Source: Patescibacteria group bacterium (lineage in GTDB: Bacteria > Patescibacteriota > Microgenomatia > CAYGWK01). Taken from it: DNA of 64,000 nt. Location of the stretch: the NCBI GenBank assembly GCA_049322615.1, contig JBMORX010000010.1, forward strand, positions 25,416 through 89,415, given 5' to 3'. Below the pieces are notes generated by a model, which saw only the letters and a program-made list of their open reading frames with translations, had not been told where the DNA came from and ran no database searches. A program made the translations under genes and the position numbers. Positions 1 through 64,000 of this stretch are shown one piece after another. How positions within the stretch are numbered: position 1 is the stretch's first letter; every line of letters begins with the position of its first letter.

Positions 1-94
1 CGAAAATAATTTTAAAAACCTTAGCTCAATTCAAAACGCCAAAGGTGGCGATTTGGTTTTTTAAAACTGCCTGGAATTTTTGGAGGTGGACCAA

Positions 95-997
95 ATGAAA
101 GCAAGCGTGATTATTCCCGCTTACAATGCCCAAAAAACCATTAAAGACTTGCTTGCCTCGCTTGTTTCTCAAGATTATCCTCAAAAGGATTATGAGGTAA
201 TTGTCGTTGATGATGGCTCCAAAGATAATTTAAAATTGAAACTGGAAATTAAAAATTTAATTTTTCTGCAACAGAAACATCAGGGAGCGGGAGCGGCACG
301 GAATTTGGGGGCGAAAAAAGCCCAAGGTGAGATTTTGGTTTTTACGGATAGCGATTGTCTGATTCCCAAAGACTGGGTAAAAAATCACTTCAAAAGTCAG
401 GAAAAATATAAAGATTTTGGGATTATTGGTGGGGGAGTCAAAAAACCCAAGGAAGGAACTTATCTGGCTTGGGCTGATTTTCTCTCTTCTTGGTTTAATG
501 CCCATGAAGATTTGCCCAAACAGGAGGTTAAGGAATATCTTCCTAGCTTAAACATAAGTGTTAAAAAGGAGGTGTTTGAAGAACTTGGTGGTTTTTGGGA
601 GAAAAAATTAACTGGCGAAGATGTTGATTTTTGTTTTCGCGGCCGTCAAAGAGGAGTTAAAATTTTATTTGAGCCTGCCTTGGCTGTCTGGCATCAAGCC
701 CCAACTTTTCAGGGTTTCTTAAAACATAACTTCAATTGGGGTTATCACGCCTCATTTGTCCGCGGACAACATCAAGCTTTGAGTTTTCATTGGCTCCTTT
801 CTGGCGGTTTTTTTAAGGCTTTAATTTTATTTTTGCCCCTTGTTTGCGGGTATACTCTCTATTTGCTTATCCGTTGGTGGCGCTATCAACCCCTAAGATT
901 TATTCTCTGTTTGCCTTTAATTTTTTTCGGCAAGACAAGCTATGCTTTAGGTGTCTTGGTTGGTTCTTGGCAGAAATCATTGAAGAAAAATGATTAG
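95..997 (+). CDS. Family 2 glycosyltransferase with hydrophobic C-terminus
   Basis: ORF 80..997. ATG at 95 follows GGAGGTGG (82-89). SVIIPAYN...VIVVDDGS...FTDSD is the GT-A/GT2 pattern. C-terminal hydrophobic stretches. Confidence 0.8.
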   Translation: MKASVIIPAYNAQKTIKDLLASLVSQDYPQKDYEVIVVDDGSKDNLKLKLEIKNLIFLQQKHQGAGAARNLGAKKAQGEILVFTDSDCLIPKDWVKNHFKSQEKYKDFGIIGGGVKKPKEGTYLAWADFLSSWFNAHEDLPKQEVKEYLPSLNISVKKEVFEELGGFWEKKLTGEDVDFCFRGRQRGVKILFEPALAVWHQAPTFQGFLKHNFNWGYHASFVRGQHQALSFHWLLSGGFFKALILFLPLVCGYTLYLLIRWWRYQPLRFILCLPLIFFGKTSYALGVLVGSWQKSLKKND

Positions 998-2072
998 TAA
1001 AGTCTTAAAAACAGCGCTTGTCAGCTCTCTTTTTGGCTGGCAACAACCGAAACATCTTATCTTCCATGTCACCAGTCGTTGTAATGCCCGCTGTGGAATG
1101 TGTTTTGTCTGGAAGAGATTGAACAAAAATAAGGATTTGACTCTTGAGGAAATTGAAAAAATTGCCAAAATCTTACCTGGTCTTATTTTTCTCGATATCT
1201 CCGGTGGCGAACCCTTTTTACGAGATGATTTAACCCAAATTCTGGCTATTTTTGAAAAAGAAAGCCCGGGTGTTTATGTTAATCTTCCCACCAATGGTCT
1301 AATGCCGGAAAGAATCGAAAAAGAAACCCGGAAAATTTTGCGGGAAACAGATCTATCAATTTCTCTTAATCTTTCTTTAGATGGACTGGAAAAGACTCAC
1401 GATGAAATAAGAGGAGTGAAGGGAAATTTTGAGAAGGTTTTGCAAACCTACCGTCGGCTGGCTCAAGTGAAGAAAGAAAATCCCCGCCTTTCTTTAAAAG
1501 TAGCCACCGTTGTCTCTAAACTAAACTTTCATGAGCTTGAGGGTCTGGCTGATTTTGTCAAAAGGGAAATGAAAGAGATTGATTTTCAAACCTTAATCTT
1601 AGTGAGGGGAGAACCAGCGGATAAAAGTTTTACTTTGCCTCCGCTTGAGGAGTTGAAAAAGCAACAATCAACCTTTTTTGAGATTTGGCAAAATTATGGT
1701 TATGGGAAAAATCTTGGTTGGTTTGGCTCAAAAGTGGCTAATTCCTCTCATCGTTTCCTTTTTCATCTTTATCTTAAAACCCTAAAAGAAAAGAAAATGT
1801 CCTTACCTTGTTTAGCCGGCAATGCCCATGTCGTTGTCTTTGCCAACGGAGATTTGTCTTTTTGCGAACTGCGCCAGCCAATCGGCAATTTGAGAAAAGT
1901 TAACTTTAACTTTTGGTCACTCTGGCAAGGAAAAGAGGCTCAAAAGCAACGCCAAGAAATTGCCCAAAACGCTTGTTTTTGTACCCATGGCTGTAACTGG
2001 ACAGATAACATTTTTTTCAGTCTCAAAACCTACCCGTTTCTTGTTCGAGAATTAATCAGAAGTTTTTGCTAA
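990..2072 (+). CDS. Radical SAM protein, SPASM/twitch-like C-terminal Cys cluster
   Basis: CNARCGMC (CxxxCxxC), GGEPFLR, SLDG..HDEIRGVKGNF, C-terminal CFCTHGC. 8-nt overlap with the upstream GT2 gene. Confidence 0.8.
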   Translation: MISKVLKTALVSSLFGWQQPKHLIFHVTSRCNARCGMCFVWKRLNKNKDLTLEEIEKIAKILPGLIFLDISGGEPFLRDDLTQILAIFEKESPGVYVNLPTNGLMPERIEKETRKILRETDLSISLNLSLDGLEKTHDEIRGVKGNFEKVLQTYRRLAQVKKENPRLSLKVATVVSKLNFHELEGLADFVKREMKEIDFQTLILVRGEPADKSFTLPPLEELKKQQSTFFEIWQNYGYGKNLGWFGSKVANSSHRFLFHLYLKTLKEKKMSLPCLAGNAHVVVFANGDLSFCELRQPIGNLRKVNFNFWSLWQGKEAQKQRQEIAQNACFCTHGCNWTDNIFFSLKTYPFLVRELIRSFC

Positions 2073-2084
2073 AATGGTCTAAAA

Positions 2085-4835
2085 ATGAAAAGGATTTTGT
2101 CCATATTGGGACATTTATTGGCTTTAGGAGTGATTCTTTTATTTTGGTTTCCAATTGCCAAATCTTATTATCAGGCGGTACCGACCATTGGGGCTGATTT
2201 TTTACAATTCCCAACCTATGTCGCTTATATTAAAAACCATTTCCAGCTTCCCCCTGCTTCTTGGAAATACATTTGGTACTCTGGTTTTCCTTTAGTTTTC
2301 GATATGGCTTGGCTTCATATGTATTTGACCCTACCCCTGACTTTTTTTCTGAGTGTTGTTAATGCCTCTCGCGCTTATCTGATCTTGACGATGTTTGGAC
2401 AATTGGCTTTTTCTTATCTTTTGCTTTACGAGCTTTGCCGAAGTCGCTTTGTCTCCCTGGCGCTCACCCTCGCTCTTTCCTCCTCAGTTAATTTCTATCA
2501 TGGGCTTTGGGATGGGGGAACAGCCACTTTTTCGGCCACCCGAATGTTTCTTCCCTTAACCTTACTCTGGTTCGTCAAATATTTTAAAAGTAAAAATAAC
2601 AAATTTCTCCTTTTGTCAGGACTGATCATCGGCTTGGCGATCCTTGGCCACCCAGGCTCACTTTTTCTTATCATTCTCGGCCCGGCCGTCTTATTCTTTT
2701 TGTTTTGGCAAGATAAAGAAACTCCCCTTTTGAGCCTTAAGAAAATCTTAGGCACCATTGTTTTTACCTTAATCGGTTTTCTGATTGGCGGAGTCACTCT
2801 CTATCCAATTATCGAGCAGATTTTGACCCATCCTGGCTTTGCCCAATTCGGTCTGACGACTAAAATCCATGAAGATGCTTTAACCGGAATTTACAGCTTC
2901 AGCAATCCTTTTTTACTTTTTTTGTTTTTTCTTTTTAGCTTCTTAGTTTTCTTCAGAGGAAAGATTAGAAGAGTGCCTGAGGCGACTGCCTTTTTGATCC
3001 TTATCCTTTATGTTTTAGGTTCTTGCGTCCTTTATCTTATTGGCCATCATCCTTTATCTCAAGCTTTGGGACCGGGAAGAATTTGGTGGATTTTCTCTTT
3101 GGCTCTCGCGGGGGCAATTGCTCTTTTTTGGCAGGCTCTTTTTCCAAGTCGGGAGGGAAAATGGTGGGCGAAAAAAAATTTGCTTTCTTTTTTAAGCCTC
3201 TTGCTTTTTGTGCCTATTTTTGCTTCATTTTATCTTCCTAGCTTCAAAGAAAGACTAGATAAGATTACCGCTGAACATATGGGTTATCCTTCTAATGTTC
3301 AATTAGCAGTTATTAACGAAGACAGACAAGCAATCGAAAAAGCCATTGTTCCTTCATGGTTGAACACTCAATTAATTGATTACCGCTATTATGAAATCAG
3401 TCCCGGAGTAGAAACTTGGTGGAATTCAGTTTTTCCCCTACCCTTGGTTAAGGGTTATTATGGAATTTTTGGGGTCAAAGCGACTGACTGGCTTTATTGG
3501 GTTGATAATACGCTTTTGGGCGAGTATGTTTGGCATTTTGGCGTCCCTGAGGCGATTGCCAAAAAGCATGCTCTTTTTCTTATTGACTGGTATGCTATTC
3601 GCTATTTTGAGGGAGGAGGTTTGGCCTTGGCTGAGTATCTTGAGCAAGATCCAGGAGTGGTGGAAACCAAAACAGAAGTTAATATTGAAGCCAGTGAACC
3701 CCTCAAGCCCTATAAATTTTTTGATGAGATCACCTCGCCCATTATTCGCCCAACCAACTCACCAACGATTCTTATGGTGGGCGACACGGTCGCCTACGAT
3801 ACCTTCTTAAAGGTGTTGGCCACAGAAAACTTAAACTCGCGCTATCTTATTCCTCTTCATGGGCCGGAATATCTCGAGGATCTTTCTTCCTGGGACTTGG
3901 CAGATTTTGATGTTATTTTTCTTTACAGCTACAAATACCGTAACGAAAAAGATTTCCGTTCCCGACCTAATAGGGTTTGGGAAAAGCTTGAGGAGTATGT
4001 CCGAGCGGGGGGAAGGCTTCTGATTGAAACCGGGGAGGAGGTTATGGAATCTGATTCAAGCGCTCTTTCTTCTCGGGGTCAAGACATTCTTCCTGACGTT
4101 TTTCCGATAGAGAGAACCTTAAGAGGAGCCCTAGGAGAAAGTTGGGATTTGACCGTGACCGAGAGCCCAATTGTTGAGGGGATAGAATTTGGAAAATTTT
4201 CTCAACTTTTGTATGAAGGCTCTCCTTGGAAACTTTCTTATGCCTCAAATAGTGTTCGCCCCTGGGCGAAAACGATTTTATCTCAAGGAGGAAAGCCAAT
4301 TTTAGTTGAGGGCAAATTAGGGGAAGGGAAGGTTATCTGGAGCGGGATTAATCTTCCTTACCATTTTTTATATTATCTTAATCTAGAAGAGGGAGAATTA
4401 TTCAAAAATATTTTAGGAGAGATGGTTAGTTTAGGAAGGGAGGAAGATATTAAAACTGCTCGGGTTTGGCGAATCTCTCCGGAGAAAATTGAGGTTTCTG
4501 GAGAAAATTTTTCCGGGATAGTCTTTAAAGAGCAGGCCTATCCCGGCTGGCAAGGCAATCTTTTGGAGCCCCAAAACAAAAAACTTAAAGTTTATCGGGC
4601 TGGTCCCTATTTTATGTATTTTAAAATTCCCGAAGAGACAAAGGGAAAGATTAAAGCCAGTCTCACCTATAAAGGAGCCCCTTTGGGATGGTTATTATTT
4701 ATTATCAGCATGGAGACCATCATCTTTGTTTTCCTCGGTTTTATTTTTGAAAAAAGTCTTTCAAGGTTTATCTTAATCTTGAGCAGTAAGGTTGGAAGAA
4801 GGCTAAATACTTGGTGGGGGAAGGAGGAGGAATGA
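2085..4835 (+). CDS. Large polytopic membrane protein (GT-C-like N-terminal half, soluble C-terminal half), function unknown
   Basis: 916-aa ORF. About the first 400 aa are repeated hydrophobic segments, then a long soluble region and one C-terminal TM. Operon context with GT2 and radical SAM genes. Confidence 0.6.
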   Translation: MKRILSILGHLLALGVILLFWFPIAKSYYQAVPTIGADFLQFPTYVAYIKNHFQLPPASWKYIWYSGFPLVFDMAWLHMYLTLPLTFFLSVVNASRAYLILTMFGQLAFSYLLLYELCRSRFVSLALTLALSSSVNFYHGLWDGGTATFSATRMFLPLTLLWFVKYFKSKNNKFLLLSGLIIGLAILGHPGSLFLIILGPAVLFFLFWQDKETPLLSLKKILGTIVFTLIGFLIGGVTLYPIIEQILTHPGFAQFGLTTKIHEDALTGIYSFSNPFLLFLFFLFSFLVFFRGKIRRVPEATAFLILILYVLGSCVLYLIGHHPLSQALGPGRIWWIFSLALAGAIALFWQALFPSREGKWWAKKNLLSFLSLLLFVPIFASFYLPSFKERLDKITAEHMGYPSNVQLAVINEDRQAIEKAIVPSWLNTQLIDYRYYEISPGVETWWNSVFPLPLVKGYYGIFGVKATDWLYWVDNTLLGEYVWHFGVPEAIAKKHALFLIDWYAIRYFEGGGLALAEYLEQDPGVVETKTEVNIEASEPLKPYKFFDEITSPIIRPTNSPTILMVGDTVAYDTFLKVLATENLNSRYLIPLHGPEYLEDLSSWDLADFDVIFLYSYKYRNEKDFRSRPNRVWEKLEEYVRAGGRLLIETGEEVMESDSSALSSRGQDILPDVFPIERTLRGALGESWDLTVTESPIVEGIEFGKFSQLLYEGSPWKLSYASNSVRPWAKTILSQGGKPILVEGKLGEGKVIWSGINLPYHFLYYLNLEEGELFKNILGEMVSLGREEDIKTARVWRISPEKIEVSGENFSGIVFKEQAYPGWQGNLLEPQNKKLKVYRAGPYFMYFKIPEETKGKIKASLTYKGAPLGWLLFIISMETIIFVFLGFIFEKSLSRFILILSSKVGRRLNTWWGKEEE

Positions 4836-5713
4836 TCAGCTGCAGCCTCGGGGTCATGGCTTACAATGAGGAAAAAAATATTGCCCGGGCCTTAGAGGCT
4901 CTTCTTTCCCAAAAACTGAAGAAAGTGAAAATAAAAGAAATCTATATCATTGCCTCAGGCTGCACTGACAGGACAATTCCGATCACTAAAAGAATCGCCA
5001 AAACCGACAAACGGATTAAACTCTTGATTCAAAAAAAACGGGAAGGAAAGTCGTCGGCCGTTAATCTATTTTTAAAGCACGCTCGGAGCAAAATTGTCGT
5101 TTTGGTCGGGGCGGATACGCTCCCTCAAGAGGATGTCGTCGAGAAATTAGTGACCCCTTTTTTAGATCCCCAGATAGGGATGACCGGGGCTCACCCCATT
5201 CCGGTTGATCCGGATAATACCTTTTTCGGTTTTGCGGCCCATCTTTTATGGGAACTGCATCATCAAGTTTCTTTAAGCTCACCTAAAATGGGGGAGATGG
5301 TGGCTTATCGGAAAGTTTTTGAGAGAATCCCTTATGCTTCGGTAGTCGATGAAGCCACGGTTGAACCCCTAATTGTGGGTCAAGGGTATAAACTTCTTTA
5401 TGTTCCTTCGGCGATTGTTTTTAACAAAGGAACAGAGAATTTAAGGGAATTTCTAAAACAACGCCGGAGAATTCATACCGGACATCTAGCTTTAATTAAA
5501 GTCCAAGGCTATAGCGTTTCTACCTTGAGCAAAAGGCGGCTGTTTTTGGCTTGGCTTAAAAGTTTTAGGTTTGAGCCAAGATTTATTTTTTGGTCACCAT
5601 TAGTGGCTTTTTTGGAGATTGTCGCCCGGCTCTTGGGGACTTATGATTTCTATTTTAAAAAAGATAAGCACACAATTTGGGAAGTCGCTTACTCAACTAA
5701 AAGATTGAAATGA
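4832..5713 (+). CDS. Family 2 glycosyltransferase
   Basis: ATG 4832 after GGAGGAGG, ATGA overlap with the previous stop. GVMAYNEEKNI..., GADT (DxD-like), GT2-like layout. Confidence 0.75.
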   Translation: MISCSLGVMAYNEEKNIARALEALLSQKLKKVKIKEIYIIASGCTDRTIPITKRIAKTDKRIKLLIQKKREGKSSAVNLFLKHARSKIVVLVGADTLPQEDVVEKLVTPFLDPQIGMTGAHPIPVDPDNTFFGFAAHLLWELHHQVSLSSPKMGEMVAYRKVFERIPYASVVDEATVEPLIVGQGYKLLYVPSAIVFNKGTENLREFLKQRRRIHTGHLALIKVQGYSVSTLSKRRLFLAWLKSFRFEPRFIFWSPLVAFLEIVARLLGTYDFYFKKDKHTIWEVAYSTKRLK

Positions 5714-6783
5714 GGCGAATACTTTTTAAAATTCCATTTTTCTGGTTTTTTTATTCTTTTGGCTGGCCCAAGGTTTTGCCGGCCAACTATACATTCAGTC
5801 TGACTTTTAAATGCAATTCTCGCTGTCTAACCTGCAATATTTGGCAAAAGAGTGAAGAGGGGGAATTAACCCAGGCAGAATGGCAGAAAATCTTTTTGGC
5901 TTTGGGTAAATCGCCTTACTGGGTAACTCTTTCTGGAGGGGAGCCATTTTTAAGAAAAGATTTAATTGAAATTGTTAAAAATCTTTGCCAAATTTGTCAG
6001 CCAAAAATAATTACTATCCCCACCAATGGAATTTCAACTGCTAAAATCCAAAAAGATGTTCAGGCAATTTTAAAAGGTTGCCCCAAGACGCGTTTAATTA
6101 TCAACCTTTCTCTAGATGGAATCGGGGAAAAACATGATCAAATAAGGGGGGTTAAAGGTAATTTTGATAAAGCAATGGCAACTTATAAAAAACTGAAAAG
6201 GATAAAATCAAGAAATTTTGTCTTAGGAATTCATACCGTTATTTCAAGAGAGAATGTTAAAGACTTTTCTGAAATCTGCGATTTTGTTTTGGACCAACTT
6301 AAGCCTGATTCATATGTGACAGAAATCGCTGAACAAAGGGTTGAACTTGAGACAATGGGTAAAGATATTACTCCTAGTCTTGAAAATTATCAAAGGGCAG
6401 TAGATTATTTAGAGCAGAAGATGAGAAGGCAAAAATTAAAGGGCTTTTTCAAATTAACTCAAGCCTTTAGATTTACTTATTATGATTTAGTTAAAAAAAT
6501 CATGGAAAAAAAAGCCCAAGTTATTCCTTGCTATGCTGGGATACTTTCTTGCCAGATAGCCTCCAATGGCGATGTTTGGCAGTGTTGTGTTCGCGCCGAT
6601 GTTTTAGGCAATTTAAAAAAAGAAAATTTTGATTTTTCAAAGATTTGGTTTTCAAAAAAAGCTGATAAAATAAGAAAATCAATCAAAAATAGAGAGTGTT
6701 ACTGCCCATTGGCTAATGCTTCCTATACTAATGTTTTAATGAGCCCAACCTCAATGACTAAAGTTATCTTTAATTTTTTTTAA
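5710..6783 (+). CDS. Radical SAM protein (paralog of 990..2072)
   Basis: CNSRCLTC, SGGEPFLRKDL, PTNG, SLDGIGEKHDQIRGVKGNF, C-terminal CYCP. ATGA overlap with the upstream gene. Confidence 0.8.
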   Translation: MRRILFKIPFFWFFYSFGWPKVLPANYTFSLTFKCNSRCLTCNIWQKSEEGELTQAEWQKIFLALGKSPYWVTLSGGEPFLRKDLIEIVKNLCQICQPKIITIPTNGISTAKIQKDVQAILKGCPKTRLIINLSLDGIGEKHDQIRGVKGNFDKAMATYKKLKRIKSRNFVLGIHTVISRENVKDFSEICDFVLDQLKPDSYVTEIAEQRVELETMGKDITPSLENYQRAVDYLEQKMRRQKLKGFFKLTQAFRFTYYDLVKKIMEKKAQVIPCYAGILSCQIASNGDVWQCCVRADVLGNLKKENFDFSKIWFSKKADKIRKSIKNRECYCPLANASYTNVLMSPTSMTKVIFNFF

Positions 6784-7706
6784 TGAATGTCTTAATTACC
6801 GGCGGGACAGGCTTTATTGGTAAGCATCTAGTTGATGCTTTAGTCAAAAAAGGGCACCTGGTGAAGGTTATTGCCAGAAATCCCCAAAAAGCAGAGCCAG
6901 TGAAAAAGTTGGGGGTTAGGGTTGTGATTGGCGATTTAGGAAATAAAGAGTTTTTGAAAAAAGAGCTTGAGGGAATTGAAATTGTTTATCATTTAGCGGC
7001 TATTCCAGGCCAAGCCTGGGGCATTCCTTGGGAGGAATATAAAAAGGTGAATGTTGATTTTACCAAGAATTTGCTTAAAGCAGCCGTTCAAAATAAAATT
7101 GAAAAATTTATCTTCTGCAGTTCGGTTCAAGCTGTTGATCCCTCGACTTTTTATGGCAAATCAAAACTTGAGGCAGAAAAAGAAGTTAAAAAAAGCAATT
7201 TGGAATACGTTATTGTCAGGCCTGGCGTAGTTTATGGACCAGGTGATAAGCAGGCAATTTTGCGGATTTGTCAGCTAGTTAAGAAGGGATTTTTCCCTTT
7301 GATTGGCGGAGGGAAGACAAAATTAGCGATTATTTTTATTGATGATTTAATTGATCTTTTTTTGCAATGTCTTACTTCGAAGGTAAAAAATAAAACAATT
7401 TGGGGAATTGGTGAAGAGATTACTTATAAAAACTTAGTCAAAATAATAGGCAAGGAGTTGGGCAAGCCCTGTTGGCAGGTTTTTTTACCGGCGCCATTGG
7501 TAAAAACAGTCGCTTTTCCTTTGGAGGCGATTTCCTCAATCACTGGGATTCGACCTTTGGTTACCCGAGCCCAGGTTGATTTTGTTACTTTTGGTTGGTA
7601 TTTTGCTGTTCCCAAGGAACAAAAACGAATTTGGCAGCCGAAGGCAAAGTTTGCCGAAGAAATTAAAAAAACAATTGAGTGGTATAAAGAAAATGGCTAT
7701 CTATAA
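6783..7706 (+). CDS. NAD-dependent epimerase/dehydratase (SDR family)
   Basis: VLITGGTGFIGKHL Rossmann motif, YGKSK (YxxxK). TAATG start/stop overlap. Confidence 0.85.
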   Translation: MNVLITGGTGFIGKHLVDALVKKGHLVKVIARNPQKAEPVKKLGVRVVIGDLGNKEFLKKELEGIEIVYHLAAIPGQAWGIPWEEYKKVNVDFTKNLLKAAVQNKIEKFIFCSSVQAVDPSTFYGKSKLEAEKEVKKSNLEYVIVRPGVVYGPGDKQAILRICQLVKKGFFPLIGGGKTKLAIIFIDDLIDLFLQCLTSKVKNKTIWGIGEEITYKNLVKIIGKELGKPCWQVFLPAPLVKTVAFPLEAISSITGIRPLVTRAQVDFVTFGWYFAVPKEQKRIWQPKAKFAEEIKKTIEWYKENGYL

Positions 7707-8091
7707 AAAACTCCCGCTTTGGCAAAAATACAAACCCAAAATTTATGGTTTAGGAGAGGTTTATGAGCAGATTTCCGTAGAAAGAAAGAAAAAGAGATTA
7801 AAGGAAAAATTTGGGTCAGGAATTTTGTTTCTTTGTCCAAATAAAAAGCATTCTGGTAGGGGGTTAGCCCTAGAAGAACTGCAAGAAAAAGTCCGCCAGC
7901 AAAAATATCTAATTTTAACCAGTGGCTTTGTTGATTCACCACCGTGGCGATCTTCTCCTGGCAAAAGAAAAGGCTTGAAATTACCCCTTTTCTTGGCGAA
8001 AATAATTTTTTATGGCTTGAGTTTCTTGGAGTCTTTTTGGGAAGGAGAAGAAAATTCTCATATAGTTTATGTTTTAGGCAGAAAAAAGTAA
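7693..8091 (+). CDS. Hypothetical basic protein
   Basis: ORF 7576..8091 trimmed to the ATG at 7693 so it does not overlap the epimerase C-terminus. No recognisable motif. Confidence 0.4.
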   Translation: MAIYKKLPLWQKYKPKIYGLGEVYEQISVERKKKRLKEKFGSGILFLCPNKKHSGRGLALEELQEKVRQQKYLILTSGFVDSPPWRSSPGKRKGLKLPLFLAKIIFYGLSFLESFWEGEENSHIVYVLGRKK

Positions 8092-8092
8092 G

Positions 8093-9467
8093 ATGAAAGT
8101 TTTATTGCTTCACCCCCAACTGAAAAAATATAAACAGCCCCGTCTTCCGCCTTTGGGACTTTTGTCAATTGCCGCCGTTTTGGAGAAAGAAGGACATCAG
8201 GTTTTTGTTTTGGATTTGAATGTTGAGCCTAATAACTTAGAAAGGTTTCTCAGAAAGAGATTTGATTTAGTTGGGATTACCGCAACCACTCCTTTAATCA
8301 AAGAAGCCTGGCGACTGACTAAGATTTGTAAGAGAAGAAAGTTGCCCGTAATTTTGGGCGGACCCCACCCTTCGGCTTTACCTGAAGAATCTTTAAAAAA
8401 GGGAATAGTTGATATTGTTGTTCGTCACGAGGGTGAGGAGACAATGAAAGAACTTTGTGCCAAATGGCCAAAATACCAAAAAATTGCGGGAATTTCTTAT
8501 ATTAAAAATGGGAAAGTTGTCCATAATCCTAATCGCCCCCTAATTCAAAACCTGGATAGTCTTCCTTTCCCTGCCCATCATCTTTTAGGCGATATTAGTC
8601 GCTATAGTCCCCCTCAACCTGTTTTAACTAAACAGAAAAAAACTTTGACCTTGATTTCTTCCCGCGGTTGTCCTTATCATTGTAATTACTGCTACAAGGG
8701 TGTTTTTGGCGATCGCTGGCGAGCCCACAGCCCGGAATATATTTTAAATCTTTGGGAATATTTGGTTAAGGAATTTGGGGTCGAAGAAATCGGAGTGGAA
8801 GACGATACTTTTAATCTAGACCCAAAAAGAGTCGAGGCAATTTGTGCTGGTTTGGGCAAAAGAAAAAATTAAAACTTCCTGGACCACCGCCCAGGGATTA
8901 AGGGCGGATAGAATCACCAAAGGCCTTTTAGTGAAAATGAAAAAAACTGGTTTTTATCGAACAGGCTTTGGGATTGAATCAGGCAGCCAAGAAATGGTTG
9001 ACAAAATCGGCAAAAATTTGAATTTAGCCAAGGTCCCCGAAGTCATTTCTTTCTGTAGAAACCTGGGGATAGAATCTATTGGTTATTTTATGATCGGTAA
9101 CGCTGGCGAAAACAAAAGGACGATGGAGGAAACGATTGATTACGCCATTAAGCTTGACCCAGATATTGCTCATTTTACTATTGCCACCCCCTTACCTGGT
9201 AGCCCCCTTTATGACCAGGTAAAAAAAGAAGGAAAACTGCTGATTACTGATTGGGATCTTTATGGTTATACCCAAGGCAGGTGTTATTTTGAGATGGGTG
9301 AGGTAAAAAAGGAGCTGGTGGAGAGGATGTGGCGAAAGGCTTATCGCCAATTCTACTTACGTCCTGCAGTGATTAAACGATTTTTAACCAGAAAAGAGAC
9401 GTGGCTTAACCTCCCCAAAATGGTTCAAGCTAGTCTTTCTTATCTGGGTATACGAAAGGAAACTTAA
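8093..9467 (+). pseudogene. B12-binding-type radical SAM gene split by a +1 frameshift
   Basis: ORFs 8093..8872 (B12-like N-domain, GGPHPS, CPYHCNYC) and 8844..9467 (GIESGSQEM onward) together are colinear with the intact paralogs at 9467 and 10944. Frames switch in gggcaaaagaaaaaatt (8854-8870). Confidence 0.7.
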
Positions 9468-10939
9468 TGGCGGATATCGTTTTAGTTCAACCAGTGGTGG
9501 GTCTTTTAGATAATATTAAGACGGCTCCTGGTTTGCCCCTCTCCCTTCTTTCGGCAGCTAAGTTGGTATCCAAGGAATTTAAGGTTAAGATTATTGACCA
9601 AAGGCTGGATTTTGCCTGGAGAGAAACCCTGAAAAAAGAATTGAAAAAGAAGCCTTTGTTGGTGGGGACAACGGCGATGCTTGGGCCGCAGGTTGAATTT
9701 GCCAGGATGGTTGGGGAGGAGGCAAAAAAGATAAATCCAGAAATCCCGGTAGTTTGGGGCGGACCCCATCCCTCTGTTTTGCCTGAGCAAACTCTTCAAG
9801 ATGAAACAGTGGATATCATTGTTGAGGGCGATGGGGAAGAGACGTTTTTAAAGCTGGCTCGGGGTTTGAAAAAAAAGAAATCTTTAAAAGCAATTCCTGG
9901 TCTTTATTTCAAAAAAGGAAACAAGGTGATTTACACCCGGCAGGCACCCCTAGTTGATTTAAATAAAATGCCGGATATTCCCTATGAGTTAGTTGATGTT
10001 TATCAATACTTGCCAAGAAGGGGAAAAGTGACGGCTTTGGATATGGAAACTTCTCGGGGTTGTCCTTATCGGTGTCGTTTTTGTTACAATCCCTTTTTTA
10101 ATCGCGGTCGCTGGCGGGCTTTAAAAGCGGAAATAGTTTTGGCAAGGATAAGGAAAATTGTTGAGAAATACAAAATTAAGGGGATTTGGTTTATTGATGA
10201 TGAATTTTTTATTGATCTTAAAAGAGCCAGAGAGATCATTGAGGGGTTGATAGAATTAAATCTTCACTGGACAATTCAGGGTGTAACTGCCAATTCGGTG
10301 CTAAGGATGGATGATAGTTTTTTGTCTTTGTTGGAGAAATCGGGTTGTGAACAATTAAATATTGGGGCTGAGTCAGGATCATTGCGGATTTTAAAAATGG
10401 TGGAAAAAGGCATTACTCCTCAAGATATTTTAAGGGTTAATCGCAAGCTTAAGCCCTACAAAATTATGCCCTGGTTTTATTTTATGATTGGCTTCCCTCA
10501 AGAAACGAAAACAGATGTTCACAAAACAATTAACCTCGTTCTTCGCTTACTTAAAGAAAACCCCAGGGCGAAAGTTTCCGGGATTGGCTGTTTTACTCCC
10601 TATCCGGGGACATCTCTTTTTGAGGAAGCGAAAAAAGAGGGTTTTGTGCCCCCCAAAGATCTTCTTGGTTGGCGGACTTTTTCGGTTGACCAAATTAATG
10701 TCCCTTGGTTAAAAGGGGAGAAAAAAGCAATGGTAGAAGCGGTTCAGTTCGCCTCCTTTTTTGTTGACGAAAAAGCCCGCGATGTGGCTTCTTCACTTTT
10801 GGTCAGACTGATTGCCGAGCTTTATCGACCCATCGCTCATTGGCGCCTAAAACGGAAGTTTTGGGGTTTACCTTTTGATGTTATGATTGGCAACCGGATT
10901 AAAAAAGAATTGGCTAAAAGGAGGATTTCCGTTTTTTAA
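9467..10939 (+). CDS. B12-binding domain radical SAM protein
   Basis: 490 aa. GGPHPS, CPYRCRFC, GAESGS. TAATG overlap with the upstream gene. Confidence 0.8.
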   Translation: MADIVLVQPVVGLLDNIKTAPGLPLSLLSAAKLVSKEFKVKIIDQRLDFAWRETLKKELKKKPLLVGTTAMLGPQVEFARMVGEEAKKINPEIPVVWGGPHPSVLPEQTLQDETVDIIVEGDGEETFLKLARGLKKKKSLKAIPGLYFKKGNKVIYTRQAPLVDLNKMPDIPYELVDVYQYLPRRGKVTALDMETSRGCPYRCRFCYNPFFNRGRWRALKAEIVLARIRKIVEKYKIKGIWFIDDEFFIDLKRAREIIEGLIELNLHWTIQGVTANSVLRMDDSFLSLLEKSGCEQLNIGAESGSLRILKMVEKGITPQDILRVNRKLKPYKIMPWFYFMIGFPQETKTDVHKTINLVLRLLKENPRAKVSGIGCFTPYPGTSLFEEAKKEGFVPPKDLLGWRTFSVDQINVPWLKGEKKAMVEAVQFASFFVDEKARDVASSLLVRLIAELYRPIAHWRLKRKFWGLPFDVMIGNRIKKELAKRRISVF

Positions 10940-10943
10940 AAAA

Positions 10944-12353
10944 ATGAAGTTCCTTTTTATTCAGAAAAGCGCTTTTCCTTTAGCTGGAGTGATGAGTCTT
11001 GGGGCGGTCATCAAAAAAACCGGCTGGCAAGTGGATCTAGTTTTAGCGGGAGAAGAGGATATTTTAAAAAAGGTTTGGGAGTTTCAGCCCCAGGTAGTGG
11101 CTTTTCCTGTTTTTACCGGTGAACATCAGTGGGTCCTTCGGCAGGCGCGGGTTTTAAAGAAAAAACATCCTCGTATTTTTATTCTTCTTGGTGGTTCCCA
11201 TCCCACTTATTATCCTGACATCGTTAAAGAAAAAGGAGTTGATGGCATTATTAGGGGAGAAGCCGAAGGAGCAGTTTTGGACTTATTGAAAGCTTTAGAA
11301 CAAAAAAAATCCTTAACTAAAATCAAGAATCTTTGGTTGAAGAAAGGAAAAAGGATTCATAAAAATCCCTTGCGTCCCCTGATTGAGGATTTGGATAGTT
11401 TGCCTGTTCCCTTAAGAGGAATTTATTATCAATATAATTTTTTAAAAAATGCCTCGGTCAAACAATTTTTAACCGGCAGGGGATGTCCTTATAATTGCAC
11501 TTTTTGCTCTAACCATCTTTTGCGCCAGATGTATCAGGGTAAGGGTAAATATCTTCGCCGACATTCTCCTTTAAGGGTTATTCAGGAGATAAAAGAAGTT
11601 TGGGAAAAATATGGCTTTAAGACAATTTCTTTTACTGACGATGTTTTTACTGTTGATAAAAATTGGTTAAAAGAATTTTTGCCTCTTTACCGAAAGAAGA
11701 TTGGGGTGCCTTTTATGGTGAATGTCACTGCCAACTCGTTGGATGAAGAATTAGCCAAGATGCTTAAAAAGGCTGGTTGTTACGGAATTGCCATGGGAAT
11801 TGAATCAGGAAGCCAAGAAATGAGGTTTAAAGTCCTTAAGAAATTTATCACCGATAAACAGATTTTTGAAGGAGGAAGATTGGCAAAAAAATACAATTTA
11901 GTTCTTAAGACCTACAATATTTTATCCTTGCCTGGCGAGACACTTCAAGATGCCATTAAGACGATTAAAATCAATGCTGCCCTTAAACCCTTATCAGCCA
12001 CGGCTTCCCTTCTTCAACCGTATCCAGATTACGAAATTACCCGCTACGCGGCCAGAAAAGGCTTTTTAGCGAAAAATTTTGGGATCGATGATGTCTTCGA
12101 AAGTATTTATCTGGCTTCCCCAATTAAGGGGAAAGAATCCCAAGAAATTGAAAACCTTCAGGCTTTTTTCCCTTTTTTGGTGGCCCATCCCAAATTTATT
12201 CCCCTCGTCAAACCATTGCTCAGGTTGCCATTCCGCTGGCTTTTTAGATTAGTGGCCAGAATTACTTACGGATTTTATATGAGCCGCGTCCATCGACTTT
12301 CTTTGCTAGATAAGATTCGATTCCTCCATCATATAGACCCTTTGAAGGTTTGA
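10944..12353 (+). CDS. B12-binding domain radical SAM protein
   Basis: ORF 10887..12353 trimmed to the ATG at 10944 (MKFLFIQK). GGSHPT, CPYNCTFC, GIESGSQEM. Confidence 0.8.
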   Translation: MKFLFIQKSAFPLAGVMSLGAVIKKTGWQVDLVLAGEEDILKKVWEFQPQVVAFPVFTGEHQWVLRQARVLKKKHPRIFILLGGSHPTYYPDIVKEKGVDGIIRGEAEGAVLDLLKALEQKKSLTKIKNLWLKKGKRIHKNPLRPLIEDLDSLPVPLRGIYYQYNFLKNASVKQFLTGRGCPYNCTFCSNHLLRQMYQGKGKYLRRHSPLRVIQEIKEVWEKYGFKTISFTDDVFTVDKNWLKEFLPLYRKKIGVPFMVNVTANSLDEELAKMLKKAGCYGIAMGIESGSQEMRFKVLKKFITDKQIFEGGRLAKKYNLVLKTYNILSLPGETLQDAIKTIKINAALKPLSATASLLQPYPDYEITRYAARKGFLAKNFGIDDVFESIYLASPIKGKESQEIENLQAFFPFLVAHPKFIPLVKPLLRLPFRWLFRLVARITYGFYMSRVHRLSLLDKIRFLHHIDPLKV

Positions 12354-12504
12354 AGACCTTGACCCGCCTAATCTTCCCTTGCGACTTTTCAGTTCTATTC
12401 GAACACGCCGCAAGGAGCGATTTATGTCGGGTCGGCGCCCCGCACCGAACTTTGTTCTGGTGCGGGGCTTGACTTTTCGATTTTTGGGATATAGGATAAA
12501 AGTA

Positions 12505-12753
12505 ATGAAGAAAAGATTGACTCCAGGGCAAATAGACCGCTGTTTTGGTGTTATCTTGGCGATTTTTTTGGCGTTTGCCGGATTTTTGTATTGGCAAGGC
12601 TATATCCAAGGGAGTGGTTTTTTACTTACGGCAATTGTTGTTTTATTAGCCGGAGCTTTCTGTGTTTTTAATACTCGAAGAGCCCAGAAAGATGGATTTT
12701 TAAATGGCTACGCTCGGGCAAAGGATGATTTTGAGAAAAAGAAAAAGGGTTAA
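12505..12753 (+). CDS. Small two-TM membrane protein
   Basis: ATG 12505 downstream of TTGACT-17-TAGGAT (about 12468-12496). Two hydrophobic helices. Confidence 0.45.
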   Translation: MKKRLTPGQIDRCFGVILAIFLAFAGFLYWQGYIQGSGFLLTAIVVLLAGAFCVFNTRRAQKDGFLNGYARAKDDFEKKKKG

Positions 12754-13085
12754 ATTTCTTCTAAAAGTTTTTCCGAAATATCCTTTCGACAGTGACCGCA
12801 GATAACCTCTTTTTCGTCTCCTTTAGCATAAGTTGGCTTTTCGCAAACATTACATTTAACAGATTTGTAGGGTGGGGGAACGACTAAACTTCTGGCAACT
12901 TCATCAAGAGTCAAAATCGTAAAGACAACCCCCAAGGGAATAATTATTAAGCCAAAAAACAAACTCCAGCCAGGAATTTTAGCAAGGAGAATGAGAATGC
13001 CGCCAAAGAAAAGACCTAAAGACAAGACAACCATTAAAACCTGTTTTGAGACAAGAGTCACCAGTTGGGAATTCTTAAACATCAC
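12750..13085 (-). CDS. Membrane protein with C-terminal zinc-ribbon (CxxC...CxxC)
   Basis: 111 aa. Two TM segments, then CNVCEKP...CGHC. Confidence 0.5.
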   Translation of the reverse strand: MMFKNSQLVTLVSKQVLMVVLSLGLFFGGILILLAKIPGWSLFFGLIIIPLGVVFTILTLDEVARSLVVPPPYKSVKCNVCEKPTYAKGDEKEVICGHCRKDISEKLLEEI

Positions 13086-13088
13086 TTA

Positions 13089-13182
13089 ATCATAGCAAGT
13101 GAAAAAGAAATTGTGAATGGTCAATTTTGAGTAGCATCATAGCAAGTGAAAAAGAAATTGTGAATGGTCAATTTTGAGTAGC
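13089..13182. repeat. Perfect 47-bp tandem duplication
   Basis: atcatagcaagtgaaaaagaaattgtgaatggtcaattttgagtagc occurs at 13089-13135 and again at 13136-13182. Confidence 0.95.
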
Positions 13183-13975
13183 CTCGCAAGGCGATTCCTT
13201 GCGAGGCTAAAGGTCGTAATCGATTAAGGCAGTTTTGATTAAAGAAAAATCTTCTGTTTGTTTAACAAATGCTAGATAGTCTAATCGGGGATTCTTTTTA
13301 GAAAAATAAGAGAGTATTTCTTCTGGATGAACCCAGCTTGCTTGTCTTTGTCCTAAATATTCTGGCAACGAAGACGGTTGAGAAGTCCACCCACGAAAGG
13401 CATTGCCTTTTGAGGCTAATTCTTCAGGGTTGCGGTGAATATAACTAGTTAAATAAAGGAGTTGCTCTTCGGATTCAGCCATAACCGCTTTATATTGCGA
13501 TTGATACAGATGTCCAACGCGTTTATATTTTTTATTAAAAAACATGGTATATCTTGTCCCTAAAGAGTTCATAAATCTATCAATTGCATCTTTCGACTTT
13601 TGTTTTAAGAGAAAATGAAAATGGTTGGGCATTAAACAATAAGCGAGGAGAATTATTTCCCTCGAGAAGTTATTCAATCGCAAAAGTTTCAAAGCTTTGT
13701 CTTTCTCTTTGTAACTTGTTGATGGGCTAGAGAGTATTTCTCTAAGTTGCTTCTCGTTTTTGGGGAGGAGATATGTTTTAAGATATGAAAGAAAAACGGC
13801 ATAATCTTGTTCGTCAGAAAATATTTGGCGTTTTTCCACTCCCCGGTTATAAATATGATAGTAGCCATTTTCGATATATACTTTAAGAGCATTTTTAGCA
13901 GGCATAATTGCAGTCTTACACAAACGAAAGTATTTGTCAAGTTCACAAGGAGTTGCCTTGCGAGGCTAAAAGATC
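13183..13975 (-). mobile_element. IS200/IS605-family or RayT-like unit (Y1 transposase gene with similar subterminal hairpins)
   Basis: 15-nt direct repeat ccttgcgaggctaaa at 13197-13211 and 13956-13970. Each is the 3' arm of a small hairpin (gcctcgcaagg/ccttgcgaggc; caagg/ccttg), and they flank the transposase ORF. Confidence 0.55.
13207..13923 (-). CDS. Y1 (HUH) transposase, IS200-like/REP-associated type
   Basis: YHIYNRG, PNHFHFLL (HUH motif), YIHRNP (catalytic Tyr region). Confidence 0.75.
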   Translation of the reverse strand: MCKTAIMPAKNALKVYIENGYYHIYNRGVEKRQIFSDEQDYAVFLSYLKTYLLPKNEKQLREILSSPSTSYKEKDKALKLLRLNNFSREIILLAYCLMPNHFHFLLKQKSKDAIDRFMNSLGTRYTMFFNKKYKRVGHLYQSQYKAVMAESEEQLLYLTSYIHRNPEELASKGNAFRGWTSQPSSLPEYLGQRQASWVHPEEILSYFSKKNPRLDYLAFVKQTEDFSLIKTALIDYDL

Positions 13976-14063
13976 CGTTAGCGAAGGAGAGGAGGAAACT
14001 GGTGGGGAAGAGTAAGACTCGCCCGAAGTTTTTGAGCCCTTTTGAGAGAAATCTTGAAAGGGC

Positions 14064-14603
14064 TCATTTTTTGAGGTGTTCGACTATTTTATAAAGAATA
14101 ATTCCTGCCGAAACCATCACGTTTAAAGAACGGTTTATTCCTAACATTGGTAGTTCGACGATAACATCGGCTTTTTCTAAGACGCTTTTCGAGATACCAT
14201 ATGTTTCGTTGCCAACCACCACTGCTACAGGAAATTTTGGCTGTAAATCTTTATAGGAAATTGCTTCTTTTTTCTGCTCAACGCAAATTATTTGAACACT
14301 TTTTTTCTTCAGTGAATTGACAACTGAAAGAGCACTTTTTGAATATTCCCAAGGGACCCATTTCCAAGTGGAAACCGAAGCCTTTTTAATTTTTGGGTTA
14401 GGAGGGGTTTCGGTTTGACCACAAAGATAAATTTTTTCTGCCGCCACCGCATCAGCTAAGCGAAAAAGAGCGCCAACATTGTAGGTATCCAAAACATTAT
14501 CCAAAACAAGATAAATTGGATTGCGCTTGATTTTTTTAAGTTCTTCTTCGGTTGGTTCGGTCGTCCTTAGTTCTTTAGCGCCAAGTTTAAGCATCATGTT
14601 CAT
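14064..14603 (-). CDS. SpoU/TrmH-family RNA 2'-O-methyltransferase
   Basis: YNVGALFRLADA, VVVGNETYGIS, LPMLGINRSLNVMVSAGIILY (SPOUT knot motifs). Start choice among M1/M11/M13 is uncertain. Confidence 0.75.
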   Translation of the reverse strand: MNMMLKLGAKELRTTEPTEEELKKIKRNPIYLVLDNVLDTYNVGALFRLADAVAAEKIYLCGQTETPPNPKIKKASVSTWKWVPWEYSKSALSVVNSLKKKSVQIICVEQKKEAISYKDLQPKFPVAVVVGNETYGISKSVLEKADVIVELPMLGINRSLNVMVSAGIILYKIVEHLKK

Positions 14604-14701
14604 TTTAGCACAAAAATTTGCTATAATTAACACGGTTTTGGCCCCACCACGTCGGACGTGGTAGGGAGCCGCGTTTGACGCGGGAACGTCAGACGTTCCG
14701 C

Positions 14702-14774
14702 GGCCCCATCGTCTAGTGGTTTAGGACATGAGGTTTTCAGCCTTAAAACCAGGGTTCGAATCCCTGTGGGGTCA
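14702..14774 (+). tRNA. tRNA-Glu(UUC)
   Basis: Hand-folded cloverleaf: GGCCCCA/TGGGGTC acceptor, anticodon loop TTTTCAG, T-arm CAGGG-TTCGAAT-CCCTG. No encoded CCA. Confidence 0.85.
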
Positions 14775-16473
14775 CAGACAAGGATTTTGAGGTTTTAAAA
14801 TCGCTTTTTAGGGCGAAAAGACGGGCTAATTTAGGTGTTCGATTAACTAAATCATCATAAGTTGGCAACTCTTCGAAAAGTAACCCAAACATAGCTGCGT
14901 TTCTAAGGGGTTCGGAGCTTGAGAACAATAATTCTTCGGGGTGTTCGATGTAATATTTCAGGTATCCTAAGACTACCTGGACATCCACTTGTTGCTTTTC
15001 CTTTCGATCACGGATAAGAGTCGCTTGGGCTTTTTCTTGCTCCAAGTTGTCAATATCATCTTCTAAAAGCTTGATGGCTGCCACAGAAGTTAAGACTTTA
15101 ATCTTTTCTTTTAGGTTCTGAATTTCTTGTTCAATTTGGGTGACTCTTTGACCAAAGTTTATTGTATCATCAGATAAATTCTTCTCCCGCTTCTCCCACT
15201 CCTCCAAAACGATTTGCCTGAACCGAATAAAATACTCCTCACTAAACTTAACATCTTCTACGAAGGATTTAATTGTTTTATGAAACTCTGCAACTGGAAT
15301 CCCGATATATTTATGGTTCCTCCCACAGTTGCCGCAGTGATAATAACCATGACGTTCTCCGTTCTTGCTTCTGGAGAAAGAGGCTAAGAGAGACTTTCGA
15401 CAGATGGGACATAAAACATAGTGACGGTAAGGAAATAGGGGATTTTCCTTTAACTTCTTTTGCCCCCAAGGCGATTTTTGGTTTCTTAGAAGAGATACGG
15501 TTCCATCGGGATTTTCTACGATAACAATCTTGCCTCGGTTAGCTTTGTTAAACATGTCTATTGTAACTAAACCATCGAACCGTTCCTTAATTGGTTTACC
15601 TTCTGTCCAAAACTCATCGTTAATTCCAGCGTAGATGGGATTCTGAATATATCGTTGAAATTGTTTCACTGTTAATTTATTGCCACCGCCAAAACCTATT
15701 ATTTTCTTTTTATCGTTGGGGTCATGTCTTTTAAACTTTCTTGATCTAAAACCCATGTCGTTTATTTCCTTTACAATCTCTTTATCATCCAAATTTCCCT
15801 GAATCCTTAGCTCATACATGCGAATAAACCAAGGCGCTTCGGTAGGATCGCCTTCAAGAATTACTCTCATCCCACGCTCGGTTTCTATTTTTTGGTTGCG
15901 AAATCCCATCGGTGCCTGCCTAACATGGTATCCCATGCGAACATATCGAATTTCTGCCCCGATTAGTCTTGTCAAAATCGTTCTGACCTCCTCACGTGCC
16001 CGCTCTGCATCAAGAAGTTCAGTAATCCAGGTAGGGGAAAACTCTGACCAGTCGTATCGGACGTTTAGGTGTGCCAGGGTATTTATTTTTTGGGTGCCGA
16101 TAATTCCCATAACGTCTACAAGCTGGATTCCTAATTTTGAAAGTTGTGTTTTAAGAAGACCGTAGATGGTCGAACCACCTCTGGTAAATCTATCTATGCT
16201 TTTAGTGAAGAAGAACCTGATTTTGTTCGCGGGGTTTTTACAGTATTCTATAGCTTTTAAGACAGGTTGCGTGTCCAACTCGCCTGAAGCTGACTCAGTA
16301 AATTCGAATATCTTCCTAATTTCTATTCGGCAGTTAAGAAGTGTTCCTAATTGTTCTGCTCGAATTTTTATTTGTTCAAGCTGCTCTTCTGGAGAGTCAC
16401 CCGTCATCTCCTGCTTAAGAGAGCTTACCCGAATATCCGCAACCGCGTATTGAATTTCCCGCTCATCCTTCAT
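14743..16473 (-). CDS. Large serine recombinase (integrase)
   Basis: N-terminal YAVADIRVSSLKQ (catalytic Ser), recombinase domain, zinc ribbon CPICRK...CGNCG, coiled coil. The last 32 nt overlap the tRNA-Glu 3' end on the opposite strand. Confidence 0.85.
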   Translation of the reverse strand: MKDEREIQYAVADIRVSSLKQEMTGDSPEEQLEQIKIRAEQLGTLLNCRIEIRKIFEFTESASGELDTQPVLKAIEYCKNPANKIRFFFTKSIDRFTRGGSTIYGLLKTQLSKLGIQLVDVMGIIGTQKINTLAHLNVRYDWSEFSPTWITELLDAERAREEVRTILTRLIGAEIRYVRMGYHVRQAPMGFRNQKIETERGMRVILEGDPTEAPWFIRMYELRIQGNLDDKEIVKEINDMGFRSRKFKRHDPNDKKKIIGFGGGNKLTVKQFQRYIQNPIYAGINDEFWTEGKPIKERFDGLVTIDMFNKANRGKIVIVENPDGTVSLLRNQKSPWGQKKLKENPLFPYRHYVLCPICRKSLLASFSRSKNGERHGYYHCGNCGRNHKYIGIPVAEFHKTIKSFVEDVKFSEEYFIRFRQIVLEEWEKREKNLSDDTINFGQRVTQIEQEIQNLKEKIKVLTSVAAIKLLEDDIDNLEQEKAQATLIRDRKEKQQVDVQVVLGYLKYYIEHPEELLFSSSEPLRNAAMFGLLFEELPTYDDLVNRTPKLARLFALKSDFKTSKSLSVTPQGFEPWF

Positions 16474-16501
16474 GGTTTTATCCTCCTTCCATCTTACTAT
16501 T

Positions 16502-16750
16502 TTACGATATAAACCTCAAGGCTCCTTTCTCCTTATCCTCAAGAATCAAATCAATTAAACGATTAGCTAAAATTCTCATCCTGTCTTCTAGGTCTTGTTC
16601 TAATTGAACGCCTGAGATGGTAGTAATCCCCGACATAGTTGTATAGACCTCGGTAAATTTATCCAGAGTTGAATTAGTTTCTTGACCAAGAACTGTTTCT
16701 AATAAGACGTATGCCTGTGGTTCGCAGTAAACTGGCAGTAATTCAAGCAT
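16502..16750 (-). CDS. Hypothetical protein
   Basis: 82-aa ORF tightly packed behind the integrase gene. No motif. Confidence 0.4.
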   Translation of the reverse strand: MLELLPVYCEPQAYVLLETVLGQETNSTLDKFTEVYTTMSGITTISGVQLEQDLEDRMRILANRLIDLILEDKEKGALRFIS

Positions 16751-16752
16751 GG

Positions 16753-17001
16753 TTAGTAGTCCTCCAAAAAGGCAGACAAGACTTGGTTAAAATCTTTTTT
16801 GTTGGTATATTCACCATCGTTATAAGACCCACCGCCATAACTCACCCGCAGGTAAACTTTTAAAGGCCTATTTTGCCAATTAATCCTGCGTATTTTAGTG
16901 TAGAAACGGCGAATCGAGTGGGTCTCGTATCTTTCTACCAATTTACCGTTTTTGATAACCCGAAAAGTAAAATTTAGCCTGTTTTTGTTTTTCTTTTCCA
17001 T
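16753..17001 (-). CDS. Hypothetical protein
   Basis: 82-aa ORF, 2-nt gap to the next gene. No motif. Confidence 0.4.
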   Translation of the reverse strand: MEKKNKNRLNFTFRVIKNGKLVERYETHSIRRFYTKIRRINWQNRPLKVYLRVSYGGGSYNDGEYTNKKDFNQVLSAFLEDY

Positions 17002-17123
17002 ACTACCTCCTTAATCCTTATGTCATATATGTCATGTTTAGTGTCATATATGCTTTATTTCTTATAAGGGAGAAAAACATATTAGACTGAGAACATAGTC
17101 TTCTTACATATTCGGCTGATAAC

Positions 17124-17432
17124 TTAAAACATATCTTTTTCATAGCTTGGTTCTTCCATGGCTTCCTTCATCAAATATTCGTCATAACTTTTTAGAATTC
17201 CGTTTTTGATTGCTTGCCAGTCTTCAGGAGAATCTGTCTTGAAAATAGGCCTCCAACCATGGGGGGATAAATAACTAGGAGGGGTTACATAATTTGCTCC
17301 ACTCTCATCTCGGAGAACTTTGAAACCTTTGACCAAAAAACCGTCGAAGTGAATATCGGCACGGGCGATAACTTCACCTTTGTTAGCTTTGAAAATATCA
17401 ATCGAAAGAATTTTAAGTTTGGCTGCTTCCAT
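17124..17432 (-). CDS. SpoVG-like protein
   Basis: VIARADIHFDGFLVKGFKVL..G.NYVTPPS resembles the SpoVG core (A.A.I.fd..fvv.dikV...G.fVamPS). Confidence 0.45.
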   Translation of the reverse strand: MEAAKLKILSIDIFKANKGEVIARADIHFDGFLVKGFKVLRDESGANYVTPPSYLSPHGWRPIFKTDSPEDWQAIKNGILKSYDEYLMKEAMEEPSYEKDMF

Positions 17433-17685
17433 GATTTTTTCCTTTTTCCTTCATCTCAAAAACCATGTCTCGATAACTTTCTACCGAATCCAGTAAATCT
17501 TTTGCCTGAACTAAAGGGGCTTGTCTGCTTAGATAGGCGTTAACCAATTTCTCGCACCTATCTTTGGGGGCAAAAAGAAAATATATGGTCGTGCCAAGAA
17601 GTTTGGAACCAAGAAATTTAACATCAGGCTGAATCAGAAGATACGGCGTTAATTGTTTATCCTTTGTCTCAAATATATCGTTCAT
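17413..17685 (-). CDS. Hypothetical protein (DUF5659-like pattern)
   Basis: 90 aa. TIYFLFAP...CEKLVNAYLSRQAPLVQAKDLLDSVESYRDMV resembles the DUF5659 family from memory. Not verified. Confidence 0.35.
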   Translation of the reverse strand: MNDIFETKDKQLTPYLLIQPDVKFLGSKLLGTTIYFLFAPKDRCEKLVNAYLSRQAPLVQAKDLLDSVESYRDMVFEMKEKGKNHGSSQT

Positions 17686-18079
17686 AATTTTTTCCCAACA
17701 AAAAAAGCCGCGAGCTTTTCACTCGTGGCTTAAACTTTTCCCACCTCGTTGTGGGATTTTAAACCCTTTATGATTTTATTTTACCCCTAAAATTTCGTTT
17801 GTCAATAGGCACTTGATGGACAACTTCAGAACCTATTTTACCTCAAATAAATCAATAAATTCCAACTTTCTTTATTTAGGAACCGATTTTTATCAAAACG
17901 ACTCCCAGAATCATATTGGGAAAACAGTAGCTTAAGGGAAAATTTGTTAAAGAAGACAATCCGTTCCTCAAAATAAGGAAATTCAATTCAATTCAATTCA
18001 AGTCAATTCAATTTAAGAAAAGATAATTCAAGTTAACATCGCTATTATACCAGAAAATTTGTATATTTTCAACTTCGTC

Positions 18080-18610
18080 TTACCCTCGCCAGCTCTCTAG
18101 TTTATCCTTGCAAGATAAGAGGGCTTCCTTAACTTCCTCTGCCGCCTTTAAAAGAGGCTGGTCTAAAAATCCTCCACCATAAGAAACTTTTCCTAAATCA
18201 TAATCAACTAAAACGTTATATCGATGAATTTTGGTGTAGGATTTTTGCAAATTTTCCTGTAGTTCCTCACTCAGAAAATAGATATCTCCCTTGGCGGTCG
18301 ACCAGGCTTCCGTTATAAACCGTATTTTTGCGTTATTAACCATAATATTTTCAGTTAACGCAAGATTTTCGTTAACTTCTGCCAATAATCGTTTTACCGT
18401 GCTTGCCCTGGCTTTTTCCTCTTCTTCTTTTCGCTTTTCTGACTCTTGTTCATAAACCGCTTTAATACTTTTCTCGGCGGCCTTAATCGAACCAAAATAT
18501 GATAACAATCCACCGATAACGGCTCCTATCAGACCGCTTAACAAATTACTTAGTTCCATGCTTAGACAATTATACTCCTCTCGGAGGCGATTACTAAAAG
18601 GGGGACTCAA
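18080..18610 (-). CDS. Membrane-anchored coiled-coil protein, partner of the DUF4238 gene
   Basis: 176 aa. One N-terminal TM (LLSGLIGAVIGGLLSYFG), charged helix EKRKEEEEKARA. 17-nt overlap with the upstream gene. Confidence 0.5.
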   Translation of the reverse strand: MSPPFSNRLREEYNCLSMELSNLLSGLIGAVIGGLLSYFGSIKAAEKSIKAVYEQESEKRKEEEEKARASTVKRLLAEVNENLALTENIMVNNAKIRFITEAWSTAKGDIYFLSEELQENLQKSYTKIHRYNVLVDYDLGKVSYGGGFLDQPLLKAAEEVKEALLSCKDKLESWRG

Positions 18611-19544
18611 TTTTTATACCTGGTTTTCTTGGCATCTTGTCAATCTTGCTCTTTTTAACCAGGTTCAAAAGTTGTTTTCTTTTCCTTGAGATGATAAACC
18701 TATCCGAAAAAAATATTGTCCTAAGGTTAAAATTGTTGATTATCTTATCATCTGCGTCCTGCCAAAAAGTCACCCCACCGTATTTGTGCATATATAGACA
18801 AATTCTAGAAGATAAAGGGAGGGTTAATTCGGCCAAACTGATATGATAAGGCTGAAGTGGGACGGCTCCAAATCTCATGACCGAAAAAGGGTTATCAGAG
18901 GTGAGGAAAAGATTATTTCTTGCTGACCTTACAAAAACCCAATTAAGACGAAAGAATATCCCGTAAAATTCTTTAAAGGACTCCAACATAAAGGTCAGAT
19001 GATATTCCTTCGGCACTTCTATCTTATATTTGTCTTCCTTAATAAATTTCATCGCCTCTTCTGGTGTTATATCGAATTTTTGGCCAGTGTTCCGCTCGAA
19101 ATTTTCAATAGTTTTCTGGGCCCGTTCCTCGTTAAAAAAGCTCATCCTTAACATAATTTTTGAAAATTGCTCGTAGGAATAACTCACATCTCGCCTGAAG
19201 GCTGTAGTTCGTAAGTATTGCGTGGTAACAAATTCACACAGGTCTCTTCTCTCTTCTGGCAAGTTAGGCAAAGTGCCCTTTTCAAGTTTTTCGATAACCC
19301 TGTTTGCCCTTTCTTCAATACTTTTTGCGAAAAGGTCAATTTCGATACTAAGGTTTTTGTCACCATCTTTAGTATGGAAAGTATAAAAATCCCTCTCGAT
19401 TGTCGTGTCTTTTGTAGGTTGTTTTCTCAACTCTTTCTTTTCCCTATCGTAAACCCAAACCATGGAATTGGTGTCGCTAAAACGCTTTAGGTAAAAATTG
19501 GGCATGGTGTGCTGTTTAACTGGTGCCCTTGGCTGGTTTTTCAT
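18594..19544 (-). CDS. DUF4238-family protein
   Basis: N-terminal HTMPNFYLKRFS matches the H-x-x-P-x-FYL-x-x-F signature I associate with DUF4238. 316 aa. Confidence 0.55.
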   Translation of the reverse strand: MKNQPRAPVKQHTMPNFYLKRFSDTNSMVWVYDREKKELRKQPTKDTTIERDFYTFHTKDGDKNLSIEIDLFAKSIEERANRVIEKLEKGTLPNLPEERRDLCEFVTTQYLRTTAFRRDVSYSYEQFSKIMLRMSFFNEERAQKTIENFERNTGQKFDITPEEAMKFIKEDKYKIEVPKEYHLTFMLESFKEFYGIFFRLNWVFVRSARNNLFLTSDNPFSVMRFGAVPLQPYHISLAELTLPLSSRICLYMHKYGGVTFWQDADDKIINNFNLRTIFFSDRFIISRKRKQLLNLVKKSKIDKMPRKPGIKIESPF

Positions 19545-19603
19545 AATTCACCCTTATATCGGATATTATACCGTTTATTGCCCAAAACAGTTAAAATATA
19601 AGT

Positions 19604-20137
19604 ATGGTTAGGAAGTATGATTGGCTTAAATTACAGCAAGAATTTATAACGGGTGGCTGGCTAACCGTCAGTGACTTCTTCAGGTCAAAGGGTGTCCCCT
19701 CCAACTCAAGAACACGCGCGAACGCTAAGGGATGGCGTGAGAAAAAAGTTGCCTACGGAAAAAGGGTGATTGCCGAGGTTAGAGAAAAAACAATCGAATC
19801 GGAAGCTGAAATACGGTTAAGACAACAACGGGCGGCAAAATATCTCCAGTATAAAGGCTTAAAGAAGCTGGAAGAACTGCCAGTCGAGAAACTTGATACG
19901 AAAGAGGCGAGAAAGTTGCTCGTGGATGGATTGCAACAAGAAAGGGAAGCTTTGGGTCTTGATAAGGACATAAAAGCCACGCAAATCAATATCAGTTATC
20001 CTTCTAGGACTGAATTAGATAAATTTATTGAGACCGCAACTTACGAACAAATTCTTGAGCTTATCGCCGAAGTTAAAAAGGAAAAGGCAAGAAGAAAATC
20101 AACTCTCGCATGCGAGAGTCTTCGAAACAAACTATAA
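19604..20137 (+). CDS. Hypothetical protein (phage small-terminase-like N-terminus?)
   Basis: YDWLKLQQEFITGGW.TVSDFFRSKGVP...ANAKGWREKK resembles the HTH N-termini of phage small terminase/packaging proteins. Weak. Confidence 0.3.
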   Translation: MVRKYDWLKLQQEFITGGWLTVSDFFRSKGVPSNSRTRANAKGWREKKVAYGKRVIAEVREKTIESEAEIRLRQQRAAKYLQYKGLKKLEELPVEKLDTKEARKLLVDGLQQEREALGLDKDIKATQINISYPSRTELDKFIETATYEQILELIAEVKKEKARRKSTLACESLRNKL

Positions 20138-28722: not shown

Positions 28723-28751
28723 TTGCCAAAAATCAAGTTTTTTAGTAAAAT
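28723..28751 (+). promoter_or_regulatory. Promoter TTGCCA-17-TAAAAT for the tRNA-Ile unit
   Basis: TTGCCA 28723-28728, 17-nt spacer, TAAAAT 28746-28751. The predicted start is just upstream of 28764. Confidence 0.5.
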
Positions 28752-28763
28752 ATTTTTAAGATT

Positions 28764-28805
28764 GGGCGATTAGCTCAGTTGGTTAGAGCAGCCCGCCAAA
28801 ATTTT
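28764..28805 (+). other. tRNA 5'-half-like leader (acceptor, D-arm, anticodon-stem strand) without a matching 3' half
   Basis: GGGCGATTAGCTCAGTTGGTTAGAGCAGCCCGCCAAAATTTT. Shares TAGAGCAGCCCGCCAAAA with the scaffold at 31291. Confidence 0.6.
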
Positions 28806-28877
28806 GGGTCGGTAGTTCACCGGTAGAACGCTTACCTGATAAGTAAGAAGTAGATGGTTCGACTCCATCCCGACCCA
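28806..28877 (+). tRNA. tRNA-Ile(GAU)
   Basis: GGGTCGG/CCGACCC acceptor, loop CTGATAA, T-arm GATGG-TTCGACT-CCATC. Confidence 0.85.
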
Positions 28878-28931
28878 CAGTTTTGAAGAAGAAGGCGAAT
28901 CGGGAAGGGCGCTCCGCTCCAAATTAGCCTC

Positions 28932-28960
28932 TTGACAAAAAATCGCACGTGCGATAATTT
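28932..28960 (+). promoter_or_regulatory. Promoter TTGACA-17-TAATTT with palindromic spacer
   Basis: TTGACA 28932-28937. The spacer contains tcgcacgtgcga. TAATTT at 28955-28960. Confidence 0.5.
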
Positions 28961-29208
28961 GTCAATAAATTAGCCTCAAAATTTAAAAGAAAAACCCAAA
29001 AATTCTAAAGAACAATGTTTAAAACTTTAAAGGCGCAACCGGTGGAGTCAACAAGAAATTGCTTTCCGTTGCCCGATTGCGCCATCAAAAAAAGCAATCT
29101 CCAAAATGTTGACTCCAATAACAATATACCAAAACTAAGAATAGAAAAACAAGTGGATTTCGGTACTTGAATTTTGAAAATATGATATACTTTTACTTGG
29201 AGGTAAAA

Positions 29209-29982
29209 ATGGAAAATCAAATAAGCATAGGTGATCAAAATAGCCAGCAAATTGGCCAAAATTCGATAAATCCACTTATCAGCAACAAACAGGACACAAA
29301 GCCCGTTTGGCAATCCGACGCCTTTATCATATTGACTCTATTATTATTTTGGCCAGTGGGCTTGTTTCTGATGTGGAAATATGGACCGTGGAGGAAGTTG
29401 GTAAAGTGGTTACTTACCGTATTTTTTACACTAGCGTGGTGGCCGGTCATTTTAATATTTTTGTTTATAGTTTTTCTCAAGGGGGTTGGAGTGGCCAATA
29501 AGGCTTATTACTCTCTGCCGATGGTAAAGAAAAACACTGATATTTTTTCTTGCAGTGCTGTTACCCAACCATGGGGCAAGTGTAAAAATACGGAAGTTGG
29601 TTTTTCATTCGAATATCCGGCTGACTGGTACTATAAAGTTGTAAATCCGCCAAAGGATATAGTATTTAGTGATAAGCAAGAAAAATTAGAAGAAGCTTAT
29701 ATTATTTCTCTTTACCATGATTTCTACGACACCGAAGAAAGAGCTAAAAGAAAAGAGGATGTAAACGATAAAGAACTAGTTGTAAATGGTTTATGGGCTA
29801 CTAGACATGATGTACGATCTAGTGGAATTTATGCTTCACGCGTAAAAATATTATATAATCGTACACTTTACACATTCCAAATAATGCTAACTCCCGGATT
29901 GGGAGGGAGGCAATATTCTGAAACAGAGCTGAAGAATTTTGACTCTATATTTGATCATATGTGGAACAGTTTTCAAATCTAG
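29209..29982 (+). CDS. Membrane protein, unknown function
   Basis: ATG 29209 after ggaggt. Two TM helices, then a soluble domain. Confidence 0.55.
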   Translation: MENQISIGDQNSQQIGQNSINPLISNKQDTKPVWQSDAFIILTLLLFWPVGLFLMWKYGPWRKLVKWLLTVFFTLAWWPVILIFLFIVFLKGVGVANKAYYSLPMVKKNTDIFSCSAVTQPWGKCKNTEVGFSFEYPADWYYKVVNPPKDIVFSDKQEKLEEAYIISLYHDFYDTEERAKRKEDVNDKELVVNGLWATRHDVRSSGIYASRVKILYNRTLYTFQIMLTPGLGGRQYSETELKNFDSIFDHMWNSFQI

Positions 29983-29991
29983 AAGTAATTT

Positions 29992-30210
29992 ATGAATGAC
30001 GATACACTGAAGAGCAAAGAAAAGATCATAGTTTGGATTGCAAATTTAATAAATCCTTTGATTGCCGGGTTTTTATTTTATTACTCGTGGAGGAAAAGAT
30101 TTCCAAATAAAGCAAAACAGGCAAATACAATTTCTTTTCTAGCTCTTGGGATTGACTTTATTATTTATATTTTGCTAACTAACTGGTTTAAACTAGGGAG
30201 AACGTTTTAA
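29992..30210 (+). CDS. Small two-TM membrane protein
   Basis: 72 aa, followed by the hairpin tgctcggcggagccgagca. Confidence 0.45.
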   Translation: MNDDTLKSKEKIIVWIANLINPLIAGFLFYYSWRKRFPNKAKQANTISFLALGIDFIIYILLTNWFKLGRTF

Positions 30211-30413
30211 ATTTGCTCGGCGGAGCCGAGCAAAAATCGCGCGCGCGAAACATAAGCGAGGCCGAAGGCCGAGCCCTTCGACTGCGCTCAGGGTAAACTC
30301 CAAGATGGCGCGGCGAGTGGGCGGCGGCACTCGCGGCGCTACCCTTGAAATAAAGTCCGAATTTTTTCGTAAAGAGTCCACCGTTTCCCAAACTGCCCAA
30401 AGAGCAGTTTTTT

Positions 30414-30866
30414 ATGCGAGAAAGAGAAGACCTTAGTCAGCAAATAAGAGAAATAAAAAAAAGAGCCTTGCTCGTTCTTCAGGGGGAAAGGCGAGAGGTA
30501 ATTCTTTGGTCTTTTGGAGCACCTTTGCCCAAAGAGGTGGAAGAAGCAATTTTAGAGTTTGAAAGAGAGTATGAGGATCCTAGAAGAAATATTTTTTCCT
30601 CCGCCAGAGAAGAAGTTTATTCTGGTTTGCGAATTTGGGTTCAAACAAAAGACTATCCTCTAAAAGGTCTGTCTTCCCATCGGGATGCTGAAATTATCTT
30701 AAGACAAAAAGTTCGGAATTTTCCGGCTAGACCGCCCCATATTCCCCACCTTCCTTCCATGCCCCATCGATTTTCTCATCAAGAGGAATGGAGAGTAATT
30801 AATTTTAGTTGGCAGAGAATACTTGAACGAATTCGAGAAAAGTTGGCTTCGTTCCTTCGGGCTTAA
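30414..30866 (+). CDS. Hypothetical protein
   Basis: 150-aa ORF. No motif. Confidence 0.4.
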   Translation: MREREDLSQQIREIKKRALLVLQGERREVILWSFGAPLPKEVEEAILEFEREYEDPRRNIFSSAREEVYSGLRIWVQTKDYPLKGLSSHRDAEIILRQKVRNFPARPPHIPHLPSMPHRFSHQEEWRVINFSWQRILERIREKLASFLRA

Positions 30867-30932
30867 CCCTGTACAACACTTACCTGCTCCCGAATACTTC
30901 GTGTTCGCGTCGCAAGGGCGTGTATGCGGGGC

Positions 30933-30961
30933 TTGACAAGACAAAATGCCTTTGTTATAAT
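30933..30961 (+). promoter_or_regulatory. Perfect consensus promoter TTGACA-17-TATAAT, likely for the tRNA-Ala/23S/5S unit
   Basis: TTGACA 30933-30938, 17-nt spacer, TATAAT 30956-30961. Confidence 0.7.
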
Positions 30962-31105
30962 GCTTTTTAGTTAGGAGTCAGTCCTAAGTTTAATTCATGA
31001 GAAGCCTAAGAAATTTAATAAGTCGTTTAAGACAGTTTTTGCGTGGGAAATAGTTTGGGCTTTTCAAAGCACATTAAGCTGGCTCCGATAAGGAGCCATT
31101 TTGTT

Positions 31106-31244
31106 TCGGAGTAATCAGAAGACTCGGAAAACTCGGAGAATCAGGCGGTCAGATTGTCAGAAATTCTGATTATCAGATTTCTCTGATCTTTCCGACGCAC
31201 TGAGTTTTCTGATTCTCTGAAACGAGGGCCCGTAGTTCAACTGG
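31106..31244 (+). repeat. Word hairpin copy 2 plus duplicated tRNA-Lys 5' fragment
   Basis: Shares actcggaaaactcggag, ctgattatcagattt and ctgagttttctgat with 21625-21743. Followed by gggcccgtagttcaactgg (compare the tRNA-Lys start gggcccgtagctcaatgg). Confidence 0.7.
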
Positions 31245-31290
31245 CCCCGTAAATCCGCCTTCGGCGGTAACGGGGTAAACAGAACATTTT

Positions 31291-31455
31291 GGGCCGTTAG
31301 CTCAACTGGCTAGAGCAGCCCGCCAAAAATTGTGAGAAGGGCCTATGGCGTAACGGTAGCGCATTTCGTTTGCAACGAAAAGGTTGGGAGTTCGATTCTC
31401 CCTAGGTCCACACAATTTAGGCGGGAGGTAGAGGGTTCGAATCCCTCACGGTCCA
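31291..31455 (+). other. tRNA-like scaffold (G3:U70, D- and T-arms, no anticodon loop) enclosing tRNA-Ala
   Basis: GGGCCGT/ACGGTCC acceptor and T-arm GAGGG-TTCGAAT-CCCTC. CCCGCC (31319-24) pairs with GGCGGG (31420-25), and AAATTGTG (31327-34) pairs with CACAATTT (31411-18). Confidence 0.6.
31339..31410 (+). tRNA. tRNA-Ala(UGC)
   Basis: GGGCCTA/TAGGTCC acceptor with G3:U70, loop TTTGCAA, T-arm GGGAG-TTCGATT-CTCCC. Confidence 0.85.
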
Positions 31456-31847
31456 CTAGCACCTTAACAATTGAAGAGAACCGCATTTATTCTAATTCAT
31501 GGCCTAATTTTTATTAAAGCAAATGGTGGATGCCTTGGTGGCAAGAGCCGAGGAAGGACGCGGCAGGTGGCGATACTCGTCGGGGAGAAACCTAGCATTC
31601 TTTGATCCGGCGGTTTCCGAATGGGGCAACCCGGCGCAGTGAAAACTGCGTCAAGCGCTGTTTCACTGCGATATTAAATAGTAAATAGTAAAAATCAAAA
31701 ATACATATTAAAATTCAAAAAGATTTTTCTCTTTAAAATTTTACTATCTATATTTACTATTTAATTTTTAATATTTGATATCGCTGCGAAGCAGCGTTGG
31801 GGAACCACCCGAACTGAAACATCTAAGTAGGGTGAGGAAAAGATAGA

Positions 31848-32030
31848 GCTTGTGCTTCGCACAAGTTTCCGAATGAATCCGAATGCTTTTCATTGGTCTA
31901 AAATCTATTCGGATAAATTCGGATGAAGAACTTGACTTGAAAGTTAGTTTCAACATCCGAATAAATCCGAATAAACAAAATCAAGAAAGCGTATTAGGAC
32001 TAAATTCGGATACTCGCGCGAAGCGCGAGC
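31848..32030 (+). repeat. ~184-nt multi-hairpin insertion element, 23S copy
   Basis: Colinear with 24161..24344. Long identical runs: gcttgtgcttcgcacaagtttccgaat, attcggataaattcggatgaagaacttgac, caacatccgaataaatcc. Confidence 0.85.
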
Positions 32031-33116
32031 AGATTCCGCAAGTAGCGGTGAGCGAAAGCGGAAAAGCCTAAACTCGTGCGGAGCACGAGTTCGCTGAACT
32101 ACGCTGATTCATACGCTGAACTACGCTGAAACCTAATTTTCTTCTGCGTTAATCCGCGTCTTGATCTGCGTTTATCGGCGATCTCATGCTTCGCATGAGA
32201 GTTGGAGGACTCCAACGTGGGAGTGTCGAGGGTAGTCGAAGGACATGGAATTGTCCACCAGAGAAAGTGAAAGTCTTGTAGACGAAACCTGAAACACCCC
32301 TAGGAGCACCTAAGTACCATGGGGCAAATACCCTGTGAGAATCTGGCCGAACCATCGGCTAAGGCTAAATACTCTTGCTGACCGATAGTGTACCAGTACC
32401 GTGAGGGAAAGGTGAAAAGAAGGGTTTAAAACCTAGTGAAATAGAACCTGAAACCGTTTGCTTTCAAACAGATAGAGGCCCGGGAGTGAATTCTGTTTAC
32501 AATCTTCAGCGATTTTCAGCGTTTTGTTCAGCGTCAATCAGCGCTAATCGCTGATAAACGCGGATAACTACGCGGATTAACGCTGAAATAATTGTAGATA
32601 GTACTCACTTCCGAGCTAATATCGTGCCTATTGAAGAATGAACCGGCGAGTAACTATGTGTTGCGTTTTGGTTAATCCCATTTAAATGGGAGAAGCCGTA
32701 GCGAAAGCGAGTCTTAATAGGGCGTTAAGTAGCACATAATTGACCCGAAACCGGGCGAGCTAACCATGGGCAGGGTGAACCCGCCTAAATCGGCGAGGGG
32801 AGGCCCGAACCCGTTGCTGTTGCAATAGCATGGGATGACCGGTGGTTAGAGGTAATATGCCAAACGAGCCCGGAGATAGCTGGTTCTCCCCGAAATATAT
32901 ATAGGTATAGCCTTAATTTTAACTCCTCCTGAGGTAGAGCACTGGATGGTCTCGGCAGCGCAAGCTGTCGTGATCAACCAAACTCCGAATTCGGGGGCGA
33001 GAAATTGAGGAGTCAGAACGACCGGGCTAAGCTGGTCGCTCGAGAGGGAAACAACCCAGACTTTCGTCTAAGGTCTCAAAACTTTGGCTTAAGTGGAAAA
33101 GGAAGTATTTACCCTA

Positions 33117-33153
<37 letters not shown>

Positions 33154-34122
33154 AAAAGAAAGCGTAACAGCTCACTGGAAGACCCGTCTCGACTCAGTCG
33201 AGCCGAGGCGGATTGGGTGGGTGCGCCGAAAATTTACCGAGGCTAAAAGCCAATACCGAAGACAAAGGTTTCGTGCAGAGCACTGCTCTGCGCGAGGCAG
33301 TAGGGGAGCGTCCCGATAGCAGTGAAGTCCTTCCGCAAGGTCAGGATGGAGCTGTCGGGAGTGAGAATGCCGGTATGAGTAGCGAAAGTCCGATAAGAAT
33401 TCGGACCGCCGAAAACCCGAGGTTTCCCCCGCAATGTTCGTCAGCGGGGGGTTAGTCGGTCCTAAGCCAAGTCCCCGATTTAATCGGGGAGTAGGCGATG
33501 GAGGAGCCGTTTATATTCGGCTACAGGAAAGAAATCATTTTTAGTCGGGGATTGACAGAAATGGAAGAGCCAAGTCTCGAAATGACACGGGATTTAAGTT
33601 ATAAGGCAGTTCCGATAGGAAAATCCATCGGAACGTTTTAACCGAGTAACAAATAAGAGTCCAACCCGCAAGGGAAGGGCAATTTGGTAAGCTTTCAATT
33701 CTTGAAAAAAGATTCGCGACGAACCCGAATAGTCTTACCATTCGCCTTAGTACATTTGTACTGCGGCTTATGGAGCGACTTAACGGGTCTAGGATTTCTT
33801 TTTTACCGTACCGCAAACCGACACAGGTGGGTTGGACCAGAAGTCTAAGGCGAGCGGGAGAAGGAAGTTTGAGGAACTCGGCAAAAAATCTGGGCGTAAG
33901 CTATGCAAGATGCCCTCCCCCACACCAAATTTTGGTGTGGGGGTGCAACAAAAGATTGTTTGGCGACTGTTTAACTAAAACACAGGCCTCTGCAAAGGGT
34001 AATACCCAAGGTATAGGGGCTGAAGCCTGCCCAGTGCCGGAAGGTTATGGGGACTTGTCCTTCGGACATTTGCCCGGAGGGCGAGAAACTTAAGCCCCGG
34101 TGAACGGCAGCAGTAACTATAA

Positions 34123-34539
34123 ACGAAAGTATTGTAGTTATAAAACTTGGCTATATGCTGGAAAGTCCGTCCTGAAAAAAGAATAGCATGCAGTGGTACC
34201 CTTGATACCGTGATGTTGTACTATTGTAATAGTACAGTGAAACAAAAGGCGATATAAAGGGTAAAAATCCACCTGCTGCGGACAATCAGCAGGAAAGACC
34301 AAGAAATATCAAATATAAAATATCAAAAAGTAAATATACAGATTAAAAATAAAATATTTTAATTTTGCTTTGTATTTTTGATATTTAATCTTTAATTTTT
34401 GATTTTCTTCGGAATCCTCAGAGACTATACGCCAAGGTCGCCGAATTGGCGACATGAGATAGTCCGACCTCCCAAGAGATTGGGAGAGCCGTAAACAATC
34501 GGTCTTAGGGACGTCAAACGTCCCGAGTAACAAAGTGAA
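34123..34539 (+). other. ORF-less group I-like intron in the 23S helix 69-71 region (~E. coli 1917-1921)
   Basis: Splits gtaactataa | c.gttcgatggtagcgaag. Contains ggctatatgctggaaagtcc, cagagactatacgcc and gagatagtcc core-like strings, and itself carries an AT-rich word hairpin (about 34300-34400). Confidence 0.6.
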
Positions 34540-35137
34540 CTGTTCGATGGTAGCGAAGTCCCTCGTCGGGTAAGTTCCGACCCGCACGAAAGGCTAAACG
34601 ACCAAACAACTGTCTTGAACTTTCACCCGGCGAAATTGAAATGGCTGTGAAGATGCGGCCTACATGCTCTTGGACAAAAAGACCCCGTGGAGCTTTACTA
34701 TAGCTTGGCATTGGGTTGGGTTTTGAAATTGTCTAGCGTAGGAGGGAGCTTGTGCGTAGCACAAGCACGCGGATAAACGCTGATTTTGACGCCGATTGAC
34801 GCTGATTTTTTTTCAGCGTTCTTCAGCGTTTTATTCAGCGTAATTCAGCGTGCTCGCGCTGCGCGCGAGCATTAATGTAACACCTCTCTTTTCAAGACTT
34901 CAATTCTTACCTATGGGCTTTGCAAACAAGCTCGGGAAAAGTGTCAGGTGGGTAGTTTGACTGGGGAAGTCGCTTGCTAAAAGGTAACGCGAGCGCACAA
35001 AGGTCGGCTTAGTCCGGATGGAAATCGGACCGAACGTGCAAAGGCGAAAGCCGGCTTGACAGTGAGACCGACAGGTCGAACTGGTGCGAAAGCAGGTCTT
35101 AGTGATCCCCCGCCTGTTCGTGGGAACGGCGGGGCTT

Positions 35138-35174
<37 letters not shown>

Positions 35175-35218
35175 GGACCCGAGAGTCCATATCGACGGTC
35201 CGGTTTGGCACCTCGATA

Positions 35219-36128
35219 AACAAGAGTCGATTGTCGAGGTTAAACTCAGCTCATAACGGTGAAATCCTTATCATTTTAGAACCCAGCTTGAGAATGTTAA
35301 AATAAATGAGAGGACAATACCGTGGGAAGTTATTGGGAAAACAAAAACTTACAGAGACGATGGGTTCTTCTTAAGAAAGGCTTGCGATTGACACAAAAGC
35401 AGAGATCAGTGTTAATTGGTTCCTTACTTGGAGATGGAACATTGAGACGTGGCATAAGAGCAATCAATGTTAATTTTAAAGTTGAACACGGTTTGCGTCA
35501 GAAAGAATATGTTTTCTGGAAGTATCTGGTTTTCAGAAATTGGGTATTTACTGAACCTAAATTGAGTTACAGATATAGAGATAATGGGAAGAGATATTTA
35601 AAATCTTGGTGGTTTAGGACAGTTCGGCACCCTGTTTTAACCAAGTATTGGAAGCATTTTTACTCTGGCAGGAAAAAGATTATTCCAGATTTAATCGACA
35701 AACTGTTTGATTCATTGGTTTTGGCTGTTTGGGTCATGGATGACGGGTGTTATCAACACGGAAGAATTGATATTAGCACCTATGCTTTTACACTTAAAGA
35801 AATCCATCGTTTACAGGATGCATTAAGGACGGTGTTTGCTCTTGAATCTCACTATTTCAAGGATAGAGAAAAAGGTTATCGGATATATTTCTCTGTTTCG
35901 GAGACAAAGAAAGTTATAAATTTTATTCGTCCTTATATAATTCCTTCAATGCAGTATAAAATTGGTTTATCCCAACAACCCCGTAACGACTGATCCCTGA
36001 AGTATGCGCGCAAGTGCTTAATTTTGGGGTGAGATGGAAAGAATTCTTTCTTCCATCACACGCTGAGTCCTGGACTGTTTGGCCCAGGAAAGGTATAGTC
36101 TACACCATTAGTAATATTGGATTTTGTG
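35219..36128 (+). other. 23S intron with LAGLIDADG ORF in the peptidyl-transferase-centre region (after CACCUCGAU, ~E. coli 2500-2504)
   Basis: Exon ggcacctcgat ends at 35218 and gtcggctcatc resumes at 36129. Confidence 0.7.
35322..35993 (+). CDS. LAGLIDADG homing endonuclease (double-motif monomer)
   Basis: LIGSLLGDGTL and LAVWVMDDGCY motifs. 223 aa, GTG start. Confidence 0.8.
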   Translation: MGSYWENKNLQRRWVLLKKGLRLTQKQRSVLIGSLLGDGTLRRGIRAINVNFKVEHGLRQKEYVFWKYLVFRNWVFTEPKLSYRYRDNGKRYLKSWWFRTVRHPVLTKYWKHFYSGRKKIIPDLIDKLFDSLVLAVWVMDDGCYQHGRIDISTYAFTLKEIHRLQDALRTVFALESHYFKDREKGYRIYFSVSETKKVINFIRPYIIPSMQYKIGLSQQPRND

Positions 36129-36601
36129 GTCGGCTCATCGCATCCTCCCGCTGAAGTAGGCGGGAAGGGTTGGACTGTTCGTCCATTAAAGCGGTACGTG
36201 AGCTGGGTTCAGAACGTCGTAAGACAGTTCGGACTCTATCCAGAGCATGCGTTGATTTCTGAGGGGAGCTCTCCTTAGTACGAGAGGACTAGGAGGGAGG
36301 AATCCCTGGTGTGTCGGCTGTTCCGTCAGGAGCATCGTCGAGTAGCCACATTCCTAGTGGATAACCGCTGAAAGCATCTCAAGTGGGAAGCCCACCCCAA
36401 GATTAGAAATCGTTAAAGACCCGTCGAAGATGACGACGTTTCCCCCTTCGCTGCTTTGCAGCTTCGGGGGGACCCCGCGTAGCTCGCAAGAGCGAAGTGG
36501 GGGATAGGCTGGAGGTTAAAGGGCAGTAATGCCTTAAGCTTACCAGTACTAATCGGTCAAAAGAATTAGGCCATGAACTAGAATAAATGAAGAGGCGTAA
36601 A

Positions 36602-36974
36602 AGTTTTTGCGCTTAAGCCTTTCGGTCTCCGGAGCGGACTGGAGCCACTCCTTCCCATTCCGAACAGGATAGTGAAACAGTCCAGCGACCCGTAAAATTT
36701 GCGCAATTTAAGATTTCAAAGTATAATAAATATGCTTCGGTGATAAGAGCGCCGTCGAACTACTCCTTTCCATTCCGAACAGGATAGTAAAAGGCGGCAG
36801 CGGGGACGATAGTTAGACCTTGTGTTTAGCGAAAATACCTCATTGCCGAAGCTTTTTTATTGCGCAAATTAACGGGTCAGGGACGTTACGAAGCTTTACG
36901 TCCCGCTGACGATAGTTCCCCGTCTAACGGGGGCGAAAATAGGTCGAGGCCGGAGGACTTGAGCGCAAAAACTT
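36602..36974 (+). other. Outer 5S-like RNA interrupted by an insertion that carries a complete 5S gene
   Basis: Closing stem aagtttttgcgct (36602-14) / agcgcaaaaactt (36962-74). Contains the 5S core ccattccgaacaggatagtgaaac and gacgatagttcccc, split by 36691-36875. Confidence 0.6.
36734..36852 (+). rRNA. rrf: 5S rRNA (inner, uninterrupted copy)
   Basis: 119 nt. Helix I gcttcgg.../...ccgaagc. Core ccattccgaacaggatagtaaaag and gacgatagt. Confidence 0.8.
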
Positions 36975-37187
36975 ATCCCGTTGAACCGCGTGGTCACGCG
37001 GCATGGGACTTTGCGCGGCGCTTCAAAGACGTTATTCCGCTTACAGGGATATTGTTTTCCTCCCCCAAAAGGGGTAAAATTAAAAAAATCCTAAAAAGAA
37101 AGAAGGTTGAGATGGGTGGGAAAAACAAAAGTATCACAAGAAGCAAAAGTATCACGAGTATCACGGGCTAAAAAAGAACCCCAGACA

Positions 37188-38243
37188 ATGGCGGAACTCC
37201 TGGCATCCTCTTCTTATCAAATAAAAGGTTTGAAGCGTGGAGAAGAAAGAGAAGGGATTGTGACCGGGATTTCCTCAAAAGCAGTTTTTGTTGATATTGG
37301 TGCCAAAACCGAGGGACTGGTGGTTAACCGGGAGTTTGAAGCAGCGTGCGAATATATAAAAAATTTAAAAATTGGCGATAAAGTTTTAGTTTCCATAGTC
37401 TCTCCAGAAGACCATTTGGGTCAAATTCTTCTTTCCTTAAAAAGGGCGGCTTATACCTTGGCTTGGAAAAAATTTCTTGAGGCAGAGCATACCCAGGAAG
37501 AAGTCGAAGTTAAGGTATTAGAGGCAACCCCGGCTGGACTTTTAGTTGAAGCCTTTGGACTTTCAGGTTTTATTCCTCAATCACAAATCGGGAAAAGTTG
37601 CCAGGGGAAGGCAAAAGAGTTGATAGGTAAAAGACTTAAAGTAAAAGTCCTGGAGACAGACCAGCTTCAAAACCGCCTCGTCTTTTCCGAAAAGCAAGTG
37701 TCGGAGAAGGAAAAAATTGCCAAAGTAAAAAAATTTTTGGGAAAAGTGAAAATCGGACAAATTTTTGAAGGAGAAATAACTGGTTTTGTCCCTTTTGGAA
37801 TTTTTGTCCAAATAAAAGTTGACGGAGAAGAAATTGAAGGACTGGTTCATATTTCCGAAGTTTCTTGGGATAAGGTAGTTGACCCAACAGAACTTTTTAA
37901 GGAAGGAGAGAAAATCAAAGTTAAGGTGATTGGTAAGGACAAGGAGGGAGAAAGACTTTCTCTTTCACTTAAGCAAACAGTGCCTGATCCTTGGCAAGAG
38001 AAAGTTAAGAAATATCCGCCTGAGAGTATAATTTCCGGTAAAGTTTCTCGCCTTATTTCTTATGGAGCCTTTGTGGAGATAGAGGAGGGTTTAGAGGGAC
38101 TTTTACATATTTCAAAAATACCTCCGGAGACAAAAATTGATATTGGAGAGAAAATTACTTGTTTCGTTGAGAAAATTGAGCCTGAAAAAAGAAGACTTTC
38201 TTTGGGGTTGGTTTTAAAGGAAAAACCAGTAGGATATAAATAA
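37188..38243 (+). CDS. rpsA: 30S ribosomal protein S1 (four S1 domains)
   Basis: Repeated S1/OB motifs (G.V....s.gvFV.ig...eGlv, EGLVHISEVSWD, EGLLHISK). Start set to the ATG at 37188. Confidence 0.8.
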   Translation: MAELLASSSYQIKGLKRGEEREGIVTGISSKAVFVDIGAKTEGLVVNREFEAACEYIKNLKIGDKVLVSIVSPEDHLGQILLSLKRAAYTLAWKKFLEAEHTQEEVEVKVLEATPAGLLVEAFGLSGFIPQSQIGKSCQGKAKELIGKRLKVKVLETDQLQNRLVFSEKQVSEKEKIAKVKKFLGKVKIGQIFEGEITGFVPFGIFVQIKVDGEEIEGLVHISEVSWDKVVDPTELFKEGEKIKVKVIGKDKEGERLSLSLKQTVPDPWQEKVKKYPPESIISGKVSRLISYGAFVEIEEGLEGLLHISKIPPETKIDIGEKITCFVEKIEPEKRRLSLGLVLKEKPVGYK

Positions 38244-38354
38244 ATAAGTACCAATGTCAAATAAATACCAATAAATACAAATGACCAATAAAAAAATTGT
38301 GAATTTGACATTTGAAATTGGTATTATTTGAAATTACGAGGAGGAGCAAGCATT

Positions 38355-39779
38355 ATGCGAGCGACGACGAAGTTTGTCTGCCAGCAATGTGGATATGAGT
38401 CGGCTGGGTTTTTGGGCCGCTGTCCAAATTGCCAAACCTGGGGAAGTTTAGTTGAGACGTTGGTGCCAGGAGAAGAGACCCGCCTTCGCCAAGGCTTCGG
38501 CGGGCAAGGGGCGGAGGTAAAACCAGTGAGTCTTGGAGAAATTAAAGTTTCCACCCTTCAAAGAATTTCCACCAAAATCCAAGAGTTTGATCGGGTTTTG
38601 GGTGGAGGAATCGTCCCAGGCTCGGTTATTCTTTTGGCTGGCGACCCAGGAATTGGAAAATCAACCCTGCTTCTTCAGGTAGCAGCAGAAATAAGTGATA
38701 AGGGCGAAGGGCGAAGTGGGAAGCAGGGAAATTTAGTTCTCTACGTTTCGGGAGAGGAATCGCCGGAGCAGATAAAAATTCGAGCCGAAAGGCTGGGGAT
38801 TAAGAATAAAAATATTTTGTTTTTGACCGAGACGAATGTAGAAGCGGTAATTGAGGAGATAGAGAAATGGGAAATGAGAAATGGGTCGGGAAGTGGGGGT
38901 GGGAACTGGGAAAACAAAAATCATCTCACTTCTCACATCTCACCCCCACCCATTCTAGTTATTATCGATTCCATCCAAACCCTCTATACTTCCTCTTTAA
39001 CCGGAACCGCGGGGAGCGTTGGTCAGGTAAGAGAGTCTGCGGGAAAATTACTCAATTTTGCCAAAACGCACGGAATTCCCATGTTTTTTATTGGTCATGT
39101 AACCAAAGAAGGGGCGATTGCCGGACCAATGGTTTTGGCTCATTTAGTTGATACGGTTTTGTTTTTTGAAGGAGAGAGATTTCAGAGTTTAAGAATCCTT
39201 AGGAGTTTTAAAAATCGTTTTGGACCAACCGATGAAGTTGGCGTTTTTGAAATGGGAGAAAAGGGACTTGAGGAGGTCTCAAATCCTTCAAAATTATTTT
39301 TAGAAGAAAGAAGAGAAAAAGTTCCTGGATCAGTCGTTACTTGCCTAATGGAGGGTTCAAGACCCTTGCTTTGCGAAATTCAGGCGTTGACTGTTCCCAG
39401 CCAACTTGCCATTCCTCGCCGGGTTGGGCAGGGAATAGACTGGAATAGACTTCAGCTTTTGGTGGCGGTTTTATCAAAAAGAGCAGGCCTTCCCCTCTCT
39501 TCTTTTGATGTCTTTGTTAATGTCGCTGGCGGAATTAAGGTGGCAGAACCTGGAGTAGATTTAGCTGTCTGTCTTGCTATTGCCTCATCTTTTGCCGATA
39601 AGCCCTTGGACCCCAAAATCTGCGCCTTAGGCGAAGTTGGACTGTTAGGAGAAGTCAGACAGGTCGGAAATTTAGAAAAAAGAGCCAAAGAAGCCCGCCG
39701 ACTGGGATTCACAAAAATTTTAAGCCCCAGGGAAGTCAGAACCGTTTCTTCAGCCATCAAAACCTTCATCGGCAAATAA
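38355..39779 (+). CDS. radA: DNA repair protein RadA/Sms
   Basis: N-terminal zinc finger CQQCG...CPNC, Walker A GDPGIGKST, KNRFG motif, Lon-like C-terminus. ATG after aggagg. Confidence 0.9.
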   Translation: MRATTKFVCQQCGYESAGFLGRCPNCQTWGSLVETLVPGEETRLRQGFGGQGAEVKPVSLGEIKVSTLQRISTKIQEFDRVLGGGIVPGSVILLAGDPGIGKSTLLLQVAAEISDKGEGRSGKQGNLVLYVSGEESPEQIKIRAERLGIKNKNILFLTETNVEAVIEEIEKWEMRNGSGSGGGNWENKNHLTSHISPPPILVIIDSIQTLYTSSLTGTAGSVGQVRESAGKLLNFAKTHGIPMFFIGHVTKEGAIAGPMVLAHLVDTVLFFEGERFQSLRILRSFKNRFGPTDEVGVFEMGEKGLEEVSNPSKLFLEERREKVPGSVVTCLMEGSRPLLCEIQALTVPSQLAIPRRVGQGIDWNRLQLLVAVLSKRAGLPLSSFDVFVNVAGGIKVAEPGVDLAVCLAIASSFADKPLDPKICALGEVGLLGEVRQVGNLEKRAKEARRLGFTKILSPREVRTVSSAIKTFIGK

Positions 39780-40025
39780 CTTTTGGGACCACAAAATCCA
39801 GCACAAAATCCAGGACTATCCTGGGTTGTCTCTGTAAACAATCGAATCACCATCGAATGACTACTGAATTACTACAGAATCACCTTCTTATTTAGAATTG
39901 TCAACCTTTTCCTCAATTTATCCACAAAATCCTAAAACTTCTAAAAATTAGTCAAAATTGAAGCTATTTCCCTGGAGAATTTTCTTATAAGACATAGCAT
40001 TTTTACTCATCTTTTTCTTATAGGA

Positions 40026-40054
40026 TTGACAAACTTGACAACCTGTGATATATT
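40026..40054 (+). promoter_or_regulatory. Promoter TTGACA-17-TATATT in a long non-coding spacer
   Basis: TTGACA 40026-40031, TATATT 40049-40054. Confidence 0.45.
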
Positions 40055-40884
40055 TGGAAGTGTATGAGCAAGAGATTTTTGGGAAACTTCTTAAAAAGAA
40101 GAATCAAGGTAAAATTACCTAATTTAGGTAATGGAAAAACCATTCTAGGTCTTTGGGGAAGCGAGCAAATTAAAAAATTAGGGAGTCTGGGGCAGGATTT
40201 GGTAATAATGAGAATGTCCGCCTAATCTTACTTCTCGCCTTACCCCGTCTGACGGGGTGCGGCTCGAAGAGCGATTATCGGCGGATAAAGGATGAAGGTA
40301 GTAAGTAATTAGTAATTAGTAATTGGTAATTTGGATTAGTTCATTGAAATTTTTCGCGTTAATCAGCGCGCGACACAAGTAGACACTTAAGGTAATCAGA
40401 GGTTTGCGTGTCGCGTAATCTGCGTTAATCCAGGCCTATCAGCGGGGAAAGAGTTCCAGAATGAACAAAAGAGCATTGCTATCGCTGGTTTGATAGAGTC
40501 TTACCACGAGTAGCAATGCTCTTCGAACGGTTTTCAAGTTTGGACAGGAAACTTGTAAAACCGTATTGACAATAGCATATCCTAACAAGTCTGTCAAGGG
40601 GTAAACCAGAATAATATTCGGTTTACCCCGCAGACCCCGCGTATAGTGCGGCGTTGCCGCAACGCGGCTTTACGCCGTTAAAATCGCGCCATGAGTCGCG
40701 CTACGAATAGTAGATAAGACGAATGGCAAGATTATACGGGGTCAAGTGGATAAGTTGGTTGACTTTAATTTTGTTCGACCCTAGAGATGGCGGGTGGTAT
40801 GTAGGGCAGGCGTACCACCTGCCTTTTGTGGGGTCGAAAATTGTTTTACGTGCCAGGCGTACTCTGTTTTCATAATTTTGGGTC

Positions 40885-40913
40885 TTGACAAGAGTAGAAA
40901 TTTCGTTTAAATT
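40885..40913 (+). promoter_or_regulatory. Promoter TTGACA-17-TAAATT upstream of rho
   Basis: TTGACA 40885-40890, TAAATT 40908-40913. Confidence 0.5.
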
Positions 40914-40979
40914 AGAATTGGATCACGATTGAATCGTGGTGGATTTTCCCCAAATGTTTTCTTTTTTCCTCTAAATCTT

Positions 40980-42149
40980 ATGATTTCTAAAACAAAAGGC
41001 ATATCTGTTGACAATCGAGTGTTGCCTGACTCAAGCCTTCCGACGGAATACCTTGAGGGAATCCTGGATATTTCCGAAGAAGGTTCAGGAGTTTTGCGAC
41101 CGAAGTTTATTCCTTCTGAGAAGGATATTTATATTTCCGCCTCACAAATCCGCCGCTTTTCTTTGCGTCAGGGAGATTTAGTTGGTGGTCAAGCCCGGGC
41201 TCCGAAAGAAAATGAACGCTACTTTGGTTTACTTAAAGTCGAGAAAATTAACGGTCTTGAAGCCGAGGGAGAGGAAATCCAAAAAAGACCATTTATTGAT
41301 GACCTAACGCCAATTTTCCCCCAACCCCAAATCAAACTTGAAACGGAAAAAGATGTTTTAACTTGTCGGATGATTGATTTGGTCTCTCCAGTTGGTTTTG
41401 GTCAAAGGGGACTGATTGTCTCACCGCCCAAGGCTGGCAAAACTTGGTTACTCAAAGATATTGCTGCGGGAATTGCTAAAAACTATCCCAAAGTTCACCT
41501 AATGGCGGTTTTAATAGGGGAGCGACCGGAGGAGGTCACTGATATCTCTCGAAGCGTTAAGGGCGAAGTGGTGGCTTCAAATTTTGATGAACCCCCAACT
41601 CATCAAACCAAAACTGCGGAAATTGCCCTTGAGCGAGCCAAACGCTTAGTCGAACTAGGAAAAGATGTCTTTATTATTTTGGACTCAATCACCAGACTTG
41701 CTCGCGCCTATAATCTGGCGATGCCGACCTCGGGCAGGACTCTTTCTGGCGGGTTTGATCCGGCCGCCCTTTTTCCCGCCAAGCACTTTTTTGGGGCGGC
41801 TCGAAAAATTGAAAAAGGCGGCTCTTTGACGATTATTGGCACTTGTCTTGTCGATACTGGTTCGCGCATGGACGATTTAATTTATGAGGAGTTTAAAGGC
41901 ACCGGCAACATGGAACTTCATTTGGACCGTCGCCTGGCGGAACGCCGGGTCTTTCCCGCCATTGATATTCAAAGATCGGGCACTCGCCAGGAAGAGCTTT
42001 TATATGAGCCCAAAGTGTACGAAAAGATTGTCACCATGAGGAGAATGATCGACATGCTTTCCCCTGAAGAGAGAACCGATGTCTTTATTGAGAGACTTAA
42101 GAAAACCAAAAGTGATAAAGAATTTTTAGAAAGCCTGAATAAGGGTTAG
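40980..42149 (+). CDS. rho: Transcription termination factor Rho
   Basis: EGILDISEEGSGVLR (CSD-like RNA-binding start), Walker A SPPKAGKT, LIGERPEEVTD, DSITRLARAYN. Start trimmed to the ATG at 40980. Confidence 0.9.
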   Translation: MISKTKGISVDNRVLPDSSLPTEYLEGILDISEEGSGVLRPKFIPSEKDIYISASQIRRFSLRQGDLVGGQARAPKENERYFGLLKVEKINGLEAEGEEIQKRPFIDDLTPIFPQPQIKLETEKDVLTCRMIDLVSPVGFGQRGLIVSPPKAGKTWLLKDIAAGIAKNYPKVHLMAVLIGERPEEVTDISRSVKGEVVASNFDEPPTHQTKTAEIALERAKRLVELGKDVFIILDSITRLARAYNLAMPTSGRTLSGGFDPAALFPAKHFFGAARKIEKGGSLTIIGTCLVDTGSRMDDLIYEEFKGTGNMELHLDRRLAERRVFPAIDIQRSGTRQEELLYEPKVYEKIVTMRRMIDMLSPEERTDVFIERLKKTKSDKEFLESLNKG

Positions 42150-42270
42150 AGAATAAATACCAATTAACCAATTATCCAATCAACTAATTATCCAATTTAA
42201 GATTTGTTGATTTGCTGATTAGATGATTAGTTGATTTGTTCCCCTTTTTGTGTTATCAATTTAATACTGA

Positions 42271-43356
42271 ATGAAAGAGCTGATTTCGGATTTTGTTTTA
42301 TTCTTGCGTGCTTGGGGAAATTATCTTTCCAAAACAAGTTTTCGCACCTATGTTTATTTTGAAAAAGCCAAAGATGCCTTGGTGGAAAAATTAACCTTCG
42401 GGCGAGGTAGGCTGGTTCGGCCCTTTGTTCATTCGGGAATGGCGGCTTTAGTGATTTTGGGAATGGCTCTGGCACCAGTGATTGCCTCTTCTGGCTTTGC
42501 TCAAAAGTCTTGGCAGGAGGTCCCCTCTCCTTCGGCAGTTTTATCCTCGGCAACTACCGCTGATCCCCAAACCACGACCTTAATCTCGGAAAAACCAAGA
42601 AGCGAAATTATAAACTATACTGTCCAGAGCGGTGATACTGTTTCTGGGATTGCCCAAAAATTTGGAATTTCCATTGACACCATTCGTTGGGCAAATAATC
42701 TTGAGTCTATCTCGGCAATCAAGCCTGGTCAAACCCTGCGGATTCTTCCGGTCACTGGCGTTTCCCATAAAGTTAAAAAAGGCGAGACAATTTATTCAAT
42801 TGCTAAATATTATTCAACTGATCCCCAAGGGGTGGTTGATTTTCCCTTTAATACCTTTGTTAATGATGAAACTTTTGCTTTGGCCGTCGGTCAAGTCTTG
42901 ATTGTTCCAGATGCAGTGATGCCTAAAGTCACTCCTTGGGCACCAGGGGTTTATATTGCCCGGAAGACTCCAGATGCCGGAACGGTCGTTGCTTCAGGAG
43001 TCTTTGTCTGGCCAGCCGGAGGAACAATTTCCCAACCATTTAGGTGGTATCATAAAGGGATTGATATTGCCAACAAAGGGGGTCCGGCGATTTTGGCCGC
43101 CGATGCAGGGAAAATTATTATTGCTGGTTGGCCTGATGGCGGAGGATACGGAAACAGGGTTTTGATTGACCACGGTAATGGCTATCAAACTTTATATGCT
43201 CATCTTTCAAGGATTTATGTCACTTCCGGTCAGACTGTCAAAAGGGGAGACCAAATAGGGGTGATGGGTTCAACCGGTCGGTCAACCGGCATTCATCTTC
43301 ACTTTGAGGTTCACAAGGATGGCGTTTCAATTGACCCAATGGGGGTTTTGAGATAA
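42271..43356 (+). CDS. LysM-domain M23 metallopeptidase
   Basis: Two LysM repeats (YTVQSGDTVSGIAQKFGIS, HKVKKGETIYSIAKYY). M23 motifs HKGIDIA and GIHLHFEV. Confidence 0.85.
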   Translation: MKELISDFVLFLRAWGNYLSKTSFRTYVYFEKAKDALVEKLTFGRGRLVRPFVHSGMAALVILGMALAPVIASSGFAQKSWQEVPSPSAVLSSATTADPQTTTLISEKPRSEIINYTVQSGDTVSGIAQKFGISIDTIRWANNLESISAIKPGQTLRILPVTGVSHKVKKGETIYSIAKYYSTDPQGVVDFPFNTFVNDETFALAVGQVLIVPDAVMPKVTPWAPGVYIARKTPDAGTVVASGVFVWPAGGTISQPFRWYHKGIDIANKGGPAILAADAGKIIIAGWPDGGGYGNRVLIDHGNGYQTLYAHLSRIYVTSGQTVKRGDQIGVMGSTGRSTGIHLHFEVHKDGVSIDPMGVLR

Positions 43357-43497
43357 AATTAGAGAAATAAGCAAATAAGCAAATAAGCAAATAAGCAAAT
43401 AAGCAAATGACAAATATCAAATTATAATTTGTAATATTTGTTTATCGCGAAGCGACAAGTTTTGCTTATTTGAGATTTGTAGTATTTGCTTATTCTT
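43357..43497 (+). repeat. Word hairpin (aagcaaat / atttgctt) with five tandem 8-mers
   Basis: aataagca x5 at about 43366-43410. The complementary arm is tttgcttatttgag...atttgcttatt at about 43461-43495. Confidence 0.7.
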
Positions 43498-43500
43498 GTG

Positions 43501-43574
43501 GGGCCTATAGGTAAACGGTATACCGCACCCTTCGCATGGGTGAATTCCGAGTCCGATTCTCGGTAGGTCCACCA
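43501..43574 (+). tRNA. tRNA-Ala(CGC)
   Basis: GGGCCTA/TAGGTCC acceptor (G3:U70), loop TTCGCAT, T-arm CCGAG-TCCGATT-CTCGG. CCA encoded. Confidence 0.8.
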
Positions 43575-43727
43575 CGTAATCCCGCCTCTGGCGGGAAACG
43601 TGGTAGGAACGTTTTCGCCAAAGGCGAATTACGTTCCACCCTTCGTCGGGGGCATGCCCCAGACATGCACCCTTAATTCTTGATTTTAATTCTTGACATT
43701 TTTCTGAGCCAATGTTATCCTCTTTGT

Positions 43728-43759
43728 ATCAGCGTTACGTAACGCTGTAACAAGAGAGG
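43728..43759 (+). promoter_or_regulatory. Palindromic operator-like site, copy 1
   Basis: cagcgttacgtaacgctg (43730-43747) + taacaagagagg, between the promoter TTGACA-17-TATCCT and the GTG start. Confidence 0.55.
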
Positions 43760-43761
43760 GG

Positions 43762-44292
43762 GTGAAGAGAGTGAGGAGGAGTTTTGAACCAAGAGAAAAA
43801 AGATTAGAGAAATTATCAAAAGAGCAACAATTAGATTTAATCTTTGACCTTATCAATGCCTTTAGTTTAGTAAGAAATCCTTACGAGACGGCTCTTTTAA
43901 TGGAGGATCTTTTGACCGCTGATGAGGTAAAAGATTTGGGCAAGAGGTTGCGCATCGCTAAGTTATTGCTTTTGGGGAAAACCCAGAGAGAGATTTCCGA
44001 AGAACTTCATTGTAGTCTGGCGACGGTGGCTAAAGTAAATTTGTGGCTTAACCAGAAAGGGGAGGGTTTTAAAAGAATTATTGCCAAATTGCCCAAAAAA
44101 TATCAAATGCCAAAGTTGCCTAGCCGACCTTTGACTTATCATTTCCCAGAAACATTAATAAGTTTAGCTTCCCATGCATTAGCCGTAAGACAAAAAAGAC
44201 AACTAGAGAATTTTGCTGACAAGATGGCGGACAAGGCCGTTATGGACAAATCGTTTCAAGAAGCAGTTGACGAAAAGTACCGAAATTCTTAA
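43762..44292 (+). CDS. TrpR/YerC-YecD-family DNA-binding protein
   Basis: RLRIAKLLLLGKTQREISEELHCSLATVAKV is a TrpR-like HTH. Confidence 0.65.
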   Translation: MKRVRRSFEPREKRLEKLSKEQQLDLIFDLINAFSLVRNPYETALLMEDLLTADEVKDLGKRLRIAKLLLLGKTQREISEELHCSLATVAKVNLWLNQKGEGFKRIIAKLPKKYQMPKLPSRPLTYHFPETLISLASHALAVRQKRQLENFADKMADKAVMDKSFQEAVDEKYRNS

Positions 44293-44315
44293 AAGAATTT
44301 TTTAAAAGATAGTCA

Positions 44316-44350
44316 GTTACAGTGTTACGTAACACTGTAACAAAGAGAGG
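44316..44350 (+). promoter_or_regulatory. Palindromic operator-like site, copy 2, upstream of the tRNA-Ala(GGC) promoter
   Basis: Perfect 26-nt palindrome gttacagtgttacgtaacactgtaac (44316-44341) + aaagagagg. An extended -10, TGGTATAAT, lies at 44360-44368. Confidence 0.55.
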
Positions 44351-44388
44351 TGGCGTTTGTGGTATAATAAATTGTGGCAGAATAATTT

Positions 44389-44464
44389 GGGCCGTTAGCT
44401 CAGTTGGTAGAGCGTCCCGATGGCATCGGGAAGGTCACCAGTTCAAATCTGGTACGGTCCACCA
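44389..44464 (+). tRNA. tRNA-Ala(GGC)
   Basis: GGGCCGT/ACGGTCC acceptor (G3:U70), loop ATGGCAT, T-arm ACCAG-TTCAAAT-CTGGT. CCA encoded. Confidence 0.8.
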
Positions 44465-44761
44465 CACTTCGTCCCGATTAAATCGGGACTACGCGTGGCG
44501 AGCCACGAGTCAAGAAGTGTGCCCCGCGTCGGGTTTTGCCTTTAGAAATAAAAGATTAATTTGATTTGTTAGTGAGTATTCTGAAATTTGCTTTTTAAGT
44601 TTAAAAAGAGTATAGTCTAACAAGGAGTCGCGGATCAGCGTGAATCAGCGTTGTCTGAAAAGCACCTTCTCCTGGACGCGGAAAAACGCGGATACAAGAA
44701 GGAATCTTTGAGCAACGGAAGTATCTGCGTTAATCTGCGTTTCCAGAGAGGAGGTGAGAAA

Positions 44762-45040
44762 ATGCCATTTACTGATCAAACATTAAAATGCCGTGATTGC
44801 GGCAAGGATTTTGTTTGGACTGCCTCAGAGCAGGAGTTTTACCAACAAAAAGGTTTTACTAATGCTCCGGTTCGCTGTCCAGATTGCCGGCAGGCAAAAA
44901 AGCAACAGAGAATGGGAGAAAGACAAATGTTTACCATTACCTGTGCCCAATGCGGAAAAGAGGACCAAGTTCCCTTTGAACCAAAAGGAGACAGACCAGT
45001 TCTTTGTCGAGAGTGCTTTAGAAAATCAAGGGGAGCGTAA
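44762..45040 (+). CDS. Zinc-ribbon protein with repeated CxxC pairs
   Basis: ATG 44762 after gaggaggtgag. CRDCG...CPDCR...CAQCG...CRECF. Confidence 0.7.
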   Translation: MPFTDQTLKCRDCGKDFVWTASEQEFYQQKGFTNAPVRCPDCRQAKKQQRMGERQMFTITCAQCGKEDQVPFEPKGDRPVLCRECFRKSRGA

Positions 45041-45193
45041 TTCGGAAAACTCAGAGAAATCGGTGTGTCAGAAAAATCAGATAAGTCAGACAGTCAGAGT
45101 GTCAGATTTTCTGAGTCTCTGGAATTCTGATTCACTGGCGCTCTGAGTATTCCGACCGCGTCTGACGCGGTTCCGAGTTTTCTGATCCTCTGA
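45041..45193 (+). repeat. Word hairpin copy 3 (tcggaa/tcagag vs tctgag/tctgat)
   Basis: ttcggaaaactcagagaaatcgg...ccgagttttctgatcctctga. Shares words with 21625 and 31106. Confidence 0.65.
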
Positions 45194-45202
45194 CTCTCCG
45201 AA

Positions 45203-47164
45203 TTAGGGTGTCGGGCTAACCTCTGGCTCGACTCCAGTTGGGAGGCTTAGAGGAGGCTTTATTCCTGGGGGAAGCGGCTGGGGTTGACTAAGGGTTTCTG
45301 ATGGTTTTTGCGATTCTTTTTCCGCCTTTTCTCCTAATTTTTTCTTTAGGGCTTCAAGTTCGGAATTTGCTTTAGTAAAGTCATCAGAGTCTTTAGGAAC
45401 CAGGGAAAGAGTTGTTTCCATTGCGGAAACTGCTTTCTCGTAGTCTTTCTTTTCCCTTAAGGCAGCCGAAAGATTATAATGACCGTTGGCAAAATTTGGT
45501 TTAAGGGAAACTGTCTGTTCAAATAATCTTTGCGCCTCATCCCAGTTCTGCAGACTAAAATAAACTCCACCTAGGGAAAGTCTCAATTGGGGATTTGCTG
45601 GGTCAAGGCTGATTGCCTGCTGATAGGCGGCGATGGTCCAAGAATCTGACCCTTGGGCAAAATTAATTAAGGAACGATAAATTCCCGCTAAGTTTTCCCA
45701 AGAAATTGAATTTCTTGGGTCTAAAGCGACGGCTCCCTTTCCCTCTCTGATTGCCTGCTGGACTAAAATTGAGATATTCTGCCTGTCTTGGTCTGATAGT
45801 CCGCCAGCTGGCGGATTTGCCGCCAGGGAATTGGCTAAAGCCAAGTTTGTTTGCGAATAGGTCAGCCGATAATTAACTCGATAAGGAGCAAGGGTGATGG
45901 CTTGAATTTGGAAATTATAAGTTTCTGTTCCCTTGTTTTGGGCTAAGGCATCCAAGGAGCGCTTAAAATAAACTTCGGCGGCATAGGCTCGACCGATAAA
46001 GTACAAAGTGGAGAGGGCGAAGAGTGAAGTGGGGACGAAGATCACCCAGGGCAGGATTTTTGATTCCTCGGAGTATTCTTTGGTTGGAAGGCTTGCGGCC
46101 AAAAGAGCAAGTAAAAAGTAAAAAGTAAAAAGTAAAAGAAAATTGGCAGGAAGGACAAAAAACAGGAGCAGAGAGACTAAGAGACTAAGATACAAAGTGC
46201 TCTTAATATCATAATATCTTAATATCTTAATCTCCTTTAATATTTGCCAGATTAACCAGAGAAACATTCCTAAACCAATTACACCAACTGTTGTCAAAAG
46301 TTGAAGATAGAAGTCCGAAGAGACCCCGAATTTAACTGCCCAAAAATCTGAAAGATTGAAAGCCAAAGGTCTTAGTTGATTGAAGGCGACAATAAAACTC
46401 GTTGGACCAACCCCAAAAAGGGGAGCAAATTTTAAGGTTTCAATGGCAATCTGCCAGCCGGTTTGGATTGGGAGAAGGAGGGGTCGGGCACTGGTAAGCA
46501 ATTGATAAAGAGAAACACCTAATCCACCTAAAATAAATACCAATAATACCAATAAATACCAATAAGTACCAATAGAGAATCGGCGTTGATCAGCTTTTAA
46601 ATCAGCGTAAATCCGCGTGATGGTAAGCACCAGCGCCACCACCAGAAAGGTCGCCAAAGGTAAAAGACCACCGGCTGGGGTAAAGGTTTTTTGAACAAGC
46701 CAGACGGGAAGATTCAAATTCCAGACCTTGGCAAATTCTAAGAAAGAGAAAATGCTAATAAGTGCCAGGATACTGGCACTAGCAATATAGCAATATAGCA
46801 ATTTAGCAATATAGTTTTCTTTGAGATTGTTAACAATGATGAAGTAGAGAAGAGTTAGCGCCAGAATCGTTCCCGCTCCCCCAGGGAGAATGAGGGCTTC
46901 GGCTTTATTTGGGCTGACCGCAAAGGTTGAGAGCAAAAAAGCGGCGGTAATGGCTAAAACTGGGAGATCAAATGGTGTTCTTCTGAAAACAACCTTCTTT
47001 TCAAGAACCATCTTCAAAAGCCAAACAATTAGCAATATAGCAACATAGCAATAAAGCAAGATATTTTTATTAAATTCATAAAATTCCGAAGTTATCGGCA
47101 GGAAAAACAAAGGCAAAAGAAAAACTAAGATAATAAGCCCCCAGTTTATGATTTTGTTAAGCAT
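45203..47164 (-). CDS. O-antigen-ligase-like polytopic membrane protein with C-terminal TPR repeats
   Basis: More than 10 predicted TM segments, TPR-like repeats (AIAAYQQAISLDPANPQ..., AQRLFEQTVSLKPNFANGHYNL...), Pro-rich tail. Confidence 0.6.
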   Translation of the reverse strand: MLNKIINWGLIILVFLLPLFFLPITSEFYEFNKNILLYCYVAILLIVWLLKMVLEKKVVFRRTPFDLPVLAITAAFLLSTFAVSPNKAEALILPGGAGTILALTLLYFIIVNNLKENYIAKLLYCYIASASILALISIFSFLEFAKVWNLNLPVWLVQKTFTPAGGLLPLATFLVVALVLTITRIYADLKADQRRFSIGTYWYLLVLLVFILGGLGVSLYQLLTSARPLLLPIQTGWQIAIETLKFAPLFGVGPTSFIVAFNQLRPLAFNLSDFWAVKFGVSSDFYLQLLTTVGVIGLGMFLWLIWQILKEIKILRYYDIKSTLYLSLLVSLLLFFVLPANFLLLFTFYFLLALLAASLPTKEYSEESKILPWVIFVPTSLFALSTLYFIGRAYAAEVYFKRSLDALAQNKGTETYNFQIQAITLAPYRVNYRLTYSQTNLALANSLAANPPAGGLSDQDRQNISILVQQAIREGKGAVALDPRNSISWENLAGIYRSLINFAQGSDSWTIAAYQQAISLDPANPQLRLSLGGVYFSLQNWDEAQRLFEQTVSLKPNFANGHYNLSAALREKKDYEKAVSAMETTLSLVPKDSDDFTKANSELEALKKKLGEKAEKESQKPSETLSQPQPLPPGIKPPLSLPTGVEPEVSPTP

Positions 47165-47468
47165 AGGTGGCTAGCTCCTTTTGGTGGATTTCTTCTAATT
47201 TTCTTAGGGTTTTAAACTCTTCTTTGGTTGGCATATCAGCCTTTAAGTCAGAAACATCTCTTTTGATATCTCTGACATCCGTTTCCACCCTTTCAAGTCT
47301 TTCTTCTACCATTTTTAGTTCCTTTTTGGTAGCTAAATTTTCAAGATCTTCTTTAGTCGCCACATTTTCCAAGGCTTTCGTTATGGCTCTTGAAATTTGG
47401 GCCACTGCCTCCTCAATTTGCCTTTTTATAAGTTCATTAATCTCTTGAAGGTCTTTTTTAGTTAGCAT
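47157..47468 (-). CDS. Coiled-coil protein
   Basis: 103 aa, heptad-like charged repeats. 8-nt overlap with the downstream gene. Confidence 0.45.
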   Translation of the reverse strand: MLTKKDLQEINELIKRQIEEAVAQISRAITKALENVATKEDLENLATKKELKMVEERLERVETDVRDIKRDVSDLKADMPTKEEFKTLRKLEEIHQKELATYA

Positions 47469-47530
47469 ATTAGTTTATCACCCACAAATTGAATTTTATC
47501 TCACGATCTATCGGCGTGTCAACCCCGACT

Positions 47531-50500
47531 TTATTTAATTGTCATCCCCTCGACCGTAACTCCGCTTATATTCATATCTCCAGTTGCCAGATTAACTGTT
47601 TGGGTCATACACCAATCAGAGCTGCCACCACTAACTTCTGCTCTAACTCGATATTGATAAGTATGACCTGAAGAAACGTTGGTATCAGTATGAGAAGTAC
47701 TGTCAATTGCCTTGTCTATCAAAAAAGTAAATCCTCCACTATCGGTATTCTTTTCAATTCGATAACCTGTCTCAACCGCGGTATTGTCCTGCCATTTAAC
47801 TATCAGCTGACTTGGTTGACCGCTATCATCAATCAAACAACCTGTTGGTGGGTAAAATGAAGCGGTGGTAAAAGAATAAACCGGAGACTGGGTGGTACTC
47901 CAGATATTTGAACCGCCTGGATCAATCGCATAAGAGCGCCAATAATAGGTTGTTAGGGGAGAGAGAGCCGATTGAACAGTATAAGTCGCTTGAGTGCCTG
48001 AAGTGTAAGCAGTTCCTCCTTGGGTATTCTGACCCGACCAGCCAGTTTGAGAAGAGGTTTGGTCAAAGGTTTGGCAATTTTGAGTCATTCCAGAGTCGGT
48101 ACAAACTTGAATTTTATATCTTAGGTAATCGCTTTCGGTATCAGTGGCGGTAGTTTTCAAAGCAGGAGTTAGACTAACATTGGTGGCAGCGTTAGTTGGT
48201 GAATCCAAACTTGGCGTATTCGGACGATTGTTGATCGTGTAGTTAATAGTGACACTGGTAAGTTGGGGAGAAACTTGAGTGTCATTGGTGGAAAGAATGG
48301 CGCGATATTGAATATAACGATTAGCTGTCGAGGAAATAGTTGAGCCTCCCGGCGTCGTGAGATAGTTGGTATTTGAGCGGAAATCATCAAGGTACATGGT
48401 AAAACCTTCGGAAGCATCCAAAATTCGCAACCCTAGCCTAACAATGGCATTCCTGTCGGCAACGGAAACATCACCAATATCCCAATATTCTCTTTGCCAT
48501 TTGAAAACATCGGCATCAGTAGAGTAGCCGCCAGAAGGGGCAGTTCCCGACCAGGAAGAAACGGTGACCAGTCCTGAAGAAATTGAACTTACCTCTCCTT
48601 GCATAATATAGAGAGTGCCATTGTAATTTTCTCGGACAATGACGGTGTCGCCTTTATAAAGCCCGGTGGTTGAATCAGGGGTGAATTGGGTGTCCGAAGT
48701 TGAAGTCGGACCATCGGAACCAGCGGTGGTGACAAAATCAACATTTACCTGATGCGTTCTCAAGCTATATTGATAAGCCAGGCGGATTTCCTCAGGCGTG
48801 CGGGCGGTATTAGAGATGCGGACTTCGTCAATAATTCCTTTATAAAATTGAGTCATACTCCCATTATTATTAGCCGCTCCTATAGAAGCATTTGTGACGA
48901 CGAGGGCATTTCTTGAGGTTGTATCACTACCGATTTGATTGCTATCCAGGTAGAGTTTTCTGTCGCTGGCACTTGATTGAACAAAAGCCACATGATGCCA
49001 TAGACCATCGGAGACACTTTGAGAATAGGTAATAATACTACCGCCTGTTCCGCCACTGTCTCGATACCAAACTCGAATCCCACCATTGGTTGAAGGATTG
49101 TCTCCGTAGTAAATAATAAAGAGGTTATTGGACCAGTTTGCCGGGGTTCCCTCTGAGTATACGACCGGAGCAGTGGTGAAGACGCCTAATTCCGCTTTTG
49201 CCCAAAACTCGACTGTATAAGCAGTGCCTTCGGTGACTCCAATATCAGGGAGTCCAATATAGTCATTTAATCCATTAAAATATCTTCCATTACCAATTTT
49301 TCCTTGGGTAATGGTATGCTCTGGACCAGCATAATTACCTAAAGAGGTTAAAGAGCCATTGCTAATTAAATGGTTAGCGTAGCTTAAGGAGCCGGCATTA
49401 TAAATTACCTTTCTTATTGTTCCCGAACCGTTGGTAATGGCGATAGCATCAAAATATCCAGTTCTCGTTGAAGTGGTATCGTCCTCACAGGCAACATCAA
49501 AATAAGTAATTGTTTTGCCAACGTGACCACTTGGTAAGGCGATTTTTCGGTGGTACCATTTCCCTAGAGCCTTGGCATCGAGATCGGTATTAGGATGGGC
49601 ATTCAAGTTATTTTGATCAACAACACCGGCATCTCGAAGAGTTGCTCCATCAGAGGTGGTGTAATCAAAGGCGATCTTGTCAAGCGAAGCTGTCCAATAA
49701 ATATCGTATTCAAGATAATCTCCTGACTGAATAACATAGTCGGCAACTCCAGTTAAATCAATATAAGCATAGGAGTTTCCCGAGGCAGTCATCGAATAAA
49801 CAGTTCTTAAAGAATTATAGGAAGTGCCGTCATTATTGTTTGCTGAACTGTCGTCAAGATTAGTGGATTGGTCATCTAAATGCCAAAGACCCCTAGTGTT
49901 GGTATCTGTTCCATAAACCGAATGGTCCGTTTCCCCAATATAGGTTTCGGCAATGGTTCCTTGACGGTCAGCAGCAAAATAAAAGGGAACTTTGGTTTTG
50001 CCTGAAAGATCGGTTGAGGAGATGGTTTTTTGTAATCGATGGTCTCTTCCTGCCCGATAGGCTTCGGCAATTTCCTCGGCGGTCATCGCCGTCGCTTTGA
50101 CAAATGGTTCATCGATAATGCCGTCGAAAAACGAGGCAGGGGTGGAGGTCATTGACGCCCCAATTCCAAAAGAACCAGTGTTGTCGAAGATACCTGAAGA
50201 ATAAGAAGTTGTTCCGATTAATGCCCCATCAAGATAAATTTTTAAGGCAGAACCATCATAAACTCCGACTGCCAAATGCCATTGGTAAGTGGGAACGGCC
50301 GAAGTGCCCGAGACGCCGGCGAGGGCTGTTCCGTTTGAGGAGACTAAAAAATCTAGAGAGCCGTCGGCTGAACCCGAACAGGCGCCACAAACATAAAGAT
50401 AGTAACCATATTGTCCAGAATCTCCACCTTTGGTGACAATCGAATGGTCGGCGTCAGTGTTGGCATGGGGGTAAACCCAAGCCCCGACTGTCCAGCCACC

Positions 50501-53386
50501 ACTACCGGTATAGTCGAGTTTGGTTGTTCCTCCGCAATTTCCATCGGTACAAGAAAGATATTGACTTGAACCGGAAAATTCCCTGGCGCTTGAGAAAAAT
50601 CCGCTGTTGGTGACGGTTGCCCCGGTTGGGGTGAGGTCATTATTTAAGGAAGTTTCATCTTGAATATAAGCACTCGACCCTCCTGTTTCTTCTAAGTGCC
50701 AAAGACCTCGGGTATTGGCGTCTGTTTGGGGAGCGCCGACAGTGGATTTTAAGGAACCTGTACCTTCCATTTTAATCGTTGATTCATCGGTTTTGGTAAG
50801 CATCGTTGTACTTGAGGTTGACCAATTAGTGGCATCTGAATCCATTGAGGCAATAGCAGTTTCATTGGTGATTGGTCTCCACTCTTCCCAAGTGGAATTG
50901 TCAGCCGAGGTTCGGGTCTGAAATTCCACATCCGCCCCAACCCCGGCAACAGGTTCGGGAGAGGAGTATTGGTGGACCCTTAAGTCATCAACATAAAAAG
51001 TCGTAGTTCCGCCCCAATAGCCCTGAACCCTTATTTGGGTAATGGTTGTAATTTGTCCCGTAAGAGTTCCTACTTGGTTTCCATCTATAAAAAATGTTAT
51101 CTCACCAGTAGATTTCATCCTAATAGCAAATTTATGCCAGCCAGTGGTTCTAGCAACCGTTGTGGCAGTATAAGTGAAAGCTGTATTGTGATATACATAG
51201 TTAGTAGAAGAGCTATCTGTCCAAACTCCAATCCCAACTGTATTGGTGCCATCATATAACCGAATCACCTTAAAGGCGGTGGTGTCCGAGTCATCATACA
51301 TATCAAAAGTAAGATAAATATTGGGAGTAGTAAATGCCTTATAAGCCGTTATTGAGGTATCCACTGAGTTTGTCTGGACGAGCTTGCCGCTATAGCTACC
51401 TCTTTTTGCCTGCTCGGTTGAAGCTGACCAAGTGCCGGCAGTTGGATTGAGAACAGTCCAATCGCTAACATCCCCATCCTCAAAATTATCCCAAAAAGGG
51501 AAAGTAGCCGAGCCATTACTTCCGGTGCTGGCTCCGGAATTTCCATACCACATAAAGATAGTCGTAAAGGAACTGGCGGTGATTGAGTCCACCTCCACCC
51601 AAACCTTTGCCCAGGCGCCATCGGCTTTATCTTCAATCCAATAATCAAGACTTGTTCCTGAAGAATTAGTAAAGCGCAAATCATCAAAGTCTGTTTGCAT
51701 ATTGGAGTCATAGTCAACGTTGACTTTGACTTGATAATTAGTCAAAGTGTTGGAATTTTGGGTATTATCAATAATCACCGGTTTGTAGTTGCTCCAGCCT
51801 GGAAGTGAAGCGCTTGAAGAAGCAGTATCACTCCAAGATAAAGAATCAAGACTGGTAACTTTTGAAGTGCCGGAGGTTAGGTCAATTGAATCAGAAGTGT
51901 GGATTCCATAAGGAAATCTTTGGGCATCCTGGCGAATTTCCTCAGGGGTGCGGGCGATGTCAGAGATGCGGACTTCGTCAATTACACCATTAAAATAATC
52001 GCCACTATACCAAGACGCTTTACCAATTGTCGGGGCAGTGGTGTCTTGAGACAAGGCAGACGCAGTTCCAGTACCTGTCAAAATTCCATTTATATAGATT
52101 TTTATACTTGAACCATCCCAAGTGCCAGCAAGATGGCTCCATGTTCCGCTTGGAAGGGCAACCGTACTTGTTGCAGATGGGCATGTTGATGGGGTGCAGA
52201 TATTAAAAAATGGAATACCGCTACTTGTTACTTCTAATTTATAACCTATCCAATTCCCGCCATACTTTGAAAAAATAGCACAATTGGTATCGGCCCCTGT
52301 ACAGGTAAAATTAGTTGGTTTTACCCAGGCTTCAACAGTAACCGCTGATGTAGGTTTTAGTGAAGAAGAGTCAGAGAAAGAAATATAATCACTTGAACCG
52401 TTAAAACTCCGGGCATTGCCGAATTTGCCGGTGGTGACATTAGTGCTACTTGCTGATGTGCCGGTGTTTGAGTTTCCAGAGCTATCGGCGACAGTGGTGG
52501 TTCCTGAACTTTCATTCATATGCCATAATCCTACGGTCCGAATATCGGCTGCAAGTTCATGGTAGGGAAGCTCAAGTTTTGGCGAGGAGCCGGAACCAGC
52601 ATCGCTAATTCGATTGAAGGTGCCGGTGGAGAATTCAGAAGAGGTATCGTGGACGACCGAAGGGTCAATAATAACCGGATATTGGCGAGCCGGATGAGAA
52701 AGCCAGTCTGAAGAAGGCGAGATGATAATCTCGTAAGACGTAGAACCAGAAAGACTTGAACGCGAAACAACGCGGAGTTCAACCTCGGTGCTTCTGGCGC
52801 CCGCCGCATCAACCATAAAAGGCTTGGGAATATGGAAGCGATATTGACCATCTTGGGTGTCAATAAAGTAAGTTGAAACTCTGCCATCTAAGGATTTCCT
52901 TGGCACCGCATTCTTTAAATTAAGCGCGAATCTAAATTGCTTAATTGCTAGATTGCTAGATTGCTGATTGCTGAGAATAATTTCTTCCTTAATGCCTTTA
53001 TCGTTAAGCGAATATTTAATATCAATTCCCGGCTGGATATCTTTATAAAGAAGTGAGCTACAGTTCACCTCCGAGGTGGAAGAGGCTCCGCCTTCGGCGG
53101 AGAGACACCTCGGAGGTGGATTTCCAAATTCGGCAGGAGAAAATTCTGCGGACGAGTCTTCTTGTTCAAATTTGACTTTGGGTTTGTTTTCTTGAAGCCT
53201 ATCTCCCAGATATACTGCGAAATCTTTAGATATATTTTGATAGAGATAAGAGGTGGTTGGGGGAGCAGGTGATAATTGGGGGACAGAGGCTTTTTTGGGA
53301 GAAGGCTTAATTACGGAAAAAGCTATAATAATTATAATTATTATAATTGTTATAAATTTTATAATCTTTATAATTTTTTTCTTCAT
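47531..53386 (-). CDS. 1,951-aa surface protein with LamG-like, DUF2341-like and Fn3-like modules
   Basis: N-terminal TM. Repeated ...F.G.IDEVRIS..ARTPEEIR (LamG/laminin-G_3 C-terminal signature). LDYWIED...AKVWVEV...IFMWYGN (DUF2341-like). C-terminal Fn3-like repeats. Confidence 0.7.
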   Translation of the reverse strand: MKKKIIKIIKFITIIIIIIIIAFSVIKPSPKKASVPQLSPAPPTTSYLYQNISKDFAVYLGDRLQENKPKVKFEQEDSSAEFSPAEFGNPPPRCLSAEGGASSTSEVNCSSLLYKDIQPGIDIKYSLNDKGIKEEIILSNQQSSNLAIKQFRFALNLKNAVPRKSLDGRVSTYFIDTQDGQYRFHIPKPFMVDAAGARSTEVELRVVSRSSLSGSTSYEIIISPSSDWLSHPARQYPVIIDPSVVHDTSSEFSTGTFNRISDAGSGSSPKLELPYHELAADIRTVGLWHMNESSGTTTVADSSGNSNTGTSASSTNVTTGKFGNARSFNGSSDYISFSDSSSLKPTSAVTVEAWVKPTNFTCTGADTNCAIFSKYGGNWIGYKLEVTSSGIPFFNICTPSTCPSATSTVALPSGTWSHLAGTWDGSSIKIYINGILTGTGTASALSQDTTAPTIGKASWYSGDYFNGVIDEVRISDIARTPEEIRQDAQRFPYGIHTSDSIDLTSGTSKVTSLDSLSWSDTASSSASLPGWSNYKPVIIDNTQNSNTLTNYQVKVNVDYDSNMQTDFDDLRFTNSSGTSLDYWIEDKADGAWAKVWVEVDSITASSFTTIFMWYGNSGASTGSNGSATFPFWDNFEDGDVSDWTVLNPTAGTWSASTEQAKRGSYSGKLVQTNSVDTSITAYKAFTTPNIYLTFDMYDDSDTTAFKVIRLYDGTNTVGIGVWTDSSSTNYVYHNTAFTYTATTVARTTGWHKFAIRMKSTGEITFFIDGNQVGTLTGQITTITQIRVQGYWGGTTTFYVDDLRVHQYSSPEPVAGVGADVEFQTRTSADNSTWEEWRPITNETAIASMDSDATNWSTSSTTMLTKTDESTIKMEGTGSLKSTVGAPQTDANTRGLWHLEETGGSSAYIQDETSLNNDLTPTGATVTNSGFFSSAREFSGSSQYLSCTDGNCGGTTKLDYTGSGGWTVGAWVYPHANTDADHSIVTKGGDSGQYGYYLYVCGACSGSADGSLDFLVSSNGTALAGVSGTSAVPTYQWHLAVGVYDGSALKIYLDGALIGTTSYSSGIFDNTGSFGIGASMTSTPASFFDGIIDEPFVKATAMTAEEIAEAYRAGRDHRLQKTISSTDLSGKTKVPFYFAADRQGTIAETYIGETDHSVYGTDTNTRGLWHLDDQSTNLDDSSANNNDGTSYNSLRTVYSMTASGNSYAYIDLTGVADYVIQSGDYLEYDIYWTASLDKIAFDYTTSDGATLRDAGVVDQNNLNAHPNTDLDAKALGKWYHRKIALPSGHVGKTITYFDVACEDDTTSTRTGYFDAIAITNGSGTIRKVIYNAGSLSYANHLISNGSLTSLGNYAGPEHTITQGKIGNGRYFNGLNDYIGLPDIGVTEGTAYTVEFWAKAELGVFTTAPVVYSEGTPANWSNNLFIIYYGDNPSTNGGIRVWYRDSGGTGGSIITYSQSVSDGLWHHVAFVQSSASDRKLYLDSNQIGSDTTSRNALVVTNASIGAANNNGSMTQFYKGIIDEVRISNTARTPEEIRLAYQYSLRTHQVNVDFVTTAGSDGPTSTSDTQFTPDSTTGLYKGDTVIVRENYNGTLYIMQGEVSSISSGLVTVSSWSGTAPSGGYSTDADVFKWQREYWDIGDVSVADRNAIVRLGLRILDASEGFTMYLDDFRSNTNYLTTPGGSTISSTANRYIQYRAILSTNDTQVSPQLTSVTINYTINNRPNTPSLDSPTNAATNVSLTPALKTTATDTESDYLRYKIQVCTDSGMTQNCQTFDQTSSQTGWSGQNTQGGTAYTSGTQATYTVQSALSPLTTYYWRSYAIDPGGSNIWSTTQSPVYSFTTASFYPPTGCLIDDSGQPSQLIVKWQDNTAVETGYRIEKNTDSGGFTFLIDKAIDSTSHTDTNVSSGHTYQYRVRAEVSGGSSDWCMTQTVNLATGDMNISGVTVEGMTIK

Positions 53387-53946
53387 CTTGATTTTCCTTT
53401 CTTAAACTCTAGTCTTTTTCTAAACAGGTTTTCTCTAAATCCGCCCTCTTTGATAAATCTTTCCTCGGTCCAGCGGAGTTTTTGGTCTAACAGAGAGTTG
53501 GTTTGGTTGATAAGACAGATTAGGGTGTTGGCGGCCGTCTCGGGAGATTTCTGAATATAAATTTTATAATCTTTATAACTTTTATAATTTTTATAGGCGA
53601 TTCTTCGAATCGCCAGGGATCGAGGATCGTCTTTCAGCCAAAGAGTAAGTCCTCTTTGTCTTAAAAAATCTAAGAAGTCGTTTAGAAGTTCTTCGTAGGA
53701 GCCCCGAGAAACTCCTAGCATCTTTAATCTCCCTTCAACGCTTTTTTGGAGGTAGCCCTCGGCAATGCACTGTTTGCCGGATCTTGCGGCTTGAGTCATT
53801 TGCTCTTTTTGGCGAAGAGAGCGGATATAGCGGTCGCAAAACTCAACCGTTCCATCGTAAACAATCTCCGCCTGTTGGAAGAAGGGAAGGGTTTTATAAC
53901 CGCTAGGTTTCAAACTCTGCTTATAACCTTTATAATTTTTATCCAT
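53383..53946 (-). CDS. Four-helix-bundle suffix-domain protein
   Basis: QAARSGKQCIAEGY...SRGSYEELLNDFLDFLRQRGL..W matches my memory of the four-helix-bundle suffix family. ATGA overlap with the LamG gene. Confidence 0.6.
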   Translation of the reverse strand: MDKNYKGYKQSLKPSGYKTLPFFQQAEIVYDGTVEFCDRYIRSLRQKEQMTQAARSGKQCIAEGYLQKSVEGRLKMLGVSRGSYEELLNDFLDFLRQRGLTLWLKDDPRSLAIRRIAYKNYKSYKDYKIYIQKSPETAANTLICLINQTNSLLDQKLRWTEERFIKEGGFRENLFRKRLEFKKGKSR

Positions 53947-53947
53947 C

Positions 53948-56900
53948 TTAATTTATTATCCACCAGTTAAACCTTATCTCTTGGTCAATTGGGGTATCAA
54001 TTCCAACCTTAAACCATTCGCCAGATTTCTTGGCCGAAACGTACAAGACCTTATTTTGAGTATCTGAAACTGGAGTAAGATAAACTAAAGTATTTTCGCT
54101 GACTTTTGGATTAAAAATTGTAAATTCAGTTGAGCCCGCAGGTAAAATTCCCAACCCCGAGGTGGCGTTAGTTCGGATTTCTGCCAGGCTTGCCGATTGG
54201 GTAGCCGAGTAATCGGCGGCAATGACCAGAGAGGCAAATTGGGCTGAACCCGAAGCATCGATTGAGGCGACGGTCTCCCCAAGCGGGTTTTGAATCGCCA
54301 AGAGCTTGCCAAAAGCAGATTCTTCTGGGGAGGTCGAACCTCCGGAGAGGTTCGACCTCTTAAGGACTAAACCAGAAGCCGAGATCTCACCGCCGACTGC
54401 CAGATTGCCGGCGACCTGAACATTGCCATCGGTATCAATCGTCATCTTTCCTGCCAGAATATCAACTGGTCCCCAACCAGAGGACTGAAGACGGAGGACA
54501 GAAGACGGAAGAGAGTTGATACCCGTGCTGTCGATAACAACTGCTCCATCAACCATTAATTGTCCAGCCACAGTCGTGTCAGCCAAAGAGGTTCGGCCTA
54601 AAACCTTTAAGTTTGCGGTGATTTTCAGGTCAGAAGAAGGATCGGTGATTGGCCAAGATTGAGTCTCAGCTAAAAGACTGCTTGCAGTTGCGGTTTCGTT
54701 GGCATATGATAGAGTTGGCGTGGGGTTGGCAGGTTGGCTGGATGGGCTTGTCAAGCCACGTCCATCGGGTTCAACTCCCGACAGCTCCACGCCCTCTTGA
54801 GATTGGGACTTGACAGGCGTGTTATTATCTGTTATATTATTGTCAAGCTTGACAGGCCCATCTATTAGCGAACTTGCTGGACTTACCAGAGCCGCTTCAT
54901 TTGAGGCGGTTTTTTGGTTCTCGAGATTTTCTAACCTTGCCAATAATTCTCCAAAGCTGCCCCTTAAGGCGCTTATTTCTTTAGTTTCTATCTTGTCCGC
55001 GTAGAGGGTGCCGGAAACCGTCGCATCTTGGGTTACTTGTAACGTCTCACTTGTCACCTGTCCGGCGAAGCTTGCTGAGCCGGAAGAATCTATACTCGCC
55101 ACCGTTTCTCCTTGCTCATTCTGAACCAGAAGCTTGCCGAAGCCAGATCCTTCGGAGGTCGAACCTCCTTGGAGGTTCGACCTCTTAAGGGAAATCACGA
55201 TTTCCGAAGAGTCTGGTAATGGTGAAATAATTCCAGTCTCAACCACCGGCGAGATAATCTTCTTCTCGGCGATTAATCTTTGTCCAAAAATCGTTCCTGC
55301 TTCGTCAATTGAGGCAATGGTTTTACCAAGAGAGTCTTTAATCTCAAGAACTTTTTCAGCTACATCAACTGCCTTCTTGGTGTTAATAACTACCTTATTT
55401 AAAGTGGCTACTCCCAATTCGTCAATTAACCAATTGCCGTCCGTTGATTTAATAGTCTTAGTCACTATTTCCTGGGCTTGTATTTGTTCCTCTGGTGGTG
55501 AGTCTTGGTTCCAAGAGAGATTGGCAAAGGCGGTAACTTCTCCTAGGGCATTGATGTCTCCATTGGTTTCAAAGGGAGAAAGGGCGATTCCGATAGTTCT
55601 TACTTTACCGGTCGCCTTCATTGCCCGACCCGGGACAGGTGAGGCCGTCAAGAAATCGCCTCTTTTGATCGAGCCGCCAATTCCAGAAACCTTAACTGGA
55701 ACACGACCCGCAAGAGCAAGAGGATATTTAAATTTAGCTTCGGGCATATCGCCGTCAAGAGTTATAGCGGGCGCAGTCGAAATAATACCCAAAACATCCC
55801 CTTGATTAGCCTTTGTAGTCCTTACCAGGTTTTCGTTGTTATTTGGGTCAACAGCAACTAGTTCTCCCGGTTCAAGGGGCATACTAGCGGGAAACATTTC
55901 TGCTAAATCAAAACCGTTAGATAGACGACAACATTGAGCATACCAACCCGGATTACAAGTTCCGGGGCAGGAGCCTCCCCCTGAAACAGAGGTACATTTA
56001 TAAGTGGTGGAAATATTACTACAAGCAGTATTCCCGGTTATACCATTGCAATCTGCGGAAGTTGTACATTCAATATTTAACGCCGTACCACTTTTTCTTA
56101 TTTGACCAGTAAAGTTAATATCTCCGGAAACATCTAATTTATAGGAGGGCCCCGTCGTCCCGATGCCGACGTTGCCGTTCATATAAATCTTACCTTCACT
56201 ATCTACAATTTCCCCATAACCCGCATGCTTATACATCTGAATGTATGCACCAGCAGTACCTTCGTACAATCTTAATTTCGCTTCGCTACCACTTGTAGAT
56301 GTTCCAGCAACAATGTCCCCTGCAACTGCCAATTTAAAATTTGAACCAAGATTATTCCAGATATTAGAACCAACTTGTGTGAGATACGCTGGACTCGTCG
56401 TCCCGATGCCGACATTGCTACCATCCAGAGTCATTACATTCGCAACACCGAGATTAGTGAAAGTCAATTTACTACTTAAATTTTCGATTCTCCAGGTTTT
56501 TCCTGCGGTAGAGTTTGTAAGGTCCAGTTGGACATCGCCAGCACGTTCAATATCTAAAGCAACTGTTGGACTTGTCGTCCCGATTCCGATATTGCCAGCG
56601 TTGGTAATTCTTAGCCTTTCTGTTGCTCCGGCGTCGCCTCCAACCGAGGTATAAAAAGCCAAATCGCCAGCGTTTAAGGTATAAATCTTGGAAAGTCCGG
56701 AAGTGGGGAGAAGAGTAAGATTGGGGGTGCCGGAAATTGAGGCAATTCCACCCATCGTTAAATTGCCAACATTAATTAAGTTGTCACTTGCAAGAGAAAT
56801 ATTATTTGAGGCAGCGTTAATGGTAATATCTCCTGAACTATTGCTAATTAAAGATTGGGCGCCGCCAACAGTCAAACTTCCACTTTGGGTGGAGGAACCG

Positions 56901-59900
56901 CCGGCATCCAAAGACCATTTAGAAACACCATTATTTTGAATATCAAAGAGTTTCCTGCCAGTAGAGAGAGTATTTGCGGTATTGAAAAGATAAGCAGTAT
57001 TTGAGCCGGTATCAGCCACCGTTGAAAGCAAGGTTAATTGTCCGCTTGCGCCAATGGTAAAAGAGGTATAATTTGAGGCATTGTAGGCAAGCCTTAATTG
57101 CTCGGTTGTCTTTAAGACCTCCAAAAGAGCGTTCGGTGAAGTCGTCCCGATGCCGACGTTGCCGGCGACTAAAAGGGAATTGGTGGAAGCGGCTGGGTCT
57201 AAGAAATAGGCAGTATTGGCGGTATCCACAAACCGAGCGGCATTAACATAGTTTGAAGAATCAATCGTCACTCCGCCGGAATTAAAAGAAGCGGTTCCGG
57301 TGGTAGTAATATTGCCGGCATTAGAAATTGTAAATCTGGGGGTGCCAGAGGAGGAGGCGGTAAAGATGTCATTTACTGTTCCGGTTTCATTTAGGATGGT
57401 CAAAGCCTTGCCGGTGGTAGTGCCATCAACATGAAGTTTGGTTAAAGGAGAGGTGGTGCCAATGCCGACGTTGCCAGAAATATACGTGTTGTGTGCCAAA
57501 ATCCCGTTACCGACAAAGTTATGAGTCCCCTCAACCTCTATGTCATAAACTTGTTCTTCTCCTACATACTTAATGGATTGGATTTTGTCCCACACCACAT
57601 ATGGTTCGGAGTTCGAAGAGCGAAGATCGGAGAAAGAAACGGTAGCGATAGAATCGCCAGGCTGGAGATAGATTACTTTTGACCAGAGGAGGTTTTGAGA
57701 TAATTGATGAGGCTGGTAATCATTTTGCGAATCTGATGGGTTTGTCCCAACAGAGGCTTGATTTGCTGTTCCGTCAGATAGCCTAATTCCACTGCCAGTC
57801 TGAGACAGGCTACTACCTCGAAGAGGCTGCCTCTGGCTTGATAGAGAAACTGGATAAACTCTGTCTTGTGATACCTGCCCGACCCCTCGGCTAGGTTGAG
57901 GAGAATCGAGACCACCGCTCTCCTTAACTGATCCGCCAGACCATACTGTTCGTGTTTGGGAAAATTCGTAATCAGTTGATAAACTGCCTTGACTAAGATC
58001 ATAGTCTTTTTCCAAACCTCCAGTTTCTCGAAGTTGAACTCTTCGTTGGTATTCATCATAAGTTAATTGTACCAGATAGGGATGGTTACCAGTAGTTCTA
58101 ATTTCTTTGCCGCTTTCAGTCTTGAGCTTAAAGACTGGTTTAATCCCCATGTCCAAAAGTTTGTTAATCTTCGCTGGTTGAACTTTACCTGTCTGCTCAT
58201 TCCTTGAGTAAACCAGTGTTCCTGGTTGAACATCTTTAATCTGAACTTCGCTCTTCGAACTTCGATCTTCAGAAACTTCACCTTGTTTATCTAGGTCTTG
58301 AGTAACAATAGAGAGGAGGGTATCACCGGTAACGCACTGACCTTCAACGTGAAGTTTCTGAACAGGCCCCGTCGTCCCGATGCCGACGTTGCCGCTTACA
58401 TATAAAATATTGTTCCCTGCCCCTGGACTTCCACCTACTCCAAACCCCCCGCTGGTATAGAATTGCCCCCACCCAGTCGAGTAAATAATACCCGCTTGAG
58501 TATTATCTGTACGAGTGCTTTCAATAAGAGCAGTATCTGAATCAGCCGCAAAATTCAATGCAGCATTATTAAACCCAGCGCCGATGATAACATTACCTCC
58601 ACTAACATGTAACTTCGCCCCCGGTCCCGTCGTCCCGATGCCGACGTTGCCGGAGGCTAATAACATCGTGTCACTGCTACGTCCACTCTCTCGAAATCCC
58701 AAACCGGCACTTGAGGTAATTCTTGCGTTATTGCTGTCAAAAGTCAGAATATTTCCATAGTTTAAGGTTTCAACACCTTGGGTAGTAACTGTCCAACGAT
58801 TAGCCGTCCCATCTGACAAAATCAGTGAGGGATTTGACGAAGAAGAATCCTGAACAACAAATCTCGCCCCCGGCCCCGTCGTCCCGATGCCGACGTTGCC
58901 GGCGTTAGTGATGGTCATTCTTGGAGTTAGTCCCGCATCTCCACCAACCGAGGTCTGGAAATCAAGCCTTGAGCCATTTAAGACATCAATCGTTCCTGGC
59001 GAGGTTCCTCGTAAAACCAAACTCCCTGAAGCCGAGGCATCTCCGACAATATCAAGCGAATCATCAGTCTTAAGCCAATTGGCGGCCGAGCGGTAAAGAT
59101 TAGTGTCAGTTCCAAAAGTAATTCCCGAGGCAGCGTCGCCATCAGTTGAGGCAAGTTGTAAAGAGTAAGTATCGGCATCAGCAATATAAAGACCAATATC
59201 AGTTGAGCCGCCAGCAGTTTGATTGCCAATGTAGATACCATAATTGTTGGAAAGGGTTCCGCCACCACTATTTATGGCATCACCAACATAAAAGCCGTAG
59301 GCGTTAGTTATTGTTCCGGTTGAGAGATTGGACCGACTGGTATAAAACGAATAGGCATTGTTAACTGTTCCATTAGAGGTGTTTTCTATCGAAGCATAAT
59401 TGCCGGCTGCTTGGGTAACAGTTCCCGAGCCGGCATGGATCGCCTTGGCGTTGGTTCCCCACAGGGCACCGATATTTTGCGCTCCCATTCCGTAAGCCTG
59501 TGCCTGGTGTCCATAGAAGTTGGCGGTTGAGGCGGAGGCTGGGTTGGCGACAGCTTCGGTGTAGAGAGCGGTTACCTCTCCACTGGTGTTTGTAAAAACT
59601 TCTCTAGACATTGTGGTTTTAGTTGTGTCAAAGAAACCGCCGGAGCCGAGGGCAACGTTGCTAGCAGCGAAAAATTGATCATCTGTTCCCAATCTGTTTG
59701 CCGCCGAGCGGTAAAGGTTGGTGTCAGGAGCCCCTGAACCTGAACCCCATCGAAGATAACCAGCACTTGCTCCGGTACCAATGACTTGAAAGTAGGCAGA
59801 ATTGGTGGCAGTTCCTCCAATTAAAAGATCATCAGTAATATTAGTGGGGGATAAAGCCCCGGCGTTTCTCTGCCAATATCCGGAGGTTCCTGTTCCCGGA

Positions 59901-62900
59901 GCGTAGATATTATTAACATAAAGATTATTCCAATATAAAGCAGAGGAGCCCAGATTGTAAGTAGAGGTAGCTGAAGGAAGAAGATTAGCCGTTAAGGAAA
60001 CATCTCCTCCTGAAGGAGCGATGGTTAAATCGCCCCCTGAAGAAACAGTAAAGGTTGTCTGATTTGAACCATCATATTCTAATTCTAGTTGAGTCGCTGT
60101 GCCACGCACCGACAGCTTGCTGTCTGGTGCTGTGGTCCCGATGCCGACGTTGCCGCCAGATTTTAAGTACACCTGATTTGCCGTTGTATCTGTCCCTAAA
60201 GCCACATCAGATCCGCTTGCAGTATTTCGTATTCTTGCAACTCCAGGACTTCCAGGATTTTCTATGGTAATGTCCCCATTGTAGATGTGAAGTTTAGTAC
60301 TTGGTCCCGTCGTCCCGATGCCGACATTGCCTACCGTATTTACCGTCAAAGCCGGTGTCCAAGAGTTAACTCCGGATTTGTAGTCAAGAGTAAGTATGCC
60401 ATTAGTTCTTGGTCTGACTGCTCCTCCCGAAGCAAGATACAGATTACTGGAAACAGAAGCATCGCCGGAGACATCAAGTGTAGCTAAAGGAGAGGTGGTC
60501 CCAATCCCAATCTGACTGCCAGTTTCGTAGATTATCGAATCAGTTAAAGATGAAGAAGTACTCCATTTCGGAATGTAATTTTGCGTTCCTGAACCCGAAA
60601 CCCCACTTGCTCCTGAAGCAACTGCCTTCCAAGAAGAACCATCACAATAGTAGTATTCATCTTGGGCATTGTCATAGTACATTTTCCCTTCAGAGGAAGC
60701 ATTACAAGTTCCGGCATATGCCTGAACTTGCGGACCAAGGGAAAGAGTACCGGAAATAGTCGCATCCTCGGCCAAAGTTAAATCATTGAGAATATAGGTA
60801 TTATGAGCGACAATCCCATTAGCGACAAAATTATGGGTTCCCTCAACCTCAATATCATAGACCTGCTCATGACCTACATACTCAATTGAGGCAATTTTTG
60901 CCCACTTGACTCGGCTGCCAATTCCTTCACCATCCGAGGAGTCCTTCGGCCACCTCGGAGGTGTTCCCTTGGCAGCCTCGTCCGAAGTGTCAGCAACGGC
61001 AATTTCCATTCCCGGCTTAAGGTAAATTACCTTAGTCCATTGTCCATTGACAGGAGAATGATTATCTGTTAGATTGTTTTTAATGGTTTTTGATTTAAAG
61101 CTAGCCAAATTGCTTTCTGATTTTTTCTTAGACATTGCCAAGGCATTTTTTATTGCAACTTTTGTAACACCATCCTTAACAGGAGTCTCTTCAACCCCTG
61201 AACTATTTTTAATATTGACAAAGGGATTAGGTAATGTTACGATGTTTTTAGTCCTTTCCTGGTATTTAGCTAAATTGGAGGAAAGATTATGAATCAAATC
61301 AACTGGCTTGATGTTTTCAACTCGGCGACTACCTTTGGTGTTTTGACTGTTATTGCCGTTGCCTTGTTGTTCTTGCTTTTCCGAAGAGATTTCGGCTCCA
61401 AATCCACCAAGCGATGAGAGTTTAACCAGATACGGATGGTTTCCGGTTGTTCTTATCTGTCTTCCGTCTTCAGTCGTCAGTCTATAGACTGGTTTGACCC
61501 CCATATCCAACAATCCCTTGATTTTCGCCGGCTCGATTTTACCAGTTTTTTCGTTTAAGGAAAGAACATATTCTCCACCTTTAATGTCCTTGATCTGGAC
61601 GAAGGAGATATTAGGTGATTTTTCTTTTTTGTTTTCGCTCTTAGTATCATAGTCTCTTAGTATCTTAGTATCTTCTGTTGCCACGATTGGTAAAAGACTG
61701 TCTCCTGTAACACATTGTCCTTCTACATGGAGCTTTTGGGTAGGACTCGTCGTCCCGATGCCGACGTTGCCGCTACTTCTTTGAATAAACATTCTCGGTG
61801 TCCCTGGATACGCCGCCGATTCATCAGAGATTTGAAAATCCCCATTGGTCGTTGTCATCTGCATACCCCATGAATATGAACCTCTCTGTATCAAGGCTAT
61901 TGCAGGCATGTAAGCCGTACTGCTAACCTCTGCCAAAATTTGACCCTCTGTAGTGGAATCCTTTTTTACATTGAGTGCCCAGCTTGGCCCCGTCGTCCCG
62001 ATGCCGACGTTGCCATCATTTCGGACATAAAGTAGGGAAGTCCCCGAGGAATTGTAAACCTGAAGTCCGGCTTTAGTTGAGTCGGCGGTTGAACCTTGGA
62101 TATAAGTATTGTGAGCCACAATCCCGTTAGCGACAAAGTTAGCCGTATTGGCAATTTGAAGATCATAGACATGCCTTGTACCGGTTTTTTTAATAGAAAC
62201 AATTTTCTCCCAGCCTAGGGTAGGAGACTTGACATCGCCACTTTCATTTATGCTAGAATGGGAATCGGTGAGGAAATTATCTTCAGACCAGCGGAGAGCA
62301 TTTACAGAATTTTGGGCTAATTTTGCCGTTGTTTGGTTAGCCGCAGGGGTTGTCCCCTCATTTGTGACCGGTAAAATTAGTGTTGAAGAAGTTAAATCAG
62401 TGGTCGCCTCTCTCGTTTGGGGTGGAGTTTCTTTATTGTTTATGCTATATTTTAGTAGAGGAGGCAAGAAATGAATTTCTGGCCGGCTTATGCCCTCGCC
62501 TCGGCGATGACGGCGGCGATTATTGTTTTCATTTATTTTCTTGTTAGAAAAGGATAAATTATGTCTGATACCACGGCCACGGTTGTCATCTTGTTGTCCA
62601 TGGTTATTGCTGTCTTTGTTCTCTGGCGTCTTTCCCGCGAGCGTTGAGGAGACCCCTTTAGTCAAGACGGCGATTTCCTGATTTTTATTAAGATAGACGA
62701 CCTTTTCCCAACCTTCTTTAGTTAAGTACGGATGATTTCCGGTGGTTTCGATTCTTTTTCCTGATTCGGTTTTTAGTTCATAGACTTCCTGAATACCTTT
62801 ATCCAGAGTTTTTTCCACTTTCTGCCATTCAAATTTGCCAGTTTGTTCGTTTAAAGAAAGGACTTGGTCGCCAGGTTTTATATCTTTAATCTTCTCTCTT

Positions 62901-64000
62901 CGCCCTTCTCTCTTCTCACTTCTCTCTTCGCCCTTCTCTCTTCTCACTTCTATTAAGGAATTCTCTTCCACACATTCGCCGATGACCTTAAGTTTATTTG
63001 TTCCCGGGTCGGTCGTTCCAATTCCGACATTCCCTAAATTATTAACCGTCAAGGCCGGTGTCCAGGAGTCGACTCCGGATTTATAGGAAAGAGAAAGACT
63101 ACCGCTGGTCCTTGGTCTGACTTCTCCTCCGGCGGCAAGATATAAGTTCCCGGAAACCGAAGCATCTCCAGAAACATCAAGTTTAGCCAGGGGAGAAGTT
63201 GTTCCAATTCCAATCTGGGAACCAGTCTCATAAATAATAGAGTCAGTCAAAGTCGAGGAAGTAGACCACTTGGGAATATAATTTTGTGTTCCCGAACCCG
63301 AGACGCCACTTGTTCCTGAAGCCACTGCTTTCCAAGAAGAACCATCACAGTAGTAGTATTCATTATTAGCATTGTCATAGTACATCTTTCCTTCAGAAGA
63401 AGCGTTACAAGTCCCAGCGTAAGCCTGAACCTGGGGTCCTAAAGCCAAAGTCCCAGAGATAGTGGCATTACCGGCAATATCGAGTTTCTGCGATGGAGAA
63501 GTTGTCCCGATGCCGACGTTGCCGCTATCAATGACCATTCTCGTGCCACCTTGATAGAAACTGAGTTTTCCTCCAGTATCAATATTTTTGCCAATTATCC
63601 ATTTGGTAGAATCTGCATCACCTGTAGCAAAGAAGCCGATTGAAGCTTCTGCATTGGCAGTTGAAGCAATTGCCTGAATTTGGCCATAACTAGTTGTACC
63701 GTACACTGACAGTTTTGCGCTTGGTCCCGTCGTCCCGATGCCGACGTTGCCATTCGTTATCGTCATTGTCTCTGTTCCACCGGCTACTAGACCTAATTTA
63801 TCTGCCGCAGTGCTGTAAAGACCGGTATTTGTATCACCTGTAAATGTTAAAGATGGCGTTGCCGCCGCCCCTGCTGGTAAGAGAGCATATCCAGAAGAAT
63901 TCACTCCAAACAGATCACCAGAACCAACGGTGAGGAGATAGGCAGGTGAAGCATCCCCGATGCCGACGTTGCCGGTTGTATCTATGACTACTTTGCCCCT
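53948..64000 (-). CDS. Giant repeat protein (>3,350 aa, 5' end outside the window) with GNVGIGTT.P repeats and three inteins
   Basis: ORF 53948..63904 stays open to the window edge (upstream codons read RGKVVIDTTGNVGIGDASPAYLL...). At least 20 GNVGIGTT(S/G/A/D)P..KL.V.G repeats of tail-fibre-like type. Cys-rich module and DLAEMFP motif near the C-terminal third. Confidence 0.85.
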   Translation of the reverse strand, partial: RGKVVIDTTGNVGIGDASPAYLLTVGSGDLFGVNSSGYALLPAGAAATPSLTFTGDTNTGLYSTAADKLGLVAGGTETMTITNGNVGIGTTGPSAKLSVYGTTSYGQIQAIASTANAEASIGFFATGDADSTKWIIGKNIDTGGKLSFYQGGTRMVIDSGNVGIGTTSPSQKLDIAGNATISGTLALGPQVQAYAGTCNASSEGKMYYDNANNEYYYCDGSSWKAVASGTSGVSGSGTQNYIPKWSTSSTLTDSIIYETGSQIGIGTTSPLAKLDVSGDASVSGNLYLAAGGEVRPRTSGSLSLSYKSGVDSWTPALTVNNLGNVGIGTTDPGTNKLKVIGECVEENSLIEVRREKGEERSEKREGRREKIKDIKPGDQVLSLNEQTGKFEWQKVEKTLDKGIQEVYELKTESGKRIETTGNHPYLTKEGWEKVVYLNKNQEIAVLTKGVSSTLAGKTPENKDSNNHGQQDDNRGRGIRHNLSFSNKKINENNNRRRHRRGEGISRPEIHFLPPLLKYSINNKETPPQTREATTDLTSSTLILPVTNEGTTPAANQTTAKLAQNSVNALRWSEDNFLTDSHSSINESGDVKSPTLGWEKIVSIKKTGTRHVYDLQIANTANFVANGIVAHNTYIQGSTADSTKAGLQVYNSSGTSLLYVRNDGNVGIGTTGPSWALNVKKDSTTEGQILAEVSSTAYMPAIALIQRGSYSWGMQMTTTNGDFQISDESAAYPGTPRMFIQRSSGNVGIGTTSPTQKLHVEGQCVTGDSLLPIVATEDTKILRDYDTKSENKKEKSPNISFVQIKDIKGGEYVLSLNEKTGKIEPAKIKGLLDMGVKPVYRLTTEDGRQIRTTGNHPYLVKLSSLGGFGAEISSEKQEQQGNGNNSQNTKGSRRVENIKPVDLIHNLSSNLAKYQERTKNIVTLPNPFVNIKNSSGVEETPVKDGVTKVAIKNALAMSKKKSESNLASFKSKTIKNNLTDNHSPVNGQWTKVIYLKPGMEIAVADTSDEAAKGTPPRWPKDSSDGEGIGSRVKWAKIASIEYVGHEQVYDIEVEGTHNFVANGIVAHNTYILNDLTLAEDATISGTLSLGPQVQAYAGTCNASSEGKMYYDNAQDEYYYCDGSSWKAVASGASGVSGSGTQNYIPKWSTSSSLTDSIIYETGSQIGIGTTSPLATLDVSGDASVSSNLYLASGGAVRPRTNGILTLDYKSGVNSWTPALTVNTVGNVGIGTTGPSTKLHIYNGDITIENPGSPGVARIRNTASGSDVALGTDTTANQVYLKSGGNVGIGTTAPDSKLSVRGTATQLELEYDGSNQTTFTVSSGGDLTIAPSGGDVSLTANLLPSATSTYNLGSSALYWNNLYVNNIYAPGTGTSGYWQRNAGALSPTNITDDLLIGGTATNSAYFQVIGTGASAGYLRWGSGSGAPDTNLYRSAANRLGTDDQFFAASNVALGSGGFFDTTKTTMSREVFTNTSGEVTALYTEAVANPASASTANFYGHQAQAYGMGAQNIGALWGTNAKAIHAGSGTVTQAAGNYASIENTSNGTVNNAYSFYTSRSNLSTGTITNAYGFYVGDAINSGGGTLSNNYGIYIGNQTAGGSTDIGLYIADADTYSLQLASTDGDAASGITFGTDTNLYRSAANWLKTDDSLDIVGDASASGSLVLRGTSPGTIDVLNGSRLDFQTSVGGDAGLTPRMTITNAGNVGIGTTGPGARFVVQDSSSSNPSLILSDGTANRWTVTTQGVETLNYGNILTFDSNNARITSSAGLGFRESGRSSDTMLLASGNVGIGTTGPGAKLHVSGGNVIIGAGFNNAALNFAADSDTALIESTRTDNTQAGIIYSTGWGQFYTSGGFGVGGSPGAGNNILYVSGNVGIGTTGPVQKLHVEGQCVTGDTLLSIVTQDLDKQGEVSEDRSSKSEVQIKDVQPGTLVYSRNEQTGKVQPAKINKLLDMGIKPVFKLKTESGKEIRTTGNHPYLVQLTYDEYQRRVQLRETGGLEKDYDLSQGSLSTDYEFSQTRTVWSGGSVKESGGLDSPQPSRGVGQVSQDRVYPVSLSSQRQPLRGSSLSQTGSGIRLSDGTANQASVGTNPSDSQNDYQPHQLSQNLLWSKVIYLQPGDSIATVSFSDLRSSNSEPYVVWDKIQSIKYVGEEQVYDIEVEGTHNFVGNGILAHNTYISGNVGIGTTSPLTKLHVDGTTTGKALTILNETGTVNDIFTASSSGTPRFTISNAGNITTTGTASFNSGGVTIDSSNYVNAARFVDTANTAYFLDPAASTNSLLVAGNVGIGTTSPNALLEVLKTTEQLRLAYNASNYTSFTIGASGQLTLLSTVADTGSNTAYLFNTANTLSTGRKLFDIQNNGVSKWSLDAGGSSTQSGSLTVGGAQSLISNSSGDITINAASNNISLASDNLINVGNLTMGGIASISGTPNLTLLPTSGLSKIYTLNAGDLAFYTSVGGDAGATERLRITNAGNIGIGTTSPTVALDIERAGDVQLDLTNSTAGKTWRIENLSSKLTFTNLGVANVMTLDGSNVGIGTTSPAYLTQVGSNIWNNLGSNFKLAVAGDIVAGTSTSGSEAKLRLYEGTAGAYIQMYKHAGYGEIVDSEGKIYMNGNVGIGTTGPSYKLDVSGDINFTGQIRKSGTALNIECTTSADCNGITGNTACSNISTTYKCTSVSGGGSCPGTCNPGWYAQCCRLSNGFDLAEMFPASMPLEPGELVAVDPNNNENLVRTTKANQGDVLGIISTAPAITLDGDMPEAKFKYPLALAGRVPVKVSGIGGSIKRGDFLTASPVPGRAMKATGKVRTIGIALSPFETNGDINALGEVTAFANLSWNQDSPPEEQIQAQEIVTKTIKSTDGNWLIDELGVATLNKVVINTKKAVDVAEKVLEIKDSLGKTIASIDEAGTIFGQRLIAEKKIISPVVETGIISPLPDSSEIVISLKRSNLQGGSTSEGSGFGKLLVQNEQGETVASIDSSGSASFAGQVTSETLQVTQDATVSGTLYADKIETKEISALRGSFGELLARLENLENQKTASNEAALVSPASSLIDGPVKLDNNITDNNTPVKSQSQEGVELSGVEPDGRGLTSPSSQPANPTPTLSYANETATASSLLAETQSWPITDPSSDLKITANLKVLGRTSLADTTVAGQLMVDGAVVIDSTGINSLPSSVLRLQSSGWGPVDILAGKMTIDTDGNVQVAGNLAVGGEISASGLVLKRSNLSGGSTSPEESAFGKLLAIQNPLGETVASIDASGSAQFASLVIAADYSATQSASLAEIRTNATSGLGILPAGSTEFTIFNPKVSENTLVYLTPVSDTQNKVLYVSAKKSGEWFKVGIDTPIDQEIRFNWWIIN
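57488..58336 (-). other. Mini-intein 3 (residues 1857-2139)
   Basis: GQ|CVTGDTLLSIV, TTGNHPYLV, VYDIEVEGTHNFVGNGILAHN|T. Confidence 0.8.
57673..58059 (-). CDS. Four-helix-bundle protein (23S rRNA intervening-sequence protein family) nested in intein 3 in a different frame
   Basis: FEKLEVWKKTMILVKAVYQLITNFPKHEQYGLADQLRRAVVSILLNLAEGSGRYHKTEFIQFLYQARGSLFEV matches the four-helix-bundle (S23p-like) family pattern. Same strand as the giant ORF, frame offset 1. Confidence 0.75.
   Translation of the reverse strand: MMNTNEEFNFEKLEVWKKTMILVKAVYQLITNFPKHEQYGLADQLRRAVVSILLNLAEGSGRYHKTEFIQFLYQARGSLFEVVACLRLAVELGYLTEQQIKPLLGQTHQIRKMITSLINYLKTSSGQK
60800..61714 (-). other. Mini-intein 2 (residues 731-1035)
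   Basis: GQ|CVTGDSLLPIV, TTGNHPYLV, VYDIEVEGTHNFVANGIVAHN|T. Confidence 0.8.
62108..62974 (-). other. Mini-intein 1 (residues 311-599 of the listed ORF)
   Basis: C1 in GE|CVEENSLIEV, block B TTGNHPYL, blocks F/G VYDLQIANTANFVANGIVAHN|T. Confidence 0.8.

What the first reader, a model, noticed from the sequence alone, without database searches (positions are those of the whole stretch)
36602..36974. Nested 5S: a complete 5S rRNA gene lies inside a hairpin insertion within a second 5S-like gene
The inner 119-nt 5S (36734-36852) is uninterrupted. Around it, 36615-36690 and 36911-36960 together form another full 5S-like sequence. It contains ...ccattccgaacaggatagtgaaacagtccagcgacc and gacgatagttccccgtctaacgggggcgaaaatagg..., colinear with the inner copy. 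It is closed by a long stem, including the exact 13-mer pair aagtttttgcgct/agcgcaaaaactt. The interruption is bounded by the inverted repeat ccgtaaaatttgcgcaat / attgcgcaaattaacgg. It also holds a TATAAT-like box just upstream of the inner gene and a second hairpin, gtcagggacgt...acgtcccgctgac. This is the same topology as the nested tRNA-Ala, with like inside like and joined by a helix. The recurrence suggests a general mechanism in this genome rather than an accident.
Basis: seen in the sequence. Interest (0 to 1): 0.8.

Follow-up and report, generated by a model that had tools for sequence, protein, structure and literature searches.

The report
5S rRNA gene nested within 5S
In the single rRNA operon of this Patescibacteria (CPR) genome, a complete 5S rRNA gene sits on a base-paired stalk inside a second 5S gene whose two halves still fit together. 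I found no report of this gene-in-its-own-kind layout, and it recurs in a few other uncultured bacteria.

Summary
Rfam calls a full 5S at 36736-36851 (63.5 bits) and a 5S 5' half at 36634-36686 (39.3 bits). Models built without any window sequence also find the missing 3' half at about 36904-36957. Joined, the two outer pieces make a full-length 5S (67.9 bits, against 77.5 for the inner copy) with 28 of 32 consensus pairs intact. Inner and outer copies differ by 14 changed base pairs, and all 14 still pair.

The 217-nt interruption (36691-36907) lies in the 5' strand of helix V beside the three-way junction. It consists of a 17-bp stalk carrying the inner 5S, plus one more hairpin. Relatives with the same gene order have one ordinary 5S.

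A metagenome pattern scan found the same nesting downstream of 23S in four other contigs, plus one partial case. Close relatives of the one nest tested also have a single 5S, so the nests look sporadic.

Best reading: a local duplication of the stalked pre-5S unit. The inner copy is the working 5S, and the outer copy is a still-foldable shell. Function of the outer copy is untested.

A tRNA-Ala nest and a half-decayed tRNA-Ile nest in the same operon are confirmed. No published description was found.

The parts
36601..36618 (+). 5' strand of the stem that closes the whole unit; it extends outer helix I and holds the 13-mer AAGTTTTTGCGCT
   Evidence: Inverted repeat I1, 36601-36629 / 36946-36974, 29 nt, 83% complementary; paired in the minimum-energy fold
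36619..36690 (+). Outer 5S, 5' part: helix I 5' strand (36619-36629), loop A, helices II and III, loop C, and the first three bases (ACC) of helix V
   Evidence: Rfam 5S model 14-66, 39.3 bits; nhmmer profile 4-69, 38.8 bits; model R1 50.5 bits
36691..36733 (+). Leader of the insertion: 5' strand of the stalk (36690-36707) and an A/T-rich stretch holding TATAAT (36722-36727)
   Evidence: Inverted repeats I4, I5 and I2. The leader is homologous to the sequence upstream of the outer gene (CGTAAAA..TTTGCGC..TTAAG; 6 of 2000 shuffles reach the score). No promoter called
36734..36853 (+). Inner, uninterrupted 5S rRNA gene
   Evidence: Rfam 63.5 bits, model 1-120; R1 108.6 bits. 75-76% identical to the single 5S of relatives, and its helix II-III-loop C stretch is identical to L001/L002
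36854..36875 (+). Trailer of the insertion: T-run (36853-36858) and 3' strand of the stalk (36859-36875)
   Evidence: Inverted repeats I2, I4 and I5; leader/trailer duplex -19.1 kcal/mol
36876..36907 (+). Second hairpin (arms 36876-36886 and 36898-36910; its last three bases, 36908-36910, are also the first bases of the outer 3' part), the last element of the interruption
   Evidence: Formed in the fold. Model R1 aligns it to the position of 5S helix II. That is a weak hint that it is a stub of the 5' domain of the copy supplying the outer 3' half
36908..36958 (+). Outer 5S, 3' part: rest of helix V/loop E, helix IV, loop D, and helix I 3' strand (36946-36956)
   Evidence: nhmmer profile 68-117, 21.5 bits, E 7e-6; R1 27.3 bits. 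GACGATAGTT is identical to the inner copy (D6) and GCGAAAATA.. is shared (D2)
36962..36974 (+). 3' strand of the closing stem (AGCGCAAAAACTT)
   Evidence: Inverted repeat I1

Best explanation
The locus is a 5S-in-5S nest made by local duplication of the organism's own pre-5S unit, that is, the 5S gene with its flanking processing stem. The result is equivalent to a full unit placed inside a copy of itself in the 5' strand of helix V, next to the three-way junction.

Shown:
- The whole nest lies in the normal 5S position, directly after the 23S 3' end.
- Both copies keep the 5S fold.
- The inner copy sits at the tip of a long duplex.

Inferred:
- The rRNA transcript runs through the nest.
- The inner stalk (about 17 bp with a small internal loop) forms first and is cut by a double-strand-specific RNase. 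RNase III, which CPR bacteria retain, is the likely enzyme.
- Exonucleases then trim the product to the canonical, ortholog-like inner 5S, which serves the ribosome.
- The outer copy is a former 5S left as a shell, either as two paired pieces or degraded.
- Its helices changed by compensated substitutions, so that outer strands pair with each other and not with the inner copy.

Such nests arise sporadically in Patescibacteria rRNA operons and are tolerated because each RNA module folds on its own.
For: Topology and 5S identity of all three pieces.

Origin by duplication from the same genome:
- The insertion leader is homologous to the sequence upstream of the outer gene (6 of 2000 shuffles).
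- In L131, the flank plus 5' half is repeated almost identically in front of a full copy.
- Partial tandem 5S duplicates, either 5' fragment plus full copy or full copy plus 3' fragment, are common in other bacteria.
- A 150-nt copy of the tRNA-Lys upstream region plus the tRNA 5' end lies just upstream of the tRNA-Ala nest in this window.

Inner copy as the working gene:
- It outscores the outer copy in three of the four nests (77 vs 68, 83 vs 66 and 84.5 vs 70 bits); in L127 the two profile scores are not comparable, because the inner copy matches the profile only in part.
- It is closest to the single 5S of relatives.
- Outer copies carry extra hairpins in L130 and L127.

Sporadic distribution:
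- Relatives of the window organism have one plain 5S (L001-L006, 62-78% S1 identity, same 23S-5S-S1-RadA-Rho order).
- So do relatives of L127 (63-78% MreC identity).

Shells decay:
- The outer tRNA-Ile keeps only its 5' half.
- The outer tRNA-Ala has lost its anticodon loop but keeps a full cloverleaf.

Stalks are long duplexes, -19 to -36 kcal/mol, in all four nests. CPR bacteria retain RNase III (PMC12641178).
Against: - Inner and outer copies are as different as 5S genes of different genera: 9 pairs changed on both sides and 5 on one side. All 14 changed pairs still pair (1 of 20000 permutations). Loops C and E are unchanged. That is the signature of an RNA under 5S-like constraint, not of a decaying relic.
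- Ancestry is mosaic. In the window, the inner copy has the relatives' helices II and III, but the outer copy has their helix V. In L127, the outer copy is the one nearly identical to relatives in its 5' half.
- For the tRNA nests, inner and outer copies are different sequence types, so a recent self-duplication is unlikely there.
- No transcript data exist.
- The T-run after the inner gene could stop transcription before the outer 3' half.
- The 3' flanks are not significantly similar.
Confidence: 0.5

Rival explanations
1. Both copies are working 5S rRNAs. After the inner 5S is cut out, the outer RNA functions in ribosomes as a two-piece 5S held together by helix I, or as a 5S with a large expansion at the junction. 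The cell would then make two kinds of 5S from one transcript.
For: - The outer copy keeps 28 of 32 consensus pairs, and all 14 pairs that differ from the inner copy remain standard pairs.
- The protein-binding loops C and E are identical in the two copies.
- The extra hairpin in the L130 outer copy lies in loop C, at a site described as the least obstructed in expanded bacterial 5S rRNAs (positions 34-37; PMC7812874).
- A 108-nt insert next to the junction is tolerated in Halococcus ribosomes (PMC7812874 and PMC7530397).
Against: - One rRNA operon needs one 5S.
- Close relatives in two clades manage with a single 5S, so the second copy is not conserved.
- The outer copy scores below the inner one in three of the four nests; in L127 the profile scores are not comparable.
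- The L127 outer copy has altered loop E bases.
- Large expansions at positions 68-70 are described as sterically disfavoured.
- The outer tRNA-Ala in the same operon cannot decode, because it has no anticodon loop. Intact fold therefore does not prove function here.
Confidence: 0.2
2. A foreign or mobile 5S cassette inserted into the resident 5S and survived only because it brought a replacement copy. This would be a self-rescuing insertion into an essential single-copy gene, perhaps after a double-strand break in an operon full of homing endonucleases.
For: - The two copies differ as much as orthologues from different genera.
- In L127, the outer copy is the resident-like one and the inner copy has a wholly different helix I.
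- Four nests share nearly the same site, positions about 69-73.
- Three LAGLIDADG ORFs and a group I intron lie in this operon.
- The same filter would explain like-in-like for tRNA-Ala and tRNA-Ile.
Against: - There is no ORF and no Rfam intron match in the insertion.
- No further copy of its ends exists in the window.
- The ends share no sequence among the nests.
- The apparent flanking direct repeat is not significant (892 of 2000 shuffles).
- In the window, the inner copy is the one closest to relatives, and its leader resembles the resident upstream flank.
- The L127 inner 3' domain is identical to relatives, including the variable helix IV loop.
- L128 and L131 use other sites.
Confidence: 0.15
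3. The outer halves are kept as a processing or folding scaffold. A 5S-shaped (or tRNA-shaped) shell would recruit the 5S-binding proteins or RNase P/Z in cis and present the inner RNA for maturation in organisms with few RNases.
For: - Folds of the outer 5S and the outer tRNA-Ala are preserved, with compensated changes.
- CPR bacteria have about half the usual ribosome-biogenesis factors (PMC12641178, abstract listed).
- The inner RNA is always placed so that its terminal helix continues a helix of the shell.
Against: - The arrangement is not conserved. Relatives with the same reduced toolkit process a plain 5S and plain spacer tRNAs.
- The tRNA-Ile shell has decayed.
Confidence: 0.1
4. Assembly artefact: a chimeric join of two strains' 5S genes in a metagenome assembly.
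For: - The window comes from a metagenome-assembled genome.
- One of the comparison contigs, L129, looks chimeric further downstream.
- Partial tandem 5S repeats of the kind seen in L089 and L095 could be artefacts.
Against: - The junctions do not lie in shared sequence; the nearest shared stretch is a 7-mer.
- Leader and trailer are unique and complementary to each other.
- The outer halves are complementary to each other over 29 nt.
- The same topology occurs in four or five independent assemblies with unrelated sequences.
- A similar nest exists for tRNA-Ala 5 kb upstream.
Confidence: 0.03

Closest known systems
Expanded 5S rRNAs of bacteria and archaea (Stepanov & Fox 2021, PMC7812874; Halococcus morrhuae 108-nt insert, PMC7530397)
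   Same: A helix-forming insertion in a 5S gene leaves the core fold intact. Known sites cluster near the three-way junction and in loop C, where the L130 outer copy carries its extra hairpin.
   Different: - Known inserts are 13-109 nt and are not 5S-like.
- The taxa are Clostridiales, Halanaerobiales, Thermoanaerobacterales, Alteromonadales and Halobacteriales, not CPR.
- That survey discarded sequences with internal duplication.
- Here the insert is 217 nt and is itself a complete 5S on a stalk. The site, about 70-73 in the 5' strand of helix V, is not among those named in the passages I read.
Intervening sequences (IVS) of bacterial 23S/16S rRNA, cut out by RNase III without religation
   Same: An extra stem-loop bounded by complementary ends sits inside an rRNA gene. 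The expected outcome is a fragmented but still base-paired host RNA.
   Different: - IVSs replace helix tips of 23S or 16S.
- None is described in 5S, and none carries a copy of its host gene.
- Excision here is inferred, not shown.
Insertions in rRNA genes of CPR/Patescibacteria (Tsurumaki et al. 2024, PMC11270868)
   Same: Same group of organisms and same operon. This window has a group I intron in 16S and LAGLIDADG ORFs in and around 16S and 23S.
   Different: - That survey of 645 CPR 5S genes reported no insertion of 100 bp or more in any 5S gene.
- The 5S insertion here has no ORF and no intron signature.
Split and intron-containing tRNA genes of archaea (bulge-helix-bulge sites; Nanoarchaeum split tRNAs)
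   Same: Two halves of a structural RNA are brought together by a helix formed from the flanking or intervening sequence.
   Different: - No bulge-helix-bulge motif is present; the internal loop is 2 x 1 (by eye).
- The host is bacterial.
- The intervening sequence is a whole gene of the same kind.
- The outer tRNA-Ala has no anticodon loop left.
Partial tandem duplicates and remnants of 5S genes
   Same: 5' fragment plus full copy, or full copy plus 3' fragment, occur next to 5S genes in many bacteria. A 5' duplication and a 3' duplication together give exactly the nested order.
   Different: In those cases the fragments do not form a closed second 5S around the full copy, and they show no compensated divergence.

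Membership tests
5S rRNA (Rfam RF00001): inner copy | Full-length match to the covariance model above the gathering score | tested here: met
   36736-36851, 63.5 bits against 38, model 1-120; 108.6 bits with the independent model R1
5S rRNA (Rfam RF00001): outer copy | Match to the covariance model above the gathering score over the whole molecule | tested here: inconclusive
   The 5' half reaches 39.3 bits against 38 (model 14-66). cmscan did not report the 3' half. The tools cannot run Rfam on a spliced sequence. Independent profile on the spliced sequence: 67.9 bits, positions 4-117. R1 on the two parts: 50.5 and 27.3 bits
5S rRNA: outer copy | Five-helix Y-shaped fold with conserved loops C and E | tested here: met
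   28 of 32 consensus pairs; helices I 9/9, II 7/7, III 7/8. Loop C and the loop E strands are identical to the inner copy
5S rRNA: outer copy | Present in ribosomes as a stable RNA | not testable with these tools
   No transcript or ribosome data are available
RNase III-excised intervening sequence | Insertion bounded by complementary ends that form a long duplex | tested here: met
   36690-36707 / 36859-36875: 4 bp, a 2 x 1 internal loop, then 12 bp. Duplex energy -19.1 kcal/mol here and -33 to -36 in the other nests
RNase III-excised intervening sequence | Cleaved from the precursor, leaving a fragmented host rRNA | not testable with these tools
   Needs RNA end mapping
Group I / group II intron or homing-endonuclease element | Ribozyme core or endonuclease ORF inside the insertion | tested here: not met
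   No intron family matched in 35200-37300 even at E<=10. The only ORF there (36860-37171) runs across the RNA elements and has no support
Transposon / MITE | Terminal inverted repeats at both ends, target-site duplication, further copies in the genome | tested here: not met
   The right arm of the inverted repeat is internal: a 35-nt hairpin follows it, whose last three bases belong to the outer 3' part. No other copy exists in the window at up to 3 mismatches. The flanking direct repeat is not significant. Ends are unrelated among nests
Archaeal-type bulge-helix-bulge intron | Two 3-nt bulges separated by a 4-bp helix at the boundaries | tested here: not met
   By eye on the sequence: the boundaries have a 2 x 1 A-rich internal loop in both the 5S and tRNA-Ala nests
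Expanded 5S rRNA (Stepanov & Fox) | Single 5S with a helical insertion that leaves the core intact and is part of the mature RNA | tested here: inconclusive
   The core is intact and the insert is helical. Its length (217 nt) and content (a whole 5S) lie outside the described range. Retention in the mature RNA is untested

The most novel reading that the evidence does not exclude
Some Patescibacteria deliberately encode RNAs inside RNAs of the same kind. The outer 5S, and by analogy the outer tRNA-Ala, would be a selected, functional two-piece RNA. It could be a second, split 5S in ribosomes, or a cis-acting shell that recruits 5S-binding proteins or RNase P/Z. It would be kept in register with the inner gene by compensatory evolution that makes the two sets of helices mutually exclusive.
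Probability: 0.2. Interest if true: 0.85.

Novelty: new variant of a known kind. Interest (0 to 1): 0.65.

Why it matters
- The 5S rRNA is among the most uniform RNAs known. A dedicated survey of 645 CPR 5S genes reported no large insertion, and the main survey of expanded 5S rRNAs discarded sequences with internal duplication. A 5S gene split by another 5S gene would have been missed by both.
- Annotation pipelines report only the inner gene.
- The nests offer natural examples of two copies of one fold on a single transcript that must avoid mispairing. This makes a testable case for selection on helix orthogonality.
- If the outer RNA is stable, it would be the first two-piece or double 5S in bacteria.
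- If it is a relic, the locus documents how essential single-copy RNA genes can be replaced from within. The same genome shows three stages of decay: 5S, tRNA-Ala and tRNA-Ile.

Tried and rejected
- Genome-collection scan with CCATNCCGAACN{90,120}CCATNCCGAAC. The 120 loci were tandem 5S arrays, partial tandem duplicates or unrelated repeats, with no nest. Absence from cultured or representative genomes is therefore not established.
- Promoter reading of the TATAAT box: no promoter and no terminator called in 36300-37300.
- Target-site duplication (GTCCAGCGAC / GTCCCGCTGAC): not significant.
- Similarity of the 3' flanks of the inner and outer units: not significant (343 of 2000 shuffles).
- ARAGORN with introns allowed does not call the outer tRNAs. 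It does so only when an artificial loop is supplied.
- A search for a 3' half of the outer tRNA-Ile found only a chance-level match, upstream of the nest at 28665-28684.
- Looking up the window's own contig by the S1 protein returned "not on record".
- Tracing relatives of the L129 nest through its neighbouring gene led to Ignavibacteria-like contigs without rRNA. L129 is probably chimeric beyond about position 3000, which does not touch its 5S nest.
- Literature searches for nested, split or interrupted 5S returned nothing relevant.

Full report
**Context**

The window carries one bacterial-type rRNA operon on the + strand, and it is heavily interrupted.
- 16S lies at 22676-25051 and holds a group I intron at 23474-23703.
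- tRNA-Ile is at 28806 and tRNA-Ala(UGC) at 31339.
- 23S starts at 31503 and its true 3' end is at about 36562. An insertion at 35313-36001 encodes a LAGLIDADG protein.
- The flanking proteins are S1, RadA, Rho and a LysM/M23 peptidase. The 100% database match of S1 is labelled "MAG: Patescibacteria group bacterium".

**Checking the observation**

- Rfam finds a full 5S at 36736-36851 (63.5 bits) and a second hit at 36634-36686 covering model positions 14-66 (39.3 bits, gathering score 38).
- cmscan did not report the 3' complement of that half.
- I therefore built a profile from E. coli, B. subtilis, relatives' and other 5S genes, with no window sequence. It hits 36622-36687 as positions 4-69 (38.8 bits) and 36904-36953 as positions 68-117 (21.5 bits, E 7e-6). 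The two hits are exactly complementary in the profile.
- A covariance model built the same way, run with filters off, gives 108.6 bits for the inner gene, 50.5 bits for 36619-36723 and 27.3 bits (E 4.6e-8) for 36870-36957.
- Joining 36619-36690 to 36908-36958 gives a full-length profile match of 67.9 bits, against 77.5 for the inner gene.
- Threaded on the Rfam consensus structure, the joined outer RNA keeps 28 of 32 pairs. That equals the inner gene and lies within the 26-31 range of bona fide 5S genes.
- The 385-nt region folds at -155.6 kcal/mol, z = -9.0.

**Anatomy**

- Outer helix I is 36619-36629 paired with 36946-36956. It is extended by the 13-bp stem 36601-36613 / 36962-36974.
- The interruption is 36691-36907 (217 nt). 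It sits after the first three bases (ACC) of the 5' strand of helix V, beside loop A.
- The interruption holds a stalk (36690-36707 / 36859-36875: 4 bp, a 2 x 1 A-rich internal loop, then 12 bp), the inner 5S, and a further hairpin (36876-36910).
- My covariance model aligns that hairpin to the position of helix II. This is a weak hint that it is a stub of a 5' domain.
- The TATAAT at 36722-36727 is complementary to the T-run at 36853-36861, so together they extend inner helix I (I2). The promoter scan is negative.

**Inner versus outer copy**

- The copies are 64% identical. Loop C, the loop E strands and helix III are the same. Helices I, II, IV and the base of V differ.
- Of the pairs that are standard in both copies, 14 are unchanged, 5 differ on one side and 9 differ on both sides. 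All 14 changed pairs still pair in the outer copy (1 of 20000 permutations).
- That degree of compensated change equals what separates orthologous 5S genes of related genera (L001 vs L004: 9 pairs; L001 vs L003: 8 pairs).

**Relatives of the window organism**

- Six contigs share the same 23S-5S-S1-RadA-Rho order (S1 62-78% identical). Each has one plain 5S.
- The inner gene is 75-76% identical to them. Its helix II-III-loop C stretch is identical to L001/L002.
- The outer copy is 64-67% identical to all of them.
- The outer copy nevertheless carries the L001-type helix V, while the inner copy carries the L004-type. Ancestry is therefore mosaic.

**Recurrence elsewhere**

- A stricter pattern in the metagenome collection gave 8 loci. 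Four are nests of the same kind, all directly after a 23S gene:
  - L129, 2242-2550.
  - L130, 668-310 on the minus strand. Its outer copy also has a 67-nt hairpin in loop C.
  - L127, 924-1235. Its outer copy has an extra GC hairpin in helix IV.
  - L128, 7844-7520 on the minus strand.
- L131 has a 5' flank plus 5' half repeated almost exactly before a full copy, and little of the outer 3' half.
- In L129, L130 and L127 the interruption lies within two or three bases of the window's site. In L128 it lies in loop C, and in L131 in helix II.
- Leaders and trailers share no sequence between nests, but always pair with each other (-19 to -36 kcal/mol).
- In L129, 38 nt of the 3' domain are identical in the inner and outer copies, while the helix I strands differ and match their own partners.
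- Four relatives of L127 (MreC 63-78% identical, same 5S-MreC-MreD-PBP2 order) have one plain 5S.
- In L127 the outer copy is the one nearly identical to relatives in its 5' half. The inner copy has a new helix I and two compensated pairs in helix II, but a 3' domain identical to relatives.

**The same pattern in tRNAs of this operon**

- tRNA-Ala: 31291-31324 and 31420-31455 form a complete tRNA-Ala cloverleaf (G3:U70) when a 7-nt loop is supplied. In the genome, the anticodon loop is replaced by the helix AAATTGTG/CACAATTT, which carries the real tRNA-Ala(UGC) at 31339-31411.
- tRNA-Ile: upstream of tRNA-Ile(GAU) lies the 5' half of a canonical tRNA-Ile (28764-28797). It ends in the same AGAGCAGCCCGCCAAAA as the outer tRNA-Ala half. 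Its 3' half is no longer recognisable.
- tRNA-Lys fragment: a 150-nt copy of the tRNA-Lys upstream region plus the first 28 nt or so of that tRNA lies at 31101-31245.

**Interpretation**

- Like-in-like at three genes cannot be random insertion. It points to local duplication of RNA-gene units, or to a filter that lets only self-replacing insertions survive in essential single-copy genes.
- Local duplication is favoured for three reasons. The window's insertion leader is homologous to the outer gene's upstream flank. L131 looks like an intermediate. Partial tandem 5S duplicates are frequent. A 5' duplication and a 3' duplication together give exactly the nested order.
- The inner copy is the more canonical in three of the four nests (in L127 the two scores are not comparable), and the nests are not inherited across clades. 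I therefore take the inner copy as the working 5S and the outer copy as a shell.
- The compensated divergence of the helices, with unchanged loops, does not look like free decay. Two explanations remain: either the outer RNA is still under 5S-like constraint, or selection keeps outer strands paired with each other and unable to pair with the inner copy.
- These data cannot separate the two. I give the relic-shell reading 0.5 and the functional-outer readings about 0.3 together.

**Literature**

- A survey of 645 CPR 5S genes states that no insertion of 100 bp or more was found in any 5S gene (PMC11270868).
- The survey of expanded prokaryotic 5S rRNAs lists inserts of 13-109 nt at 17 sites, none in CPR, and excluded sequences with internal duplication (PMC7812874).
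- Full-text searches for nested, split or interrupted 5S found nothing.

**Verdict**

The structure is real and is not an assembly artefact. I found no report of it, and it recurs sporadically. It is best filed as a new variant of rRNA insertion or expansion: a 5S gene interrupted by a stalked copy of itself.

Noticed in passing
window 31291-31455: Nested tRNA-Ala. The outer halves 31291-31324 and 31420-31455 give a complete cloverleaf with G3:U70. The anticodon loop is replaced by an 8-bp helix carrying the real tRNA-Ala(UGC) at 31339-31411. The outer halves resemble the tRNA-Ala(GGC) at 44389 more than they resemble the inner gene.
   Followed up: partly
window 28764-28878: A canonical tRNA-Ile 5' half (28764-28797) lies 8 nt upstream of the complete tRNA-Ile(GAU). 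It ends in the same 17-mer, AGAGCAGCCCGCCAAAA, as the outer tRNA-Ala half. The matching 3' half is decayed.
   Followed up: partly
window 21624-21768 and 31101-31245: A segmental repeat of about 150 nt that includes the first 28 nt or so of tRNA-Lys. The copy at 31226-31245 leaves a tRNA 5' stub fused to a hairpin just upstream of the tRNA-Ala nest.
   Followed up: partly
window 30933-30961 and 31080-31108: A perfect TTGACA-N17-TATAAT promoter-like site with an extended TG lies upstream of tRNA-Ala/23S. It is followed by a terminator-like hairpin and T-run. Similar TTGACA..TATAAT sites precede the spacer tRNA in L003 and L004. 23S may therefore be transcribed separately from 16S.
   Followed up: no
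window 25522-25974, 26301-26807, 35322-35993; 23474-23703: Three LAGLIDADG endonuclease ORFs and a group I intron lie in or next to the 16S and 23S genes. The Rfam 16S hit ends at 25051, yet endonuclease ORFs follow it, so the 16S 3' region may be further interrupted.
   Followed up: no
window 43575-43640; L003 3012-3130: A conserved pair of hairpins (CGTAATCCCGCC..GGCGGGAAACGTGG, then TAGGAACG..CGTTCC) follows tRNA-Ala(CGC) in the window. The same pair follows the spacer tRNA-Ala in relative L003.
   Followed up: no
L130 624-558 (minus strand): The outer 5S of this nest has a second helix-bounded insertion, a 67-nt hairpin in loop C. That site (positions 34-37) is reported as permissive in expanded bacterial 5S rRNAs.
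   Followed up: partly
L128 7600-7520 (minus strand): After the inner 5S there is a 5S-like copy lacking helix III and loop C (helix II closed by GAAAU). The window hairpin at 36876-36910 may be a similar stub.
   Followed up: no
L008 41-94 and L026 2252-2206: Two uncultured Bacilli MAGs have a short 5S 5'-domain-like element (helix II/III and loop C closed by its own stem) just upstream of a shortened 5S gene.
   Followed up: no
L129 beyond about 3000: The contig switches from a CPR-like rRNA region to a gene 100% identical to one in an Ignavibacteria-like contig (L143) that has no rRNA. This is probably a chimeric assembly, and it lies outside the 5S nest.
   Followed up: partly
window 21936-22172: A small ORF between tRNA-Lys and tRNA-Gln begins MHYVYILRLENDTFYTGYTNDL, which looks like a GIY-YIG nuclease domain by eye. 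It was not searched.
   Followed up: no

Follow-up and report, generated by a model that had tools for sequence, protein, structure and literature searches.

Inteins classically occupy sites in replication and repair proteins and in the active sites of ATPases. In fractured genes, described in 2009, a split intein is accompanied by a free-standing inserted gene that has its own control elements (PMC2677866). Intervening sequences (IVS) in 23S and 16S rRNA genes, including the rRNA genes of CPR bacteria, carry an ORF for the four-helix-bundle protein 23S_rRNA_IVP (PMC11270868). BIL domains are found in variable, non-conserved, secreted or surface proteins, and the A type is reported to be incapable of joining its flanks (PMC7765530). 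The limited literature that we searched contained no description of genes nested or overlapping in inteins, and nothing relevant on inteins in Patescibacteria/CPR or on four-helix-bundle genes inside ORFs.

Here we analyse a 64,000-nucleotide stretch of DNA from a Patescibacteria group bacterium (the window) and, within it, a giant fibre gene interrupted by three segments that resemble inteins. The reading that we favour, with a probability of a little under 0.8, is that the gene carries three class-1 inteins of the DnaB type and that the loops of these inteins shelter small genes lying outside the host frame.

The host gene and its three inteins

The host gene lies at 53948..63904 on the minus strand and, according to the ORF list and its translation, encodes a giant repeat protein of 3318 aa in a frame that has no stop and stays open through all three inteins. 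The exteins match the PHROG tail fiber families phrog_9942 (E=1e-18) and phrog_18345, in agreement with the earlier note, which had called the protein tail-fibre-like, and the predicted product is a tail-fibre-like surface protein of a CPR (Patescibacteria-type) bacterium. The motif GN[VI]GIGTT occurs in the protein in 14 exact copies, of which 3 are occupied by inteins and 11 are empty, so that many copies are indeed unoccupied, as the same note had stated. One unoccupied paralogous site, KLDIAGN/ATISGTLALGPQ... (63449..63487, minus strand, aa 140-152, located from the translation and the motif list; here and below the slash marks the junction), corresponds to the site that intein 2 occupies, KLHVEGQ-intein-TYILNDLTLAEDATISGTLSLGPQ..., and the regions of the protein at aa ~128-310 and ~712-1200 are internal duplicates.

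Intein 1 (62108..62974, aa 311-599, 289 aa), intein 2 (60800..61714, aa 731-1035, 305 aa) and intein 3 (57488..58336, aa 1857-2139, 283 aa), all on the minus strand, match the Pfam Intein_splicing profile PF14890 with E=3.5e-23, 2.5e-22 and 1.1e-20, respectively. Against the whole host protein the same profile gives E=1.1e-59 in three stretches, and the NCBIfam cut-offs of both TIGR01445 (intein_Nterm) and TIGR01443 (intein_Cterm) are passed by all three inteins. Translation and these profiles confirm the three segments at the residues and coordinates first proposed for them, and their match to profiles and motifs is far beyond chance.

A Cys at the start, a TTGNHPYL block, an AHN/T end and insertion at one and the same point of the motif had also been described, and are seen in all three segments. 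Upstream, the sequence GNVGIGTT..KL.V.G(E/Q), that is ...KL(H/K)V(E/I)G(Q/E), leads into Cys1, the block A nucleophile. Block B, TTGNHPYL (TxxH), is identical in the three inteins and nearly invariant across 23 relatives. Blocks F and G read VYD(I/L)...NFV.NGI.AHN, with the block-F Asp, the penultimate His and the C-terminal Asn kept, and the C-termini, NGI(V/L)AHN, are followed in each case by Thr+1, from which the host protein reads on as TYI.... Alignment of the splicing residues thus finds C1, TxxH, the block-F Asp, HN and Thr+1 in three of three inteins, and one departure, in intein 1, whose C-terminal part reads VYDL...ANFVANGIVAHN/T and in which the block-F His is replaced (NTANF where the others have GTHNF).

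The insert of intein 1 occupies the canonical site, where it follows the 'GWEKVVYLNKNQEIAV' block; in this it differs from the inserts of inteins 2 and 3, which lie between block B and the 'W.KVIYL' block. With its insert deleted, the core of intein 3 matches the Npu DnaB mini-intein 4o1r (E=5e-22) and Ssp DnaB (E=5e-16). An AF2 model of intein 3 has a HINT core with pLDDT>90 and an insert with pLDDT<50, and the top Foldseek matches in the PDB are all inteins, the best being 4o1r at TM 0.83. No endonuclease domain (LAGLIDADG, HNH, GIY-YIG or other) was detected by Pfam or NCBIfam in the host-frame inteins, and tblastn together with six-frame reading of the inserts revealed no endonuclease, only four-helix-bundle (4HB) and transmembrane (TM) ORFs. 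All three are mini-inteins, with no homing endonuclease domain between the splicing halves. The earlier note had regarded the linkers as lacking any endonuclease motif; this stands for the host frame, but they are not plain linkers, for they contain genes placed in other frames or antisense to the host. In sequence as in predicted fold, the three segments are best assigned to class-1 inteins closest to DnaB mini-inteins, and not to BIL domains.

That they are instead BIL-like HINT domains, whose autoprocessing would cleave the protein at the motif or generate variability and would not splice it, is an unlikely alternative, and one that had been raised for this locus from the start. The kind of protein in which they occur suits a BIL domain, and there are weak matches to the PT-HINT and Hint models. 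The metagenome collection, moreover, contains 89 stretches with the occupied junction KLHVEGQ/CVTGD and 0 with the contiguous empty junction KLHVEGQTYI, so that an intein-less allele with identical flanks was not seen. However, intein models score far above Hint and PT-HINT, the closest sequences and folds are those of DnaB mini-inteins, with BIL2 only at Foldseek rank 27, and at the junctions of the family Thr+1 is found in 56 of 56 cases (Gln-1 in 20 of 24 and the upstream motif in 19 of 24). In our reading, Thr+1 would be this constant only where it serves as the +1 nucleophile and the flanks are ligated.

The three intein cores are 54-67% identical to each other in protein and 58-69% in DNA, and the closer relatives of each are inteins in other CPR genomes, not its two neighbours; the N-core of intein 2, for instance, is 91% identical to that of relative P0016 versus 65% to that of intein 3. 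Recent intragenic duplication is rejected on these core identities and on the closer relatives elsewhere, and the spread between repeats of one gene that had been proposed finds no support as a recent event. The three copies are, by their sequences, old and divergent members of a diversified family that targets the motif in many CPR surface proteins. It is accordingly most improbable that these are plain mini-inteins with meaningless linkers, multiplied recently between the repeats of the host gene. The shared insertion point and junction residues are what such a history would leave, as is the lack of an endonuclease domain, and in relative P0005 two inteins stand 23 residues apart, so that local duplication can happen; but besides the divergence of the cores, the insert of intein 1 differs in position from those of inteins 2 and 3, and the linkers contain genuine genes in frames other than that of the host, as set out below.

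Among phage records there were no tail-fibre inteins of the window type, the closest match being a cyanophage DnaB intein. The cargo of the intein loops varies across the family: some members have an NYN or DUF3800 domain in frame, others a 4HB gene out of frame or an antisense TM module, and in others again several genes form an island that splits the intein. Relatives L088 and L089 are split inteins of this last kind, in which 3-3.5 kb of cargo (NYN, PemK and others) separates the IntN gene from the IntC gene.

The nested four-helix-bundle gene of intein 3

Intein 3 contains a complete gene at 57673..58059 on the minus strand, in the +1 frame relative to the host, for a 128-aa 4HB protein of the 23S rRNA IVS protein/Avd-like type. 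The gene takes up the entire insert (nt 57689-58069) and ends with a TAA stop that overlaps the 'WSKV' codons of the intein. PF05635 matches the protein with E=3.9e-38 (130.3 bits against a cut-off of 33.8, over profile positions 1-105 of 106), TIGR02436 with E=1.3e-36 (125.1 bits, cut-off 24) and the PHROG 'Avd protein of DGR' with E=4.6e-18. Nesting of a 4HB gene in the +1 frame is likewise found in L001, L002 and L007 and, at other loops, in a further five inteins, with 4HB profile E-values of about 1e-37 in four loci, and fixed-frame nesting also occurs in DNA methyltransferase genes of unrelated phyla. Inverted repeats of 36-46 nt flank some of the 4HB cassettes borne by inteins or methylases (L119, L112 and L011); none were found around the window gene, and no promoter or RBS conserved upstream of the nested 4HB genes was found. 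Tblastn of the nested protein against the window returned the self-match only, which rules out that the inserts of inteins 1 and 2 are decayed 4HB genes.

Across the nested gene the host frame has 0 stops, both in the window and in every intein case (9 intein loci), whereas the same frame in 80 other 4HB genes has a mean of 7.6 stops, 69 of the 80 having 2-17. The remaining 11, with 0 stops, are all nested in long ORFs, and the three tested that gave a Pfam result are DNA methylases. The difference between 0 stops and the 2-17 of un-nested 4HB genes requires continuing selection for read-through of the host frame. Amino-acid identity is 51-68% in the nested frame and 28-39% in the host frame, the latter no better than in the unused frame. 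Mismatch rates at nested codon positions 1, 2 and 3 are about 0.3, 0.3 and 0.55, and host codon position 3 is the least variable. Substitution patterns of this kind show that the nested frame is under selection as a protein-coding gene and that the host frame is merely kept free of stops.

Antisense membrane-peptide genes in inteins 2 and 1

The insert of intein 2 carries two genes on the plus strand, antisense to the host. Gene 1 (61083..61292) encodes a two-transmembrane peptide of about 69 aa, and gene 2 (61289..61417) a single-TM peptide of 42 aa with a basic tail. Gene 2 is preceded by GGAGGA (Shine-Dalgarno) and overlaps gene 1 by 4 nt, ATGA. The start of gene 1 is placed at the ATG at 61083; the mechanical ORF begins earlier, at TTG 61074. 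A promoter-like site, TTGACA-17-TGtTAGATT, lies at 61047..61075 on the plus strand and ends 7 nt before this ATG; it is the best match in 57300-63000 (10/12 with TG), as a consensus match only, and its position fits a predicted leaderless-type transcript of the antisense module. In intein 1, where the insert spans nt 62222-62662, an antisense ORF at 62229..62474 on the plus strand encodes 81 aa, again with two TM segments, and no convincing second gene was seen beside it.

A profile search recovered 52 independently called database homologues, with E-values down to 1e-20. A family HMM was built from these 52 and run on 703 six-frame ORFs of the window, where the intein 2 ORF was the best of the 703 (E=2.9e-19) and the intein 1 ORF the second (E=0.0023, which is marginal). 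Two free-standing homologues of gene 1 are present in L090 and L091, in contigs of 114 kb and 252 kb, and gene 2 is 57% identical (E=2.5e-18) to a 43-aa ORF that follows the homologue in L091, the ATGA overlap of the two genes being common to intein 2 and L091. The antisense ORF of intein 1 aligns with the antisense ORFs of L004-L006, and by coordinate arithmetic its phase relative to the host is that of all homologous inserts. The module is present in 15 of 68 surveyed inteins, in 11 of them in the same phase and with the host frame open. From these alignments the intein 1 ORF would be a diverged, possibly decaying, member of a small two-TM family.

Hydrophobic ORFs might also arise opposite K/E/N-rich linkers, as by-products of composition, and the same could be supposed of the alternative-frame gene in intein 3. 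This is very unlikely. The two window antisense ORFs have no BLASTP similarity to one another and match no family in Pfam, NCBIfam or PHROGs, and an antisense frame in which third positions are paired with third positions tends to stay open, all of which an effect of composition would lead one to expect; it would not account for 52 independently called small proteins, including free-standing genes in large contigs, nor for the conserved two-gene synteny with its ATGA overlap, and in the case of the 4HB genes the profile scores in four loci and, decisively, the codon-position pattern speak against it. For intein 2 specifically, a composition artefact was considered as the source of the ORF and was overturned by the profile search and the HMM test. 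Substitution patterns cannot tell which strand of the antisense module is selected, because the two frames share their wobble positions, and the bias toward A at codon position 1 and the bias in Ser codons are suggestive only. Since free-standing copies of the module are themselves nearly free of stops in the antisense frame (0-1 stops), the open host frame over the module is weak evidence.

A further alternative is that the giant gene as a whole, or its inteins alone, have become dead relics without function, with nested genes that simply landed in decaying DNA. We regard this as quite improbable. Intein 1, with its non-canonical block F and its weakly matching nested ORF, has some of the features of a relic, and the host frame is broken in the related loci L001, L128, L134 and L149; against this, the window frame remains open over 3318 codons, about 400 of them insert codons, all catalytic residues have survived in each of the three divergent copies, and the stops seen in the corresponding frame of un-nested 4HB genes are absent from the 9 intein loci.

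Proposed model and comparison with known systems

The favoured reading, of functional inteins with sheltered genes, draws on the anatomy and homology observed above, on how the frames relate and which of them is selected, and on how the family is distributed. The precursor would be translated with its three inteins, each between ...KL(H/K)V(E/I)G(Q/E) and TYI... of the GNVGIGTT motif, and each HINT core would fold around a large disordered loop and then splice itself out by way of a C1 thioester, trans-esterification at Thr+1 and Asn cyclisation, so that the fibre is left uninterrupted. Because no part of the intein stays in the product, its loops could shelter genes outside the host frame, here the +1-frame 4HB gene in intein 3, the antisense module in intein 2 and a diverged copy of the first gene of that module in intein 1. 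The sole constraint on the host frame through the nested genes would be that it contain no stop codon, the result being a low-complexity loop of ~130-150 residues. Splicing itself, the expression of the nested genes and the way in which cassette and intein move are what we infer here.

A wider reading, which we offer tentatively and at somewhat less than even odds, is that inteins of CPR surface proteins serve as landing pads or shelters for unrecognised mini-cassettes (the 4HB 'IVS' ORF and the promoter-bearing membrane-peptide module) that enter segments whose product is discarded or tolerated. The targets of such cassettes would be inteins, rRNA intervening sequences and DNA methyltransferase linkers; the 4HB cassette would sometimes bring terminal inverted repeats, and each cassette would keep one constant reading frame other than that of the host, whose own frame would be cleared of stop codons. 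On this view the inteins may owe their stability or their spread to the cassette and not to a homing endonuclease. Cross-splicing in a fibre with several inteins and identical junctions could also make protein isoforms.

If true, this would place inteins well outside their classical niche, as a large family on a repeated structural motif of CPR surface proteins, and would make them carriers of unfused cargo and a natural, long-lived case of dual coding under a stop-free host frame, giving a new view of mini-intein "linker" sequence. It would also link the enigmatic 4HB genes across three sites (rRNA intervening sequences, inteins and methyltransferase linkers) by a common logic, insertion where the host tolerates or removes it, and would make the mobility and function of 4HB genes testable. 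Nested genes of this kind would be systematically missed by gene callers.

The window inteins are like the cyanobacterial DnaB mini-inteins (Npu 4o1r, Ssp 1mi8) in their HINT core and in blocks A, B, F and G (C1, TxxH, D...HNF and HN). They differ in having Thr+1, in residing in a repetitive, non-essential-looking CPR surface or tail-fibre-like protein and not in a replication enzyme, and in their large inserts, partly at a non-canonical loop (block B to the W.KV strand), which encode genes in other frames. As in inteins with homing endonucleases, a second genetic element sits in the intein loop and would be removed from the host protein by splicing; unlike those elements, however, the cargo is not an endonuclease and is not fused in frame; it is read from the +1 frame or from the strand opposite to the host, whose own frame passes through it as a stop-free spacer.

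With fractured genes the locus shares a free-standing gene inside an intein, and the window family includes the split relatives L088 and L089. In the window, however, the host ORF is unbroken and the nested genes overlap a continuous frame, the cargo consists of 4HB and membrane-peptide genes and not of a Vsr-like endonuclease, and the hosts in the family are surface proteins and not enzymes of DNA metabolism. The resemblance to rRNA intervening sequences is that a PF05635 protein lies inside a segment that would be removed from the mature host product, and the inverted repeats around the L119, L112 and L011 cassettes, which the window copy does not have, recall the stem of those sequences. 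Here, in contrast, the host is a protein-coding frame that is kept open, and removal would presumably be by splicing at the protein level. Finally, like BIL domains, the window inteins are HINT elements in variable secreted or surface proteins, sometimes several to a protein, but unlike BIL domains they have canonical intein motifs, an invariant +1 nucleophile and, as their closest relatives, true inteins.

Three inteins in a giant repeat protein

The window organism is a CPR-type bacterium in which large LamG/fn3 surface-protein genes are present. The giant ORF (53948..63904, minus strand) runs for 3318 codons without interruption, and its exteins match PHROG tail-fibre families (phrog_9942, E=1e-18). 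The three inteins that the earlier note had read in this protein were confirmed on the minus strand at residues 311-599 (intein 1, nt 62108-62974), 731-1035 (intein 2, nt 60800-61714) and 1857-2139 (intein 3, nt 57488-58336), each starting with Cys directly after ...KL(K/H)V(I/E)G(E/Q), containing TTGNHPYL and ending in NGI(V/L)AHN followed by Thr. Most motif copies are indeed unoccupied, with inteins in 3 of the 14 exact GN[VI]GIGTT copies. The Pfam profile Intein_splicing matched the whole protein in three stretches (E=1.1e-59) and each intein segment separately at about 1e-21, and all three exceeded the NCBIfam cut-offs for the N- and C-terminal splicing regions. The ORF also contains a long extein duplication, …LGPQVQAYAGTCNASSEGKMYYDNA..EYYYCDGSSWKAVASG…GSQIGIGTTSPLA.LDVSGDASVS…, with one copy before intein 1 (aa ~150-300, nt ~63005-63455) and the other after intein 2 (aa ~1050-1200, nt ~60305-60755). 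A neighbouring 1951-aa protein (47531..53386, minus strand), with four Laminin_G_3 domains, DUF2341 and fn3, is a large surface protein of the same operon-like array and has no intein.

The segments could instead be BIL domains, which occur in a similar host context with differing motifs, and of which the A-type cleaves its flanks without ligation (PMC7765530). Loss of essential splicing residues, which the earlier note said would count against inteins, was not seen on alignment: C1, the block-B TxxH, the block-F Asp, the penultimate His, the terminal Asn and the +1 Thr are kept in all three, and the block-F His is gone from intein 1 (NTANF). In the relatives found by protein-database search, Thr occupies the +1 position at 56/56 junctions, and this invariant nucleophile is read as expected for ligation, not mere cleavage; the -1 residue is Gln at 20/24 junctions, and a GNVGIGTT-type motif lies upstream in 19/24. 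The insert-deleted core of intein 3 (157 aa) matched two DnaB mini-inteins, that of Npu (4o1r) with E=5e-22 and that of Ssp with E=5e-16. An AlphaFold2 model of intein 3, built on an alignment of 23 sequences, gave pLDDT>90 at about residues 1-10, 31-100 and 220-283, which form the HINT core, and <50 at insert residues 110-199. In a Foldseek search of the PDB, ranks 1-16 were all inteins, with 4o1r on top (target TM-score 0.83), and a BIL2 domain first appeared at rank 27. The Foldseek ranks and the 56/56 Thr make a BIL identity unlikely. By every sequence and fold criterion the three appear to be class-1 inteins, an assignment that draws on the DnaB mini-intein matches, the Foldseek ranks, the catalytic residues and the invariant Thr.

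Spread between the repeats of one gene, as the earlier note proposed, is unsupported as a recent process, since the three cores are mutually only 54-67% identical in protein (58-69% in DNA) and each has nearer relatives in other genomes than within its own gene. The N-core of intein 2 shares 91% identity with a Kuenenbacteria fragment (P0016) as against 65% with intein 3, whose nearest relatives (P0002, P0004, P0007 and P0013) stand at 71-73%. The family had 76 database matches, nearly all of them partial Patescibacteria proteins, and some relatives hold two inteins in one protein, the P0005 pair being merely 23 residues apart. The DNA pattern for the KLHVEGQ/CVTGD junction was found in 89 metagenome stretches, and the contiguous KLHVEGQTYI pattern in no metagenome stretch. 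The duplicated segment at aa ~128-310 corresponds to the intein 2 site without an intein and reads KLDIAGN/ATISGTLALGPQ..., against the occupied KLHVEGQ-intein-TYILNDLTLAEDATISGTLSLGPQ..., so HVEGQ and TYI(+) accompany the intein. DNA identity between motif copies of the giant gene is 42-80%. The picture from these sequences is of an old, diversified intein lineage specialised on the GNVGIGTT-type motif.

A four-helix-bundle gene nested in intein 3

The linkers in place of an endonuclease domain were described in the earlier note as lacking endonuclease motifs; this held, in that the window copies encode no nuclease, but the inserts are not mere linkers, as they hold a four-helix-bundle (4HB) gene or antisense transmembrane ORFs. 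The inserts of inteins 2 and 3 lie in the hairpin between block B and the GWEKVVYL...EIAV block, and that of intein 1 follows the latter block, at the canonical endonuclease site. The intein 3 insert (nt 57689-58069) is exactly filled by a 128-aa gene (57673..58059, minus strand) in the +1 frame relative to the host, the TAA stop of which is made from the intein's own W-S-K-V-I codons. It encodes a full-length 23S_rRNA_IVP/four-helix-bundle protein (PF05635, E=3.9e-38; TIGR02436, E=1.3e-36); among the PHROGs, the family "Avd protein of DGR" matches it with E=4.6e-18.

A homologous gene is nested at the identical +1 offset in three other CPR contigs (L001, L002 and L007), with about 51-58% protein identity. 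When the four loci are compared, the nested frame shows 51-68% amino-acid identity and the host frame 28-39%, the latter no higher than the third, unused frame. Mismatches at nested codon positions 1/2/3 are about 0.3/0.3/0.55, so that host position 3 varies least. Host-frame stops across the nested gene number zero in every one of the four, compared with a mean of 7.6 in the equivalent frame of 80 4HB genes from other genomes. The frame-identity and stop-count tests show that the selected frame is that of the nested gene. In L001:594-4417 (the P0002 contig) the host frame is broken inside intein block F, giving three overlapping same-strand gene calls, and the nested gene is intact; the copy is either pseudogenised or carries an assembly frameshift. 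Between the two giant surface-protein genes of the window lies a 187-aa ORF (53383..53946, minus strand), starting 2 nt past the giant-gene stop and with its own stop overlapping the next gene's start. It matches the 'four helix bundle suffix domain' family (TIGR04258, E=1.5e-16; TIGR02436/PF05635 weakly), so that the intein-bearing gene has another 4HB-superfamily member directly next to it.

Among the 80 background genes, 11 had zero stops, none had one and the rest had 2-17. All eleven (L008, L009, L011, L012, L013, L015, L028, L050, L052, L053 and L061, none of them CPR) are nested in long ORFs (>=569 aa) at the frame offset seen in the window. Pfam scans of five enclosing ORFs identified three DNA methyltransferases (N6_N4_Mtase in L008 and L011, an Eco57I/MmeI type in L028) and gave no match in L015 and L050; the remainder are methyltransferase-like by eye. 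Two paralogous methylase genes of one Fibrobacter MAG have a common, near-identical cassette of ~460 nt, with 100% identity over about 400 nt and flanks at roughly 40-75%. Inverted repeats of 36-46 nt flank the cassettes at L119:6553-7034, L112:416-927 and L011:1432-1883, the arms being complementary at 89-93% in the first two and 73% in L011. Each L119 arm repeats a 7-nt unit, (AAGGTGG)n/(CCACCTT)n, and in the host frame the arms translate as KVEGGRW... and PSTFDLR... repeats. The nested 4HB gene of the window has no flanking inverted repeats.

Antisense modules and other cargo

No 4HB remnant was found in inserts 1 and 2. Both contain an antisense two-transmembrane (TM) ORF in the same phase, as do the homologous inserts of three other loci (L004-L006). 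A profile from these five ORFs, searched in 5.8 billion sequences, matched 52 small proteins with E-values down to 1e-20, mostly of 59-69 aa (54-118 aa, except one of 44 aa). Two of these, both looked up, are free-standing genes, the first with a dinB-like gene on one side and an epimerase gene on the other (L090), the second adjoining dnaA (L091). When an HMM from the 52 homologues was scored on all 703 six-frame ORFs of the window, the antisense ORFs of intein 2 (E=2.9e-19) and intein 1 (a marginal E=0.0023) ranked first and second. The intein 2 module has a second gene, a 42-aa single-TM peptide with a 4-nt ATGA overlap with the first, 57% identical (E=2.5e-18) to the ORF at the equivalent position in L091. 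A promoter-like TTGACA-17-TGtTAGATT ends 7 nt upstream of the first ATG (61083), and the second ATG has GGAGGA ahead of it. Host and antisense wobble positions coincide, so substitution patterns are uninformative for this module. In the free-standing copies the opposite frame is already nearly stop-free. Antisense to the P0025 intein, L003:3484-3843 encodes a 120-aa ORF with a weak CCDC90-like/DUF1640 match (E=3.5e-4) and a C-terminal TM helix, a possible third kind of nested cargo.

We surveyed 68 metagenome inteins with the KLHVEGQ/CVTGD junction and sufficient downstream sequence. Six contained a 4HB gene, which in five of them had the +1 offset and an open host frame; 15 contained the antisense TM gene, 11 of them in the window's phase and likewise with an open host frame. 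Of the five 4HB genes at the +1 offset, four (L112, L119, L140, L156) lie after strand β1 and one (L152) after block B, and these different loops indicate independent insertions. Other related inteins have in-frame folded domains in the same loop after block B, in place of a classical homing endonuclease: NYN in L093 (E=2e-19) and, by eye, in L097, L121 and L167; DUF3800 in L145 (E=7.5e-7); and uncharacterised domains in L117/L131 and L122/L161. The NYN/DUF3800-type domains could represent a novel class of nuclease associated with inteins. In split relatives (L088:1-4973 and L089:1-6266) a gene ending in IntN and, after it, a gene starting with IntC are separated by 3-3.5 kb of genes, among them NYN (L088) and a PemK toxin. 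This IntC, made up of a W.KVSDL block with blocks F and G, is joined to a surface-protein extein, and at least 17 protein clusters start in this way.

Proposed mechanism and comparison with known systems

Anatomy, homologies, frame relations, selection pattern and distribution are direct observations; from them we propose that the precursor is translated through the inserts, each of which would form a disordered loop of about 130-150 residues, and that every HINT core, once folded, splices itself out so that ...HVEGQ is ligated to TYI.... We further propose that the nested genes are expressed, the antisense module from its own promoter as a leaderless-type transcript and the 4HB gene by internal initiation or from a weak TGgTACAAT element 6 nt upstream. 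Cargo may accumulate in intein loops because their contents are removed from the mature host protein; the sole demands on it would be a stop-free host frame and a HINT core able to fold. The finding is significant for its dual-coding arrangement of cargo, which appears to be general. In the literature, of which our coverage was incomplete, we found no description of inteins in surface proteins of Patescibacteria/CPR or of out-of-frame or antisense genes within a continuous intein ORF.

The rRNA operon region of the window (22676..36851) is itself rich in selfish elements. Its 16S gene takes up 2376 nt against a 1533-nt model, with a group I intron at 23474-23703, and the 23S gene, with extra sequence, spans 3811 nt against 2925 nt. 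LAGLIDADG ORFs lie beside both genes (25522-25974, 26301-26807 and 35322-35993), and ahead of the full 5S (36736-36851) lies a second, partial match (36634-36686).

Among the nearest known systems, DnaB mini-inteins share their core with the inteins of the window. Endonuclease-containing inteins likewise hold nested selfish cargo, but theirs is fused in frame, and in the "fractured genes" (PMC2677866) a free-standing gene sits inside a split intein. Insertions in CPR rRNA genes are already known to hold 23S_rRNA_IVP ORFs (PMC11270868); rRNA intervening sequences carry a 4HB ORF as intein 3 does, and their stem-ORF-stem layout resembles the L119, L112 and L011 cassettes. The shelter logic proposed here would be the same as that of homing endonucleases in inteins and of 4HB ORFs in rRNA intervening sequences.

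Follow-up and report, generated by a model that had tools for sequence, protein, structure and literature searches.

A four-helix-bundle gene of the rRNA intervening-sequence type nested in a second reading frame of a mini-intein

Results

A gene within the third intein of a giant gene

The window, meaning the whole 64-kb stretch of patescibacterial DNA that was analysed, carries on its minus strand a giant gene for a GNVGIGTT-repeat protein, interrupted by three inteins. The features discussed below are the following (window positions).

53948..>64000, minus strand: giant GNVGIGTT-repeat protein gene (the host); frame open up to the window end, where it runs off the window
62108..62974, minus strand: intein 1, Hint/intein domain
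60800..61714, minus strand: intein 2, Hint/intein domain
57488..58336, minus strand: mini-intein 3, 283 aa; C1 start, TTGNHPY block B, AHN end, +1 Thr; DnaB-type Hint fold
58240..58270, minus strand: N arm, a tandem repeat with a 7-nt period whose units read GAAGNNC on the coding strand; located in the Hint loop that follows block A (intein residues ~23–33)
57606..57631, minus strand: C arm, complement of the N arm, in the canonical mini-intein linker just before block F, residues ~236–244
57673..58059, minus strand: nested four-helix-bundle gene, 128 aa plus stop codon; TIGR02436/PF05635; frame +1 of the host
57686..58063, minus strand: insert as read through in the host frame (126 codons); free of stops, without amino-acid constraint and disordered by prediction
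53383..53946, minus strand: second family member, 187 aa, suffix type, free-standing, between two giant genes; TIGR04258, E 1.5e-16

The host product (P0108) has 5631 aa, of which residues 4261–4386 correspond to the insert. Intein 3 displays an initial CVTGD, a TTGNHPY carrying the T-x-x-H of block B, and a terminal LAHN whose HN is followed by the +1 nucleophile T. A Pfam profile search matches it to PF14890 (Intein_splicing; E 1.1e-20), and its nearest solved structures are the DnaB mini-inteins 4o1r and 1mi8. The AF2 model of intein 3 shows a folded Hint core (pLDDT 70–90) and three low-confidence segments located at the positions of the N arm, the insert and the C arm, with pLDDT values below 50 for residues 14–28 (N-arm loop) and 105–216 (read-through region).

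The nested 128-aa ORF lies on the same strand as the host gene and is offset from it by 1 (the ORF is in frame +1 of the host or, equivalently, the host is in frame +2 of the ORF), with the coordinates and frame given in the original prediction, a reading of the DNA that preceded this analysis. As that prediction had also proposed, the ORF belongs to the four-helix-bundle family of rRNA intervening-sequence (IVS) proteins. Its profile matches are full length and above the curated cutoffs, both for TIGR02436 (E 1.3e-36, 125.1 bits against a cutoff of 24, span 1–109 of 109) and for PF05635 (E 3.9e-38, 130.3 bits against a cutoff of 33.8, span 1–105 of 106). The motifs quoted in the prediction are present, as is the GxxRxxxSxxxNxxE motif described as conserved in the family (PMC3936711), which reads YGLADQLRRAVVSILLNLAEG in the nested protein. 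In a 101-sequence family set, Q44 and G59 are invariant and L41, R47, A48, S51, N55, A57 and E58 are conserved at 90% or more.

The AF2 model of the 128-aa protein (pLDDT 94.3) consists of four helices spanning residues 14–32, 41–60, 65–91 and 97–125. Results of a Foldseek search with this model show that it shares the strongest similarity with Xcc0516 (2gsc; TM 0.87/0.95, r.m.s.d. 1.0, 38% identity) and BT_0352 (2rld; TM ~0.75/0.86), and that it also matches the Avd structures 4dwl and 8ub7. The solved relatives of the nested protein have five chains per PDB entry.

The insert occupies the turn right after block B, between NHPYLVQL and WSKVIYL; the ORF starts with an ATG two codons past NHPYLVQL and ends with a stop codon that overlaps the WSKVI codons. 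The ORF had been placed exactly in the intein linker that usually houses a homing endonuclease, a position that has to be amended, since the insert lies one β-strand earlier, ~17 residues upstream of the canonical endonuclease linker.

Comparison with the other inteins of the gene is informative. Where the ORF sits in intein 3, intein 1 runs on without interruption (NHPYLTKEGWEKVVYL); its canonical linker holds an insert unrelated to that of intein 3, and its N loop contains a solitary heptamer array (62890–62951) without a complementary partner. Intein 2 shares the insertion site of intein 3 and carries there an insert of ~125 aa, in which neither a helix-bundle remnant in any frame nor paired arms could be detected. 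A candidate helix-bundle relic in frame 1 of intein 1 was rejected, as it found no support in a family HMM search of the six-frame translations of the whole 64-kb window, whose matches were the 128-aa ORF and a weak one in the 187-aa ORF only. The latter is the second family member, which had been noted in the original prediction; flanking arms were looked for around it and none was detected. Neither ARAGORN nor the Rfam gathering threshold supports a tRNA in the giant gene or related loci, which yield sub-threshold tRNA-like matches only.

Family relatives of the nested ORF number more than 100, many of them free-standing, in Bacteroidota, Thermodesulfobacteriota, Omnitrophota and others. A protein-database search with the 128-aa ORF gave a best match of 77% identity, and its own sequence was absent among the matches. 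Such an old and widespread family with free-standing relatives indicates that the nested ORF arrived by insertion and that 'overprinted' is not apt where the word means birth within a frame that was already there. An ORF that arose de novo in an alternative frame of an existing intein linker could fill the insert almost exactly, as this one does; it would be hard to reconcile with a full-length member of an ancient family (E 1e-36 to 1e-38) that has free-standing homologs in several phyla, with the uninterrupted site of intein 1 and with a host-frame peptide that is the unconstrained one of the two (see below). From these comparisons, de novo origin appears to be already effectively refuted.

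The window's rRNA genes carry insertions, as had been pointed out: the 16S gene (22676–25051) extends over 2376 nt, a group I intron among them, and the 23S gene (31503–35313) over 3811 nt. No family members were found within either of them. Two of the 23S insertions are complementary; because these may be two hairpin elements of one family, they are not used here as a parallel to the split arms of intein 3.

Start and end signals

No recognisable promoter or Shine-Dalgarno motif precedes the nested ATG in the window, and a scan for sigma-70-type promoters was likewise negative there; a Shine-Dalgarno motif is equally absent at 13 of the 18 starts checked in the window. At two other loci (L032 and L035), AAGGAG precedes the ORF. 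The sequence TGGTACAAT just upstream of the ATG was considered as an extended −10 element and set aside, being confounded by the HPYLVQL codons and absent in L004. A terminator-like hairpin after the ORF was not counted because it coincides with the conserved GD.IA codons.

The nested arrangement recurs at nine loci

An exhaustive representative protein search identified further hosts, and a word-indexed protein search with the host-frame peptide as query gave no match. The nested arrangement is present in eight intein loci, namely that of the window and seven other CPR loci (L001/L026, L003, L004, L025, L033, L034 and L035), and in one non-intein ORF (L032). A further contig, L002, was judged to be a chimeric low-coverage one, joined at the conserved EFIQFLYQARGS motif; its second half was used, qualitatively only. 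The ORF is intact at all nine loci, with 47–77% amino-acid identity (23–53% protein difference), and its start codon is conserved. In several loci, stops lie just upstream in the ORF frame, so that a fusion product is not conserved. Although they lie in different proteins and repeats, the inteins are inserted at a shared extein motif. Intein 3 is a closer match to inteins from other genomes that carry the ORF (64% identity) than to its neighbours in the giant gene, inteins 1 and 2 (35–47%). This conservation in many genomes, which extends outside inteins and includes the co-varying heptamer arms described below, goes beyond the original prediction. Literature searches found no report of such a nested arrangement.

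The non-intein host ORF of L032 (P0119) has eight homologs with an empty site and no insert; its host frame is open, and its arms score 19 over 31 nt. The nearest relatives of the L032 cassette are intergenic and contain 11 stops, so the stop-free state probably arose at least twice. For the same reason, a single pre-adapted 'transparent' lineage behind all nested copies was considered and appears unlikely. L019 represents a case of decay, in which the ORF is cut off after codon 43 and the arms are lost too, with the host frame still open. Where two genes overlap in this way, gene callers report just one of them; in the NCBI annotation of L001 it is the small ORF.

Could the four-helix-bundle protein be an intein mobility factor that takes the place of a homing endonuclease and spreads the intein among GNVGIGTT repeat sites? 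The ORF is inside a mini-intein that lacks an endonuclease, the shared extein motif of the insertion sites and the closer kinship of intein 3 with ORF-bearing inteins elsewhere would fit such a role, and 23S_rRNA_IVP ORFs are found at CPR rRNA insertion sites where LAGLIDADG genes predominate (PMC11270868). We nevertheless consider it decidedly unlikely: no nuclease domain or motif (LAGLIDADG, HNH or GIY-YIG) gave a family match in the nested ORF or in the host-frame intein, the insert is off the endonuclease site, and the same cassette occurs in a non-intein ORF and at intergenic sites with no intein nearby. The fold, moreover, is that of the Avd/Xcc0516 bundles, which are nucleic-acid- and protein-binding pentamers.

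Selection switches frame at the insert boundaries

Inside the insert, dN/dS is 0.10–0.21 in the ORF frame and 1.07–1.62 in the host frame. For the host frame of the adjoining Hint parts, dN/dS is 0.05–0.12 (110 Hint codons, four of six locus pairs); in the remaining two pairs synonymous sites are saturated, and pN is 0.12–0.15. Purifying selection thus switches frame at the insert boundaries, acting on the ORF frame inside and on the host frame in the Hint parts. The latter implies that intein 3 is probably translated and functional. Within the overlap, the amino-acid constraint falls on the ORF frame, and the host frame is free of it. On the basis of purifying selection only, we infer that the nested ORF is translated independently from its own ATG.

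These values bear on the possibility that the ORF is a decaying relic or part of a frameshift fusion and that only the open host frame matters. Loss of the ORF from L019 with retention of an open host frame, together with the missing start signals before the window ATG, would be in line with it. We regard it as very improbable given an ORF intact in nine loci, dN/dS of 0.10–0.21 with synonymous sites near saturation across loci, a conserved start codon and upstream stops that break the ORF frame in several loci.

The host frame, which had been predicted to be open and to translate to the quoted peptide, contains no stop across the ORF. Given the protein sequence and the codon usage of the window, ~11 stops are expected in this frame and none is observed; the chance of zero stops is ~2e-8 from window codon usage at at-risk sites, and a within-gene synonymous shuffle gives P ≤ 1e-4. 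Host-frame stops are absent from 9/9 nested genes, whose third frame has 7–16 stops, while 22 free-standing relatives have 5–17 stops in the frame used by hosts. The same is seen at the level of individual codons, since T-ending codons at stop-risk sites amount to 0/331 in the nested genes of the nine loci compared with 271/899 in free-standing genes; elsewhere within the nested genes they are common (222/795). Across the nine loci, selection has thus cleared the nested genes of all codon choices that create host-frame stops. As the original prediction had suggested, the host frame within the insert is selected only against stops.

The nested gene is flanked by inverted heptamer-repeat arms

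The two arms of intein 3 pair over 26 nt (58240–58265 with 57606–57631) with 88% complementarity and 608 nt between them, and the minimum-free-energy RNA fold closes with the arm stem (z −3.35). Inverted-repeat scores are 16–23 for arms of the same locus compared with a cross-locus mean of 7.7, and 0/500 shuffles reach the observed score in each of 6/6 loci; the arm pair is weaker in L034 and strong in L032. Arm complementarity is locus-specific: the arms co-vary within each locus, and they have persisted in loops of coding sequence although synonymous divergence is saturated. We infer that they pair in the mRNA as a 20–31-bp stem. Essential Hint-coding segments separate the arms from the ORF in the inteins. 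Arms also flank free-standing family genes in other phyla (inverted-repeat score, p 7e-10; 7-nt periodicity, p 1e-3 to 1e-5), and P0119 contains in-frame, arms-only hairpins of the same repeat type. What is new here is the cassette of which the nested gene is a part, with its inverted flanking arms of ~7-nt tandem repeats. The 64-kb window contains one loaded cassette.

Maintenance of co-varying arms in coding loops, an RNA fold that closes on their stem and a second family member directly downstream in the same operon are features that would fit a cassette domesticated as a regulator of the giant gene, with the long-range arm stem, with or without bundle protein bound to the heptamer arrays, controlling cleavage, stability or translation of the mRNA. 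This role seems unlikely to us, as units made of arms and ORF turn up in unrelated surroundings across many phyla, L019 keeps its host gene open without ORF and arms, and inteins 1 and 2 manage without a cassette.

Discussion

Taken together, the data are best explained by an rRNA-IVS-type selfish cassette that uses the intein as a protein-level safe harbour, a reading to which we assign a probability of about 0.8. A pre-existing cassette, made of a TIGR02436/PF05635 ORF and inverted arms of ~7-nt repeats, would have lodged in the DNA coding for a DnaB-type mini-intein, itself within a giant surface-type protein that became the host of the cassette. Stem-plus-ORF units of the same kind form the rRNA IVS and also lie between genes in many phyla. 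The host ribosome would use frame +2 of the ORF to read through the cassette, producing a ~126-residue peptide that hangs from the surface turn after block B and is discarded with the intein at splicing, and the four-helix-bundle protein would be made separately from its own ATG. Since the read-through peptide would be discarded with it, the intein may offer the same kind of harbour in the protein as an rRNA helix offers in the RNA.

Several points count against the safe-harbour reading. The nested ATG in the window lacks recognisable start signals, the separated arms are not explained by a single simple cassette insertion, ~11 stops would enter the host frame with a fresh cassette, and a stem open to RNase III cleavage within its mRNA would burden the host. 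By analogy with rRNA IVS excision, the arm stem could serve the cassette as a site for RNase III or for protein binding, a speculative and rather doubtful proposal. With somewhat less than even odds, we also suggest a wider generalization, in which TIGR02436 genes would be the cargo of widespread, undescribed mobile stem-plus-ORF cassettes whose ends are inverted ~7-nt arrays. These would colonise any host molecule that is discarding or tolerant (rRNA helices, intergenic operon spots, permissive protein loops, inteins) and persist in coding sequence as elements that are 'translationally transparent' when read in one alternative frame, with the arrays as cis sites for the pentameric protein and/or RNase III.

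At these loci, two genes share ~380 nt in different frames with a division of labour that can be measured across nine diverged loci: one frame carries all the amino-acid constraint and the other only the constraint to avoid stops. The large and functionally opaque 23S_rRNA_IVP ('S23p') family thereby gains a testable genetic context in the inverted heptamer-array arms, which may explain its presence in rRNA, in cas and ribosomal operons and beside retroelements.

Comparison with known systems

The closest solved structures, Xcc0516 and BT_0352, are hypothetical or of unknown function in the PDB and provide fold information only. The accessory protein Avd of diversity-generating retroelements (DGRs) shares the fold and superfamily of the nested protein (PF22296 match; Foldseek 4dwl and 8ub7). 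However, the nested protein scores 39.5 bits against NF033474, whose cutoff is 80, and shows ~11% identity to Avd in the structural alignment; no retroelement partner is seen adjoining the nested ORF, whose neighbours are the giant-gene exteins.

Rickettsia palindromic elements and MITEs in coding genes (PMC10969869) are likewise inverted repeats inserted into permissive loops of ORFs with stop-free read-through. Homologs with empty sites are a further likeness (the eight of P0119 and, for the intein, uninterrupted intein 1), as are the arms-only hairpins in P0119. The palindromic elements differ in being ~150 bp long and devoid of an independent gene, whereas a conserved protein of 120–128 aa is encoded here in a frame other than that of the read-through.

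Inteins with homing endonucleases also harbour selfish cargo that is discarded with the intein, and demonstrate that the Hint fold tolerates a large insertion. In the present case, the cargo is a separate gene in another frame instead of an in-frame domain, it has no nuclease motif, and it is inserted after block B and not in the canonical linker.

The strongest likeness is with the rRNA IVS of Leptospira, Coxiella and CPR rRNA insertions, and the link drawn in the original prediction between an intein and a cargo typical of rRNA insertions is apt. The IVS is a selfish element with an S23p ORF that is excised by RNase III (PMC4990558), and 23S_rRNA_IVP ORFs occur in CPR rRNA insertions (PMC11270868). 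Both systems have the same protein family, an ORF enclosed by inverted-repeat arms able to form a long stem, and a location from which the host molecule later loses the insert, and the IVS is regarded as selfish (PMC4990558, PMC11270868). Here, in contrast, the host is a protein-coding gene and not a 16S or 23S rRNA helix, the arms are in two separate Hint loops and not beside the ORF, and removal is predicted to proceed by protein splicing and not by RNase III, which would impose on the cassette a second constraint, that of a stop-free alternative frame. An intein serving as safe harbour for a gene outside the intein protein would extend the parallel between inteins, introns and rRNA IVS.

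A helix-bundle gene nested within intein 3

The giant gene for the GNVGIGTT-repeat protein, whose complete product is a 5631-aa record (P0108) in the representative library, contains three inteins, the third of which encloses a second gene. The features concerned are:

53948 to beyond 64000, minus strand: giant open frame, running past the window end
62974-62108, minus strand: intein 1, Hint/intein domain
61714-60800, minus strand: intein 2, Hint/intein domain
58336-57488, minus strand: intein 3, Hint/intein domain
57673..58059, minus strand: helix-bundle ORF, 128 aa, inside intein 3
58240-58265 and 57606-57631: inverted repeat of intein 3, 26 nt, 88% complementary

Each of the three inteins matches Pfam Intein_splicing, starts with Cys, ends with His-Asn followed by Thr, and has GNVGIGTT repeats on either side. 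In an AlphaFold2 model of intein 3 built on an alignment of only three sequences, the Hint core shows pLDDT values of 70-90, and residues 14-28, 105-216 and 237-242 values below 50. The C-terminal region of the giant protein (window 54000-55200, minus strand) contains the near-repeats 'KRSNLQGGSTSEGSGFGKLLVQNEQGETVASIDSSGSASFAG' and 'KRSNLSGGSTSPEESAFGKLLAIQNPLGETVASIDASGSAQFAS'.

The 128-aa ORF carries the motifs quoted in the original prediction and belongs, as proposed there, to the four-helix-bundle family of rRNA intervening sequence (IVS) proteins, matching the whole TIGR02436 model (E 1.3e-36) and PF05635 (E 3.9e-38). The predicted structure consists of four long helices (AlphaFold2, 101 homologs, pLDDT 94.3), and among solved structures Xcc0516 (2gsc, TM 0.87/0.95) and BT_0352 (2rld) come closest. 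The DGR protein Avd is a more distant structural match, and the Avd equivalog cutoff is missed (39.5 bits vs 80). The ORF does lie in another frame within the intein, at +1 of the host, whose own frame has no stop across it. The second family member noted downstream, at 53383..53946, is a 187-aa protein of the suffix type matching TIGR04258, and the rRNA insertions ascribed to this genome are seen in the rRNA operon of the window. Absence of a Shine-Dalgarno sequence before the nested ORF is normal for this window, because 13 of the 18 starts checked there lack one. The protein database does not contain this exact sequence, its closest relatives there being 71-77% identical. Of the two overlapping genes, annotation pipelines give just one: at locus L001 (PEVA01000126.1) the small ORF alone is called by NCBI, and in the window the 128-aa sequence is absent from the protein-database matches (best 77% identity), yet the giant host is present in the representative library.

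The insert was placed by aligning inteins 1 and 3 with the Ssp and Npu DnaB mini-inteins (1mi8, 4o1r). In intein 3 it falls between NHPYLVQL and WSKVIYLQPGDSIATV, in the turn right after block B and about 17 residues before the classical endonuclease site, so that the earlier placement, at the exact position of a homing endonuclease, is slightly off. The nested ATG lies two codons past block B and the stop codon within the WSKVI codons. Intein 1, uninterrupted at this point (NHPYLTKEGWEKVVYLNKNQEIAV) and with its own insert at the classical endonuclease site, serves as the empty site. The insert of intein 2, ~125 aa long and at the same place as that of intein 3, is unrelated, and none of its frames gives a helix-bundle signal.

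The host frame is kept free of stops

A host-frame stop arises where an ORF codon ends in T and the next begins with AA, AG or GA. Of the 34 at-risk sites in the window ORF, none has T, where 11.8 would be expected from window codon usage. Codon resampling produced ~11 stops on average and an open frame in 0/20,000 trials, and synonymous-codon shuffling within the gene left the frame open in at most 1e-4 of trials. The probability of a stop-free alternative frame, a check proposed with the original prediction, is about 2e-8 under window codon usage, and the open host frame is not due to chance.

Relatives were sought in the DNA of close homologs, in genome and metagenome collections, and among 1.84 billion representatives searched with the host-frame peptide. 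Intein-borne instances with DNA number eight: the window, L001 (=L026, Candidatus Roizmanbacteria), L003, L004 (Patescibacteria), L025, L033, L034 and L035; other hosts are known from protein alone (P0109, P0111, P0112, P0114-P0117). In all eight, the helix-bundle ORF is intact (HMM E 1e-42 to 1e-52) and stands in an identical frame relation to its host, with 0 stops in the host frame and 7-16 in the third frame. Third-position T in nested genes occurs at 0/331 at-risk sites and 222/795 sites elsewhere; the values for free-standing genes are 271/899 and 610/1780, and free-standing members from other phyla (n=22) contain 5-17 stops in the frame corresponding to the host's. The arrangement is conserved and statistically unambiguous. 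Decay of the nested ORF is shown by L019 (Candidatus Blackburnbacteria), where it is cut after codon 43 and the remainder replaced by another element, with the host frame still open.

Two loci deserve further mention. The first intein of L034 (P0113, residues ~560-900), a member of the same intein family, has a ~230-residue in-frame insert at the post-block-B site (NHPYFTLDKPLITHG...KWVKVGGIKEGQYVATV) that is unlike the other inserts, not having the appearance of low-complexity read-through. In L002 (ENA ERZ1026796 NODE_21266), a thioredoxin-reductase locus of high GC content, which has a helix-bundle gene of its own, meets an intein-borne CPR copy at the conserved EFIQFLYQARGS motif; at 1.2x coverage, this contig appears chimeric.

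Within the insert, comparison of the window, L001 and L003 gives a dN/dS of 0.10-0.21 for the helix-bundle frame and of 1.07-1.62 for that of the host; the flanking Hint segments show 0.05-0.12 in the host frame, with synonymous sites close to saturation. At the boundaries of the insert, selection therefore passes from one frame to the other. It maintains both the intein and the small protein and leaves the read-through peptide unconstrained apart from the ban on stops, as the original prediction had supposed from the host frame.

Inverted heptamer arms flank the ORF

One arm of the intein 3 repeat, a 7-nt-periodic tandem array, occupies the loop after block A, and the second takes up the classical linker ahead of block F, essential Hint strands separating the arms from the ORF. 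Every other ORF-bearing intein has an arm pair at the same two places, weaker in L034, with differing sequences (AGTTCAC x4 in L001, GTTCAGA x4 in L025, GAAGNNC units in the window). Complementarity scores are 16-23 within a locus vs a cross-locus mean of 7.7, and the observed score was reached by 0/500 shuffles in 6/6 loci; complementarity is conserved and the arm-encoded peptides are not. Folded as RNA, 57590-58285 (minus strand) gives a minimum free energy structure closed by the arm stem (z -3.35). Intein 1, intein 2 and L019 have no arm pair.

Inverted arrays of ~7-nt units also lie within ~20-60 nt on either side of free-standing members (Bacteroidota, Thermodesulfobacteriota, Omnitrophota and others; units such as GGTGACT, TGTTTAA, GTGACGA and AGTNNGG). 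Their flanks exceed random positions in the same loci in inverted-repeat score (p = 7e-10) and 7-nt periodicity (p = 1e-3 to 1e-5). We found no description of such arrays around family genes in the searchable literature. The loci concerned, from several phyla, are L005-L031, L036 and L038; some cassettes (ORF plus arms) adjoin tRNA genes (L029 and L031), and others are placed within conserved operons, between two response-regulator genes in L036 and in the order NusA-[cassette]-S12-S7-EF-G in L038.

Tandem arrays of 7-10 nt are abundant in the window, for example at 21629-21735, 26978-27051, 42159-42240, 46109-47063 and 62890-62951, the last a solo array of 8.9 heptamer copies in the N loop of intein 1, with no partner. 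Some are adjacent inverted pairs, that is, arms-only hairpins, several of them inside ORFs. The 23S rRNA has two insertions in domain I hairpin loops (~32084-32195 and ~32482-32606; model positions ~270 and 583), which carry mutually complementary ~10-nt tandem arrays (CGCTGAA... / TTCAGCG...) with 39-41-nt arms and ~370 nt of genuine rRNA between them; no helix-bundle-family ORF is present there.

In-frame elements outside inteins

In P0119 (locus L032; 1019 aa), which has no Hint domain, a cassette lies in frame within an ordinary ORF. First comes an arm of GCTGGGA-type heptamer units, then a Shine-Dalgarno sequence (AAGGAG) and a helix-bundle ORF, intact at 120 aa and in host frame +1, whose stop is followed directly by the complementary arm. 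The host frame is open throughout. Eight homologs of P0119 (30-57% identity) align straight through the site without the ~150-residue insert. P0119 also has a second element, an in-frame arms-only hairpin. Because the closest copies of the L032 ORF are intergenic (P0008, 61%; P0009, 56%) and have 11-12 stops in the corresponding frame, the stop-free state probably arose more than once.

A ~210-nt element at 54706-54917 is likewise translated in frame in the giant gene, outside any intein. Antisense to the gene, 54722-54792 (plus strand) resembles a tRNA cloverleaf, with a 26-bit Rfam match to the tmRNA/tRNA-like domain (E 1.5e-7) that is below the gathering threshold; ARAGORN was negative on this part. 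The antisense strand also shows, by eye, a near-consensus TTGACA-17-TATATT promoter-like site and a terminator-like hairpin (GCCGC...GGCGGTTTTTT). In L001 (816-1024), a copy with 71% identity (E 2e-23) directly follows the intein's helix-bundle ORF, and a related piece takes the place of the lost ORF part in L019 (~3140-3320 and 3716-3787). The element appears to represent another type of in-frame insertion free of stops.

Discussion

The observation behind the original prediction stands and its interpretation holds in part, the exceptions being the exact endonuclease site and the idea of an overprinted novelty; the latter is rejected: the ORF belongs to an old family and reached this site by insertion. 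Best supported is a model in which the intein is a safe harbour for an IVS-type cassette. A ribosome translating the host would read through the cassette, the junk peptide leaving with the intein at splicing, and the small helix-bundle protein would be made from its own start. A cassette newly placed in the host frame would bring ~11 stops. It is plausible, if on the doubtful side, that the arms are processed by RNase III or bound by protein.

We found no report of a gene nested in an intein in this manner in the searchable literature. IVSs are selfish elements with this ORF, excised by RNase III at the stem (PMC4990558), the helix-bundle family is present in CPR rRNA insertions (PMC11270868), and Rickettsia provides known cases of inverted-repeat insertion in frame (PMC10969869). 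The arrangement described here is a variation on known kinds: the IVS cassette, intein cargo, overlapping genes and in-frame MITE-like insertions.
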